Below are positions 1 through 64,000 of a stretch of DNA of 64,000 nucleotides, one piece after another. Every line of letters begins with the position of its first letter. The stretch's first letter is position 1. The DNA is taken from the NCBI GenBank assembly GCA_039621445.1, contig CP154954.1, positions 39,021,816 through 39,085,815 of the forward strand. Reading direction: 5' to 3'. Made by a program: the position numbers and the translations under genes. Below the pieces are notes generated by a model. The model ran no database searches. It had not been told where the DNA came from and saw only the letters and a program-made list of their open reading frames with translations. This stretch comes from Euglena gracilis (Eukaryota).

Positions 1-742
1 TAACAAATGAATCGGCGGGGTGGACGAACCCAACCAGGGGGAGGGGAACAAATGAGAGGCCAACATTCCAGAATGCAGGCCACAAACCAGGGGGGGGGGG
101 GAACAGCAAAAATGCCAAGAAATGTATGTACAACTTTATGTTGTCTGGTGGTGAAGCAATTTGCCTGTGCATTGTTGCCCTCCAAAAATATCAGCAAAAA
201 AACCATCTCCAAAAAAACAAAAAAAGACGATTCGCAAGTTTTTAATTATCAAAAAAACGAACCATATGCAAAAAATGCAAAATCACAAATCTTTGGATGA
301 TGCGAAAAGCAAATTATGCAACTTGAATATCCCCCCGGAGGCTGGCTGTGAACCCTTGAGCAGAAGCCTGCTCCCTGTGGGTGGGGTAATGCCAGGCGGC
401 CTTGCGTTCAATGCACAAGGTACCTGACGGACAGGCCGGCCAATGGTCGTGGGCGTTGCGGGGGCTGGGGAGGGGCCGGGGACTGGGGGCGCTGCCCGCA
501 CCCGCACCCGCACCCGCCGCGCCGACCGCCGCCGCCGCCGGCCGCAGCGTCTTCAGTGTCCCCTGGTCGTGCGCCGCAAGCCAAAGACATACGGGGGGTG
601 GGGGGGCGGCGCAGACTGCGTGAGGTGGGAACAAGGCGCAAGACGGAGACAGAGACAGAGAGAGGTGCCTATTACCATGATTCATACAACGATTACCATG
701 GTTTGTCACCACGACCTGGGTGTGCATGCGTGTGCCAGCGTG

Positions 743-1640
743 CGGGTCACTCCACAAAGATAGCAAAACAAGGGAAGGGGAGCTGCAAACCAACCATGGA
801 TTTGTGCGCAGTGCCACGGGGCACTGGATTTGGAGGTGTTGGGTTGTGGTAGGGCCACGTTGTGAAAGGCCGACCCAATGGAGTGGGAATCAAAGACCAA
901 AATTCTCATGAAAACAAACAGACAATATGCCCAAAATAATCCAAGAGAGCCAGCTAGCTACAAAGCATATTGAACAACCAATCTTCATAAAATACAACAT
1001 GTGACAAACAATTGAATCAAAAAACTGTCATAATGAACAACTGAATATAAAAATATATTTTCAAATAGTTCACATTTATTTTCAAATAGTTCAAAAAACA
1101 AAATAAAATAACAAATGAGTCAACAACAGAAGCAACGAAAAAAAAAAAAAAAAAAAAAAAAACAACGAAAAAGCGCAATACTTAGACAAGACAATTGCAG
1201 AGGTGCATCCACAAAAATATGAAAGAGCGCAAACAAAAAATGTCTGTTTGTCACCATGGACAATCTGGTTGTGCAGCCTCCAGAGCCCGTCGGGTGTCAC
1301 TCCACAAACGATAGCAAACACACTCGCCCCGGAGGGGACTGCAAACCAACCATGTTATTTGTGCGCAGTGCCACGGGCCTGGATTTGGAGGTTTTTGGGT
1401 TTTGGTAGGGCCCCCGTTGTGAAAGGCCCTCCCTCCCCCTCCCCCCCAAAATAATCCAAGAGAGCCAGCCTAGCCCTGGCAATCCCATCCCCACTCCAAT
1501 AAAATACCCCACCAAATTGAATCAAAACAACCATAATGAACAACTGAATATAAAAAATATTTTCAAATAAAAAAAGAATAAATAAAGTTCACATTTCATT
1601 TTCAAATTAGTTCAAAAAAACCAAATAATAACAAATGTAG
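743..1640. repeat. Diverged tandem duplication, period about 500-550 bp
   Basis: gtcactccacaaa..ctgcaaaccaaccatg..tttgtgcgcagtgccacggg at ~745 and ~1295; aattgaatcaaaa..cataatgaacaactgaatataaaaa at ~1010 and ~1515. Confidence 0.8.
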
Positions 1641-3928
1641 TACAACATAAAAACAAACAACAACCCCCAGACCCCACTCCCCCCCCTCCCAAAAATGCCC
1701 CAAAAAAATATGGTCCACAAACAACTCCCCCAAAAAAAATCTTGGCAAATTGCAATGTCATAGCGTTTTTGGGGGGTCACCACTGGTAGCCATGAAAAAT
1801 TTTGGTGCTCACAGGTGAACCATGAAAATGTCACCTTGACCACACTGGACATACAAAGAGTTCATGGTGAATTGCACCATAACATCCTCTTTCCCAAACC
1901 CACCCCCCTTTCTCCTGCCCACCCCCCTTTCACAGCACAGCAGTGGACGTCGTTTGATGCCGCAAGGTTGATGGAATAATTTCACAAAAATGAAAACCAA
2001 TGGCCCATCACCATAGCCCTTTTAATCCTGCCACCATATGACGGGAGGTGCCCAGGGCTCTCAGATCAAAGAGGGGGGAACACCATGGAAAAAAAAACAT
2101 GGAACAAAGCAACACTAAATTGTCATTCAAAACCCCCCAAGAAGTACCCTGACATTTGCCAACAAGCTCAAGATTGACTTCACATTGTTTTCAAACCAAT
2201 GAACAGGCTCTATGACCATTGTGTCTCACAAAACCCTTCAAAACACCCCACTCAACTCATTGCAAACCCAATTCTTCTTGCTCCACCTGCCTGCACAAAC
2301 AGATACCCCGAAATGACACCCCGAAATGACACCCCAGGCACGGCAAATAAAAAAGATGGTGTTGGTGAAGGTGCCGATGTTGTTGTAATCGAGGAGGGAG
2401 GGAGGGAGGGGGGGTTGGGTGGCGGCTGAGGCGATCCTGGGAGCTGTCATTCCTTCCCCCGTGTGCCCAACCCCCAACCCCTTTCCCCCCGGGGCCCTCC
2501 TGTGTGACAGCCCCCGCCAGGCGGGGCAGTCAGGCGACAAGTGAAGGGCCGGTTGGGAATCCCGGTTACGGCGGCCCCCCTCACCCTCCCCTATGGCCCC
2601 CGCTCCCAACCGGCCCTTCTCGCGGCGGAAGGCCAAGGGGGTCCTCCGTACCCCTTGGCCGCGGTCTGCCCGGTATGCCAGGCCCAGGGCCCTGGCCCAG
2701 CCGCGCTTAGTGGCGGGGGGGGGGGGGCGCTGTGGGGCAGCATCGGGGGCGGCCTCCTTTCCATCTCCCGGCACATGGGGAGGGGGATGGGCAGCCCACA
2801 TCCCTGTGGGCCCCCCACCAACCTGCCCCCGGGCACACGCACACGCGGCTCAGCGTCACACCGTTCCCTTCAAAAAAAAACACCAGGAGGGGGGAAGGCT
2901 GATGGGGTGGCCCATGCACCGATGGGCCCCTCACCAACCTCCCCCGTCGGCGGGGAAATAGCGCTGTGGGAGAGGGAGTGCCATCCGGTGGTCCCAAAAC
3001 ACGGGTGAGAGGGGGAAAAAGAGGCCTGGCAGATGGTGGGGGGCGGAGCTGTCCCGCTGCGGAGCTGTCCCGCTGCAGAGCTGCTCCGCGGCCGCTGAGG
3101 CCTGCAAGGCGGGAAAAAAAATGAGCTGCGCAACCAAACGTTGAATCCCCAAATATGCCCCCCCCCCGCTTCTATTGGAAATGTCCGGGAAATTTGTTTT
3201 TGCCGTAAAAACAACACTTCAACACCCCCAGCGTGCTTTGGCCCTGGCCCAGCAAAATTTTCTGGTATTGGCCTGGTGCTGAATGCCTCCTCTGGCACTT
3301 TGACCTGAGCAGCTTCCAGTGATTGTTTGATTTAATGTTCAGAGGGACGTTAAACTTTGGGCTGGACTCCACCCTTCGCAGGTGGGGGGCACCATCTATC
3401 AAAACGGCCGTCCCATGACACCCAGTGGTCGGGCCGAGTGGGTGAAATCTCCACTATTTTCCTGGTTTGATCCGTTTCTTCCAAAAACTTAGGAGCGTGG
3501 GGCAGGGGTCAGGCTGCCGGGGGCAGGGTCATCAACCCTTTCTTGTTGCATCCTGCCTGCATCATTGCCTGGGGGGTCCACGAGCCAGCCGTGTTGCTAA
3601 ACACTGGATATAAAGGACTGCCAACTCCCCCCCTCCCCCGGGGTTTGGGGTGCCCCGCCCCGCCCGCCCGCCCCTTTCGGCACTTGGGGTGCTTTGCGCC
3701 ATGCCAAAGTTTCGGCCAACCCTCTGAAAAGACGTCCTCGTCCGGGGGGGGGGGGTTAGTGGACATAGGGGGTTTGTTGGACACAGGGGGGGATGCCTGC
3801 AACCTGCAACCCACATTGTGCAAAGAGAGCAAAAAAAGCATCAGACTCCCATTCTCAAGCCCAAAGGAAGACAAAAAACAAGTATCGAGGGCAATCAACA
3901 CAAAAATTTAACCAGAACAGACACACAC

Positions 3929-6780
3929 CATCGTGTGTCGCAGGTGGCCAGGAATCCCAGGGTGCCGGGGCCATAGGGACTGGGGCCCAGAATGGCGGAG
4001 GATAAGGGTGGCCGGGGGCTGTGGCCGGGGTCACTGCAGGGGTCGGGGCCCAGGGTGGCCGGGGGCTGTAACAGGGGTCGGGGCCAGGGTTTTTTTTAAG
4101 ACCGGGGGGGGCGGTCGGTACCCACCCACCCACCCCCTGGGGTGGGGCCCTCCCAGGGGGGGGGGTCCCGGGGGACCCACCCACTTTTACCCGAAAATGC
4201 TAAAAATAGCACCTTTTAAAAAAAATTCGGTCGAAAAAGACATACCCACCAGCCCCTGCCCCCGCCCCCCGGGGGGGGGGGGGGGGAGGGGGTCCAAGGC
4301 CAAAAAAAAAACCACTGGTCGGGTCCCAGGGAGGCCAGGTACGCTGCGGGGATGAGGCGGGGCTGCGGGGTAGCTTCCCCGGTGCCGAGCCGGGAACCCT
4401 CGCTCGGCCAGGGCGAGCCGAGGCCAAGCGAGGTCATCCGGACACGGCCCGGGGTTGCCGGTACGCTGTGGGGGTTGGGGCCATACCATTGCTTAGCGAC
4501 CCCCGGGGGGGGAGGGGGGGTCACTTTCCACTCCGAAAAAACCAGTCAGTCACCCCCCCCCGGGGGGTGGGGTGGGACAGGTGTTAAGCAACGGTCTGGT
4601 CGGGGCCCAGGGTGGCCGGGGCAGGTGAGGGTGGGGTGGGTGGTGGTTGTGGTTGTGGTGTGGGCTGTGGGCTGTGGCCATGGAGTCGGCGGCGGAGAAG
4701 CGGCAGCGTTTGCGTCGGGGATGGTGATGCGGCGGGCTCACTCACAGGCAGGCCCGTGTTCTTCTGCAAACACAGCCAGGGTTTTATGGAACGCGCCAGA
4801 CCTTTTTGAGATTTGGAGTATCCCCAAAATCGCGGTTTCAGATTTGGGCTTTTTGGGCTTCGTCCCACGACGGGTATTTTAGTGCTTTTCTTTTTTGGGG
4901 GATGAAAACATAAAAGACCATAAAAAACATGTTTTTCAATGCAAATGTCAGGGGAAAAACTTTTTGGGTCGCAAACAGAGCGTTTTTTTAAATGACCCCC
5001 CAGGGGATCCAGCTCAGAAGTCGGAAAATTAGGGCTGGCTGACCCCTTCCACCCCCCTAGGGGTCCCTGGAGGGAAAAAGGCTGCTGGCAGGTTGGCCCC
5101 CGGAGGAGGTTAAATTTTCTGAAGGTCTTTCTGGTCCTGGTTGCAAGTCCACCCATGGCAACCCCCCCTGGGGGTTGGACGGGGGTGCAGAACATCTTGA
5201 GCAGGGAAGGATGGGAAGCCTTGAGGGGGGGGGGGGGGTCGGACCCCCCCCCTCCTACCTCGAAACTGAGGGGGGGCGGAAAATTTTTCGATTTCATGGA
5301 CGGACAAAGGGCCGGAAAAAGGGTCGAAATTGGTCAAAAATCCCTGATTTTTCTTTGAAAATCGACCCAAAAATGCTCATTTTTGAAATTTTTTGAACAT
5401 TTTTTGGGGGGAAACACCAACACATCAAAAAATGGGCAATATGTCCAAAAGTGAGCAAAAGGGGTGTTTTTTGCTCATTTTCCGGCGCACAGCGCCGGAA
5501 GAAAATTTTCTGCTATTTTTGGCACCCGTCAAGGAGGGGGGGGTGGGGGGTCCGGACCCCCCTCCCAACATCTAGGGGGGGGGGGGTCCGGGGTGGTCCG
5601 GACCCCCCCCTACCACCTCAATACCGCCTCAATACCGAAGGGCTTCCCATCCTTCCCTGACCTTGAGACAGAAGGGTGGGGATGGTCTGCACCCCTCCCC
5701 CCCTGCACACAAAACCAACTCACTCGGCACCCTGCCAGAGACCCACCAAAAACAACAACAAAAACTGCACAGAGCATTGGCCAATTCTCTACCACTGTGT
5801 GTGTGTGTGTGTCAGCATTTCTGGGAAAAGCAGGGCGTCGCTTAGCGACCTTGGGGGGGGGGGGGGTCGAGTTCATTCGGGCTGGCTGGAAAAAGGCTGC
5901 TGACTGACCTTCCCATGGCGGCCCATCAGCTGGAGCCCAACCTGGGGTCGAACCGGGTAACAAAAAATAATCGAAACACCAAAATGTCCAACAAACTGTC
6001 AATTACCACAATCAAAAATTGCCAGTCAATTGCAAAAATGGAACTTTGACCGCAGATTTGCCATCAGAAGCAAACAAACCCGATTTGGGATTTGCCGAGG
6101 AGGGGAGCAGGGAGGTCCGGACCCTCCCATCCCAACATCCAGCTCCCCACCACCTTCCTTAATGCCGACAGGATGGGATTCAGCCTGAAATCCCAACCCT
6201 GGGGGGGGGGAAGGGGGGCCTCGGAGTGCCGTGGAGTGCCTGGGCAGACAGCCCCCCCCCCCCGGGGTCGGTGCCTGCCTGGCCGTGGACCAAAAAGCGC
6301 CCAACAATGGGTTTTTCTGGGCATCCGGCGCCTGAGGCACTGGAAGGGCCTTGGCCAAGTGCCCAGGCAGTTTTGCCTCAAGGTGCCTGCCCGGGCCGAG
6401 GGTGGGGTCGGCACCGCCTTAGAAAGTCAGCCTGCTTCCCATCTGTCCCTGGGGGTGGGGCCTTCGGTTTCAGCGACGCCCTGGTTCCAACCCCAGCAAC
6501 CCCCTCCCAGGACCGCCGAGTCCTTTGAGCAAAGGGGGAAAAAAACAGTGGCCTGGCTGAAACTGGGGAACCGGGGTGGGGGCACTGAAGGCTGCAGGGC
6601 GAGATGTCCGGTGGGCGACGCTGTGGTCGGCGGCGGAGCTGTGGGCGATGCTGTGGCGCAGGCGTCGGAGGCGTTGGCCAAGGGCGAGATGTCCAGCGGC
6701 GGCGTTGGCCACGGCAGTCGGCGGAGGCAGCGTCGTCCGGCCGCCGGATCAGGGCGCACAGCCACGCTGGGGGCCAGCAC
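3929..6780 (-). CDS. Probable internal exons of a second, Pro-rich low-complexity protein gene (partial)
   Basis: Exons about 67xx-6559, 4739-4602, 4476-4321 and 4079-3929 join in one open frame when two MITEs are removed by the same 3+5 rule (EPAASPSP...ATLGP|NPHSVP...ASLGP|DPCYSP...PATHD). GT donor at 3928. GC-rich sequence leaves the frame and outer limits ambiguous; further exon-like blocks lie near 3030-3101, 2500-2770 and 420-580. Confidence 0.45.
4085..4317. mobile_element. hAT-like MITE, family A (CAGGGTTTTTT...AAAAAACCCTG type)
   Basis: TIR-bounded; flanks gtcggggc/gtcgggtc (7/8 TSD). Confidence 0.85.
4482..4598. mobile_element. hAT-like MITE, family B (CAnACCATTGCTTA)
   Basis: cataccattgctta ... 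taagcaacggtctg; flanks gttggggc/gtcggggc (7/8). Confidence 0.85.
5202..5659. mobile_element. hAT-like MITE
   Basis: Perfect TIR cagggaaggatgggaagcc; flanks atcttgag/accttgag (7/8). Confidence 0.9.
5831..6483. mobile_element. MITE-like element
   Basis: 12-bp TIR cagggcgtcgct; no recognisable TSD. Confidence 0.55.
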
Positions 6781-6833
6781 CACTTGGTGCCCATGGCCCT
6801 GGTGGTGGTGGGGGGTGGGTGGGGGGTGGGGGG

Positions 6834-7388
6834 CAGGCTTGTATGGGAATCTCTGGGGGGGACCCCTTCCAAAAACTGGGGGGTGGGGGGACTGCTTGTG
6901 CTTACCGACCGGGAGGGGGGGGGGAGGAGGGTGGGTGCTACAGGGTGCCTGCCCCCAGTGGGCACCCCCCCCTCTGGGTCTTGAGGGGCCCAGAAAATTT
7001 TCATTGAAAATGGCCTCTTCCGGGCCCCTGGCGCTTTCAGCACCAGGGATTATTTTTTCGCCCGAAGTCCCGGCCCGAGGGGGGAGGGGGCATTATTTGG
7101 GGGGGGGGGGGTTTGCACCCCAAAATTTTCAAAATTTTTCGAAGTTCCGTAAGACCCAAATTAGCACCAAATCCCCCTTTGGTTTCGATTTTTTTTTGTA
7201 ATTTGTTGTTAGAGATTGTGATTTTTACCCAATTTTTCAGTCAAAAAAAATCCGGGTCGGCCCGAGATTGGGGGGGGGGCGAAGTCGGACCCCAAGGACT
7301 ATTATTTGGGGGGGGGGTATTATTTGGAGGGGGGAATATTTAGGAGGAGGGTTTACCTCATGTCTGCGGAGCTTCCCATACAACCCTG
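6834..7388. mobile_element. MITE, family C (CAGGsTTGTATGGGAA)
   Basis: caggcttgtatgggaatctc ... cttcccatacaaccctg; same ends as 13892-14413. Confidence 0.8.
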
Positions 7389-10301
7389 GGGCTGGTTGGC
7401 TGTGATGTGATGCATCACCATTCAGGGAGGACAGCAATCGGAGTGCAGGTCCATTGCGCATTTTTGCCCCCCCCACGGGAAGCACGGGGTTTCAGGTGTC
7501 CCTGCGGTGTCCCTGTGGCATTGCCGAAAAAATCCACCGCGTTTGAAGTTGGGTGCACGGTTCGCTCCTTTGCTGGGGAGGTTTTGGAGTGTTCCGGCTT
7601 GGGATTTGAGTCAGGATTCAGGGGAGGTGGGAGAGTTGGCACCTGCTGCCGGGGGGAGGGGGGTTGGGGGAGCTGGCTTGGTGCAATTTTGCGGAGCCAA
7701 AAATGAGGGGCACTCCGGGGGGGGGGGTGCCCACCCTGCCCCCCAATCCAACCAAAAAAAAGCTTCTCAAATCGGAGGTGCATTGCATCACAGTCAGCCC
7801 GTGGCATGGCCAGGCCAGAACAGGGAACCTGGGGATTGCAACCCTCCCACCCATGCACATGCACAGGTCTGCGGCGATTCACAAAATTCAGACCATGGCA
7901 CCAAACGTGCCGGGGCAAATTTGTAAAGCGAAATATTCAACTACCACCTGCCACCCAACCCCAATTGACGAATTTTTCCTTTCGGCGCTTTGGAACATGA
8001 AGCATGAATGAGACGGGATGGGGGCAAATTGGTGAGACAGGGAGATTTTTGGGCAAAAAAACCAAAAAAATTAGCACTTTGATCAATCCTTGGTGGATTC
8101 TGGGCTCAAACTTATTCGGCCCAGAACTTTGCGTCGGGCCAAAAATCTGGCCAAATGTTCGAAAAGGTGCCCCCTGACCTGATTGGGGGGAGACAATATC
8201 GTTGGACATGAGGAGGGGCACAATGTGGGGACAAGGGGACCCTCCCACCCCAAAAAAAGGCCAGGCCATTCCAGTTCTGGTCTGGGCACAGAGGTGGGGG
8301 GGGGGAGCTGGCTGGGTAATCACCGTGAGAGACGAGTTTGCGTCAATGGCCAAAGATGAAACAAACAAATACCAAGGCCCCCCATATAAGACCCCCCCGG
8401 GTTGTTGGCTTCCGGGGCCTCATATGGGGGGAACGTGGTAATTGGCCAAACCCCAGCCTTCCCAAACGCCGAATTTCCCCTGCGACTGCTTTTCTTCCTA
8501 CAATGTGTGCAGAATGTGTGCAGGCTTTCATGGGCCTTGAAAGCGGTTATATTTTTTTGTGGCATCCCAAACAGGCATGTGCTTACGGTGGGTGCCAGAA
8601 GGTGCCCCCCCCCAGGGTCCGGGGGGACCCAAAAATTTTTCATTGAAAAGTGGCCTCTTCCGGGCCCCCGGCACCTTCAGCACCAGGGTCGGAGGGGGGT
8701 GCCAGCTGTGGGCACCCCCGAAAACCCCTACCTCCACCCCCCGGGGGGGGGGGGGGTCCGGCGGGGGCCCCCCCCCCCGTGGGGAGGGCAGGCACCCAAC
8801 TTTGCACAAACCTGATTCCAAACTCAGTTTCTTCACCAAAGGGGAAAAATCAACAAGAGAATTCAGTCAAAACTCAACCCTCCAGGGAGTACCCAGCCAC
8901 GGGGGGAATTATAGCACAAAGTGGAGCCCCAATGCTCCCCCCCATACCCCATACCCCCCATACCCCCCCCGTACCCCATACATACCCCATACCCCCCATC
9001 CCCCCAAATTTTTTTGCCTGAAACCATGTTTTTTGGGCCTCCCGGACCCATAAAACCTGTTTTCGCATTGAAATTGAGTGCTTTTCGGTGTTTGAATCAA
9101 AAAGGGGCAAAAAAAGTCAAAAAATCCAAAAAATTGTGTCCGAAAACCATATCTTTTTTGCCTCCCAAACCCGAAAAACCTGTTTGAGCCAAAAAATGCC
9201 CGTGTGACGTATGCAACTGTTCCGGTGCTGGGGGGCAGGGGGGGGGGGCGGACCCAGCAACAAAAATAAACCTCATCTTTGTTTACCGACTTTTTTGCGG
9301 GCAAATCGCGCGTCGTATGAAACTGTTTGTGTGTCCGGGGGCCATAAACCTCATAAAAAAACGTCCCCAAACCCCCCCCCCAAACTCCATACCCCCATCC
9401 CCCCCCGCCATTCCCCAGGTATGGGCCCCACTTTGTGCCACGGGGGGGGGGGGGTGTTGTTCCCCCCATTCTGCTCCTCCACCACGCCCATGGGCACACT
9501 GGGTGCCAGCCCCACAGTCTGATCGATAGACAGTCCGATCGGATTGAACCAAGGATTGCAAGCAGGGTCATTCTCAGGAAACAAAAATTGATAATTTAAC
9601 CAATATGCAAACATGTGCATGCATATATGTGGTGTGCGCAGGTGAAATATAATGCATATTTTACACTATGTGTCCATCCATATCTATCTCAATGTCCATC
9701 GGTGTGCATATTGTGCATTCTTGCATCTTTTGTGTGCAAACGTCAGTGTCTTTGAGTGCATGTTTGCAAGGTGGACATAAATTTGTAATGCAATGTATTA
9801 CAATCCTTGGGTGGGTGGACCTGCGCGTGGGCAACAACGCTGGATCAACCACAGGGCTGCACAAGGAAAGCCATGTGGGCACGTTTGCTTTTCAAGGACT
9901 GGACCCCGGTGTCCAGGAGCCCAGCCAGCAGACAGCTGGGCCAGGTCATGCCCCAAACAGGCAAAAAAAAACCAAATCCAGTCAGGTTGGCATTTGGCAG
10001 GCAAAATCTGGAGGCAAGGAACCCCCAAAATCTCTCGAAAAACGCCATTTTTGGTCATTTTTGAGCAAACACGTCCTGGCGCAATGCATCGGGAAAAAAA
10101 GGTCCAGCCGGCTTTGTTGCTGGCTGGACTGCTCAGCGAATGGAACGACCTCGAGAATTGGCGCCTGTGGAAACCTGGGAAAGGCTGGGGGGTCAACCTC
10201 CCCCCCCCATCCCCACTCTCATTGGGGTTCCGGGATTCCCATTCCGCCCTGGCCATCGACCTGTGGTCCTGCGTGCACCGTGCTGCTCAGCCTCACGGCG
10301 T

Positions 10302-13300
10302 TCACCGGTGCAGCTTGTGCTTCAGCTTCCGCCACGCCCTTTTCAGGGCGTTGGGCCGTGCGCAGGGCACAGCGCCATGCGCCGTTGCATTTCCCTGGGC
10401 CAGGGGGTAGCTTGAGGATCGGGGGTCTCAGAGGCTGGAAAACTGGCTTGGCTGGGAAAAGGCTGCTGGCTGGGTGGAGCCAGGTTCGATCTCAGGGCAG
10501 CTGGGGGTGGGGGGTCCCGGGAACTTGATCCGGGCCCCCCTTGGCAGGGTGTTCCAGGAGGGGGGACACCCCCCCACCTGAACCCTGTGCACCCTCCTCA
10601 TATCAAACCCTGGGCTGGAACCCCCCCAATGGGATCAAATTTTCTTAAGCTGCGCCCTAACCTGAAAATTGCCAACCCCCCACCAAAGCCAAAGCTGGGC
10701 AGCGAAAAGGAAAAAAAAATCAAACCCGTGAACCGCCCCGAGCCAAAGAGACCAAAGAGAGACCCCCCAAAAAATGCTTAATATCTCCAAAAACATATTC
10801 TCCTATTTTTTTAACCTGAATTTTCTTTGCATGTAAATTTTTATTTGTTTTCAAGTATTCTTTATCACCCACGGGAAGAAACTTCCTGGACAGGAAAGCA
10901 GGGGATTCTAGCAACTCTTTTGAAAAACGCTTGACAGGAAAATGGATTTCGACCCCAGCCCCAGATGGGCTGTGTTATGCATTGAATGCGATTGTTGCTC
11001 CTTCCCCATCCATTTGGAAGGGAGCAGGTGGATTTTTATGACCGGGGAGGGGGGGTCCCCCTCCCCCCCCCCCGGGGGGTCCCCCCCGAGGCGGGGGGGG
11101 GGGGGGCGTCCCAGGGAACTTGCCGAAGAATCGCGAACAGTGCTAACAATGGCACTTTTTCAAAATTTTCGGCGCCAAAGGCACCCAAAAGTACATCCCG
11201 TTCCCCTCCAGGGGACCCCCCCCCCAGGGGGGGCTCAGCCGGACCCACCCACCCTACCCCCCCCAAGGGTCCACGGCTTAAAAAAACCCCTGGAAAGGAG
11301 GATAGAAGACAGAAGTCGTATTTTGTTTTGTGCTATGTGCCCTGGCTGGGGTTGCGCCACCGCTGCTGCTTCAGCGGCCGGCGCGGCCGGCGGCTCCGGC
11401 GCAGCCGGCGGCTCGGCCGGCGGCGCGGCTGGCGCGACAGCCGGCGCGGCTGGCGGCGCAGGCGGTTCCGCACGCCGGGCAGCGACAGGCCGTTGCCAAA
11501 GATGGAGGGGGTGGGGTGGGATTTGGTCTGGGACCAGACTTTCAGTTAGTGTGCTTCAGGAAGTTCTGTGCGGCGCACAAATTTTTTTCTGCGGCGCATG
11601 CAGCGCATGGACAAAGTTTTGCTGCGGTGCTTGCGGCGCAAAATTTTTTTTTGCTGTGGCGCTTGGGGCGTACACAATTTTTTCCTGAAATTTTATTGTG
11701 GTGCACTTTGAACCACAAAGGCGCTCTCACACCCAGGCTTTGGGCAAAGCTGTGCTTCACCATGGTAGCACCAGCCTCACTGTTATCAAAAAAATGTTGC
11801 TGTGGCGCTTGCGGCGCTCGGAATTTTTTTGCTGCGGCGCATGCGGCGCATGGTGGATTTTTTGCTGCGGCGCTTGCGGCGCATGGTCAAAATTTTCCTG
11901 CGGCGCTTGCGGCGCACAGAAAAAAATTTTGTGCGGCGCACTAACTGAAAGTCTGTCTGGGACTTCCACCAGAAGAGGGGGAGCTTGGCACCCTGTCGCT
12001 TCTTCAAGGAAACCCTGTGGAGGGGTGGACTGAACAAACTTTTTTAAAACTGATCCCACGGGCCACATCCACCCAATAACCAGTCAATCAGATTTATTTT
12101 GAAACCAGTCAGCCACTCTGGAATCCACATAGAAATAGACCACAACTGTGAAAAAAACTGTAAAAAATTTTCTGGCAGAGGGGGGCCAAAAACTGGTCCC
12201 TCACTGGGGTGAGGTCGGGATCAGGGTTTTTATCAAGACTGGGGGGGGTCCCCCACCCACCCCAGGGGCCGAAAAATTGCGAAAAATGCTAAGAACAGTG
12301 CATTTCTCAAAAAGTTTCAGCACCTTCAGCTCCGAAAAGTATATTTCACCCCTGGGGGAACCCCCGGGGGGGGCTCCACCCACCCTGCCCCCCCAGGGGG
12401 TCCAAAACAAAAAAAACCCTGGTTGTGGTTGGGAAGGATACTCCAGTGAGTGGTGAGTGATTGTCCGCGTTGGACTTGCAATGCAGAAAGGCAGGAGGAG
12501 GGGCAGTCCGTCAGGAAGGGCCTGCCCGGCAGGCCACAGCCGGCGCCGGATCTCCCGCACCACCGCCTTCGCCTTCGCCACGGGCCCGGGCGGCGGCGGC
12601 GGCGGCGGCTGCGCGTCCCTCCACCGCTGGAGGGGCGTGGTGGGGTTGATGAAGGGGGCGGGCACTTGGCCGCAGGCCGGTCCCCCCGGCACCCACTTGG
12701 GGGGGGGGACAAACCGCCCGCGAGGTTTGGAGAAGTTTGGACCGCCTTCAAATTTTGAGCCGAAAGGCATACATTGGACCTGACAGCAACCCAATCAGGA
12801 AACGGGGGGAGTGCAACGAGGCGATTCAAAAAAAAAACATGTGACGCCTGCAAATTCCGTTTACCTGCATTTCAACCCCAAAGGTTCGCCAGGTCCAGCA
12901 CTTTTGCCGTTCGATGATAAGGGCTTTTGGCGCATTCATCCGTGTTTCCAGGCTGTTCCAGGCATGTGAAATTCTTTTTCCCTGAGGAGGGGAACATTGA
13001 CCAACTGGGAGGGGCCGGAAAAAAAGGGGGGGATGGGCCTGGCCCCAGCAGCAGGGCGTGGACGGCAAGGTCGCCCATGCCGCCCGCCGCGACTGCCCAC
13101 GTGTGGGCAACGCGGAGGGCGGCGTAGGCGGCGTTGTGCCGCCACGCCCTGGCTCAAAGGGGACAGGAGGAGGGAGGGGACCAGGCTGTTTTTTTTACCA
13201 ACCTGGGGGGGGGTCCAGAGTGTCTTGGAAGCCATACCAAAAATGTTGAAAATCCCTTGATTTTTCTTCGAAAATGAATTCCTTGAAAACTGTGAACAAT

Positions 13301-14509
13301 TTAGCTGGGAACGCACCAAACCATCAAAAAAATGGACAATATGCTCAAAACCCAGCATTTTTGTTCATTTTCTGGCGCGCCAAAAAAAATATTTTTGCCA
13401 CAAAGAAGGGGGTCAGGATCCCTCCCCCAACATGCAGGAAGGGGCCCCCCTCACCCACCTTCAAACCAAAATGCTTCCGGTCCATCCCTGGGGAGGGACC
13501 AGGGGAGACGCCAAGCCAAGCCAACCGGTCACAAGAGGGGGGGTGAGCCAAGGTGTGGCCCGCCGTAGCCGTTGCCCTCGACTTGTTCGCGCAGGCGGCG
13601 GTCGATGGCGTGGACGATGGCGGCGGCGGCTGGCGGCGGGGGGCCCTCTGCCTGGGGGGGGGGGGGTGGGGGGGGGGTTGGATTTGGATGAGAGACAACT
13701 TGCAGTTGATCCACCGAACCCGTTGGGGATTGCGACTCTACTTGAAGGGAACCCTCCCCCCCCCCTTGAAACGAACCAACCGCAAAGGGCCCCCCGATTG
13801 CGGTGCACGGGTACAGGCCCGCGACCCACCGCAGCCGCGGCCGCAGGCAGTCCACGTACAGCCAGCTGTACGTGGAGACCACCGCCAGCCGCAGGCTTGT
13901 ATGGGAATCTCGGAGGAGGAGGGGACTGGAGGGGGTGAGGGGAGGGGGATCCCCCCCTACCTCCAGTGTTCGGTCACCGAAAATTTTTGGCCCTGTTTGG
14001 ATCAAAAAATTGATTTTTTTTGAAATTTCTCTGAAATGGTGCAGTGGTGGGGAATGAAAGATGGGGAATAAAGAGGTGTCAGATGCCTTAATTGAAGCCC
14101 TTGAAATGCCAATTTGATTTCCTCTCAACTCCCCACCTGACCCAAATTACAGCCATTTTTCGACCAATCTTACCCATTTTGCCAAAGTTTCATATTGAGC
14201 TTCAAGAGGGTCCAAAAATGCACACCCAACGTGAAGCGCCGGAAAATTTTTATTTGCCGCTGCAGAGGAGGGGGAGGGGGGTGGGGGACCCCTTCGGAAA
14301 CCGGGGGGGGGGGGTGGGAGTGGGGGACCCCCCTGCCACCTCACTCCCCTAGGGGGGGGGGACCCCTACCACCTGTCTCACATCTGTGGCTGTGGAGTTC
14401 CCATACAACCCTGGCCAGCCACGCCAGCGTGTTGGCCAGGCGGCTGTCGGTGGTCGGCAGGATCAACAGCAGGGCCCGTTGGTAGGTCAATGCCAGGGGT
14501 TTTTTTAAG

Positions 14510-14564
<55 letters not shown>

Positions 14565-14819
14565 GGGGGTCCCGGGGGACCCACAAAAAAAATGGCCGAA
14601 AAATCGCGAAAAGTGCTAAAAATAGCATTTTTTCGGCGCCTGCGGCGCCGAAAAGTATATCCCACCCCCACTGGGGGGGACCCTCCCCCCCCGGGGGGGG
14701 GGAGGGGATCCGGCGGACCCACCCACCCTACCCCCCCCTCCCCCCCCGGGGGTCCAAACTTAAAAAAATCCCTGGTCAATGCACCTCATGATGATGATGA
14801 TGATGATGATAGCAATAGC

Positions 14820-14859
<40 letters not shown>

Positions 14860-17800
14860 ACAATGATGATGATGGTGATTAAAAAAAAGAAATTATTCAC
14901 ATCTCAACAAAACATGTTGACTCGATTTGCCGGGGGTTAACAGCACCAATCTAACCCCCAGTCAGGGTTCGATATAAGGACAGGTGGGGGGGGGTGGTCC
15001 GGACCCCCCCCCCCCTGCGGGCCAGGAGGGGGGGGGGGGGGGGGGGGCAACCCCCCCCCCCCAAACCATGTACGCCCTCCTTATATCAAACCCTGCCCCA
15101 ACAAAAAAAACCCAGACTTCCAACGTTTTGTCAAATTCCTTTGAGTGAAACGCAACGCTGGCAGTGACTCAAACCCAATCATCTGGGTTGTGCTCCCAAA
15201 TTCCAACTTTCCTTTTCTCTGACCCCAAATGCCAACGCCAATGGGCTCTGTGTGTCCAGCCCGCAGCAACGATCGGGGCGAGCAGCAGGGGCACCAGCCA
15301 CCAGCCGCGGACCTGTGAGAGGGAAAACGATATGAGATGATGAATTCCCCCTCGCCGACTAGGAAAATGGCAACCAAAAATAATGCAGTGCAAACAAAAT
15401 GTGTGCTTTTCTGCGAGTCAACCCACAAAATGCAAAACATTTGGGGGAGTGACGTCAGAAGATCAGGTTTCTTTTCACCAACCTGGGGGGGGCCCTGTGC
15501 TTTGTGCCTCTCGGAGCCTGCAGGCCAGGCCAATTTTCGGAGGCCAATCCATTCGGCGCCGGGGGGGGGGGCAGGCTGTTTTTTACCAACCCCGGGGGGG
15601 AGGGGGGGTCCGGAGTGCCTGCCCAGGCAGGCACTACCCCCCCCCTGGGGGGGTCGGATTTCGGCCTGTGCCCGGGCACATTCCTTTGAAAATAGGCCAT
15701 TTTTGGCTCCCCGGCGCCTTTGGCGCCGGGGTTGTGCTAGGGCACTTTTGGCCATGTGCCCTACCCCCCCCCCCCGGGGGGTCGGATTTGGAGTGCTTTG
15801 GGGTGCCTGCCTGGGCAGGCACCCCCCCCCCCGGGGTGGGGTCGACACCCGACTAAAATACAGCCTGGGGGGGGTCCCAAAACCCGACCCCCCCCCAGAG
15901 GGGTCGAAAATGCCCTATATTTGGCGCATTGCGGGGATTAGACAGAAACCCATGCGCATCCCTCACCATCGTCATTGCCTTTAGAAAGCTGCACGGCACC
16001 AAATTTGTCTTCTTTTGAATATTATCAGTTTTTGATTCATTCTGGAGAAAATTGTAAGCACACCCCCACCCCGTGTTCGTTGCGCGGGGTGGTCGTCCCT
16101 CCGCAAAGAACAAAAAAAAAACAGCCTCCGCGCGCCTGCGCGCTCTCGAACTGTGAGGGGCAGGGGGCATTCGAGGGTGTAAATCTGAAACACAGCCCAG
16201 GGGTCTCCGGACCCCCATCCCTCGGGCAGGGTACTAAATGAGTGGTCAAAAAAAACCCCAAAAATTGAGTTTTCGCACATGTTTTTTTTGAAAAATCAGT
16301 CAAACAATGCACCACTCATTTTTTTTTACTCTTTTTGGGTTCCCGGGGGTCCCAGACCCCTCTGTCTGAACGGGTCTGGACCCACCCCCCCCCCCCCCCG
16401 GGGGTCTAAACCCTCTTTCCCCGTACTCCCCCCCCCCCCCCCCCCCTCCAACCACCTTCACTCCTCACTCCAACACAAGAGAAAAAATTCTCCATCAGGC
16501 AAATTTTCGATTTTGCAATAATTAATTGACCAAAAAAAGAAAAAAAGACAAAAAATGACAAAGGGTTGACAGAATTTTTGGCCTCGGGGGAAAATCCAGG
16601 ACAAACCGAGCAATTTTTGATTGTCAAAAAGACCTTGACCCTTATCTTTACCCAAACCCTTTTGAAACTCGAAAACAGGGAGGAGGAAACCCACAAAATG
16701 CAAAAAAAACAACAACAACAACAACAACAGACATAAAAACACAAATTTTATCAAAATAGAAAAACACAAAAAAAATGCAAAAAAACAATTGTGTTCCCCC
16801 CTGCCTTCCCCTCCCCTTGCAAAAACTAACGCTCGGTGATTTGTTCTGCCCCCCCCCCCCCCGATCCCCCCTTTGCAAACCTGGACCGGCCCCAAACCCA
16901 GCGACCTCCACACAATCCCCACAGGGTCTTCTGAGTTACCCGCCCCCCCCCCCCTCCATTGTTGTACGACCGGGTTCCTGCAATCTGTGACCGGGGGGGG
17001 GGGGTCGTAACACCCCCATGACCTGCAGCTGGTGTCCGGGGGGTGGTCGTAAATGAGGGGTGGCTGTACGACAGGGGGGGGGGGGCGGGTAATTATGGGC
17101 CTGGCCACCATGCTCGAAATTCCACTTCCCCCACAGGTGGCTTTGAAGAGAACTGTCCAGGCTGAGTCCAGAATTTAAGGGGACGGGGGTGCACAATGCA
17201 AATGAAAAGAGACTTGGAAGCAAAGCACAAGGCAGACCACACCGTGGCGAAGCGGCAGGCCGGGCACAGCGGCACGCTGCGCCCGGCGACCTCCGCCTGC
17301 ACCATGCCCAGCCGGCGGTGGTGGTCCCACGCCCTTCGTTACTTTGTCATTGTGTTGACATGCATGGGAACCTTGACAGGCAGGTGGGGTGGCACTCCCC
17401 CCCCCGCAGAAATACCCCCGCCCCCCCCCCCCAAGTCAGTTAGTTTCCTTCCAACCGAAAATGGCACTTTTGACAGATATTTGTAGTCAGTTTTGCATTT
17501 GTCTGGTTACCACGGCGCACATTTAACAGAAGGGCACACATTTAAGGAAGGGCGTGGGCGGCAGCGGGCACAGAGGCCCGGGTCCGCCACCACATGGCGG
17601 ACCTGGATCTCCTTCGCCGCCCCCAGGGCAGAACGGGAAAGCCTGGTGGGGGGGGGGACGACCCCCCACACAGGAGGCGGGCGTTTGACCCCCCACCCCA
17701 CCACAGCAATTTCCCAGATTTTGTATTAGATACCATGGATGGACCATACATAAATAACATATTTTTCCCCGTCGCCTTTGGCGCCGGAAAAAACTTTGGG

Positions 17801-20800
17801 GTCGAAAACTGGTGTTCCCGGAAACACGGTGGTGTGGTGGGGCGGTCGACCCCCCCCATCCACCACCCTGTCTGTTTGGCCACCCGTTCTGCCCTGGTTG
17901 TCCGCTCAGCGGGGGTCTCAAGGAGCCACCAATACTCGGCGTCAGGCTGCTTTTTGTTTGTTTTGCTTTGTTGTTTCGATAAACACCACAAAAAAAAAAC
18001 ACAGCCTGCTCGAGCAGCTGCCGGATCCCACGCAGTGGGTCGGCAGCGCGGCGCGCGCGGGCCAGCAAGTTTTGGGGCGGGTGGAGCTGATGTTGCCCCC
18101 AGACCCTGCTGGACTGATGGGGGGGGGGGCTTCACCACAATTGCAATGCAGGCTTTTTTCCTACACCTCTGCGGGGTGTGAAACTCTCAGAACGAAAACC
18201 TCTGGCGGGAAGGCATGGACTTGGACCTTCTTGGATATCCAAATGACACCCCCCCCGGTGTGTTATTTGGGCACCCGAGCTGGGTCCCGGGGGGGGTTCT
18301 TTGGGGGGGGGGGTTGTTTTTTACATGGGAAACCAAAGGAAATCAGGGGTGTGTGTCATTGGGGCGCTCGAAATCGGCCCCCGAGGGGGGAGGGGAGTTA
18401 TTTGGGGGGGGGGGAGTTTATTTGGGGGGTTCAAAAGAAACCTGAATTGTGAAATGGAGACAAACAACACAAAAAACCCAGAGAAATCTCCCCTTTCTTT
18501 TGTTGCAAAATTTTTCAAAGTCAAAAACCCTTGTGGAGTTTGACTGCGAAAAACCACAGGGGGGTCGACCCCCTACTGAGCAATGCAAAACTGCCAGGTG
18601 GGGGAGGGGGCTTCAAAGAATCCAATGCAAGGAAAAATATTCGCATCCCTGTCCAACCCCCCACACCGGAGGAGAAGAGGACACACAGAGGAGCGGGCAA
18701 CCATCCCTCCTGGGGTCCACTCTTCCGAAAACCGGGCAGTCACCAAGCACCAGGCAGGTTGGAAATCCAGCCCCCCCCCCCCCGGGGTCAGCTGCTTTGG
18801 AGTCTGGAACGGGAAAAAAAAATGGCAAAAAATTTTTTTGCGGCCGGGTCACCTTTGCGACGACTTGGTCTGGGACAAAAACGAGTCAGTGATCCCCCCG
18901 GTTTGGTGAAGAAACTGTGAAGGCAGGAGTGAGGTGCGGGAAACCCTTTGAAATTTCGACAATTTTTGATCAAAAAAACTTTGGCTGATTTTTGGCCACT
19001 TTTGGGTTCAAATTTTTTTGGCCTTGTGGTTTGCGCCAGGACGCCGTGTCTGTGAAATGCAGGGGGGGGTCATTGGACATAACGGGGTCGTGAGCACAAG
19101 GGGGGGGTAATTGATTGTGTGTACCGGTCGTCTGTTTTGATGCCCGATACTATCCAGGCCACCGGGGCCTGCGTGGCGATCCTGCTCGTGCTCCGCTGCC
19201 TCCTCGTCCGCTTCCCGCAGGAGCACGGCGGGGGCGACGTAGGCGGCGGGTGGCGGGACCTGTCGAGAAAATGAATTGAGATAGTGGAAAAGCCCCAAGA
19301 CATACCCACACGTACACTGAGAAGACATAGCTGACCCTTGAACCACTGCTGGTGTTTAACCAGCAGTCGTTCCGGTGGCAATGAGGTTTTTGGGGCGGGG
19401 AACCCAGCCGACCTGGTCCCGGGGGCTGGTCGCACTTTTTGGCACCCCCAATTTCCTGGCATTGAGGCAATCTGGCCCCAAAAAATCCCGCCCCCCCCAC
19501 CCCCACCAGCCGCCCCGAATTATACTGAAAAAATTGCCAAAATTTCGCTATTGCGGGGTGTTTTACCAGCAGTGGATCCGGTGGCAGTGGGGTTTTTGGG
19601 GGCGGGGAACCCAGCCGACCGACATGGTCCCGGGGGCTGGTCGCACTTTTTGGCACCCTCCAATTTCCTGGCATTGAGGCAATCTGGCCCCAAAATCCCG
19701 CCCCCCCCCCCACCACCACGAGCCGCCCCATATTATACTGAAAAAATTGCCGAAATTTCGCTATTGCGGGGTGTTTTACCAGCAGTGGATCCGGTGGCAA
19801 GAGGGTTCTTGGGGGCGGGGAACCCAGCCGACCTGGTCCCGGGGGCTGGTCGCACTTTTTGGCACCCCCGAATTTCCTGGCATTGAGGCAATCTGGCCCC
19901 CAAAAATCCCGCCCCCCCCCCACCCCACCCCCACCAGCCGCCCCGAATTGTACTGAAAAAATTGCCCAAATTTCGCTGTTGCGGGGTGTTTTACCAGCAG
20001 TGGTTCCGGTGGCAGTGGGGTTTTTGGGGGCGGGGAACCCAGCCGACCTGGTCCCGGGGGCTGGTCGCACTTTTTGGCACCCCCGAATTTCCTGGCATTG
20101 AGGCAATCTGGCCCCAAAAAATCCCGCCCCCCCCCCCACCCCCACCAGCCGCCCCGAATAATACTGAAAAAATTGCCAAAATTTCGCTATTGCGGGGTGT
20201 TTTACCAGCAGTGGATCCGGTGGCAAGAGGGTTTTTGGGGGCGGGGAACCCAGCCGACCTGGTCCCGGGGGCTGGTCGCACTTTTTGGCACCCCCCAATT
20301 TCCTGGCATTGAGGCAATCTGGCCCCCAAAAATCCCGCCCCCCCCCACCCCCACCAGCCGCCCCGAATTGTACTGAAAAAATTGCCGAAATATCGCTATT
20401 GCGGGGTGTTTTACCAGCAGTGGTTCCGGTGGCAGTGGGGTTTTTGGGGGCGGGGAACCCAGCCGACCTGGTCCCGGGGGCTGGTCGCACTTTTTGGCAC
20501 CCCCCAATTTCCTGGCATTGAGGCAATCTGGCCCCCAAAAAATCCCGCCCCCCCCCCACCCCCACCAGCCGCCCCGAATTGTACTGAAAAAATTGCCAAA
20601 ATTTCGCTATTGCGGGGTGTTTTACCAGCAGTGGTTCCGGTGGCAGTGGGGTTTTTGGGGGCGGGGAACCCAGCCGACCTGGTCCCGGGGGCTGGTCGCA
20701 CTTTTTGGCACCCCCGAATTTCCTGGCATTGAGGCAATCTGGCCCCCAAAAATCCCGCCCCCCCCCACCCCACCCCCATGAGCCGCCCCGTACTGAAAAA

Positions 20801-23800
20801 ATTGCCGAAATTTCGCTATTGCGGGGTGTTTTACCAGCAGTGGTTCCGGTGGCAGTGGGGTTTTTGGGGGCGGGGAACCCAGCCGACCTGGTCCCGGGGG
20901 CTGGTCGCACTTTTTCCGACCTGGTCCCGGGGGCTGGTCGCACTTTTTGGCACCCCCGAATTTCCTGGCATTGAGGCAATCTGGCCCCAAAAAATCCCGC
21001 CCCCCCCCCACCCCCACCAGCCGCCCCGAGTTGTACTGAAAAAATTGCCGAAATATCGCTATTGCGGGGTGTTTTACCAGCAGTGGTTCCGGTGGCAGTG
21101 GGGTTTTTGGGGGCGGGGAACCCAGCCGACCTGGTCCCGGGGGCTGGTCGCACTTTTTGGCACCCCCGAATTTCCTGGCATTGAGGCAATCTGGCCCCAA
21201 AAAATCCCGCCCCTCCCCCACCCCCATGAGCCGCCCCGAATAATACTAAAAAAATTGCCAAAATTTCGCTATTGCGGGGTGTTTCACCAGCAGTGGTTCC
21301 GGTGGCAAGAGGGTTTTAGGGGGCGGGGAACCCAGCCGACCTGGTCCCGGGGGCTGGCCGCACTTTTTGGCACCCATTTCCTGGCATTGAGGCAATCTGG
21401 CCACCAAAAAATCCCGCCCCCCCCCACCCCCACCAGCCGCCCCGAATTATACTGAAAAAATTGCCGAAATTTCGCTATTGCGGGGTGTTTTACCAGCAGT
21501 GGATCCGGTGGCAAGAGGGTTTTTGGGGGCGGGGAACCCAGCCGACTGACCTGGTCCCGGGGGCTGGTCGCACTTTTTGGCACCCCCGAATTTCCTGGCA
21601 TTGAGGCAATCTGGCCACCAAAAATCCCGCCCCCCCCCCACCCCCACCAGCCGCCCCGAATTGTACTGAAAAAATTGCCCAAATTTCGCTATTGCGGGGT
21701 GTTTTACCAGCAGTGGTTCCGGTGGCAGTGGGGTTTTTGGGGGGCGGGGAACCCAGCCGACCTGGTCCCGGGGGCTGGTCGCACTTTTTGGCACCCCCGA
21801 ATTTCCTGGCATTGAGGCAATCTGGCCCCCAAAAATCCCGCCCCCCCCCACCCCCACCAGCCGCCCCGAATAATACTGAAAAAATTGCCAAAATTTCGCT
21901 ATTGCGGGGTGTTTTACCAGCAGTGGATCCGGTGGCAGTGGGGTTTTTGGGGGGCGGGGAACCCAGCCGACTGACCTGGTTCCGGGGGCTGGTCGCACTT
22001 TTTGGCACCCCCCAATTTCCTGGCATCGAGGCAATCTGGCCCCAAAAAATCCCGCCCCCCCCCCCACCCCCACCAGCCGCCCTGAATTGTACTGAAAAAA
22101 TTGCCGAAATTTCGCTATTGCGGGGTGTTTTACCGGCAGTGGTTCCGGTGGCAGTGGGGTTTTTGGGGGCGGGGAACCCAGCCGAACTGGTCCCGGGGGC
22201 TGGTCGCACTTTTTGGCACCCCCCAATTTCCTGGCATTGAGGCAATCTGGCCCCAAAAAATCCCGCCCCCCCCCACCCCCACCAGCCGCCCCGAATTATA
22301 CTGAAAAAATTGCCGAAATTTCGCTATTGCGGGGTGTTTTACCAGCAGTGGATCCGGTGGCAAGAGGGTTTTTGGGGGCGGGGAACCCAGCCGACTGACC
22401 TGGTCCCGGGGGCTGGTCGCACTTTTTGGCTCCCCCGAATTTCCTGGCATTGAGGCAATCTTGGCCACCAAAAATCCCGCCCCCCCCACCCCCATGAGCC
22501 GCCCCGAATAATACTGAAAAAATTGCCAAAATTTCGCTATTGCGGGGTGTTTTACCAGCAGTGGTTCCGGTGGCAGTGGGGTTTTTGGGGGCGGGGAACC
22601 CAGCCGACCTGGTCCGGGGGCTGGTCGCACTTTTTGGCACCCCCCAATTTCCTGGCATTGAGGCAATCTGGCCCCAAAAAATCCCGCCCCCCCCCCCCAC
22701 CCCCACCAGCCGCCCTGAATTGTACTGAAAAAATTGCCGAAATTTCGCTATTGCGGGGTGTTTTACCGGCAGTGGTTCCGGTGGCAGTGGGGTTTTTGGG
22801 GGCGGGGAACCCAGCCGACCTGGTCCCGGGGGCTGGTCGCACTTTTTGGCACCCCCCAATTTCCTGGCATTGAGGCAATCTGGCCCCAAAAAATCCCGCC
22901 CCCCCCCACCCCCACCAGCCGCCCCGAATTATACTGAAAAAATTGCCGAAATTTCGCTATTGCGGGGTGTTTTACCAGCAGTGGATCCGGTGGCAAGAGG
23001 GTTTTTGGGGGCGGGGAACCCAGCCGACTGACCTGGTCCCGGGGGCTGGTCGCACTTTTTGGCACCCCCCAATTTCCTGGCATTGAGGCAATCTGGCCCC
23101 AAAAAATCCCGCCCCCCCCCCCACCCCCACCAGCCGCCCCGAATAATACTGAAAAAATTGCCAAAATTTCGCTATTGCGGGGTGTTTTACCAGCAGTGGT
23201 TCCGGTGGCAGTGGGGTTTTTGGGGGCGGGGAACCCAGCCGACCTGGTCCCGGGGGCTGGTCGCACTTTTTGGCACCCCCGAATTTCCTGGCATTGAGGC
23301 AATCTGGCCCCAAAAAATCCCGCCCCCCCCCCCACCCCCGCGAGCCGCCCCGAATAATACTGAAAAAATTGCCAAATTTCGCTATTGCGGGGTGTTTTAC
23401 CAGCAGTGGATCCGGTGGCAAGAGGGTTTTTGGGGGCGGGGAACCCAGCCGACCTGGTTCCGGGGGCTGGTCGCACTTTTTGGCACCCCCCAATTTCCTG
23501 GCATTGAGGCAATCTGGCCCCCAAAAATCCCGCCCCCCCCCCCCACCACCCCCACCAGCCGCCCTGAATTGTACTGAAAAAAATTGCCAAAATTTCGCTA
23601 TTGCGGGGTGTTTTACCAGCAGTGGTTCCGGTGGCAGTGGGGTTTTTGGGGGCGGGGAACCCAGCCGACCTGGTCCCGGGGGCTGGTCGCACTTTTTGGC
23701 ACCCCCGAATTTCCTGGCATTGAGGCAATCTGGACCCCAAAAATCCCGCCCCCCCCCCCACCCCCACCAGCCGCCCCGAATTGTACTGAAAAAATTGCCA

Positions 23801-26800
23801 AAATTTCGCTATTGCGGGGTGTTTTACCAGCAGTGGTTCCGGTGGCAGTGGGGTTTTTGGGGGCGGGGAACCCAGCCGACCTGGTCCCGGGGGCTGGTCG
23901 CACTTTTTGGCCCCCATTTCCTGGCATTGAGGCAATCTGGCCCCCAAAAATCCCGCCCCCCCCCCCCACCCCCACCAGCCGCCCCGAATTGTACTGAAAA
24001 AATTGCCAAAATTTCGCTATTGCGGGGTGTTTTACCAGCAGTGGTTCCGGTGGCAGTGGGGTTTTTGGGGGCGGGGAACCCAGCCGACCTGGTCCCGGGG
24101 GCTGGTCGCACTTTTTGGCACCCCCCAATTTCCTGGCATTGAGGCAATCTGGCCCCAAAAAATCCCGCCCCCCCCCCACCCCCACCAGCCGCCCCGAATA
24201 ATACTGAAAAAATTGCCAAAATTTCGCTATTGCGGGGTGTTTTACCAGCAGTGGATCCGGTGGCAGTGGGGTTTTTGGGGGGCGGGGAACCCAGCCGACT
24301 GACCTGGTTCCGGGGGCTGGTCGCACTTTTTGGCACCCCCCAATTTCCTGGCATCGAGGCAATCTGGCCCCAAAAAATCCCGCCCCCCCCCCACCCCCAC
24401 CAGCCGCCCTGAATTGTACTGAAAAAATTGCCGAAATTTCGCTATTGCGGGGTGTTTTACCGGCAGTGGTTCCGGTGGCAGTGGGGTTTTTGGGGGCGGG
24501 GAACCCAGCCGAACTGGTCCCGGGGGCTGGTCGCACTTTTTGGCACCCCCGAATTTCCTGGCATTGAGGCAATCTGGCCCCCAAAAATCCCGCCCCCCCC
24601 CCCACCCCCACCAGCCGCCCCGAATAATACTGAAAAAATTGCCAAAATTTCGCTATTGCGGGGTGTTTTACCAGCAGTGGATCCGGTGGCAGTGGGGTTT
24701 TTGGGGGGCGGGGAACCCAGCCGACTGACCTGGTTCCGGGGGCTGGTCGCACTTTTTGGCACCCCCCAATTTCCTGGCATCGAGGCAATCTGGCCCCAAA
24801 AAATCCCGCCCCCCCCCCCACCCCCACCAGCCGCCCTGAATTGTACTGAAAAAATTGCCGAAATTTCGCTATTGCGGGGTGTTTTACCGGCAGTGGTTCC
24901 GGTGGCAGTGGGGTTTTTGGGGGCGGGGAACCCAGCCGAACTGGTCCCGGGGGCTGGTCGCACTTTTTGGCACCCCCCAGTTTCCTGGCATTGAGGCAAT
25001 CTGGCCCCAAAAAATCCCGCCCCCCCCCACCCCCACCAGCCGCCCCGAATTATATTGAAAAAATTGCCGAAATTTCGCTATTGCGGGGTGTTTTACCGGC
25101 AGTGGATCCGGTGGCAAGAGGGTTTTTGGGGGCGGGGAACCCAGCCGACTGACCTGGTCCCGGGGGCTGGTCGCACTTTTTGGCTCCCCCGAATTTCCTG
25201 GCATTGAGGCAATCTTGGCCCCAAAAATCCCGCCCCCCCCACCCCCATGAGCCGCCCCGAATAATACTGAAAAAATTGCCAAAATTTCGCTATTGCGGGG
25301 TGTTTTACCAGCAGTGGTTCCGGTGGCAGTGGGGTTTTTGGGGGCGGGGAACCCAGCCGACCTGGTCCCGGGGGCTGGTCGCACTTTTTGGCACCCCCGA
25401 ATTTCCTGGCATTGAGGCAATCTGGCCCCAAAAAATCCCGCCCCCCCCCCACCCCCGCGAGCCGCCCTGAATAATACTGAAAAAATTGCCAAATTTCGCT
25501 ATTGCGCGGTGTTTTACCAGCAGTGGATCCGGTGGCAGTGGGGTTTTTGGGGGCGGGGAACCCAGCCGACCTGGTTCCGGGGGCTGGTCGCACCCCCCAA
25601 TTTCCTGGCATTGAGGCAATCTGGCCCCAAAAAATCCCGCCCCCCCCCCCCACCCCACCCCCACCAGCCGCCCTGAATTGTACTGAAAAAAATTGCCAAA
25701 ATTTCGCTATTGCGGGGTGTTTTACCAGCAGTGGTTCCGGTGGCAGTGGGGTTTTTGGGGGCGGGGAACCCAGCCGACCTGGTCCCGGGGGCTGGTCGCA
25801 CTTTTTGGCACCCCCGAATTTCCTGGCATTGAGGCAATCTGGCCCCAAAAAATCCCGCCCCCCCCCCCCCCACCCCCGCGAGCCGCCCCGAATTTTACTG
25901 AAAAAATTGCCAAAATTTCGCTATTGCGGGGTGTTTTACCAGCAGTGGATCCGGTGGCAAGAGGGTTTTTGGGGGCGGGGAACCCAGCCGACTGACCTGG
26001 TTCCGGGGGCTGGTCGCACTTTTTGGCACCCCCGAATTTCCTGGCATTGAGGCAATAAAATCCCGCCCCCCCCCCCCCACCCCCATGAGCCGCCCCGAAT
26101 TATACTGAAAAAATTGCCAAAATTTCGCTATTGCGGGGTGTTTTACCAGCAGTGGATCCGGTGGCAAGAGGGTTTTTGGGGGCGGGGAACCCAGCCGACC
26201 TGGTCCCGGGGGCTGGTCGCACTTTTTGGCACCCCCCAATTTCCTGGCATTGAGGCAATCTGGCCCCAAAAAATCCCGCCCCCCCCCACCCCCACCAGCC
26301 GCCCCGAATTATACTGAAAAAATTGCCAAAATTTCGCTATTGCGGGGTGTTTTACCAGCAGTGGATCCGGTGCAAGAGGGCGGGGAACCCAGCCGACCTG
26401 GTCCCGGGGGCTGGTCGCACTTTTTGGCACCCCCGAATTTCCTGGCATTGAGGCAATCTGGCCCCAAAAAATCCCGCCCCCCCCCCCACCCCCACCAGCC
26501 GCCCCGAATAATACTGAAAAAATTGCCAAAATTTCGCTATTGCGGGGTGTTTTACCAGCAGTGGTTCCGGTGGCAGTGGGGTTTTTGGGGGCGGGGAACC
26601 CAGCCGACCTGGTCCCGGGGGCTGGTCGCACTTTTTGGCACCCCCGAATTTCCTGGCATTGAGGCAATCTGGCCCCAAAAAATCCCGCCCCCCCCCACCC
26701 CCGCGAGCCTCCCCGAATAATACTGAAAAAACTGCCTAATTCCCCAAAAAATCGTACCTCGTTTCATACCAAACAAAAATTGCCAAATTTTTTTCACTGT

Positions 26801-27237
26801 GGTTGTTTACTAGCCGTGGTACTGATGATGGGGGTTTTGAATGGGGCTTTTGGAGGGGTGCACAGACTGACCACAATGCGAGGAATGCAAACAAGACAAA
26901 CCTGGAAGGCGAGGAAGAGGAGGATGACGGCGACGATGGCCACAGCCCAGGTGGTGACGGTTGCCTTAGCAGTTGTGGTGGTTGTGGGGGTGTTGGTGGT
27001 GGTCGTGGGGGTGGGCGTTGATGTTGAGGCCGGGGGCGTCGGAGGTTTGGGGCGGAATGTTGGGGTGGCGGTGACGCTGATGCTGCTGGGGGCTGCTGCG
27101 GAGGGCGGTGGAGTGTAGTTGTAGCAGTAGTTTAATGGAGTGTAGTTGTTAAGGAAGAGTTGGTTGTTTGGTGGCGGCGGCGGTGGGGTGGGGCGAGGGT
27201 TGGTTGTTGTGAAAAATGGGGACGTTGCACATGACAT
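10302..27237 (-). CDS. Multi-exon gene for a hypothetical ~476-aa membrane protein (Thr/Pro-rich N-terminus, hydrophobic segments, CxxC-x19-CxxC, Pro/Ala-rich C-terminus)
   Basis: Exons in transcript order: 27237-26902, 19259-19175, 18094-18012, 17937-17900, 17618-17560, 17322-17243, 15312-15254 (3' end uncertain), 14488-14417, 13886-13781, 13651-13561, 13137-13045, 12667-12528, 11480-11348, 10357-10302. Total 1431 nt, ATG to TGA, no internal stop. Translation: MSCATSPFF...WAVAIVAVILLFLAFQ|VPPPAAYVAPAVLLREADEEAAEHEQDR|QHQLHPPQNLLARARRAADPLRGIRQLL|EYWWLLETPAER|TAKEIQVRHVVADPGLCARC|HHRRLGMVQAEVAGRSVPLCPACRFAT|VRGWWLVPLLLAPIVAAGW|TTYQRALLLILPTTDSRLANTLAW|LAVVSTYSWLYVDCLRPRLRWVAGLYPCTAIGGPFA|AEGPPPPAAAAIVHAIDRRLREQVEGNGYG|DNAAYAALRVAHTWAVAAGGMGDLAVHALLL|EVPAPFINPTTPLQRW...IRRRLWPA|ARRAEPPAPP...AVAQP|RPNALKRAWRKLKHKLHR*. 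The start codon and the exon 7/8 junction are the least certain parts. Confidence 0.8.
10480..10612. mobile_element. Degenerate MITE, family D (CAGGGTTCGATATAAGGA)
   Basis: ccaggttcgatctcagg ... cctcatatcaaaccctg; flanks gggtggag/ggctggaa. Confidence 0.7.
11025..11292. mobile_element. MITE, family A
   Basis: caggtggatttttatgacc ... cttaaaaaaacccctg; flanks gaagggag/gaaaggag (7/8). Confidence 0.8.
11535..11955. mobile_element. hAT-like MITE with internal gcggcgcttgcggcgca repeats
   Basis: Perfect 17-bp TIR cagactttcagttagtg; perfect TSD tctgggac. Confidence 0.93.
12222..12421. mobile_element. MITE, family A (older copy)
   Basis: cagggtttttatcaagac ... aaaaaaccctg; degenerate TSD gtcgggat/gttgtggt. 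Confidence 0.75.
12668..13044 (-). other. Nonconventional intron
   Basis: ggc-CAGgcc ... ggcCTG-cggcc|A; in-frame LLL|EVPAPF. Confidence 0.75.
13138..13560 (-). other. Nonconventional intron (CAC...GTG variant)
   Basis: ggc-CACaccttggctca ... tgagccagggcGTG-gcggc|A; 14-bp stem with 2 differences; in-frame GYG|DNAAY. Confidence 0.7.
13652..13780 (-). other. Conventional GT-AG intron (129 nt)
   Basis: GCG|gttggt ... C-tract cag|GCA; phase 0; it has no stop codon, so retention cannot be excluded. Confidence 0.6.
13887..14416 (-). other. Nonconventional intron equal to an intact MITE plus 8 nt of TSD
   Basis: ggc-CAGggttgtatgggaa ... ttcccatacaagcCTG-cggct|G; flanking 8-mers gccagccg/gccagcca; removal restores LANTLAWLAVVSTY. 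Confidence 0.9.
13892..14413. mobile_element. MITE, family C, inserted in coding sequence
   Basis: 16-bp TIR with 1 mismatch; TSD 7/8. Confidence 0.92.
14494..14774. mobile_element. MITE, family A, containing a G run of about 50 nt
   Basis: caggggtttttttaag ... cttaaaaaaatccctg; perfect TSD gtcaatgc. Confidence 0.93.
14788..14879. repeat. Compound microsatellite (ATG)n(AAC)n
   Basis: Read directly from the sequence. Confidence 0.95.
14963..15095. mobile_element. Short MITE, family D
   Basis: cagggttcgatataagga ... tccttatatcaaaccctg. Confidence 0.85.
15313..17242 (-). other. Conventional GT-AG intron (may contain a 15-nt microexon at 16136-16150)
   Basis: Donor ACG|gtgtgg; acceptor ttttccctctcacag|GTC; phase 0. 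Confidence 0.65.
15572..15867. mobile_element. MITE (CAGGCTGT termini) inserted in a G tract
   Basis: caggctgtttttt ... aaaatacagcctg; G-run flanks on both sides. Confidence 0.75.
17323..17559 (-). other. Nonconventional intron (CAC...GTG variant)
   Basis: gcc-CACgcccttc ... gaagggcGTG-ggacc|A; perfect 10-bp stem; removal joins the two CxxC halves in frame. Confidence 0.8.
17619..17899 (-). other. Nonconventional intron
   Basis: aac-CAGggcagaacggg ... cccgttctgccCTG-ggggc|G; perfect 14-bp terminal inverted repeat; frame preserved. Confidence 0.85.
17938..18011 (-). other. Nonconventional intron (74 nt)
   Basis: gag-CAGgctg ... cagcCTG-acgcc|G; 7-bp terminal stem; frame preserved (QLL|EYWW). 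Confidence 0.8.
18095..19174 (-). other. Nonconventional intron
   Basis: acg-CAGgccccggtgg ... ccagcagggtCTG-ggggc|A; ends largely complementary; frame preserved. Confidence 0.75.
19260..26901 (-). other. Conventional GT-AG intron 1 (7.6 kb, mostly satellite)
   Basis: Donor CAG|gtttgt at 26901; acceptor ttttctcgacag|GTC at 19260; phase 0 join FLAFQ|VPPP. Confidence 0.7.
19345..26740. repeat. Tandem satellite, unit about 211 bp, about 35 copies
   Basis: Unit ttttaccagcagtggttccggtggc...aatttcgctattgcggggtg recurs every 209-215 bp. Confidence 0.98.
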
Positions 27238-27602
27238 TGATTGCGCGTGAGTGCCCAAAAAAAACATTCATTTGCAAATTATATGGAAGGTTCAACTGTC
27301 ATTTGTTACCCATTGGCTTTAGGGTGCCCACACAGCCCTGGGAGTTCTGGTTGGTCGAGAAATGCCCGAGAATCGAGAAAGAAAATGGATACGTCTTCGG
27401 CAAACCTTCAAAAAAAACCTGGCACCAGGTTGGACAGATTTTGGCCATTTTGGCAAAATGATGATTTTTGAAGAAAAACACGTCAGGTGCACCAGGGGAA
27501 CAAACCCTGAACAGGCCGCAGGGGTGGGAGGGCCGGCAGACTGGGTGCTGGGAGAGCCAGCAGGATGGGCCGGCAGGCCGGCATGGGTGCTGGGGCCAGC
27601 AG

Positions 27603-27809
27603 CACACCATTGCTTAGCGACCCCCTGGGGGGGGTCACGTTCCATTCTGAAAAAACCAGTCAGTCACTGTACCCCTGAATAGGAGAAATCAAAAAAAATC
27701 CGGCGCCTTTGGCGCCAGGCCAGCCACTTTTCGTCACCCCCCCCCCCCAGCGGCGTCAGTCACCCCCCCCTTCGGAGGTGGGGTAGTCCAGGTGTTAAGC
27801 AATGGTATG
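27603..27809. mobile_element. MITE, family B
   Basis: cacaccattgctta ... taagcaatggtatg; perfect TSD gccagcag. Confidence 0.92.
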
Positions 27810-27846
27810 GCCAGCAGTTTGGGCTGGCAGGCCGGCAGGGCCAGGG

Positions 27847-28286
27847 CAGGGTTCGATATAAGGACAGGTGGGGGGGGGGGTGGTCCGGACCCCCCCCTGC
27901 GGGCCAGGAGGGGGGGGGGGGGGGTGGGGGGGCGCCCCCGCCCACCTAAACAGGTGCGCGGTCAGGGTGGCCGAATTTTCGGCCCGGCGCGAAGCGCCGG
28001 GCCGAAAATTTTTGACCCCCCAAAACGACCAAAAGTGCCATTTTGGGCACTTTTGGGGCAAAAATGTGCCAAAAATGCAAAAAATTTTCGGCGCGAAGCG
28101 CCGGAGGAAAAAATTGACCCTTTTTGGGGGGGGTCAATTTTTGCCCCCGAGGGTCGGTCCGGACCCCCCTTGCAGGTGGGGGGGGGGGTGGTCCGGACCC
28201 CCCCCCGCGGGCCAGGAGGGGGGGGGGGGGTGGGGGGGGACCCCCCCCCACCTAAACCATGTACGCCCTCCTTATATCGAACCCTG
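27847..28286. mobile_element. MITE, family D
   Basis: Perfect 18-bp TIR cagggttcgatataagga; perfect TSD ggccaggg. Confidence 0.95.
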
Positions 28287-28294
28287 GGCCAGGG

Positions 28295-31200
28295 TGACCC
28301 TGTGCGCCGGCGTGGGGAGGGAGCGTCGAAGGGGGAGGGCAGCGGGGCCGGCGACCACCACGTGATGCGGTGGCAGGGCCGTATGGGAATCTCGGACGAG
28401 GGAGTGGGGGGAGCACCTTTCCAAAACTGGGGGGGGGGACCCTGCCAAGTTTTCGGTCGCCGAAATCTTTGTCCGTTTTTCAGGTTAAAAAAAATCAGTT
28501 GCTCTGGGAATTTCTCTCAGAAATGGCAGGGAATCAGAGGAAATGTCAGGAAATGTCAATCCAACAGTATTTTGATTTCCCCGCAACTCCCTGCCTGTCC
28601 CGAGCTACGGCCATTTTTCGGCCATTTGCCAAAAATTCATGCTGACCCTCAAGAGGGCCCCAAAATGCACACCCGGCGTGAAGCGCCGGAAGATTTTTGT
28701 TTGCCCCCCCCTTCCGCCACCTTGCCCCCCTTGGTGGGGGGGGGGGGGTGTGCTACCACCAACCTCTGTATGCGGAACTTCCCATGCAACCCTGTGCGCC
28801 GGCGTGGGGAGGGAGCGTCGAAGGGGGAGGGCGAGGCGAAGGGGGAGGGCGAGGCGAAGGGGGCCGGCGATCACCAGGTGATTCGGCGGCACGGTCGTAT
28901 GGGAATCTCGGAGGAGGGAGGGGGGGAGCGCCCTTCCAAAACTGGGGGGGGTCAGGGTTCGATATAAGGACAGGTGGGGGGGTCGGAGCGGGCCAGGAGG
29001 GGGGGGGGGTGGGGGGGGGACAACCCCCCCCCCACCTAAACAGGTGCGCGTCAGGGTGGGAATCGGCCCGGCGCGAAGCGCCGGGATTTTTGACCCCCAA
29101 AACGACCAAAAGTGCCATTTTGGGCACTTTTGGGCATGTGCCAAAAATGCAAAAAAATCGGCGCGAAGCGCCGGAGGAAAAAATTGACCCTTTTGGGGGG
29201 GGTCAATTTTTGCTCCCCGGGGTCGGTCCGGACCCCCTTGCAGGTGGGGGGGGGTGGTCCGGACCCCCCCTGCGGGCCAGGGGGGGGGGGGGGGGGGGGG
29301 GACACCCCCCCACCTAAACCATGTACGCCCTCCTTATATCGAACCCTGGGGGGGGGGGGGGGGTGGGAGGACCCAGTTTTTTTTCGCCGAAAATTTTGGC
29401 CATTGTCCAGGATAAATAAAAAATCAGTTTTTTTTGGTGTCTCTCAAAAATGGCAGGGAATCAGAGGCAATGTCAGGAGAACTAAATTGAAGAACTGAAA
29501 GTTCACAATCTAACAGGATTTTAATTTCCTGCCAACTCCTCACCTGTCCCGAGCTACGGCCATTTGTGGCCATTTGCCAAAAATTTCATGCTGACCCTCA
29601 AGAGGCTCCCAAAATGCACACACGGCGTGAAGCGCAGGAAGATTTTTTTTGCCCCACACCCCTTTCCGCCACCTTGTCTCCAGGGGGGGGGGTGTCCGGA
29701 CCCCCCCTGCCGGCATGGGGAGGAGCGTCGAGGGGGAGGGGGTCGAAGGGGGGGTGGCGGGGCCGGCGATCACCAGGTGATGCGGCGGCAGGGCCGTATG
29801 GGAATCTCGACGAGGAGTGGGGGGGAGCCCCTTTCCAAAACTGGGGGGGGGGGACCCTGCCCAGTTTTCGGTCGCCGAAAATTTTGGCCGTTTTTCAGGT
29901 TAAAAAAATCAGTTTTTTTTGGTGTCTCTCAAAAATGGCAGGGAATCAGAGGAAATGTCAGGAAATGTCAATCCAACAGTATTTTGATTTCCCCGCAACT
30001 CCCCACCTGTCCCGAGCTACGGCCATTTGTGGCCATTTGCCAAAAATTTCATGCTGACCCTCAAGAGGGTCCCAAAATGCACACCCGGCGTGAAGCGCCG
30101 GAAGATTTTTTTTGCCCCCCCCCCCTTTCCGCCACCTTGCCTCCAGGGGGGGGTCCTCTGTCTGCGGAACTTCCCATGCAACCCTGTGTGCCGGCATGGG
30201 GAGGGAGCGTCGAAGGGGGAGGGAGCGTCGAAGGGGGAGGGTGGCGGGGCCGGCGATCACCAGGTGATGCGGCGGCAGGGCCGTATGGGAATCTCGGACG
30301 AGGGAGTGGGGGGGACAACCTTTCCAAAACCGGGGGGGGGGGGGGGCCGACCCAGTTTTTGTTCGCCGAAAATTTTGGCCGTTTTTCGGGTTAAAGAAAA
30401 ATCAATTTCTCTGGGAAATTCTGAGAAATGGCAGGGAATCAGAGGAAATGTCAGGAAAATCCATTGGAGTGCCCATCCTTGAATTCCATTGACCCTGCGG
30501 CGGGGGGGGGGGGGGGGGGGGTGCTACCACCAACCTCTGTAGGAACTTCCCCGTGCGCCGGCGGGGGGGGGGCGAGGTTTGGTTCGGGCCCAGGGAATTT
30601 CGCGGAGGTCCCTCAAAAATGTCCAAAATCCAAAAAAAAATTAAAAAAAAATCAAAAAATCAGAGAACCAAATTCCCCAAAAATCCCAACTTCCATGCAA
30701 CCCTGTGTGGGGGGGGAGGGAGCGTCGTGGGGGGGGGGCGTGAAGGGGTAGGGGAATCTAATGGGAGGAGTGGGGGGGACAACCTTTCCAAAACCGGGGG
30801 GGGGGGGACCCTGCCCAGTTTTCGGTCGCCGAAATCTTTGTCCGTTTTTCAGGTTAAAAAAAATCAGTTGCTCTGGGAATTTCTCTCAGAAATGGCAGGG
30901 AATCAGAGGAAATGTCAGGAAATGTCAATCCAACAGTATTTTGATTTCCCCGCAACTCCCTGCCTGTCCCGAGCTACGGCCATTTTTCGGCCATTTGCCA
31001 AAAATTCATGCTGACCCTCAAGAGGGTCCCAAAATGCACACCCGGCGTGAAGCGCCGGAAGATTTTTGTTTGCCCCCCCCCCCCCTTCCGCCACCTTGCC
31101 CCCCTTGGTGGGGGGGGGGGTGTGCTACCACCAACCTCTGTATGCGGAACTTCCCATGCAACCCTGTGCGCCGGCGTGGGGAGGGAGCGTCGAAGGGGGA

Positions 31201-32730
31201 GGGCGAGGCGAAGGGGAGGGCGAGGCGAAGGGGGCCGGCGATCACCAGGTGATTCGGCGGCACGGTCGTATGGGAATCTCGGAGGAGGGAGGGGGGGGAG
31301 CGCCCTTCCAAAACTGGGGGGGGGGGTGTTGGAGGACCCAGTTTTCGTTCGCCGAAAATTTTGGCCATCGTCCGGGTTAAATAAAAAATCAGTTTTTTTT
31401 GGTGTCTCTCAAAAATGGCAGGGAATCAGAGGAAATGTCAGGAGAACCAAATTGAAGCCCTGAAAATGCCCAATCTAACAGTATTTTGATTTCCCCGCAA
31501 CTCCCCACCTGTCCCGAGCTACGGCCATTTGTGGCCATTTGCCAAAAATTTCATGCTGACCCTCAAGAGGGTCCCAAAATGCACCCCCGGCATGAAGCGC
31601 CGGAAGATTTTTTTTGCCCCCCGCCTTTCCGCCACCTTGCCTCCAGGGGGGGGGTCCTCTGTCTGCGGAACTTCCCATGCAACCCTGTGTGCCGGCGTGG
31701 GGAGGGAGCGTCGAAGGGGGAGGGAGCGTCGAAGGGGGAGGGTGGCGGGGCCGGCGATCACCAGGTGATGCGGCAGCAGGGCCGTATGGGAACCTTGGAG
31801 GAGGGAGTGGGGGGGGAGCACCTTTCCAAAACTGGGGGGGGGGAGGACCCTGCCCAGTTTTCGGTCGCCGAAATCTTTGGCCGTTTTTCAGGTTTAAAAA
31901 AATCAATTTCTCTGGGAAATTCTGAGAAATGGCAGGGAATCAGAGGAAATGTCAGGAAATGTCAATCCAACAGTATTTTGATTTCCCCGCAACTCCCTGC
32001 CTGTCCCGAGCTACGGCCATTTTTCGGCCATTTGCCAAAATTTCATGCTGACCCTCAAGAGGGTCCCAAAATGCACACCCGTCGTGAGCGCCGGAAGATT
32101 TTTGTTTGCCTCCCCCCTTTCCGCCACCTTGCCCCCCTTGGTGGGGGGGGGGGTGCTACCACCAACCTCTGTATGCGGAACTTCCCATGCAACCCTGTGC
32201 GCTGGCGTGGGGAGGGCGAGGCGAAGGGGGAGGGCGGCGGGGCCGGCGATCACGAGGTGATTCGGCGGCACGGTCGTATGGGAATCTCGGAGGAGTGGGG
32301 GGGAGCGCCCTTCCAAAACTGGGGGGGGGGGGGGGGGGGGACCTGGCCTCCGCCTCCCAGTTTTCGGTTGCCAAAAATTTTGGCCACTTTTCCCAGTACC
32401 AGAGAAATCAATTTCTCTGGGAAATTCTGAGAAATGGCAGGGAATCAGAGGAAATGTCAGGAAAACCAAATCGATTCCCCCGCAACTCCCTGCCTGTCCC
32501 GAGCTACAGCCATTTGTGGCCATTTGCCAAAAATTATGCTGACTCTCAAGAGAGCGCCGGAAGATTTTTTTTTTGCCCCCGCAGAGGAGGTGGGTGTGGG
32601 AGGACCCCCCTTCTGACACTGGGGGACTCTGCCACCTCACCCCCCCAGGGGGGGGTGACCCTCCCCTGCCACCTTCCTCATGTCTGCGCAACTTCCCATG
32701 CAACCCTGTGCGCCGGCGTGGGGAGGGCGG
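28295..32730. repeat. Macrosatellite of about 8 units (~500 bp), each a family C MITE plus a ~90-bp spacer
   Basis: Repeating cagggccgtatgggaatctc ... cttcccatgcaaccctg separated by tgcgccggcgtgggg...caccaggtgatgcggcgg. Confidence 0.9.
28953..29348. mobile_element. MITE, family D, nested in the macrosatellite
   Basis: Perfect 18-bp TIR; inserted in a G tract of unit 2; near-copy of 27847-28286. Confidence 0.92.
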
Positions 32731-35365
32731 GGAGAGGGGCAGGGAGAGGAGGGAGAGGGGCGGGGAGGAAATGCCAGCACGCAATCGCTCCAAGTGTGTG
32801 GAAATACTCCAAGTTTATCACCAAAAGTGTGCCCAAATCGCCCTGCTCGCATCATGGATATTTTCCCTGTGAAGGTCTTTGCAGTTTGCGTTTCCCATCA
32901 CAATTTGTGAGGTTTACCCCCCATTTTAATGAGTTTCTGTCCGACTTTTCTCACCAAGGATGCCATTTTGGTCAGGAGCGATTGTGTGGGTGAGGAAGGG
33001 GAGGGGCGCCGGCGATCACCAGGTGATCGGGGGCGGGAGGGCGGTGCTGGAGCTGTGACAGAGAAGGAAAGAATGAAAAAGGCTTCGAAACAGACCAAAA
33101 TGGCTAAAAATGGCTGGCTTTTTTGTACCACCCTTTTGGTCAATTAGTGGGTGGGGGTTCAAGTAGGGGGGGGGGTGCTGTCAATTAGGCGGCGCTTCAG
33201 CACGGAATCCCCCCGGACAGTCAATTAGGGGGGCGGGGGGATCGGTCAAATGGGGGGGGTCAATGGGGCGACGGCAGTCCAGTTGGGGTTTTTTGGGGAC
33301 CTCCCTCACCGGGGGGGTGGGGCAATAAGAGGAGGGGTACCTTGGGGGCAGGGTTTCGGATTGCCCTGCCATCCCAAAGCAGACGACTGGCAGGGATGAA
33401 GAAAGTCAAAGCCCCCGACATTTTGCCTCCACAAGGGAATTACCCCCCGTTGTGAAGGTGCTGGCAGCAAACACTCTTGTCCACCCCAAACCATGAGATG
33501 TGTCAGACAACCACGATTCAGGCCTCAGGGGAACCGACTTGTAAAATTTTGGGTGAAGGTCCCTTGGCGAACAAGTACCACCATTTGAAAGGCATCGGTA
33601 GGGGTCAGCTGTTTGATTGCTCAAACATGACTGCACAGGGTCCGGACGGTGGAATGCTTGGTCTGAGCAATCGATGTCATGAACTGCAGGTTTCTGGGAA
33701 AAAGTCTTGGTGGCACTTGTTCACCACTCAACCGCCAGCTGCCCTGAACCTGACCCTCACCTCCACCCTGACCCTGACCCTGACCCTGACCCAAACCCAT
33801 TCCTTCAAGAACCAAAGTGTTGTTGTTTGGGGGGGTGGCGGTCGAGCAGTGAAGAAGAACCGTCTTTGTTTGAGCTGTCAAGTGACAGCTGACAGTTGCA
33901 ACGTTTGGCACTTGCATCTTTTGGCACCCAAGCATTTCACCTGCTTCATTGATGAGGTGCACATGGGACTCGTGACAAGCAGCAAAATGCAGCAGCATGG
34001 AGGAGCCAGTGGTTGGCATTGACGCAGTTCTGGGTTGGAGTGCTGGATGAGTTGCCTTCAAATCACAACACAGGAGTTGGGCAATGAGGCCAACACTGCA
34101 CTGCACTCCACTGCACTGCATTGACATTGCACTCTGTTTTGAAACCCAAACCACTGCACTGCCACTGCCATTGCGTTGCCATGCTGCCACTTTGCTGCAT
34201 GGCATTACTGCCCTGCAGTGCGTCGAGATTTGCCTCAACTCCACAAGTTTTTTTTATGACAACACCGGTGGTGTTAACGACGCTGAAGGTGGACAGCCAG
34301 ACAACTGCTCGAAGCACATGCGCCCACAAAGCACGTGTTTATTGTTTTTTTTTTGCACAGAGATTTTCTACGCATTTCTGAAGTTGAGTTCAGCCACTCA
34401 GAAGCTTCTGCATCTCAGCCATGTGGTGCTCTTTGTGAGTTTTGAAGGCAAACCAGCACTCCAATCCAGCACCGCTCCCGGACCGAAATCCACACCACCA
34501 TTCACTTTCCTTTTTGTTGTGACTTGTCTCAACCCGAACTGAATTAGAGGCACATTGATGCTGTTTCATTTCTTTTTGAATTGTTTTTCCCTGGCAATTT
34601 TTGTCGCTTTTGCAAAAACAATTGGCATTGGTTGAGGCTGATGATGGTTGAGGCCCAACCAACCACAAAACAAAACACACCAGCAGTGTGCACAACAAAT
34701 GCACAATTGTTGTTGCGTTGAACTTCATCGATTTCGGAATTGCGATGATCGCGCAACAAACGGTGAAAAAGGAAGGTCAAAAATTTCACCCAGTCACCGA
34801 ACACCTCTTTGTAAAACCATCAGTATAGCTACCGCTGACCTGTGAGCGCACAGGGAGTCATGAGTAGTTTCTCCTTATGGCGAGGGCCAAAAGAGACGCT
34901 TCCCTGGGCCCGGGGCACGGTCTGGGTGAAGCTGTGTTTCCCACCAAGGTCAATTTGTGTCACAACGGTGGTGGGGCGAACCGAACCCGCCGACAAGTGG
35001 CACAGACACCTTTTTACGAGCTGTAAATTTTGTGGGGGATACATCTAGAATGGTTGCGAAACGGTTGCCGTTTTTGCTGAACTTCATCACTGCCTGGTGA
35101 TGAAACTGGAGTTCGGGGTCGTCGAGTGGAAGTAGAGCTGGCGTGGTTTTCCTCTGCCTGCTCCACTTTTGCTCTGACCCCATTTGTGGGGGTTTTGAGT
35201 TCAGCCAAACTGGTTTCGGTTCCCAACTCCCTGTTCCCTGAAACTCCAATCGTCAGATTTGCCATCTGAGATTGGGCAAATCATCAAAGAAAATATTCTG
35301 AGCAGGGATTTCCACCCAAAATTTCCGACAGAAGGCTAAAGGAAAAACATGCATCGGCCCTGCAT

Positions 35366-36655
35366 CAGGGATGGTGTTTTTTTGGTTTTTTTCGAAAAAA
35401 ACCAAAAACTGTGTTTTTTTGTTTCAAAAAAACCACCGTTGGTTTTTTTGGATTAGGAATCGCGGTGTCTGGCTAAATCCTTGTATATCCTGATGCGTAT
35501 CGAGGATCCTACGTTGCAATGGGTATGCATTCTTTCATACAGCTTGGCCGACAGGTGAAGGTTACAGGGTGGGGTTCAAGTTATAAAAACAAGTGCGACA
35601 CGTCAATTTGACAAGTTTCAAGCTCCAAGTGATTTGCTTAAAGGTCAAGTGAGATAAAAGAAAAATGAATGAACTTGAGGACCTTCGCAAGGCGCTGCTG
35701 CAGAAGTTCGTCGTGATGTGCTTCAAGTAATTTGGTCCTATGTTTGAGTTGTTTCTGTTTCAGCTGTGTTTTGCCTTGCCCTGGGAAAAGCTCCTTAAAC
35801 AGTTTTTTGTCCACCCAAGCACATTCAACATTCACCCCCAGTTTGGTGCCACATTTTGGGCCACATCTTGGCCACAGCCGGGGGAAGCATTTTGGACCAT
35901 TCTGCTGTCCACATTTTGGCCAATTTAGTGCACATCTTGGGGCCAGAGTTTGGTGCACATCTTGGGGCCAGAGTTTGGTGCACATCTTGGGGCCAGTTTG
36001 GTGCACATCTTGGGGGCAATTTGGTGCCACAGGTGGGCAACATTTTGGTGCCACATCTTTTTGGGTCTAGCTTTCTGGCACATCTTGGGCACAGCTGTGG
36101 GCCACATCTTCGTCACAGATAGGGGCCACATCTTGTGTCCACGTGGCGGGAGTTTTGTGCCACAGGTTGGGGCAACATTTTGGAAACTTTTTGGGTCCAG
36201 TTTTCTGGCACAACTTTGGCACCAACATTTTGTGCCCCATCTTGGGGCAGTTTTGTTCCCCATCTTGGGGGAAAGTTTTGTACCACAGGGCGGTGGGTTT
36301 TTTTTTCCAGCCCGGGGTCCATGAAAACGGTCCTTTCTCTGGGGGCCGGGGGAAACAAGCCCTCGGCAGGGGGTGCGTCCAAGAGCGCAAAAAAAAAGTG
36401 AGAAACTGCTGTTTATTTTCCGGTCCCCAAGGCGCAAGTTTCCGGGTGACGTTGGGTCCAACTCAGACAGAGCCGTTCTTCTCATGCCTTTGTCCCTTCG
36501 GGGCGAGGGGCGAAGGAAACAAAAAAAACATTTTTTTTGAAAAAAACGGCGGGGGGCGGCGAAGGTAAAAAAACCGGTTTTTTTCAAAAAAACCGGGTTT
36601 TTTTCGAAAAAAACGTGTTTTAAAACGATCGGTTAGAAAACGAGGGTCATCCCTG
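35366..36655. mobile_element. Non-autonomous hAT-like DNA transposon (1.3 kb)
   Basis: cagggatg ... catccctg termini, A/T-tract subtermini, perfect TSD ccctgcat; internal ~25-bp repeats tttggtgcacatcttggggccagag (35840-36290). Confidence 0.9.
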
Positions 36656-38416
36656 CCCTGCATACTTGGCTTTTTTTGTTTTGTTTTTTTAAAAAAAACA
36701 AAACAACGTGTTTTTTTTTAAAAAAACGCCAAAAAAAACATTAAAAAAACAAAAGGAAAATTTCATTGAAAAAAACTCGTCATGAAACACCCAAACCATA
36801 CTGCGAATCCTACTAAGTTCAAAAATTGCCAAAAAAATGGTCAAAAACATCCAAACAATGCAAAAAAATGCAACTTTAGGACTTTTTTCATTTTTTGTTT
36901 AAGGAAATTTTTGGCAGAAGTGCCCCAAAACTTGCCAAAAATGATTGAAAATATGCATTCAAAAATTTTCCGAGCAAAACCTTGTTGGCGTTTTTTTTGT
37001 TTTTTTCTTAAAAAAAACATTGTTAGAATTTTAAAAAAAAACAATAAAAACAAAGCCCCCCCCAAAAAACAGATTGCCAACTATTATGCGGCCCTGCTGC
37101 CGTGATGCGGAAACCCCTGCCCCGGGCCAGTTTCCAGTGGTTCGATCATTTCTTGGGGGGTGTTTCCCCCGCGCCCCCCCCCCCCCCGCGACCCCCCCCC
37201 GCGACCCCCCCCGACCCCACCCTGAGCCCAATTCGGGCTTCCAAAAAGTACTAAAAATTCGCATTAATTAGGAATTTGCCGCTCAATTAGGAATCAAAAA
37301 TTCGAAAATTTGGTCCCAAATTCCTAATTGGACCTATTTTCGGACCCAAATGGCACGCAAATTCCTAATTGGGATCTAAAATTAGAAGACAGGATGATGT
37401 CACACGAGTCACGCATGACCTGCCGCGAAACCCATTTCCCCCCCGCGACCCCCCCCCGACCCCAAAACCCCCTTGGCTCCTTGAGCCAACCTGCGTCGGA
37501 AGTTTTTTCCCATTCTGCCCCCCCCCCTGCGCCGAAACTGGGCCATCATTTCTAAGGATGCTAGGGATTAAAGAGGGTGTCACTGGGATCTCCAAGGGGG
37601 GTACCTTTGGGGTTACAACCCCTCCCGGCCCAAATGAACCGGTGAGAGCCAACACCAACTGCCCCCGTTTGCTAATTGCAATAAGGGCACAAATGCCAAC
37701 CCCGCTGCTATTTCTGTTCTTATCCTAGTGGGATTACTATCGCACAAAGTGCAATGGAACAGCCTTATTATGTGAGGAAAAGACTAGCAGTTCCAATGGA
37801 GCAGACACAACTGCATTGTGAGGTTGATCACCGACAGCCAGCAGCTGCTGCAGCCCCCCATCCACGCCATGCCCCGATCGGTACTTGTTCGGCAAGGGGC
37901 CGCCAGTGAAGTTTTTCTAAGTCGGAATTTTTAGGGTTATAAAAGGAAGGTCAGGTGCGCACATGGCCATTATGCACCACCTGGCCATGTTGGTCAAAAT
38001 TTTGCCATTCGGGGGGGTTACACCTGCCAAACCCCTGAATTTTTTGCAAAACTTTGACAATTTTCAGCTGTTAATCGGGGCATGGAGGTTAGGCAGGGGG
38101 GGGGGGGCTTCGCCCCTAAAGGAATTTCAATGGAGAAACTGGGGACAATGGGGGGGGTCCTGCCCGAAAAACCCAAAGTTCACCGCCTGATCTCCCATGG
38201 GGGGGCCATGCAATTTTTTGACGACCCCCGGGCGGGAAGGGGGGGGTCACTCCACTTTTTTAAAAACCAGTCAGTCACTCATTCTTTGGAAAACCAGCCA
38301 GTCAGTCAGTCAGGGGGGTCGGCCACTCAGAAAAACGGCCACTTTTCCGGGGCCACTCAACCTACCTTTGCCCACTCCTGGGGCTGGCTCCCGGATATGG
38401 CCTGGGGGGGGGGGTA

Positions 38417-38915
38417 GTGGGGGTCGACCATGGTCGACCCACGGTCGCCTCGGTCGCCCTCGGTCGCTCTCGGTTGGGGGGGGGGTTGTGGGGGGGTCGA
38501 CCGAGGCGACCCTGGGGGTCCCCCACCCCACGGAGCTTTGGCAGGGGGGGAGGGGGGGGTCCTGAGGTCAGTTTTTTTTTTTGCATTTTTGGCACTTTTT
38601 GCTGTACTGTCTCGACACAGGGGGGGGGAGGGTCCTGGGTTCCCAACTGTACTGCCAACCCCCCCCCTCAAAAATTGGCCAAAAACCGGCGCTAAAGGCG
38701 CCGGAAAAAATTTTTAAGGCCTTTTTTTGGTCTAAAAAGGTCATTTTTGGTGTCAAAATTTTCATCTGTCTCGGACGGTTCGGCACTGGGGGGGGGGGTC
38801 CCAAAAATCACAACTGTACAGGGGGGGGGGCCCCAAAAAACCCCAACTGTACTGCCGTCGCCCCCACGGCGGAAACCCCCCCCCTAGTCGGGGGGCGACC
38901 ATGGTCGACCCCCAC
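38417..38915. mobile_element. MITE-like element with palindromic TIRs
   Basis: gtgggggtcgaccatggtcg ... cgaccatggtcgacccccac. Confidence 0.7.
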
Positions 38916-39179
38916 CCCACGACGGGAAACCCCCCCTGGTTGCCCCCCAAAATAACAATATCCCTTGTGGGGGCGGCTGGCCGTCCGTCCGTCCGAGCCG
39001 TCCGGACCTCTTCAGCCGGACCTATGCTGGATACCCAGCCGTCCGTCCGGACGAAGCATTTTTTCGTCGGCCGTCCGTCAAGCCGGACCAATGTCTATTC
39101 CGTCAGCCGGCCGGACCAAAAAAAAAACAATTCCTCCCTTCCAAAAAACTCCTCGCCTCAAATCAGGAAAAACATGAAA

Positions 39180-39254
39180 TCGCCCCCCGGCGGGATTCGA
39201 ACCCGCGACCTACCGCTCACACGCTAACCACACGACCGCTATGCTACAGGGGTC
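39180..39254 (-). pseudogene. tRNA-like sequence (tRNA pseudogene or SINE head)
   Basis: GACCCCTG-TAGCATAGCGG...AGGTC-GCGGG-TTCGAAT-CCCGC-CGGGGGGC: good T-arm, A/B boxes and a plausible acceptor stem, but the anticodon stem does not pair. Confidence 0.6.
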
Positions 39255-39925
39255 GGTGTCATTCTCGTCCGTGTAATTTTATGAAAATTAAAAAAGCTTC
39301 AAAAAAGGGGGGTTTTTGCGGTTGAGGAACCCAAAAAATTTTAAGTGCGCGTTCAATTTTCAGGTTGAAAATTTCATTTTTTGAAAATTTCATCAAAAAA
39401 GCTTCAAAAACTTAAAACTAACACACAAGAACATGGACAACAATCAAGGCCGCACGAACCAATTAAGAAAAGCAAACCAATCTGCAATTAATATGCAATT
39501 AATGAAAAAAAGGCACACCTTCAATTGACTTCAAAACACTCCATTCAAATCCAACTTTGGTAATTGAATCTTTCTTTCCATTGAAATCAACTCTGTCTTA
39601 ATCTCAATGTCCTGTGAAAATGAACCAAATGAGCATCATTTGCTCAATCATGAACTAAATCCCTGTGGCTCCCATTCATCATCCAAAAGATGAACAATGA
39701 AATGTGCCAGATGTAGCATGAAAGATGCACAGAAAGATCCAGATCACTGTCCAGAAGAAAACCATCACAGGATTTGTTGGAATAAATATTTGTCAAAAAA
39801 AACATTTTGAAGGCATGCCACAGACAAATGAAATGATGCCAAAGTATGCTGGAGCTGCATACATGTCGCCTACAAAAATGTTTGGCAGTTTATAAACACT
39901 CCAGAAGAAAAGCAGCCTGTGTAAC

Positions 39926-40881
39926 CAGGGCTGGATAGAGGTAGAGGTAGAGGTCAAAGTCCTCTACCTCTATCTGACCCACCTCTACCTCTACCTCTAC
40001 CTCTATGTCACCTCTATGTCCATAACAGGGAATTTCTTAAGCCGGAGGGTACCCTACCCCCCGGGGGGGGGTCCAGCCAGCCAGCAGCTCAAATCCAGCC
40101 AGCAGCCCAAATTCGGGCTGGGAGCCCCCCCCCCCCCGGGGTCGAGTGAAATAAAGTCGGGTCCAGCCCGGCCGGAGGCCGGGCCAGCCGGCCGAAGGCC
40201 GGCCCAGCCGGCCGCAGGCCGGCCAGCCAACTGGGCTGTCCAGCTCACTTATCCCTACATTTTTCCCCCTCATCACAGCCCCTCCATTACAGCCCCCCAG
40301 CCTTGATCTAGCTCCACCCATCAAAATGTCGAAAATGGCCAAAATGTATTAGAAAATTTTGTTTTTCCTCGACCCAGCCCAGCCCAGCCCGCTCCAGCCC
40401 CGGACCCCCCCCCCCCCCCCCCCCCCCCCCGGGGGGGGGGGTCCAGCCAGCAGCTCAAATCCAGCCAGCAGCCTTTTTGCCAGCCGGAGGCTGGACCCCC
40501 CCCCCCGGGGGGTCCTTAAGAAATTCCCTGGTCCATAAAATGTCATAAACTGGCACCAATAAAGGCCACAAAAGGCTCCAAATGCCTCAAATTTGGCCAA
40601 TTAGCATCTCAACGCATCTTATTTAGGTTAGGAATGAGAAAAATATCCAGATGGGTGGTTTCAAAAATTGTCATAAGAGATTTGTAACAAGAATGGCCAA
40701 TTTCTGATTTTTTCCATAAAATTGCCTTCGTTCGGCATCAATTTTCTTTGATTAGCCACTTTCCTCAAAAGTTTGACCTTGAGGTGACATAGAGGGATAG
40801 TAGAGGTAGAGGTGACCTCTACCTCTACCTCTACCTCTACCTCTACCTCTACCTTTATCCCTCTACCTCTATCCAGCCCTG
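39926..40881. mobile_element. MITE with (GAGGTA)n subterminal repeats
   Basis: TIR cagggctggatagaggtagagg; flanked by a 7-bp direct repeat gtgtaac. Confidence 0.88.
40026..40530. mobile_element. MITE nested in 39926-40881
   Basis: Perfect 16-bp TIR cagggaatttcttaag; perfect TSD gtccataa; internal ccagc repeats. Confidence 0.95.
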
Positions 40882-40899
40882 GTGTAACCCAACTGATTT

Positions 40900-41245
40900 G
40901 GCGGGCAAATCCCTTTTTTTTGCCCAGCTATTCGAGGGCCCCAAAATAACAAAATCCCTTGTGTTACCCACCCGTTTCGGGGGGGCAAATCCCTTGTGTA
41001 ATCCAACAATTGGGGCGTAAATCCCTTTTGTTGCCGAACTGTTCGATGGCCCCAAAATAACAAAATCCCTTGTGTATTCCAACTCATTTGGGGCGTAAAT
41101 CCCTTTGGTTGCCGAACTGTTTGAGGGCCCCAAAATAAAAAAAATCCCTTGTGTTACCCACCCGTTTTGGGGGGGCAAATCCCTTTTGTTGCCCAACTGT
41201 TCGAGGGCCCCAAAACAACAAAATCCCTTGTGTTACCCACCCGTT
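40900..41245. repeat. Short array of the 78-bp satellite
   Basis: Same unit as 48848-64000. Confidence 0.9.
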
Positions 41246-41749
41246 GTGCTGTGCGCGGTCCGAGGGTGCCCGCCCCAAGGAGGGGTCCCAAGGGGGCCCA
41301 AAGGGGCCACGAAGGGCCGCGAGGGGGGCTCCAAGGCCCCCAAGGGCCTTTTGACGCCCCACTGGCCCCCAAGGGGGCCCCACAGCCCATTTTGACCAAG
41401 CCAAGGGAAGGTAAAGGAGGGGGCAGTTTGAGGGGGCCAACAGGCAACCCCCAAGGGGATGCGCAAGCCCTGCTGGGCTTTGCGCAAGCAAGCGCACCCC
41501 CTTGGTGGGCGCTTGGGATGGCGCAATTCATTAAGAATTGCGCAAAGTATACCAAGTAGCCCCCCCCAGCTGTAGCCCCCCTCCAATTGTACATTTTCTG
41601 TTCACGGGGCTCTGTTCACACTCTGTTTTGTCTGACATTTGGCGTCAATTGTTTTGCATTGCAAGCCAATTCAAAGTACAAAGAAATCAAGGAAAGTTCA
41701 AATAGCAAACAAGTCCAAGGCATTGACCAGATTATTCAATCAAGTTCAA

Positions 41750-42682
41750 GGAGGAGCCCAGATAACCGCGGTGTAACCGCGGTGTAACTGCGGTGTAACC
41801 GCGGTGAGAACAAGAACAAGAGGGGTGTACCCCTCGCAACCCCCGCGACCCCCACATGGAGGGTTTCCGCATCCCAGTAGGAGCCAAAAAATGGCACCTA
41901 ATTAGGAATTAGCACCCAAATTAGGAATCAAAATTGCCAAAATGTGTGATAAATTCCTAATTGGATCTATTTTTGGACACAAAAGTTCTAAAAGTAGGTC
42001 ACATCTGACGTTGTGTGTGAGGTCACACAGGTCACACGTGACCCGTCAAAACTGCCACGTCCCCCCCCCCCCCACGCACCCTGCGACGTTCAGCGAGAAG
42101 GGTTAAACTGTTTGCAAGAACCTTAACCCTAACTCGACTCCTTCAAATAACCTCATAATGACCCGTTTCTGGCCTCAAGAGAACTGACTTGGCGTTTTTA
42201 GAAGTGGGTCATTTAGCAAAGGAGTAAACCCCCCAAATAACACTCCCCCCCCAAATTTCATCCCCCATATAACTCCCCCCCTCTGTGGCTGATTTTGAGC
42301 GCCAAAATAACACCCCCCTGTTTTCCTTTGGTTTTCCATGTGTCAAATACCACACACACCCAAATAACACCCCCCCCCCCTTAGGGTGGTGACTGAAATT
42401 TCCGGCACTTGAAATTTCACCGAATTTCACGATTTTTTACTTATCTTTCCGACCACTTTTCACCAATGTCACCACCCTACCCCCCCCTGGGGCCCCAGCT
42501 CATCCAAAATGAACACACCTTATTTGGGGGTTACCGTTTTTGGGGGTCTTACTTTGGGGGGATTTCCCATTTTGCCGACGCCCCCGAAACTCTGCCTCCA
42601 CCACCTTGCAAGGCACCTTGCCCACGTAACCGCGGTGTAACCGCGGTGTAACCGCGGTGATAACCGCGGTGTGGGCTCCTCC
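41750..42682. mobile_element. TIR element with 11-bp subterminal tandem repeats
   Basis: ggaggagccca ... tgggctcctcc; 3-4 copies of taaccgcggtg at each end. Confidence 0.7.
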
Positions 42683-42874
42683 CAATTGAGTGGACCCCAA
42701 AAGTATGTATTTTTCCACTTCTGCGGCTTCACCTACACCAACACCAACCCCTTCCCCACTTTTTCACCAAGAGGAAAACCCTGTGGGCCCGACGGGCTCA
42801 AATTTAAACGATCCTACGCGGGTTGCGCCGCCAGGGGTCCCTTCACAGGGACCTCAGGAGGGGCAACCCCAACA

Positions 42875-43360
42875 CCGTTTTGGGGGGCAAATTCCTTTTG
42901 TTGCCCAACTGTTCGAGGGCCCCAAAATAACAAAATCCCTTGTGTTACCCACCCGTTTTGGGGGGGCAAATCCCTTTGGTTGCCGAACTGTTCGAGGGCC
43001 CCAAAATGACAAAATCCCTTGTGTTACCCACCCGTTTTGGGGGGCAAATCCCTTTTGTTGGTCAACGGTTCGAGGGCCCCAAAATAACAAAATCCCTTGT
43101 GTTGCCCACCCGTTTTTGGGGGGGGGGCAAAACCCTTTTGTTGCTGAACTGTTTGAGGGCCCCAAAATGACAAAATCCCTTGTGTTACCCACCCGTTTTG
43201 GGGGGGGGCAAATCCCTTTTGTTGCCCAACTGTTCGAGGGCCCCAAAATAACAAAATCCCTTGTGTTACCCAGTCGTTTTGGGGGAAAATCCCTTGTGTT
43301 ACCCACCCTTTTTGGGGGGCAAACCCCTTTAGTTGGCCAACGGTTCGAGGGCCCCAAAAT
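42875..43360. repeat. 78-bp satellite array (left of the insertion)
   Basis: Same unit; ends at ...gccccaaaat. Confidence 0.92.
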
Positions 43361-43362
43361 TA

Positions 43363-43470
43363 TAAGAAAAAGCGGGGTCCGATCACGATTCCCGGTGGAG
43401 AAACGGGGGGCGCCGTAGGCCCCCCTCGTTTCTCCACCGGGAATCGTGATCGGACCCCGCTTTTTTCTTA
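43363..43470. repeat. Near-perfect hairpin (arms about 45 bp)
   Basis: aaaaagcggggtccgatcacgattcccggtggagaaacg / cgtttctccaccgggaatcgtgatcggaccccgcttttt. Confidence 0.95.
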
Positions 43471-45634
43471 AAACCGTTAACCAAAGTTCACGGGCTTCCT
43501 CGCAGTAGGCAAACGGGTGAACTTGGGCCGTTCACGGGTGCCGTAGTGCGCACCAGTGAACGGAATTTCCGTCTACGGCTGCCGTGCGTGCACCCGTGAA
43601 CCGACCACGGTTGCGCAAGGTGTTACCCGTGATCGGAATTTGAGATTTTTGGGTTTTTAACATTTGTGTTTCTGTCTGTCTGCTGCTTTTCCCCACAGTC
43701 CGATGAAGCGTTTTGCCAACATGATGGAAGCACAGATGCCCCGCCCCCCCCAACGTAGATGAATTTCTGGCTGTTTTACGTGGTGCCGGCTCCCTAGGAG
43801 CTGCTGAAGTGGATGCCCTTTTAGGCAGTCTCCCCACCGGTGGTCAAAATTGTGACCTGGGCCCCAAGAACCATGCCGCAGTAAAGTGTTTTTTGGAGTA
43901 TATGGATGTTTGCAACCGGCATGGCGTTGTTTTTGGCTCTTTTGACGAAGTTTTGGTGGGATGGGCCAGATGGTGCGTTGATGCTCGTGAACTTTTCAAG
44001 ACGCAGCAGGAAGCCGATGCCTGGGTCCAGACAAGGCAGGAGAAGGTAGGAAAAGATGGGCGCCTTCGCTCCATGCCAGTGTCCAGTTTTCGGACCTATG
44101 TAAACGTATGTAGACGTATTATTTTGTGTGTGCTGAGCTGCGTCACGCGCCGAAAAAGCGTGGATTTGTCAGGGTTGTCGTTGAGTTATCCGTCCTGTTG
44201 TTCCTCTGACCATGCCGAAAGGCATCTCGAGCATGTGCCTCGCACCGAAATTTAGTTTGCCGCGTGTCAAGCCCTATGGAGACAAGGCACAGGGGGGGGG
44301 AGGGGGGGTCCGAGGGGGGTGGTTGGAAGCTGTACAGGGGGGGGAGGGGGGGGTCCCCAGAAAATCGCAACTGTACTGCCTACCCCCGAGACAGTTGCGA
44401 CATTTTTCGTCCAATTGAGGTTGTCTTCGTTGTGCATACCATTCCCCCCCCATAGTTAGTCACCCCCTTGGGAGGGGAATTTGGCCAAGGTGACTAATAG
44501 GAGGGGGGGGTGTAAGAACTGACTAACTGGGGGGGGGGGGGGCAATTTATGCCTAATTTTTGCCCCCTACCCCAATTCTTGGGTGTTTCAAGGTTGTCTT
44601 TTTGGGCATTCCGGGGCAATTTTCATGAATGGCAACCATCAAATAATTCCGATGGCCAAACTTGGTGGTTTTTTTTCAAAGAAAAATATTTCCCTCCAAA
44701 AAATTGTTTTTGCCTGGGGCCCAAGGGTTACTAATAGGGGGGGGGTCACTAAATGGGGGCAGGGTTGACGTTTTTTTTGTTTTTTTTAAAAAAAACATGT
44801 TCTTTTTTAAAAAAAAAACCCAAAATGTTATTTTTTAAAAACAAAGCAAAAGTTGACTTTTTTCCTTGCGGAATGACCATTTTTTTTAGGAAAAAGTTTT
44901 GAAGTAATCTTTTTAATCATCAAAGTGACGTTTTTAGTTTTTCCAGACCTTTCATCCAAAAATACTAAAATGATGGTTCATGTGAAAGCCAGCGCCCTTT
45001 ATGGACTACGAAGCTGCAGAGATAAAAAAATGACCTTTTTCCTTTTTAAAAAAATGTGCAAAAAAAATGGTGCATTTCCACATCCAAAACAAAGAACGCA
45101 TTTTTTTTGGGCAGCATTTTTTTTTTGGGCATTCTTTCAAAAATGGCCCAAAATGCATCCCAAAAAATGTGATGGTCAAGAAAATCCTGACAAAATTTCC
45201 TTTCAAAAATGAAAAAAATGACCAATTTCGGACAAAAAATTTTTCATCTGTCTCGGGGGGGTTGGTTGGAAGTGGGGGGGGAGGGGGGGGTCCCAGGAGG
45301 GGGGGGGTTGGAACTGTACAGGGGGGGGGGAGGGGGGGTCCCAAGGTTTGACCAACTGTACTGCCTTGTCCCCTATGCCACCTCTTGCATTCCTGCCCCC
45401 ACCCCTCAAGTTCACCAGGTTCGCCATTTGTTTCAAATCCTCTTCCCTACTGCGTAAATGCTTTCCCTTTTTTTAATGTAAAATTCCGTCCACGGCTGAC
45501 GTCTGTGCACCCGTGAACCGACCACGGGTGCGCATATGTGAAAACGGGGTCCGTTCACGGGTGCCGCAGTGCGCACCCGTGAACGCACCCCGTTTCCTCA
45601 CGTGGGGAAGCCCGTGAACGGTTAACGGTTTTAA
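43468..45634. mobile_element. TTAA-bounded TIR element carrying a disrupted ORF
   Basis: ttaaaaccgttaacc..gttcacgggcttcc / ggaagcccgtgaacggttaacggttttaa; interrupts the 78-bp satellite. Confidence 0.85.
43703..44255 (+). pseudogene. Element-borne ORF, possibly a tyrosine-recombinase N-terminal (core-binding) domain; one apparent frameshift in a C run
   Basis: Pyrimidine tract + cag|tccgATG at 43703; MKRFANMMEAQMPRPP/NVDEFLAVLRG...KCFLEYMDVC...EVLVGWARWC...MPVSSFRTYVNVCRR has normal protein composition; the domain call is by eye only. Confidence 0.45.
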
Positions 45635-46830
45635 CAAAATCCCTTGTGTTCCCCAACCGTTTTGGGGGGCAAATCCCTTTGGTTGCCGAACTGTTCGAGG
45701 GCCCCAAAATAACAAGATCCCTTGTGTTACCCATTCGTTTTGGGGGGCATATCCCTTGTGTTGCCCACCCGTTTTGGGGGGCAAATCCCTTTGGTTGCCG
45801 AACTGTTCGAGGGCCCCAAAATAACAAGATCCCTTGTGTTACCCACCCGTTTTGGGGGGCAAATCCCTTTGGTTGCCGAACTGTTCGAGGGCCCCAAAAG
45901 AACAAAATCCCTTGTGTTACCCACCCGTTTTGGGGGGCAAACCCCTTTGGTTGGCGAACGGTTTGAGGGCCCCAAAATAACAAAATCCCTTGTGTTACCC
46001 ACCCGTTTTGGGGGGGGCAAATCCGTTTTGTTACCGAACTGTTCGAGGGCCCCAAAACAACAAAATCCCTTGTGTTACCCATTCGTTTTGGGGGGCAAAT
46101 CCGTTTTGTTGCCCAACTGTTCGAGGGCCCCAAAACAACAAAATCCCTTGTGTTACCAACCCGTTTTGGGGGGGCAAATCCCTTTTGTTGCCCAACTGTT
46201 CGAGGGCCCCAAAATGACAAAATCCCTTGTGTTACCCACCCGTTTTGGGGGGGGGGGGCAAATCCCTTTGGTTGCCGAACTGTTCGAGGGCCCCAAAACA
46301 ACAAAATCCCTTGTGTTACCCATTCGTTTTGGGGGGGGCAAATCCCTTTTGTTGCCGAACTGTTCGAGGGCCCCAAAACAACAAAATCCCTTGTGTTACC
46401 CACCCGTTTTGGGGGGGGGCAAATCCCTTTGGTTGCCGAACTGTTCGAGGGCCCCAAAATAACAAAATCCCTTGTGTTACCCATTCGTTTTGGGGGGGGC
46501 AAATCCCTTTTGTTGCCGAACTGTTCGAGGGCCCCAAAACAACAAAATCCCTTGTGTTACCCACCCGTTTTGGGGGGGGGGCAAATCCCTTTGGGTACCG
46601 AACTGTTCGAGGGCCCCAAAATAACAAAATCCCTTGTGTTACCCACCCGTTTTGGGGGGGCGGGGCAAATCCGTTTTGTTGCCGAACTGTTCGAGGGCCC
46701 CAAAATAACAAAATCCCTTGTGTTACCCACCCGTTTTGGGGGGGGCAAATCCGTTTTGTTGCCCAACTGTTCGAGGGCCCCAAAACAACAAAATCCCTTG
46801 TGTTACCCATTCGTTTTGGGGGGGCAAATC
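45635..46830. repeat. 78-bp satellite array
   Basis: About 15 units. Confidence 0.95.
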
Positions 46831-46839
46831 AGTGCCAAA

Positions 46840-48263
46840 CGGTAGACTGGGGGGGGGGGGTAGTGGGTAGTCGGCCGACTAGTCGGCCGACTACCCAATT
46901 GGTCCACCGACTAGTCGGCCGACTAATTGGTCGGTAGCTAGTCGGCGGGGGGGTAGTGGGTAGTCGGCCGACTAGTCGGCCGCCTACCCACTCTAATGTA
47001 CTAACCAAAACCGCCGACTTTTAAGCCCCCCCCCCTGGGAAAAAAATTTGTCTAACTCACCTCAACGCCGGTCAAAACCCCCCCAAATGGCTCCAGAACC
47101 CCCCAATCGGGGGGAATCTGCAAAAAATTGGGGGAAAATGTCCTTTGGGCCACTTTTGACAAAATACACCTCTCCCCATGAATTTTCAATATAAGTCAAA
47201 ATTTGCACAAAAAAGGGTCTTACCCTCCAGTCTACAACATAGAAGGGATTTTGTTATTTGAGGGGGGGGGGGGGGGGGGGGGCGGAGCCCCCCCGCCTAT
47301 GCCAAAGTGAGCCACAAAACGACTTAGCCCCCGAGTATGTTGCCAACAGAGAAGGGATTTTGTTATTTGAGGGGGGGGGGTGCGGGGGGGGGAGCCCCCC
47401 CCGCCTATGCCAAAGTGAGCCACAAAAACGACTTAGCCCCCGAGTATGTTGCCAACAGAGAAGGGATTTTGTTATTTGAGGGGGGGGTGCGGGGGGGGCG
47501 GAGCCCCCCCCGCCTATGCCAAAGTGAGCCACAAAAACGACTTAGCCCCCGAGTATGTTTGCCAACAGAGAAGGGATTTTGTTATTTGAGGGGGGGGGGG
47601 GGGTGCGGGGGGGGCGGAGCCCCCCCCTCCCTATTGCCAAAGTGAGCCACCAAAAAACGACTTAGCCCCCGAGTATGTTGCCAACAGAGAAGGGATTTTG
47701 TTATTTGAGGGGGGGGGGTGCGGGGGGGGCTCCCCCCCGCCTATGCCAAAGTGAGCCACAAAAACGACTTAGCCCCCTATGTTGAAGGGATTTTGTTATT
47801 TGAGGTTTTCTGCCTCTCGGATGATTGCAGTTGCATTTCTGTTTTAATGTAACCCTGTTTCATCTTTTTTACCCCTCCGGACCCCCATCAAGGGCACACC
47901 CGACCCCCCCCCGGACCAGAAGATCCATCTGGGGGTTTGTGGGCACGCGCTGCTCTTGGTATTTTGACCATCCGGGACCATTTCCGTTTCGATGCTCTTG
48001 ACCAAAGAAAGACCGCCGACTAGCCACCGACTAGTTTCCATTGGATTTTGTTCATGGGGGGGGGGCTTAAAAGTCGGACGGTTTTTGACCCCGTTAGTCA
48101 TTAGAGTGGGTAGTCGGCCGACTAGTGCCGACTACCCACTATTAATAACCCCCCCCCCCCTGTCTCGCCGACTAGCTACCGACTAGGACTAGTCGGTGGA
48201 CCAATTGGGTAGTCGGCCGACTAGTCGGCCGACTACCCACTACCCCCCCCCCCCAGTCTACCG
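46840..48263. mobile_element. Foldback-like element with ~200-bp TIRs built from tagtcggccgacta palindromes
   Basis: 46840-47035 is an imperfect inverted copy of 48056-48263; termini cggtagactg / cagtctaccg; no clear TSD. Confidence 0.85.
47232..47805. repeat. Minisatellite, about 118 bp x5, inside the foldback element
   Basis: gaagggattttgttatttgagggg...gccaaagtgagccacaaaaacgacttagcccccgagtatgttgccaacaga. Confidence 0.93.
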
Positions 48264-48529
48264 CCTTGCGCCGGGCAAATCCGTTTTGTTGCCCAACTGT
48301 TCGAGGGCCCCAAAATAACAAAATCCCTTGTGTTACCCATCCTCATCAGGGCATTTTTTATGAAAGTTTGGCGGGGGGAATTGGCGGGAGACACCACTGG
48401 GGAGCAGAAGGACAAGTGCTACTTGATGCAACCTCAGACATTGTGAATGGTTTGCGCAATGTTGATGATCTGTTTCTGTTGACCCCAACAGCGAAATGCC
48501 CTGTCTTTGACTGCCTCTGCCAGCAGAGG

Positions 48530-48747
48530 GGGGGGGGTAGCAGTTTGACATTTGAGTACACTTTTACCATCATTTTTTGCGGTTCCATTTTTTCCTCTCA
48601 CCTTTCGGTCCCTGCAGCCCCCTGCTGTCAGGGCTGGGTTAGGGTTGGGGTTGGAGTCAGGATCGTGCATTCCACGGCCGCTTTTCCGGGCCTGCCAAAA
48701 AAAACTGTTGCGCAAAGTGTACCCAAGTGTCAAATTGCCACCCCCCC
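48530..48747. mobile_element. Small TIR element
   Basis: ggggggtagcagtttgacatttgagtacacttt / aaagtgtacccaagtgtcaaattgccacccccc. Confidence 0.65.
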
Positions 48748-48847
48748 CTGCGGGGGAGGGGGGGGGGCAGTTTGACACTCATTCTGGTTTCTTTTTTCTA
48801 CTTCAATCAGATGGTTCAAACGTTTTATTGAACTGAACAGTCTCCTG

Positions 48848-51800
48848 TTTTGGGGGGCAAATCCCTTTTGTTGCCCAACTGTTCGAGGGCCCCAAAATAA
48901 CAAAATCCCTTGTGTTACCCACCCGTTTTGGGGGGGGGGCAAATCCCTTTGGTTGCCGAACTGTTCGAGGGCCCCAAAATAACAAAATCCCTTGTGTTAC
49001 CCACCCGTTTTGGGGGGCAAATCCCTTTTGTTGCCCAACTGTTCGAGAGCCCCAAAACAACAAAATCCCTTGTGTTACCCACCTGTTTTGGGGGGCAAAT
49101 CCCTTTGGTTGCCGAACTGTTCGAGGGCCCCAAAATAACAAAATCCCTTGTGTTACCCATCCGTTTTGCGAGGCAGATCCCTTTGGTTGCCGAACTGTTC
49201 GAGGGCCCCAAAATAACAAAATCCCTTGTGTTACCCACCCGTTTTGGGGGGGCAAATCCCTTTGGTTGCCGAACTGTTTGAGGGCCCCAAAATAACAAAA
49301 TCCCTTGTGTTACCCACCCGTTTTGGGGGGCAAATCCCTTGTTTTACCCACCCGTTTTTTGGGGCAGATCCGTTTTGTTGCCCAACTGTTCGAGGGCCCC
49401 AAAACAACAAAATCCCTTGTGTTACCCACCCGTTTTGGGGGGGCAAATCCCTTTGGTTGCCCAACCGTTCGAGGGCCCCAAAACAACAAAATCCCTTGTG
49501 TTACCCACCCGTTTTGGGGGGGCAAATCCGTTTTGTTGCTCAACTGTTCGAGGGCCCCAAATCAACAAAATCCCTTGTATTACCCACCCGTTTTGGGGGT
49601 AGATCCCTTTTGTTGCCCAATGGTTCGAGGGCCCCAAAACAACAAAATCCCTTGTGTTACCCACCCGTTTTGGGGGGGCAAATCCCTTTGGTTGCCGAAC
49701 TGTTCGAGGGCCCCAAATCAACAAAATCCCTTGTGTTACCCACCCGTTTTGGGGGGGGCAAATCCGTTTTGTTGCTCAACTGTTCGAGGGCCCCAAAACA
49801 ACAAAATCCCTTGTGTTACCCACCCGTTTTGGGGGGGCAAATCCGTTTTGTTGCCGAACTGTTCGAGGGCCCCAAAACAACAAAATCCCTTGTGTTACCC
49901 ACCCGTTTTGGGGGGGGGCAAATCCCTTTGGTTGCCCAACTGTTCGAGGGCCCCAAAATAACAAAATCCCTTGTGTTACCCACCCGTTTTGCGGGGGCAA
50001 ATCCGTTTTGTTGCCCAACTGTTCGAGGGCCCCAAAACAACAAAATCCCTTGTGTTACCCACCCGTTTTGGGGGGCAAATCCCTTTGGTTGCCGAACTGT
50101 TCGAGGGCCCCAAAATAACAAAATCCCTTGTGTTACCCAGCCGTTTTGGGGGGCAAATCCCTTGTTGTACCCACCCGTTTTGTGGGGCAAATCCGTTTTG
50201 TTGCCCAACTGTTCGAGGGCCCCAAAACAACAAAATCCCTTGTGTTACCCACCCGTTTTGGGGGGCAAATCCCTTTGGTTGCCGAACTGTTCGAGGGCCC
50301 CAAAATAACAAAATCCCTTGTGTTACCCAACCGTTTTGGGGGGCATATCCCTTGTGTTGCCCAACGGTTCGAGGGCCCCAAAATAACAAAATCCCTTGTG
50401 TTACCCACCCGTTTTGGGGGGCAAATCCCTTTGGTTGCCGAACTGTTCGAGGGCCCCAAAATAACAAAATCCCTTGTGTTACCCATTCGTTTTGGGGGGC
50501 ATATCCCTTGTGTTGCCCAACTGTTCGAGGGCCCCAAAATAACAAAATCCCTTGTGTTACCCAACCGTTTTGGGGGGCAAATCCCTTTGGTTGCCGAACT
50601 GTTCGAGGGCCCCAAAATAACAAAATCCCTTGTGTTACCCATTCGTTTTGGGGGGCATATCCCTTGTGTTGCCCAACTGTTCGAGGGCCCCAAAATAACA
50701 AAATCCCTTGTGTTACCCAACCGTTTTGGGGGGCAAATCCCTTTGGTTGCCGAACTGTTCGAGGGCCCCAAAATAACAAAATCCCTTGTGTTACCCAGCC
50801 GTTTTGGGGGGCAAATCCCTTGTTGTACCCACCCGTTTTGTGGGGCAAATCCGTTTTGTTGCCCAACTGTTCGACGGCCCCAAAACAACAAAATCCCTTG
50901 TGTTACCCACCCGTTTTGGGGGGCAAATCCCTTTTGTTGCCCAACTGTTCGAGGGCCCCAAAACAACAAAATCCCTTGTGTTACCCACCCGTTTTGGGGG
51001 GGGGCAAAACCCTTTTGTTACCGAACTGTTCGAGGGCCCCAAAATAACAAAATCCCTTGTGTTACCCATTCGTTTTGGGGGGCAAATCCCTTTTGTTGCC
51101 GAACTGTTCGAGGGCCCCAAAACAACAAAATCCCTTGTGTTACCCACCCGTTTTGGGGGGGGCAAATCCGTTTTGTTGCCCAACTGTTCGAGGGCCCCAA
51201 AACAACAAAATCCCTTGTGTTACCCACCCGTTTTGGGGGGGCAAATCCCTTTGGTTGCCGAACTGTTCGAGGGCCCCAAATCAACAAAATCCCTTGTGTT
51301 ACCCACCCGTTTTGGGGGGGGGCAAATCCGTTTTGTTGCTCAACTGTTCGAGGGCCCCAAATCAACAAAATCCCTTGTGTTACCCACCCGTTTTGGGGGG
51401 GGGGCAAATCCCTTTGGTTGCCCAACTGTTCGAGGGCCCCAAAATAACAAAATCCCTTGTGTTACCCACCCGTTTTGGGGGGGCAAATCCCTTTTGTTGC
51501 CCAACTGTTCGAGGGCCCCAAAACAACAAAATCCCTTGTGTTACCCATTCGTTTTGGGGGGGCAAATCCCTTTTGTTGCTCAACGGTTCGAGGGCCCCAA
51601 AACAACAAAATCCCTTGTGTTACCCACCCGTTTTGGGGGGGGGGGGCAAATCCCTTTGGTTGCCCAACTGTTCGAGGGCCCCAAAATAACAAAATCCCTT
51701 GTGTTACCCATTCATTTTGGGGGGCAAATCCGTTTTGTTGCCGAACTGTTCGAGGGCCCCAAAACAACAAAATCCCTTGTGTTACCCACCCGTTTTGGGG

Positions 51801-54800
51801 GGGGGGGCAAATCCCTTTGGTTGCCCAACTGTTCGAGGGCCCCAAAATAACAAAATCCCTTGTGTTACCCACCCGTTTTGGGGGGCAAATCCCTTTGGTT
51901 GCCGAACTGTTCGAGGGCCCCAAAATAACAAAATCCCTTGTGTTACCCATTCGTTTTGGGGGGCAAATCCGTTTTGTTGCCGAACTGTTCGAGGGCCCCA
52001 AAACAACAAAATCCCTTGTGTTACCCACCCGTTTCGGGGGGGGCAAATCCCTTTGGTTGCCGAACTGTTCGAAGGCCCCAAAATAACAAAATCCCTAGTG
52101 TTACCCACCCGTTTTGGGGGCAAATCCCTTGTGTTACCCACCCTTTTTGGTTTTTTCGGGGGCAAACCCCTTTGGTTGGCGAACGGTTCGAGGGCCCCAA
52201 AATAACAAAATCCCTTGTGTTACCCACCCGTTTTGGGGGGCAAATCCCTTTGGTTGCCGAACTGTTCGAGGGCCCCAAAACAACAAAATCCCTTGTGTTA
52301 CCCATTCGTTTTGGGGGGGGCAAATCCCTTTTGTTGCTCAACGGTTCGAGGGCCCCAAAACAACAAAATCCCTGGTGTTACCCATTCGTTTTGGGGGGGG
52401 GCAAATCCCTTTGGTTGCCCAACTGTTCGAGGGCCCCAAAATAACAAAATCCCTTGTGTTACCCATTCGTTTTGGGGGGCAAATCCCTTTTGTTGCCGAA
52501 CTGTTCGAGAGCCCCAAAATAACAAAATCCCTTGTGTTACCCATTCGTTTCGGGGGGGGGGCAAATCCCTTTGGTTGCCGAACTGTTCGAGGGCCCCAAA
52601 ATAACAAAATCCCTTGTGTTACCCATTCGTTTTGGGGGGCAAATCCCTTGTGTTACCCACCCTTTTTGGTTTTTTTGGGGGCAAACCCCTTTGGTTGGCG
52701 AACGGTTCGAGGGCCCCAAAATAACAAAATCCCTTGTGTTACCCACCCGTTTTGGGGGGGCAAATCCCTTTGGTTGCCGAACTGTTCGAGGGCCCCAAAA
52801 TGACAAAATCCCTTGTGTTACCCATTCGTTTTGGGGGGCATATCCCTTGTGTTACACACCCGTTCTGGGGGGCAAATCCCTTTGGTTGCCGAACTGTTCG
52901 AGGGCCCCAAAATAACAAAATCCCTTGTGTTACCCAGCCGTTTTGGGGGGCAAATCCCTTGTTGTACCCACCCGTTTTGTGGGGCAAATCCGTTTTGTTG
53001 CCCAACTGTTCGACGGCCCCAAAACAACAAAATCCCTTGTGTTACCCACCCGTTTTTGGGGGGGCAAATCCCTTTGGTTGCCGAACTGTTTGAGGGCCCC
53101 AAAACAACAAAATCCCTTGTGTTACCCACCCGTTTTGGGGGGCAAATCCCTTTGGTTGGCGAACGGTTCGAGGGCCCCAAAATAACAAAATCCCTTGTGT
53201 TACCCACCCGTTTTGGGGGGCAAATCCCTTTGGTTGGCGAACGGTTCGAAGGCCCCAAAATAACAAAATCCCTTGTGTTACCCACCCGTTTTGGGGGGCA
53301 AATCCCTTTGGTTGCCGAACTGTTCGAGGGCCCCAAAACAACAAAATCCCTTGTGTTACCCACCCGTTTTGGGGGGCAAATCCCTTTTGTTGCCGAACTG
53401 TTCGAGGGCCCCAAAACAACAAAATCCCTTGTGTTACCCACCCGTTTTGGGGGGGGGGGCAAATCCGTTTTGTTGCCCAACTGTTCGAGGGCCCCAAAAC
53501 AACAAAATCCCTTGTGTTACCCACCCGTTTTGGGGGGCAAATCCCTTTTGTTGCCCAACTGTTCGAGGGCCCCAAAACAACAAAATCCCTTGTGTTACCC
53601 ACCCGTTTTGGGGGGGCAAATCCCTTTGTTGCCCAACTGTTCGAGGGCCCCAAAATAACAAAATCCCTTGTGTTACCCACCCGTTTTGGGGGGGCAAATC
53701 CCTTTGGTTGCCGAACTGTTCGAGGGCCCCAAAACAACAAAATCCCTTGTGTTACCCATTCGTTTTGGGGGGCAAATCCGTTTTGTTGCCCAACTGTTCG
53801 AGGGCCCCAAAACAACAAAATCCCTTGTGTTACCCACCCGTTTTGGGGGGCAAATCCCTTTGGTTGCCGAACTGTTCGAGGGCCCCAAAATAACAAAATC
53901 CCTTGTGTTACCCATTCGTTTTGGGGGGCAAATCCGTTTTGTTGCCCAACTGTTCGAGGGCCCCAAAACAACAAAATCCCTTGTGTTACCCACCCGTTTT
54001 GGGGGGCAAATCCCTTTTGTTGCCGAACTGTTCGAGGGCCCCAAAACAACAAAATCCCTTGTGTTACCCATTCGTTTTGGGGGGCATATCCCTTGTGTTA
54101 CACACCCGTTTTGGGGGGCAAATCCCTTTGGTTGCCGAACTGTTCGAGGGCCCCAAAATAACAAAATCCCTTGTGTTACCCACCCGTTTTGGGGGGCAAA
54201 TCCCTTTGGTTGCCGAACTGTTCGAGGGCCCCAAAATGACAAAATCCCTTGTGTTACCCATTCGTTTTGGGGGGCATATCCCTTGTGTTACCCACCCGTT
54301 TTGGGGGGGCAAATCCGTTTTGTTGCCCAACTGTTCGAGGGCCCCAAAACAACAAAATCCCTTGTGTTACCCACCCGTTTTGGGGGGGGGCAAATCCCTT
54401 TTGTTGCCCAACTGTTCGAGGGCCCCAAAACAACAAAATCCCTTGTGTTACCCACCCGTTTTGGGGGGGGCAAATCCCTTTGGTTGCCGAACTGTTCGAG
54501 GGCCCCAAAACAACAAAATCCCTTGTGTTACCCATTCGTTTTGGGGGGCATATCCCTTGTGTTACCCACCCGTTTTGGGGGGCAAATCCCTTTGGTTGCC
54601 GAACTGTTCGAGGGCCCCAAAATAACAAAATCCCTTGTGTTACCCACCCGTTTTGGGGGGGCAAATCCCTTTGGTTGCCGAACTGTTCGAGGGCCCCAAA
54701 ATGACAAAATCCCTTGTGTTACCCATTCGTTTTGGGGGGCATATCCCTTGTGTTACCCACCCGTTTTGGGGGGGCAAATCCGTTTTGTTGCCCAACTGTT

Positions 54801-57800
54801 CGAGGGCCCCAAAATAACAAAATCCCTTGTGTTACCCACCCGTTTTGGGGGGGCAAATCCCTTTGGTTGCCCAACTGTTCGAGGGCCCCAAAACAACAAA
54901 ATCCCTTGTGTTACCCACCCGTTTTGGGGGGGCAAATCCGTTTTGTTGCCCAACTGTTCGAGGGCCCCAAAACAACAAAATCCCTTGTGTTACCCACCCG
55001 TTTTGGGGGGGCAAATCCCTTTTGTTGCCCAACTGTTCGAGGGCCCCAAAACAACAAAATCCCTTGTGTTGCCCACCCGTTTTGGGGGGGGCAAATCCCT
55101 TTGGTTGCCGAACTGTTCGAGGGCCCCAAAACAACAAAATCCCTTGTGTTACCCACCCGTTTTGGGGGGGGGCAAATCCCTTTGGTTGCCGAACTGTTCG
55201 AGGGCCCCAAAACAACAAAATCCCTTGTGTTACCCACCCGTTTTGGGGGGGCAAAACCCTTTTGTTACCGAACTGTTCGAGGGCCCAAAATAACAAAATC
55301 CCTTGTGTTACCCATTCGTTTTGGGGGGTAAATCCCTTTGGTTGCCAAACGGTTCGAGGGCCCCAAAATAACAAAATCCCTTGTGTTACCCACCCGTTTT
55401 GGGGGGCAAATCCCTTTGGTTGCCGAACTGTTCGAGGGCCCCAAAACAACAAAATCCCTTGTGTTACCCACCCGTTTTGGGGGGCAAACCCCTTTGGTTG
55501 GCGAACGGTTCGAGGGCCCCAAAACAACAAAATCCCTTGTGTTACCCACCCGTTTTGGGGGGCAAATCCGTTTTGTTGCCCAACTGTTCGAGGGCCCCAA
55601 AATACTAAAATCCCTTGTGTTACCCACCCGTTTTGGGGGGGCAAATCCCTTTTGTTGCCCAACTGTTCGAGGGCCCCAAAACAACAAAATCCCTTGTGTT
55701 ACCCATTCGTTTTGGGGGGCAAATCCGTTTTGTTGCCCAACTGTTTGAGGGCCCCAAAATAACAAAATCCCTTGTGTTACCCACCCGTTTTGGGGGGGCA
55801 AATCCCTTTGGTTGCCGAACTGTTCGAGGGCCCCAAAAGAACAAAATCCCTTGTGTTACCCATTCATTTTGGGGGGCAAATCCGTTTTGTTGCCCAACTG
55901 TTCGAGGGCCCCAAAACAACAAAATCCCTTGTGTTACCCACCCGTTTTGGGGGGGGCAAATCCCTTTGGTTGCCGAACTGTTCGAGGGCCCCAAAACAAC
56001 AAAATCCCTTGTGTTACCCATTCGTTTTGGGGGGCATATCCCTTGTGTTACCCACCCGTTTTGGGGGGCAAATCCCTTTGGTTGCCGAACTGTTCGATTG
56101 CCCCAAAATAACAAAATCCCTTGTATTACCCACCCGTTTGGGGGGGCAAATCCCTTTGGTTGCCGAACTGTTCGAGGGCCCCAAAATGACAAAATCCCTT
56201 GTGTTACCCATTCGTTTTGGGGGGCATATCCCTTGTGTTACCCACCCGTTTTGGGGGGGCAAATCCGTTTTGTTGCCCAACTGTTCGAGGGCCCCAAAAC
56301 AACAAAATCCCTTGTTTTACCCACCCGTTTTGGGGGGGGGCAAATCCCTTTTGTTGCCCAACTGTTCGAGGGCCCCAAAACAACAAAATCCCTTGTGTTG
56401 CCCACCCGTTTTGGGGGGGGCAAATCCCTTTGGTTGCCGAACTGTTCGAGGGCCCCAAAACAACAATATCCCTTGTGTTACCCATTCGTTTTGGGGGGCA
56501 TATCCCTTGTGTTACCCACCCGTTTTGGGGGGCAAATCCCTTTGGTTGCCGAACTGTTCGATTGCCCCAAAATAACAAAATCCCTTGTGTTACCCACCCG
56601 TTTGGGGGGGCAAATCCCTTTGGTTGCCGAACTGTTCGAGGGCCCCAAAATGACAAAATCCCTTGTGTTACCCATTCGTTTTGGGGGGCATATCCCTTGT
56701 GTTACCCACCCGTTTTGGGGGGGCAAATCCGTTTTGTTGCCCAACTGTTCGAGGGCCCCAAAACAACGAAATCCCTTGTGTTACCCATTCGTTTTGGGGG
56801 GGCAAATCCCTTTGGTTGCCCAACTGTTCGAGGGCCCCAAAACAACAAAATCCCTTGTGTTACCCACCCGTTTTGGGGGGGGCAAATCCGTTTTGTTGCC
56901 CAACTGTTCGAGGGCCCCAAAACAACAAAATCCCTTGTGTTGCCCACCCGTTTTGGGGGGGGCAAATCCCTTTGGTTGCCGAACTGTTCGAGGGCCCCAA
57001 AACAACAAAATCCCTTGTGTTACCCACCCGTTTTGGGGGGGGCAAATCCCTTTGGTTGCCGAACTGTTCGAGGGCCCCAAAATAACAAAATCCCTTGTGT
57101 TACACACCCGTTTTGTGGGACAAACCCCTTTGTTTGGCGAACGGTTCGAGGGCCCCAAAATAACAAAATCCCTTGTGTTACCCATTCATTTTGGGGGGGG
57201 CAAATCCGTTTTGTTGCCCAACTGTTCGAGGGCCCCAAAACAACAATATCCCTTGTGTTACCCATTCGTTTTGGGGGGGCAAATCCGTTTTGTTGCCCAA
57301 CTGTTCGAGGGCCCCAAAACAACAGAATCCCTTGTGTTGCCCACCCGTTTTGGGGGGGGCAAATCCCTTTGGTTGCCGAACTGTTCGAGGGCCCCAAAAT
57401 AACAAAATCCCTTGTGTTACCCATTCATTTTGGGGGGCAAATCCGTTTTGTTGCCGAACTGTTCGAGGGCCCCAAAACAACAAAATCCCTTGTGTTACCC
57501 ACCCGTTTTGGGGGGGGGGGCAAATCCCTTTGGTTGCCCAACTGTTCGAGGGCCCCAAAATAACAAAATCCCTTGTGTTACCCACCCGTTTTGGGGGGCA
57601 AATCCCTTTGGTTGCCGAACTGTTCGAGGGCCCCAAAATAACAAAATCCCTTGTGTTACCCATTCGTTTTGGGGGGCAAATCCGTTTTGTTGCCGAACTG
57701 TTCGAGGGCCCCAAAACAACAAAATCCCTTGTGTTACCCACCCGTTTCGGGGGGGGCAAATCCCTTTGGTTGCCGAACTGTTCGAAGGCCCCAAAATAAC

Positions 57801-60800
57801 AAAATCCCTAGTGTTACCCACCCGTTTTGGGGGGCAAATCCCTTGTGTTACCCACCCTTTTTGGTTTTTTTGGGGGCAAACCCCTTTGGTTGGCGAACGG
57901 TTCGAGGGCCCCAAAATAACAAAATCCCTTGTGTTACCCACCCGTTTCGGGGGGGCAAATCCCTTTGGTTGCCGAACTGTTCGAGGGCCCCAAAACAACA
58001 AAATCCCTTGTGTTACCCATTCGTTTTGGGGGGGGCAAATCCCTTTTGTTGCTCAACGGTTCGAGGGCCCCAAAACAACAAAATCCCTTGTGTTACCCAT
58101 TCGTTTTGGGGGGGGGGCAAATCCCTTTGGTTGCCCAACTGTTCGAGGGCCCCAAAATAACAAAATCCCTTGTGTTACCCATTCGTTTTGGGGGGCAAAT
58201 CCCTTTTGTTGCCGAACTGTTCGAGAGCCCCAAAATAACAAAATCCCTTGTGTTACCCACCCGTTTCGGGGGGGGGGGCAAATCCCTTTGGTTGCCGAAC
58301 TGTTCGAAGGCCCCAAAATAACAAAATCCCTAGTGTTACCCACCCGTTTTGGGGGGCAAATCCCTTGTGTTACCCACCCTTTTTGGTTTTTTTGGGGGCA
58401 AACCCCTTTGGTTGGCGAACGGTTCGAGGGCCCCAAAATAACAAAATCCCTTGTGTTACCCACCCGTTTTGGGGGGGCAAATCCCTTTGGTTGCCGAACT
58501 GTTCGAGGGCCCCAAAATGACAAAATCCCTTGTGTTACCCATTCGTTTTGGGGGGCATATCCCTTGTGTTACACACCCGTTCTGGGGGGCAAATCCCTTT
58601 GGTTGCCGAACTGTTCGAGGGCCCCAAAATAACAAGATCCCTTGTGTTACCCACCCGTTTTGGGGGGCAAATCCCTTGTTGTACCCACCCGTTTTGTGGG
58701 GCAAATCCGTTTTGTTGCCCAACTGTTCGAGGGCCCCAAAACAACAAAATCCCTTGTGTTACCCACCCGTTTTGGGGGGGCAAATCCCTTTGGTTGCCGA
58801 ACTGTTCGAGGGCCCCAAAACAACAAAATCCCTTGTGTTACCCACCCGTTTTGGGGGGCAAATCCCTTTGGTTGGCGAACGGTTCGAGGGCCCCAAAATA
58901 ACAAAATCCCTTGTGTTACCCACCCGTTTCGGGGGGCAAATCCCTTTGGTTGGCGAACGGTTCGAAGGCCCCAAAATAACAAAATCCCTTGTGTTACCCA
59001 CCCGTTTTGGGGGGCAAATCCCTTTGGTTGCCCAACTGTTCGAGGGCCCCAAAACAACAAAATCCCTTGTGTTACCCACCCGTTTTGGGGGGCAAATCCG
59101 TTTTGTTGCCCAACTGTTCGAGGGCCCCAAAACAACAAAATCCCTTGTGTTACCCACCCGTTTTGGGGGGCAAATCCCTTTGGTTGGCGAACGGTTCGAG
59201 GGCCCCAAAACAACAAAATCCCTTGTGTTACCCACCCGTTTTGGGGGGGCAAATCCGTTTTGTTGCCCAACTGTTCGAGGGCCCCAAAATACTAAAATCC
59301 CTTGTGTTACCCACCCGTTTTGGGGGGGCAAATCCCTTTTGTTGCCCAACTGTTCGAGGGCCCCAAAACAACAAAATCCCTTGTGTTACCCATTCGTTTT
59401 GGGGGGCAAATCCGTTTTGTTGCCCAACTGTTCGAGGGCCCCAAAATAACAAAATCCCTTGTGTTACCCACCCGTTTTGGGGGGGCAAATCCCTTTGGTT
59501 GCCGAACTGTTCGAGGGCCCCAAAACAACAAAATCCCTTGTGTTACCCATTCATTTTGGGGGGCAAATCCGTTTTGTTGCCCAACTGTTCGAGGGCCCCA
59601 AAACAACAAAATCCCTTGTGTTACCCACCCGTTTTGGGGGGGGCAAATCCCTTTGGTTGCCGAACTGTTCGAGGGCCCCAAAATAACAAAATCCCTTGTG
59701 TTACCCATTCGTTTTGGGGGGCAAATCCGTTTTGTTGCCCAACTGTTCGAGGGCCCCAAAACAACAAAATCCCTTGTGTTACCCACCCGTTTTGGGGGGC
59801 AAATCCCTTTTGCTGCCGAACTGTTCGAGGGCCCCAAAACAACAAAATCCCTTGTGTTACCCATTCGTTTTGGGGGGCATATCCCTTGTGTTACCCACCC
59901 GTTTTGGGGGGCAAATCCCTTTGGTTGCCGAACTGTTCGATTGCCCCAAAATAACAAAATCCCTTGTATTACCCACCCGTTTGGGGGGGCAAATCCCTTT
60001 GGTTGCCGAACTGTTCGAGGGCCCCAAAATGACAAAATCCCTTGTGTTACCCATTCGTTTTGGGGGGCATATCCCTTGTGTTACACACCCGTTTTGGGGG
60101 GCAAATCCGTTTTGTTGCCCAACTGTTCGAGGGCCCCAAAACAACAAAATCCCTTGTTTTACCCACCCGTTTTGGGGGGGGGGCAAATCCCTTTTGTTGC
60201 CCAACTGTTCGAGGGCCCCAAAACAACAAAATCCCTTGTGTTGCCCACCCGTTTTTGGGGGCAAATCCCTTTGGTTGCCGAACTGTTCGAGGGCCCAAAA
60301 TAACAAAATCCCTTGTGTTACCCATTCGTTTTGGGGGGTAAATCCCTTTTTTGAGGGCCCCAAAACACCACATCCCTTGTGTTACCCACCCGTTTTGGGG
60401 GGCAAATCCCTTTGGTTGCCGAACTGTTCGAGGGCCCCAAAATAACAAAATCCCTTGTGTTACCCACCCGTTTTGGGGGGCAAATCCGTTTTGGGGGGGC
60501 AAATCCCAACTGTTCGAGGGCCCCAAAATAACAAAATCCCTTGTGTTACCCACCCGTTTTGGGGGGGCAAATCCCTTTGTTGCCCGAACTGTTCGAGGGC
60601 CCCAAAACAACAAAATCCCTTGTGTTACCCACCCGTTTTGGGGGGGGCAAATCCCTTTGGTTGCCCAACTGTTCGAGGGCCCCAAAACAACAAAATCCCT
60701 TGTGTTACCCACCCGTTTTGGGGGGGCAAATCCCTTTTGTTGCCCAACTGTTCGAGGGCCCCAAAACAACAAAATCCCTTGTGTTACCCACCCGTTTTGG

Positions 60801-63800
60801 GGGGGGCAAATCCCTTTGGTTGCCGAACTGTTCGAGGGCCCCAAAACAACAAAATCCCTTGTGTTACCCACCCGTTTTGGGGGGGCAAATCCCTTTGTTG
60901 CCCAACTGTTCGAGGGCCCCAAAACAACAAAATCCCTTGTGTTACCCACCCGTTTTGGGGGGGCAAATCCCTTTTGTTGCCGAACTGTTCGAGGGCCCCA
61001 AAACAACAAAATCCCTTGTGTTACCCACCCGTTTTGGGGGGGCAAATCCATTTTGCTGACGAACTGTTCGAGGTCCCCAAACTAACAAACTCCCTTTTTT
61101 TACCCCCCCCTTTTTGGGGGGGGGGAAACCCTTTTGTTGCCCAACTGTTCGAGGGCCCCAAAACAACAAAATCCCTTGTGTTACCCACCCGTTTTGGGGG
61201 GCAAATCCCTTTGGTTGCCGAACTGTTCGAGGGCCCCAAAATAACAAAATCCCTTGTGTTACCCACCCGTTTTGGGGGGGCAAATCCCTTTGGTTGCCCA
61301 ACTGTTCGAGGGCCCCAAAACAACAAAATCCCTTGTGTTACCCACCCGTTTTGGGGGGCAAATCCCTTTTGCTGCCGAACTGTTCGAGGGCCCCAAAACA
61401 ACAAAATCCCTTGTGTTACCCACCCGTTTTGGGGGGGCAAATCCCTTTGGTTGCCCAACTGTTCGAGGGCCCCAAAACAACAAAATCCCTTGTTTTACCC
61501 ACCCGTTTTGGGGGGGGCAAATCCCTTTGGTTGCCGAACTGTTCGAGGGCCCCAAAACAACAAAATCCCTTGTGTTACCCACCCGTTTTGGGGGGGGCAA
61601 ATCCCTTTAAAATCCCTTGTGTTACCCACCCGTTTTGGGGGGGGGGCAAATCCGTTTTGTTGCCCAACTGTTCGAGGGCCCCAAAATAACAAAATCCCTT
61701 GTGTTACCCACCCGTTTTGGGGGGGGGGCAAATCCCTTTGGTTGCCGAACTGTTCGAGGGCCCCAAAATAACAAAATCCCTTGTGTTACCCACCCGTTTT
61801 GGGGGGGCAAATCCGTTTTGTTGCCCAACTGTTCGAGGGCCCCAAAACAACAATATCCCTTGTGTTACCCATTCGTTTTGGGGGGGGCAAATCCGTTTTG
61901 TTGCCCAACTGTTCGAGGGCCCTAAAACAACAGAATCCCTTGTGTTACCCACCCGTTTTGGGGGGGGCAAATCCCTTTGGTTGCCGAACTGTTCGAGGGC
62001 CCCAAAATAACAAAATCCCTTGTGTTACACACCCGTTTTGTGGGACAAACCCCTTTGTTTGGCGAACGGTTCGAGGGCCCCAAAATAACAAAATCCCTTG
62101 TGTTACCCATTCATTTTGGGGGGGCAAATCCGTTTTGTTGCCCAACTGTTCGAGGGCCCCAAAACAACAATATCCCTTGTGTTACCCATTCATTTTGGGG
62201 GGGCAAATCCGTTTTGTTGCCCAACTGTTCGAGGGCCCCAAAACAACAGAATCCCTTGTGTTGCCCACCCGTTTTGTGGGACAAACCCCTTTGTTTGGCG
62301 AACGCTTCGAGGGCCCCAAAATAACAAAATCCCTTGTGTTACCCATTCATTTTGGGGGGGCAAATCCGTTTTGTTGCCCAACTGTTCGAGGGCCCCAAAA
62401 CAACAATATCCCTTGTGTTACCCATTCGTTTTGGGGGGGCAAATCCGTTTTGTTGCCCAACTGTTCGAGGGCCCCAAAACAACAGAATCCCTTGTGTTGC
62501 CCACCCGTTTTGGGGGGGGGGGGCAAATCCCTTTGGTTGCCGAACTGTTCGAGGGCCCCAAAATAACAAAATCCCTTGTGTTACACACCCGTTTTGTGGA
62601 ACAAACCCCTTTGTTTGGCGAACGGTTCGAGGGCCCAAAACAACAATATCCCTTGTGTTACCCATTCATTTTGGGGGGGCAAATCCGTTTTGTTGCCCAA
62701 CTGTTCGAGGGCCCCAAAACAACAGAATCCCTTGTGTTGCCCACCCGTTTTGGGGGGGGGGAAAATCCCTTTGGTTGCCGAACTGTTCGAGGGCCCCAAA
62801 ACAACAAAATCCCTTGTGTTACCCACCCGTTTTGGGGGGGCAAATACCTTTGGTTGCCGAACTGTTCGAGGGCCCCAAAATAACAAAATCCCTTGTGTTA
62901 CACACCCGTTTTGTGGGACAAACCCCTTTGTTTGGCGAACGGTTCGAGGGCCCCAAAATAACAAAATCCCTTGTGTTACCCATTCATTTTGGGGGGGGCA
63001 AATCCGTTTTGTTGCCCAACTGTTCGAGGGCCCCAAAACAACAATATCCCTTGTGTTACCCATTCGTTTTGGGGGGGCAAATCCGTTTTGTTGCCCAACT
63101 GTTCGAGGGCCCCAAAACAACAGAATCCCTTGTGTTACCCACCCGTTTTGGGGGGGCAAATCCCTTTGGTTGCCGAACTGTTCGAGGGCCCCAAAATAAC
63201 AAAATCCCTTGTGTTACACACCCGTTTTGTGGGACAAACCCCTTTGTTTGGCGAACGGTTCGAGGGCCCCAAAACAACAATATCCCTTGTGTTACCCATT
63301 CATTTTGGGGGGGGCAAATCCGTTTTGTTGCCCAACTGTTCGAGGGCCCCAAAACAACAATATCCCTTGTGTCACCCATTCATTTTGGGCGGGCAAATCC
63401 GTTTTGTTGCCCAACTGTTCGAGGGCCCCAAAACAACAGAATCCCTTGTGTTGCCCACCCGTTTTGTGGGACAAACGCCTTTGTTTGGCGAACGGTTCGA
63501 GGGCCCCAAAATAACAAAATCCCTTGTGTTACCCATTCATTTTGGGGGGGCAAATCCGTTTTGTTGCCCAACTGTTCGAGGGCCCCAAAACAACAATATC
63601 CCTTGTGTTACCCATTCGTTTTGGGGGGGCAAATCCGTTTTGTTGCCCAACTGTTCGAGGGCCCCAAAACAACAAGATCCCTTGTGTTACCCACCCGTTT
63701 TGGGGGGGGGGGCAAATCCCTTTTGTTGCCCAACTGTTCGAGGGCCCCAAAATAACAAAATCCCTTGTGTTACCCACCCGTTTTGGGGGGGCAAATCCCT

Positions 63801-64000
63801 CTGGTTGCCGAACTGTTCGAGGGCCCCAAAATGACAAAATCCCTTGTGTTACCCACCCGTTTTGGGGGGACAAATCCGTTTTGTTGCCCAACTGTTCGAG
63901 GGCCCCAAAACAACAATATCCCTTGTGTTACCCATTCGTTTTGGGGGGGCAAATCCGTTTTGTTGCCCAACTGTTCGAGGGCCCCAAAACAACAGAATCC
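48848..64000. repeat. Large 78-80-bp satellite array (about 190 units; runs off the window)
   Basis: Unit ggggggcaaatccctttggttgccgaactgttcgagggccccaaaataacaaaatcccttgtgttacccacccgtttt. Confidence 0.99.

Follow-up and report, generated by a model that had tools for sequence, protein, structure and literature searches.

A putative nonconventional intron of Euglena gracilis reads as a hAT-like MITE plus one copy of its 8-bp target duplication

We analyzed a 64,000-nt window of Euglena gracilis DNA (GCA_039621445.1 CP154954.1:39021816-39085815), the whole stretch under study, which is euglenid-type nuclear DNA. Most introns of one gene in this window are ordinary euglenid nonconventional introns, with splicing predicted from sequence, and one of them (intron 7) plainly reads as a small hAT-like transposon together with its 8-base target duplication in a single copy. 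For that single intron, this supports the long-suspected transposon origin of nonconventional introns. Our overall reading, which we regard as probable, is that euglenid nonconventional introns occur here together with hAT-like CAG...CTG MITEs, an exonic copy of which can be excised with one TSD copy, intron 14416..13887 being the example. A first-pass annotation of this DNA had proposed that 3-nt and 5-nt splice spacers cancel one 8-bp TSD; its sequence observation is confirmed, and its interpretation is partly supported.

The putative protein-coding gene (10302..19259, minus strand; 13 exons and 12 introns) was modeled from ORF pieces, stem scans, and assembly. The model is based on a joined stop-free coding sequence (CDS), codon-position GC, and exon phases, with a provisional 5' end and start codon. 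Exons 1 to 6 lie at 19259..19175, 18094..18012, 17937..17900, 17618..17560, 17322..17243, and 15312..15254, and exons 7 to 13 lie at 14464 (or 14488)..14417, 13886..13800, 13631..13561, 13137..13045, 12667..12528, 11480..11348, and 10357..10302 (stop). The first-pass annotation had placed the start coordinate at 10302 and the end coordinate at 19259; the stop codon of the model falls at 10304..10302, and an AG acceptor-like site precedes 19259. With 3-nt and 5-nt spacers applied, the joined CDS is 1152 nt long, has no internal stop, and ends with a terminal stop, in line with the earlier claim that one spacer rule keeps a stop-free frame. Until a 38-nt exon was added and the frame of the last exon was corrected, the best-scoring stem agreed with the frame in no more than 6 of the 11 gaps. 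GC contents at codon positions 1, 2, and 3 are 0.77, 0.57, and 0.85, and the GC3-GC2 statistic, a check independent of the splice rule, recovered the strand and phase of the model in 10 of 13 exons (chance, 1/6). Pfam, phmmer, and word searches retrieved no relatives of the predicted protein, no database protein extends across the junctions, and read alignment left the gene without real coverage. Because the predicted protein has no detectable relatives, the gene is possibly decaying.

Eleven of the 12 introns lack GT-AG, and one is a GT-AG intron; the nonconventional class recognized earlier has 11 members here and not nine. The trinucleotides at +4..+6 and -8..-6 are CAG/CTG in eight of the 11, CAC/GTG in two, and CGG/CCG in one. 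Borders of the GT-AG or GC-AG type occur in 0/11. The first intron base is a purine and the last a pyrimidine in 11/11, a check independent of the splice rule, and the downstream exon opens with a purine in 11/11, exactly as the purine start and Y|R end noted before would have it. The upstream exon closes with a pyrimidine in 9/11, and in all the R/Y expectation holds at 42 of 44 junction positions across the 11 nonconventional introns. In whole-intron minimum-free-energy (MFE) folds, likewise made without the splice rule, +4 is paired with -6 in nine of the 11; one fold is shifted by 2, and one is without a terminal stem.

These introns show no difference in kind from the euglenid nonconventional introns of the literature (Milanowski et al. 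2013/2016; Nomura et al. 2025), which likewise lack GT-AG, carry CAG at +4..+6 and CTG at -8..-6, have 3-nt and 5-nt spacers, a downstream exon purine, Y|R at both junctions, and paired ends, and coexist with GT-AG introns in one gene. The code 5'-N3CDG-/-CH'GN5-6 followed by R has been genetically defined in Euglena (PMC12501133), which upholds the spacer arithmetic of the first-pass annotation; it is established that spacers of 3 nt and 5 nt are required and that CAG must pair with CTG, and a CGG-CCG pair has been demonstrated as spliceable (PMC12501133). A 6-nt acceptor spacer is also tolerated (PMC12501133), in which case an 8-bp TSD would not be cancelled. Nine of the 11 introns fit the C-D-G/C-H'-G code of that source, and the two CAC/GTG introns fall outside it.

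All 12 introns are on the minus strand. Putative nonconventional intron 1 (18095..19174; 1080 nt; N3-CAG...CTG-N5, then A) has the top stem of its gap, is in frame, and has R/Y junctions; its terminal stem is absent from the MFE fold. The CAG/CTG candidates 2 (17938..18011; 74 nt) and 3 (17619..17899; 281 nt) have a 7-bp terminal stem and a perfect 14-bp terminal stem, respectively, the former with the +4/-6 pair in the MFE fold and the latter backed by stem scan, frame, junctions, and MFE fold. The same four lines of evidence point to putative intron 6 (14465..15253; 789 nt; stem, 11/13), which contains a nested MITE at 14494-14774; its 3' end is placed at 14465, and an alternative in-frame 3' end, using the end of the nested MITE, lies at 14489. 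Putative intron 10 (12668..13044; 377 nt; CAG/CTG) was recognized by stem scan and junctions, and its MFE fold pairs +4 with -4 (shifted register). Stem, junctions, and MFE fold argue for putative introns 11 (11481..12527; 1047 nt) and 12 (10358..11347; 990 nt; perfect 9-bp stem), both CAG/CTG, with nested MITEs at 11535-11955 and 11025-11292, respectively. The CGG/CCG pair belongs to putative intron 8 (13632..13799; 168 nt; 15-bp stem), identified by stem, frame, junctions, and MFE fold. The CAC/GTG variants are putative introns 4 (17323..17559; 237 nt), the sole in-frame candidate of its gap, and 9 (13138..13560; 423 nt), an in-frame candidate consistent in its junctions and MFE fold. The conventional GT-AG intron (15313..17242; 1930 nt) has a pyrimidine tract before the AG, and complementarity between its ends is limited to 4 of the first 20 positions.

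The gene model could be an artefact in which GC-rich DNA, open in many frames, lets the rule yield chance in-frame junctions. The trinucleotide rule plus frame is indeed permissive and a weak criterion alone (1 to 25 rule-compliant in-frame candidates per gap), ORF-continuity tests have no discriminating power, and homologues of the predicted protein are missing. We nevertheless consider such an artefact highly unlikely, given the recovery of strand and phase in 10/13 exons at a chance of 1/6, the conformity of 33/33 positions (intron first base, intron last base, and first downstream exon base), the terminal stems present in 9/11 MFE folds, and a joined frame that closes with a stop exactly past the last junction.

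Putative intron 7 (13887..14416, minus strand; 530 nt) comprises a MITE of family F1 at 13892-14413 (522 nt), extended by 3 nt at the 5' end and by 5 nt at the 3' end, as judged by TSD, TIR, family alignment, and flank phases. Its borders are GG..CT, not spliceosomal GT/GC-AG, and its sequence is repeated elsewhere in the window almost end to end, with 84-88% identity to the other copies. The TSD on the plus strand is GCCAGCCG/GCCAGCCA, a 7/8 match; this direct repeat spans both splice sites, split 5|3 as predicted, and the junction can slide by 7 nt. Because the intron equals F1 plus 8 nt with an in-register 7/8 repeat, the cancelling of one TSD by 3+5=8 is real for intron 7. The coding phase on both flanks is compatible only with removal of the element plus 8 nt, and the coding signal is strong on both sides (0.42 and 0.46). 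We would predict splicing of intron 14416..13887 at these sites.

The earlier proposal that an element is removed with one TSD copy is supported for this intron and not for the other ten. Comparison of -5..+3 at the two junctions of each of the 11 introns of this gene, which the first-pass annotation had suggested for the whole genome, gave no TSD in the predicted register above background in those ten (mean, 2.7/8 versus 1.6-3.4 for shifted registers). Matching of intron ends to repeats linked intron 7 to F1, and the ends of the other ten have no repeats elsewhere in the 64-kb window.

Within the window, F1 occurs as a putative intron in this gene and in an array in a second gene-like region, and one further copy is without a TSD. 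In the tandem array (28374..32708, minus strand), an F1 element comes after every exon-like unit (71-95 nt), and the flanks TGCGGCGG/TGCGCCGG match at 7/8 in most copies. Its founder is a second F1 insertion, which shares this geometry and, read on the minus strand, has Y|R junctions; the exon lengths fit the element plus 8 nt (length minus 8 divisible by 3) in 4/5 units. The further copy, at 6834..7388, is a 555-nt element that shares the F1 termini and has no recognizable TSD (this and the following elements are given without strand). Coding phase on the two flanks was tested for 14 elements. Three, each an F1 copy, were consistent, with a strong two-sided signal only at the 14416 intron; the other 11 showed no consistent phase across the element. 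No MITE family other than F1 was shown within coding sequence in the window, and only F1 was seen as an intron; the earlier idea that many MITE families feed the introns is not supported here.

The MITE screen covered 894 CA...TG pairs with TIR matches of at least 11/14 and accepted flanking direct repeats with at most one mismatch. Repeats of k = 3 to 10 numbered 37, 23, 10, 5, 3, 16, 0, and 1, and the clear peak at k = 8 (16, against 3 for k = 7 and none for k = 9) bears out the claim that CAG...CTG elements make 8-bp TSDs; combinations inside one tandem array account for 5 of these 16 rows. At least 12 independent CA...TG-ended MITE insertions are present in the window, with TSD matches of 8/8 (n = 6), 7/8 (n = 5), and 6/8 (n = 1), and all six perfect TSDs listed earlier were found. 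Perfect TSDs flank the free MITEs nested in introns 6 (14494..14774; 281 nt; GTCAATGC) and 11 (11535..11955; 421 nt; 17-bp TIR; TCTGGGAC), MITEs at 27603..27809 (207 nt; GCCAGCAG), 27847..28286 (440 nt; GGCCAGGG), and 40026..40530 (505 nt; GTCCATAA), and a 1290-nt non-autonomous element at 35366..36655 (CCCTGCAT) with ends CAGGGATG.../...CATCCCTG and A/T-run repeats near both ends. The TSD matches at 7/8 for the MITE nested in intron 12 (11025..11292; 268 nt) and for another at 5202..5659 (458 nt). A 233-nt MITE at 4085..4317 has the TSD GTCGGGGC/GTCGGGTC; an uninterrupted paralogue of its target lies at 4042-4049, and this empty site shows an exact 8-bp duplication. A second family with CAY...RTG ends is represented by a 117-nt MITE (4482..4598) at the same 8-bp target motif.

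These flanks bear on whether the junction repeats stem from double-strand-break repair and not from transposition, the reading offered for a recently gained E. agilis gapC intron with eight-nucleotide direct repeats at its junctions (PMC4770533). Here we find that origin very improbable, as intron 7 belongs to a multi-copy TIR family, other CAG...CTG elements in the window are flanked by different 8-bp repeats, and the paralogous empty site represents a clean 8-bp duplication.

We call the MITEs of the window hAT-like on account of their TSD length, CAG termini, and a weak bias resembling nTnnnnAn. TSD position 2 is T in 9/24 copies and position 7 is A in 12/24, against a background of ∼22-24% in this small sample; the hAT element Hermes generates 8-bp TSDs at nTnnnnAn targets (PMC10368747). 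Shared with hAT MITEs are the 8-bp TSD, short TIRs starting with CAG, and A-rich and T-rich repeats near the ends, here in the 1290-nt element; the weak T2/A7 target bias may be a further resemblance. The present elements differ in being without a linked transposase, and their superfamily is called from TSD length and termini. Ten long ORFs from the 33-49 kb part of the window contained no relevant Pfam family (E ≤ 0.1) that would indicate a transposase, and the hAT identity proposed earlier is putative. The P and Merlin superfamilies also have 8-bp TSDs and remain candidates beside hAT.

If the introns and the 8-bp-TSD MITEs were unrelated, F1 at 13892-14413 would have broken an exon of a dead or dying gene and would stay unspliced, and 3+5=8 would be meaningless. 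We judge this coincidence unlikely. It would accord with a predicted protein without relatives, with the missing TSD in 10/11 nonconventional introns, and with coding-sequence insertions seen for one family only. However, the F1 copy is 12-16% diverged from other copies, yet the 1152-nt frame has no internal stop and codon-position GC bias is strong on both sides; the F1 ends conform to the published code in full, with Y|R at each junction; and 8-nt junction repeats have been published for a young intron of E. agilis (PMC4770533). In our preferred reading, the 3+5=8 match would be a trace of how the intron arose and no coincidence, and the older introns that have no TSD may likewise have arisen from MITEs.

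Descent in the reverse direction, with MITE families derived from mobilized nonconventional introns (e.g., after a hAT-type transposase came to recognize intron end stems), appears decidedly unlikely. The CAGG start common to 7/11 nonconventional introns and most MITE families would suit it, whereas free copies nested in introns and non-coding DNA have clean TSDs, as for ordinary transposons; the data here are neutral as to direction.

Our reading of intron 7 as an inserted MITE has parallels elsewhere. In introners, splicing removes a TIR/TSD element and leaves one target copy, and inverted ends bring the junctions together (PMC11282704, PMC7789003). Introners of Micromonas, Aureococcus, and dinoflagellates, and the non-canonical ones of Amoebophrya, resemble the present case in that TIR/TSD transposons become introns. 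They differ in being spliceosomal, the splice sites being either part of the element or co-opted from TSDs of 3-5 nt (PMC11282704, PMC7789003), whereas the predicted junctions here are non-GT-AG, lie at fixed distances from the TIR stem, and involve an 8-bp TSD. In maize, Ds (hAT) elements are reportedly spliced from transcripts (Giroux et al. 1994). There, too, the RNA loses a hAT-type element that sits in an exon, as would be the case here. Unlike the excision predicted here, that of Ds uses cryptic spliceosomal sites and is imprecise.

Earlier publications contain the 3+5 code, an origin from MITEs, junction repeats resembling TSDs, a young intron with an 8-nt repeat, and the idea of tolerance. 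One intron here is a copy of a repeated TIR/TSD family, which the consulted papers on euglenid introns propose and do not show; the literature searched yielded neither the 8-bp-TSD/hAT arithmetic in explicit form nor a concrete MITE family that forms introns.

Mechanistically, the ends of a nonconventional intron would pair as a stem from +4 (CAG) to -6 (CTG), and cuts would be placed 3 nt before and 5 nt after it. The stem would be the transposon's own TIR, and the spacers (3+5) would equal the TSD length of 8. Because the stem would be the TIR and the spacers would sum to the TSD length, a MITE in an exon would be removable from RNA with one TSD copy. Such excision would give back the pre-insertion reading frame, as it may do for intron 14416..13887. 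Euglenid nonconventional introns are described in the literature as leaving the mRNA as circles. The splicing machinery may read hAT ends. We put forward tentatively, as possible rather than likely, the wider view that euglenid noncanonical splicing serves for precise excision at the RNA level and is matched to a single transposon superfamily, with spacers of 3 and 5 nt selected to sum to the 8-bp hAT-like TSD and a trans-acting factor that measures from the TIR stem. Any such MITE would then be neutral as soon as it landed in an exon, given a purine at TSD position 6, and most of the nonconventional introns (∼70%) in Euglena genomes may be decayed insertions.

On the minus strand between 19259 and 10302, short stop-free GC-rich pieces follow one another, with the reading frame changing from piece to piece. 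The gaps were scanned for donor/acceptor pairs in which the trinucleotide at +4 to +6 is complementary to that at -8 to -6, and the best-paired candidates were then joined, yielding a putative gene of 13 exons and 12 introns (minus strand, 19259..10302). One intron, 17242-15313, is a conventional GT-AG intron with a pyrimidine tract. The other eleven, all on the minus strand, lack GT-AG: 19174-18095, 18011-17938, 17899-17619, 17559-17323, 15253-14465 (alternative 3' end, 14489), 14416-13887, 13799-13632, 13560-13138, 13044-12668, 12527-11481, and 11347-10358. Their motif classes are CAG/CTG (n = 8), CAC/GTG (n = 2), and CGG/CCG (n = 1). The first-pass annotation had counted nine such introns; the class itself stands, and the count is now eleven. 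With the 3' end at 14489, the joined frame is 1152 nt long, with a GC content of 0.77/0.57/0.85 at codon positions 1/2/3. Its first stop, at 10304-10302, coincides with the start coordinate of the first-pass annotation, and the end coordinate, 19259, lies directly after an AG acceptor-like site. Placing the last exon in the frame of the ORF at 10491..10222 was rejected, as the frame ending at 10302 fits. Directly upstream on the coding strand, a 211-bp satellite (∼35 copies, 90% match) occupies 19351-26736, and the 5' exon or exons absent from the model may be located within this satellite or on its far side.

The two 3' ends of intron 15253-14465 involve a MITE with a perfect target-site duplication (TSD) at 14494-14774, which is nested in the intron beside its 3' stem. 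With this MITE comes a further CTG-N5|R acceptor, also in frame, that lies 24 nt upstream of the acceptor supported by the stem (14465-14489), so a transposon end may have created an alternative 3' site. On its own, the MITE does not constitute an intron.

Taken alone, the trinucleotide rule is permissive: in its bare form, it admits 1 to 25 in-frame candidates per gap. When the published C-D-G motif was required, 6/11 gaps had an in-frame best stem at first pass, and two more gaps were settled by a 38-nt exon and the corrected last-exon frame. A broad, G-U-tolerant stem scan returned 1514 pairs and was too noisy, so its use was limited to spotting intron 11347..10358. Three checks made without the rule are much stronger than the rule itself. 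By GC3-minus-GC2, the strand and phase of the model ranked top among six options in 10/13 exons, second in two, and fourth in one Ala/Pro-rich exon. At the junctions, the first base of the nonconventional intron is a purine and the last a pyrimidine in 11/11 cases, the next exon begins with a purine in 11/11, and the previous exon ends with a pyrimidine in 9/11; the minus-strand purine fraction, for comparison, is 0.48. In minimum-free-energy folds of whole introns, +4 pairs with -6 in 9/11; the exceptions are one intron shifted by two and a 1080-nt intron lacking a terminal stem. The GT-AG intron has complementary bases at 4/20 end positions, versus 11 to 16 of 20 in ten of the other introns. 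The phase statistic, junction bases, and folds therefore confirm in silico the non-GT-AG introns with 3+5 geometry (cuts 3 nt before the CAG-type motif and 5 nt after its complement) described in the first-pass annotation.

Two raw RNA runs (as reads) and two runs of guessed kind (as contigs) were aligned to positions 1-19340. Fits were partial for 4693/4710 reads of run X6 and 186/189 reads of run X10. Aligned reads were concentrated on poly-G/C and MITE parts, and exon depth was close to zero. Runs of G or C, up to ∼50 nt long, lie inside several MITE families (14511-14565, 11070-11105, and many MITE interiors), and these runs drew nearly all aligned RNA reads. The 15 joints listed were all repeat driven; there were 254 further joints. 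One low-depth contig of run X1, which may be DNA, crosses exon 15312..15254 unspliced. Searches made with pieces of the encoded protein detected neither a Pfam family nor any relatives: Pfam returned nothing meaningful for 10 minus-strand ORF pieces, phmmer with 13532-14146(-) gave 0 matches among 1.84 billion representatives, and a word search with exon 12665..12528, covering longer proteins only, gave three candidates, none of which scored.

The window is GC-rich and repeat-laden, with two large satellites. We scanned positions 1-49000 for MITEs as CA...TG pairs with terminal inverted repeats (TIRs) matching at least 11/14 (n = 894). Direct repeats flanking these pairs, one mismatch allowed, numbered 37, 23, 10, 5, 3, 16, 0, and 1 at lengths 3 to 10, respectively. 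The 16 repeats at length 8, versus 3 at 7 and 0 at 9, bear out the 8-bp TSD proposed for the CA...TG elements, and all six perfect TSDs quoted in the first-pass annotation are present. Five of the 16 are combinations inside one tandem array. There are 12 independent insertions from ∼8 TIR families, with TSD copies matching at 8/8 (n = 6), 7/8 (n = 5), or 6/8 (n = 1). An unbiased scan for 8-mer flanks (66 rows) returned mostly low-complexity and palindromic matches. Two elements from different families (4085-4317 and 4482-4598) occupy identical 8-mers within neighboring units of a short, GC-rich repeat, of which a third, uninterrupted copy at 4042-4049 provides an empty site showing a clean 8-bp duplication. 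On the minus strand, both insertions would have Y|R junctions (pyrimidine before, purine after) in the same 3+5 register, with a weak coding signal in the flanks (region 4042-4606).

Position 2 of the TSD is T in 9/24 copies and position 7 is A in 12/24, against a background of 22 to 24%. This excess runs in the same direction as the nTnnnnAn target preference described for the hAT element Hermes, which makes 8-bp TSDs (PMC10368747). The hAT assignment draws on TSD length, CAG termini, and a weak bias in target bases, with no transposase detected by Pfam in 10 ORFs from the 33-49-kb part of the window; these elements may therefore reasonably be called "hAT-like," a label short of demonstrated membership. 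A 1290-nt nonautonomous element at 35366-36655 has a perfect 8-bp TSD, the same terminal 8 nt at both ends, and repeated A7/T7-rich motifs close to both ends; its termini may resemble those of maize Ac/Ds. A 77-nt perfect inverted repeat around 1.27 kb at 46840-48263 possibly marks another kind of transposon, its arms being GC-rich and internally palindromic and its termini unlike the CAG type. The window also carries a minus-strand tRNA-like gene (39181-39254) that barely exceeds the Rfam gathering score (31.9 bits) and for which ARAGORN gives a four-base anticodon and no amino acid. A 78-79-bp satellite, which also shows higher-order periodicity at 112, 190, and 407 bp, fills the last 15 kb (49332-64000), with islands upstream at 41010-41245, 42875-43305, 45751-46830, and 48847-49340.

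One intron of the gene coincides with a member of a repeated MITE family, here called F1. The 522-nt element at 13892-14413 has TIRs matching at 16/20 and is flanked by GCCAGCCG/GCCAGCCA. It spans +4 to -6 of intron 14416-13887, and the intron is therefore the element plus 3+5 nt. In gene orientation, the splice sites split both TSD copies 5|3; the copies match at 7/8, and the same mRNA results if the junction is slid by 7 nt. Both sides of the element have a strong coding-phase signal (0.42 and 0.46), and the flanks come into phase solely on removal of the element plus 8 nt, not of the element alone. This is also the only intron of the gene repeated over its whole length elsewhere in the window: F1 copies at 28374-32708 share termini and internal sequence, a copy at 6834-7388 shares termini, and identity to the other copies is 84 to 88% over aligned positions. 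Scanning metagenomes with the right end of F1 retrieved 97 stretches, none of which had the left-end motif within 1.5 kb; these are therefore chance matches, and they were ruled out as F1 copies.

The F1 copies at 28374-32708 form an array in which exon-like units of 95, 89, 94, 89, and 71 nt alternate with elements between TGCGGCGG/TGCGCCGG. In 4/5 units, the length minus 8 is divisible by three, and on the minus strand both ends have Y|R junctions. In the exception, unit 31167-31260, the frame is broken by a G-run one G shorter than in its sister unit, reflecting either homopolymer error or decay. Because the array copies were made by tandem duplication, they represent only one further F1 insertion. 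The surrounding minus-strand region (26880-33030) is gene-like: an F1 element follows each of its exon-like units, which are rich in Pro and Ser, and the region terminates in a hydrophobic, transmembrane-like stretch at ∼26900-26960.

Two further proposals of the first-pass annotation were removal of the element with one copy of its TSD by splicing and a supply of introns from many MITE families. The former fits intron 14416-13887 (F1 plus 8 nt, 7/8 TSD, phase) and was not recovered for the other ten. Their in-register junction repeats match at 0 to 4 of 8 positions (mean, 2.7), within the means of 1.6 to 3.4 for shifts of the register from -6 to +6; none of their ends recurs elsewhere in the window, and several of these introns contain nested MITEs. 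Coding phase across the flanks was consistent in 3/14 elements, all of them F1, and weak or discordant in the remaining 11; the window thus gives no evidence of many MITE families acting as introns. ORF continuity across MITEs did not discriminate, because GC-rich DNA leaves many frames open. The transposon reading thus appears right for one intron and, judged from sequence, plausible for the class as a whole.

Much of this framework has precedent. Knock-in genetics established the splicing code 5'-N3CDG-/-CH'GN5-6|R (PMC12501133); it admits a 6-nt acceptor spacer, and the two CAC/GTG introns of the gene fall outside it. The same 2025 study, with 649,158 annotated Euglena agilis junctions, reports that 71.8% of E. 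agilis introns are nonconventional and that 84.4% of all introns carry direct repeats; it terms intron origin unclear and the splicing factors unknown, and it suggests MITE-like sources and an insertion-mitigating role. Its main text uses none of the terms TSD, "target site duplication," or hAT. MITE-like insertion was proposed in 2013, when no transposons were known in euglenids (PMC3935182). A strain-specific E. agilis gapC intron has eight-nucleotide direct repeats at its junctions, interpreted as double-strand-break repair (PMC4770533). TIRs at +4 to +6/-8 to -6 and "TSD-like" repeats are described in PMC11282704, which does not use the terms hAT, "8 bp," or "8-bp"; PMC6221363 and PMC11170887 have nothing to add here. 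Removal of an element plus one TSD copy by splicing is established for spliceosomal introners and Amoebophrya. Earlier work already covers the geometry, a MITE origin as a hypothesis, TSD-like repeats, a young intron carrying an 8-nt repeat, and the idea of tolerance. Within the Euglena intron and transposon literature, we found neither a published 3+5 = 8 identity, on which supplements such as the PMC12501133 sliding-distance data and PMC4770533 Table S3 may bear, nor, with supplements again possibly relevant, a published hAT assignment or an intron identified as belonging to a family of free MITEs. To this, the locus contributes concrete examples of euglenid MITE families that make 8-bp TSDs, an explicit match between spacer sum and TSD length, and F1, a MITE family of which one copy appears to serve as a nonconventional intron.

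How euglenid nonconventional introns arose and how they are excised has been an open question since the 1990s. An intron-forming MITE family, together with 3+5 = 8, makes the MITE hypothesis sharply testable genome-wide. The hypothesis predicts that the length of junction direct repeats in young introns has its mode at 8, that introns cluster with free copies bearing 8-bp TSDs, and that a free MITE plus one TSD placed in an exon is spliced. For the partner transposase, the hAT superfamily is indicated as the place to look.

Follow-up and report, generated by a model that had tools for sequence, protein, structure and literature searches.

A miniature transposon and its relatives

The 64-kb stretch of Euglena gracilis DNA analysed here (the window) carries a miniature inverted-repeat transposon of 522 bp at 13892-14413, inside a predicted minus-strand gene. 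Its terminal inverted repeats, CAGGCTTGTATGGGAA on the left (13892-13907) and TTCCCATACAACCCTG on the right (14398-14413), were found by an inverted-repeat pair search and an end-motif scan; the arms are 16 nt long and complementary at 15 of 16 positions (94%). The element is flanked by gccagccg (13884-13891) and gccagcca (14414-14421), an 8-base target-site duplication with seven of eight bases matching, read in the sequence and recovered by a scan for CAG...CTG pairs. A sequence-only reading of this DNA had proposed an intact miniature transposon with 16-bp inverted repeats between these same two flanks, and its anatomy is confirmed by the arms, the duplication and the presence of relatives homologous to the element. 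A recent insertion is plausible from the match of both arms (15/16) and duplication (7/8).

With up to three mismatches allowed, the end motif CAGGSTTGTATGGGAA has 24 matches in the window, whereas chance predicts 1.96, and no shuffle out of 100 gave as many as the window. Fourteen of the 24 matches fall within a tandem array at 28295-32730 (plus strand), identified by alignment, blastn and the motif scan, whose repeating unit combines a full copy of the 13892-14413 family with some 95 bp of spacer. The array units (28374-32708) align with 13892-14413 over almost its full length, with indels, and blastn gives 73-78% identity in the interior over 146-181 nt. Unit length is approximately 463-492 bp, and some units have lost one end. 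The array is satellite-like. A further element at 6834-7388 (plus strand; alignment and pair scan) has identical 16-nt ends, an interior unrelated to that of 13892-14413 and a duplication that matches at four of eight positions and is not clear. The two elements have about 30 nt in common at each end (approximately 90% identity), and since the common sequence is confined to the termini, 6834-7388 is best read as a different element, from a sister family that shares these ends. The sequence-only reading had placed both loci in one family; this holds for the array, and for 6834-7388 it extends to the ends and no further. Related copies are therefore found at several unrelated sites, as array units and as the ends of 6834-7388, and the proposed link between the intron and a dispersed mobile family stands; the family has copies that lie outside genes and also makes up a satellite.

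The region is crowded with small DNA transposons that have 8-bp duplications and CAG...CTG ends, the combination characteristic of hAT transposons. Among 41 CAG...CTG inverted-repeat pairs in the window, eight have an 8-bp flanking repeat matching at 7/8 positions or better (5202-5659, 11535-11955, 13892-14413, 14494-14774, 15572-15867, 27847-28286, 28953-29348 and 40026-40530), and four of these repeats are perfect. The element at 13892-14413 thus resembles hAT miniature transposons in duplication length and end sequence, and we call it hAT-like on these two features, because no hAT transposase was found by Pfam among the open reading frames of the 64-kb window. Nor did the open reading frames of at least 100 aa that overlap the element match any Pfam family.

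A third transposon family, with ends CAGGGTTCGATATA, is represented by 27847-28286, 28953-29348 and a 133-bp short form at 14963-15095; one copy has a perfect duplication, GGCCAGGG, and one is nested in the second unit of the array. Nesting is also seen at 39926-40881, where a 956-bp element with identical 14-nt ends encloses a 505-bp element (40026-40530) with a perfect duplication, GTCCATAA.

Coding character of the flanks and the minus-strand gene model

Both flanks of 13892-14413 are strongly periodic in G+C content. Each scores 0.44 for GC phase, where the 99th and 99.9th percentiles for 72-nt windows of non-satellite DNA are 0.354 and 0.458; when non-overlapping windows of that DNA are ranked by periodicity, both flanks are in the top 25. 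Except for G-runs, their sequence occurs nowhere else in the window, and their GC phases agree once 530 nt, the element plus one copy of the duplication, are removed. Three-base periodicity by itself is blind to strand. Of the two periodic frames, the minus-strand one runs open and is protein-like in composition, while an internal stop breaks the plus-strand one, in which R, S, G and P are enriched (0.44 versus 0.28).

Searches for related proteins gave no match. The 122-aa minus-strand open reading frame at 13532-13897, which covers exons b and c of the model below, had no homologue among 1.84 billion representatives and no match to longer proteins. A 438-aa open reading frame across repeats (27651-28964) had no protein matches, and an Atlas look-up of a repeat open reading frame returned no usable match. 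No Pfam family scored above cut-off among 148 open reading frames of at least 100 aa outside satellites, and six exon pieces likewise gave no family; two sub-threshold repeat matches both fell in one satellite open reading frame. By composition and consistency with a gene model, the minus-strand flanks look coding. The proposal that the transposon sits in coding sequence is upheld in this sense, for a gene without a homologue or a Pfam family.

The gene model draws on a published splicing code. In the accessible parts of the literature, euglenid nonconventional introns are described as lacking GT-AG borders, as pairing a CAG at +4 to +6 with a CTG at -8 to -6, and as commonly having direct repeats at their junctions (Milanowski 2014). 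Knock-ins have given the code 5'-N3CDG-/-CH'GN5-6|R, in which the donor spacer is strictly 3 nt, a purine opens the next exon and a stem adjoining the motifs is essential (Nomura 2025, as far as accessible). The same source reports for E. agilis that 71.8% of 649,158 introns are nonconventional and that short direct repeats occur at 84.4% of all introns. For E. gracilis, the available text of PMC11170887 gives a nonconventional consensus of CCAGG at +3 to +7 and CCTG at -9 to -6, conventional introns with a GTGTG donor consensus and a C-rich tract followed by CAG, and a mean Euglena intron length of approximately 510-540 bp. At both junctions a pyrimidine precedes a purine, with C at exon +3, according to the part of PMC4770533 that was available.

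Applying the nonconventional rule together with ordinary GT...CAG introns along the minus strand yielded an eight-exon model from 15312 to 11333, with 259 codons and GC contents of 0.72, 0.59 and 0.93 at codon positions 1, 2 and 3. It starts with exon z (15254-15312), which follows the acceptor ...CCCTCTCACAG and encodes a hydrophobic peptide (GC3 0.89). A predicted nonconventional intron, ACA-CAG...CTG-CTGTT|G (15253-14465, 8/10 Watson-Crick stem pairs), leads to exon a2 (14464-14417), directly upstream of the transposon, with a GC3 of 1.00 over 16 codons. Downstream of the transposon, exon b (13886-13800) also has a GC3 of 1.00, over 29 codons. It is followed by a predicted nonconventional intron of 168 nt, AAT-CGG...CCG-CCGCC|A (13799-13632; 10/10 pairs including G-U), and by exon c (13631-13533), whose frame is ambiguous by composition (GC1 and GC3 both 0.82). 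A predicted conventional intron, GTGACC...C-rich tract...CAG (13532-13149, from splice-site reading), separates exon c from exon d (13148-13045, GC3 0.91). Next come a nonconventional intron predicted by code fit, GGC-CAG...CTG-CGGCC|A (13044-12668), exon e (12667-12538, GC3 0.98), and a second predicted conventional intron, GTGGCC...CCCCTCCACAG (12537-12015), with a C-rich tract and a CAG end. Exon f1 (12014-11959, GC3 0.84) is separated from exon f2 (11529-11333, GC3 0.95; coding to 11336, stop codon TAG at 11335-11333) by what would be a second transposon-made nonconventional intron, AGA-CAG...CTG-GTCCC|A (11958-11530), with 10/10 Watson-Crick pairs. The element within it (11535-11955, 421 bp, ends CAGACTTTCAGTTAGTG...) has a perfect 8-bp duplication, TCTGGGAC, and interrupts a coding-like segment of the minus strand.

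Counting the intron that contains 13892-14413 (14416-13887), five introns fit the code (with 15253-14465, 13799-13632, 13044-12668 and 11958-11530) and two are conventional GT...CAG introns, both with C-rich tracts, a mix that appears Euglena-like. In seven of the eight exons the exon's own best GC phase coincides with the third codon position of the model; exon c is tied. All seven introns are near-aperiodic, with scores of 0.01-0.09 except for 13799-13632 at 0.20. The absence of stops was not a discriminating test, as 972 of 2187 boundary-shifted models were also open, and the two conventional donors were picked with the frame already known. A loose scan for the code gave 1573 and 1250 matches in the real strands versus 2136 and 1398 in the reversed sequence; enrichment was confined to stricter stems in the gene region, with 16 on the minus strand versus 7 in the reversed and 1.5 in the shuffled sequence.

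Several parts of the model have alternatives. In the first version, a neighbouring transposon of another family (14494-14774) interrupted exon a, which had an in-frame TGA just upstream; because this stop adjoined the exon, that version was dropped for the larger code-fitting intron 15253-14465 (exon a2 may extend to 14488 in the alternative model). A conventional alternative for the same intron (donor GG|GTCAGA, acceptor ...GACAG|) is in frame and agrees less closely with the GC3 pattern. For intron 13799-13632, too, a conventional solution exists that is in frame and ends at a CAG after a C-run at 13651. A tentative start of the final model, read by eye, is an ATG at 15440-15438 followed by a donor GT at 15422, which would supply a hydrophobic N-terminus.

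Intron 15253-14465 holds the neighbouring transposon, a microsatellite and the small transposon 14963-15095. The neighbouring transposon is 281 bp long, has ends CAGGGGTTTTTTTAAG / CTTAAAAAAATCCCTG, a G-run of about 60 nt and a perfect 8-bp duplication, gtcaatgc (14486-14493 / 14775-14782), and lies 72 bp from the element at 13892-14413. The microsatellite (14790-14880) is a compound trinucleotide repeat on the plus strand, (GAT)n then (AAC)n, with trivial periodicity beside the gene.

Boundaries of the predicted intron and competing explanations

Removing 13887-14416 joins ...LANTLAW to LAVVSTYSW... in a single frame, as the sequence-only reading had stated. Such a seamless fusion proves nothing alone, because any insertion taken out with one copy of its duplication restores the old frame. 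The borders are more informative. On the minus strand the predicted intron (14416-13887, 530 nt) begins with GG and ends with CT, which is not a GT/GC-AG pair, and none of the nine positions to which the borders can slide within the duplication offers GT/GC...AG. Since no exact GT/GC-AG solution exists, the seamless fusion is not a spliceosomal prediction; with non-GT-AG boundaries, the splicing prediction is valid only under the euglenid nonconventional system. The earlier reading did not contain this point, and the boundaries that it gave are exactly those of the published Euglena nonconventional code.

The minus strand reads GGC CAG GGTTGTATGG...CCATACAAGC CTG CGGCT|G. GGC-CAG agrees with the donor-side rule, N3-CDG with a strict 3-nt spacer, and CTG-CGGCT|G with the acceptor-side rule, CH'G-N5-6 and then a purine. 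Read on the plus strand, the downstream exon would have C as its first base, and the purine rule fails. The E. gracilis consensus (CCAGG at +3 to +7, CCTG at -9 to -6) is present in GGCCAGG... and ...GCCTGCGGCT; both junctions are T|G, pyrimidine before purine, and C stands at exon +3. The stem adjoining CAG and CTG has 9/10 Watson-Crick pairs, and in the minimum-energy RNA fold as well as the centroid fold the intron is closed by a stem of the two inverted repeats. Were the element kept in the RNA, a stop would be reached about 25 codons inside it (open reading frame 14341-14727).

With its transposon anatomy, coding-like flanks and fit to the published cis code, the hAT-like miniature transposon at 13892-14413 probably forms a nonconventional intron. 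Transcription of the gene and actual excision of intron 14416-13887 are inferred. In the mechanism that we propose, a non-autonomous hAT-type DNA transposon would have entered a protein-coding gene of the minus strand, within an exon. Its inverted repeats would pair in the pre-mRNA and draw the intron ends together, and the euglenid nonconventional machinery would cut 3 nt before CAG and 5 nt after CTG, removing the element and one copy of the duplication (530 nt, 14416 to 13887). The pre-insertion frame would be restored exactly (...LANTLAW|LAVVSTYSW...), because the 3- and 5-nt spacers together equal the 8-bp duplication.

The chief competing explanation is that the transposon landed in a dead or never-expressed gene remnant of a repeat-rich region, as a plain insertion that is never removed from RNA. 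The window consists mostly of satellites and transposons and is gene-poor, the gene lacks homologue and Pfam support as well as an established start codon, and restoration of the frame would follow from the duplication alone. A remnant is hard to square with 259 codons at a GC3 of 0.93 that have no premature stop and are parted by aperiodic introns. Moreover, three code-fitting introns without a leftover duplication separate in-phase exons, which suggests that the exons were maintained for a long time since those insertions. The other transposons bear on this as well. Among 12 transposon-like elements checked, three (11535, 13892 and 14494) have periodic, in-phase flanks, and in all three the duplication positions 5|6 are pyrimidine|purine on the minus strand, although the counts are small and the comparison is post hoc; for 14494 the right flank is the microsatellite, so that its periodicity is trivial, and the element is intronic in the final model. 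Taken together, we regard a dead gene as unlikely.

It is very improbable that the element is instead a spliceosomal introner of the kind found in Micromonas, Aureococcus and dinoflagellates, using GT or GC as donor and AG as acceptor close to the ends of the element. Twelve in-frame GT/GC-AG pairs do lie within about 40 nt of the element ends. One example combines the donor GTGGCT, 9 nt before the element, with the acceptor ...CCCATACAAG, 4 nt before the element end and preceded by a pyrimidine-rich stretch, and its product would be 3 nt longer, with W replaced by LR. This donor is weak compared with the usual consensus, and none of the 12 pairs gives exact excision. Introners with 8-nt duplications are known in Polarella (Roy 2020 preprint, accessible part), and there the known 8-nt class starts the intron with the G(A/C/T) of the duplication and ends the element in AG; at this locus T or C is the first base of the duplication on the minus strand, and the element finishes in TG whichever strand is read. 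Because the splice-site arrangement that defines the Aureococcus/Polarella 8-nt class, and with it the dinoflagellate model, fails at this locus, where the element ends TG and not AG, we rejected membership of that class. The neighbouring transposon at 14494-14774 has no in-frame GT/GC-AG pair at all.

Least probable is that the flanks are non-coding, with periodicity and open frames accidental in G+C-rich repeats, or that the plus strand codes: open frames are common in the window, no homologue was found and the plus strand shares the periodicity by symmetry up to a TAG at 14481-14483, but the strongly periodic flanks are not repeats, eight segments fall in phase only after rule-based intron removal, and plus-strand coding was ruled out by its internal stop and the failed purine rule at 13892-14413, besides its R/S/G/P-rich composition.

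A possible transposon origin for euglenid nonconventional introns

As a probable nonconventional intron, 14416-13887 resembles those of E. gracilis and E. agilis in its non-GT-AG borders, the CAG at +4 to +6 and the CTG at -8 to -6, the 3-nt and 5-nt spacers, the purine-first exon, the stem at the motifs, the direct repeats at the junctions, a length of about 500 nt and the presence of GT-AG introns in the same gene, all of them predicted here from the DNA sequence. It differs from published euglenid introns in that 13892-14413 is a demonstrated member of a dispersed transposon family with a near-intact 8-bp duplication, and in that copies outside genes and a satellite derive from that family; in the literature covered, a transposon origin is a hypothesis. 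Literature to 2025, in its accessible parts, calls the origin of nonconventional introns unclear, with miniature transposons only suspected, and a review of euglenid introns, accessible in part, states that they are released as circles. The available text of PMC4770533 describes a nonconventional intron that one strain of E. agilis acquired recently; it has 8-nt direct repeats and was interpreted there as a possible result of break repair.

The locus also resembles introners as they are described in the accessible literature on Micromonas pusilla, Aureococcus anophagefferens, Polarella glacialis (classes 6, 8 and 10) and Symbiodinium. These too are miniature transposons; they have terminal inverted repeats and duplicate their target sites, in some cases over 8 nt. 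Insertion makes the intron, and excision takes out the element with one duplication copy, which is known in introners and predicted here. According to the same sources, introners are spliceosomal, with a G(T/C/A) donor from the duplication and AG at the element end, whereas 13892-14413 ends in TG.

Both the mechanism and this kind of intron are already known, the latter still poorly explained, and the locus provides a clean case. What it adds is an intron candidate that demonstrably belongs to a dispersed transposon family and keeps a near-intact duplication (7/8). We lean slightly towards a broader reading, in which the locus would directly show euglenid nonconventional introns to be hAT-like miniature transposons, the 3- and 5-nt spacers would mirror the 8-bp duplication at the RNA level, and the family would still be making introns. 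The published paired junction preferences would then be the two copies of duplication positions 5, 6 and 8: a pyrimidine would end both exon and intron, a purine would start both intron and next exon, and C would stand at intron +3 and exon +3. Two insertions with intact duplications in one gene would belong to this same activity, which would have seeded the satellite array as well.

The 3 + 5 spacing suggests that an insertion would be erased exactly from the message in any frame, provided that a purine occupies position 6 of the duplication on the sense strand. We found no earlier statement of this argument in the main-text passages of openly available euglenid-intron papers that were covered. 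The locus is useful support for the transposon-origin hypothesis, and its combination of inverted repeats, target-site duplication, extragenic copies and code fit could turn a suspicion into something testable.

Other repeats account for much of the rest of the window. A satellite at 19351-26736 has 34.9 copies of a 211-bp unit with 90% matches; it is open in several frames and therefore produces spurious long open reading frames of up to 721 aa. A second satellite, with a 78-80-bp unit, higher-order periods of 112 and 190 and more than 150 copies, occupies 45637-46830 and 48847-64000, continues beyond the end of the window and recurs in shorter runs at 41010-41245 and 42875-43305. A tandem repeat at 47235-47777 has 4.9 copies of a 109-bp unit. 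The single match in the window to Rfam and ARAGORN is a tRNA-like sequence on the minus strand at 39181-39254, with 31.9 bits in Rfam (cut-off 29) and an ARAGORN call of tRNA-??? with a four-base anticodon; it may be a pseudogene or a tRNA-derived repeat.
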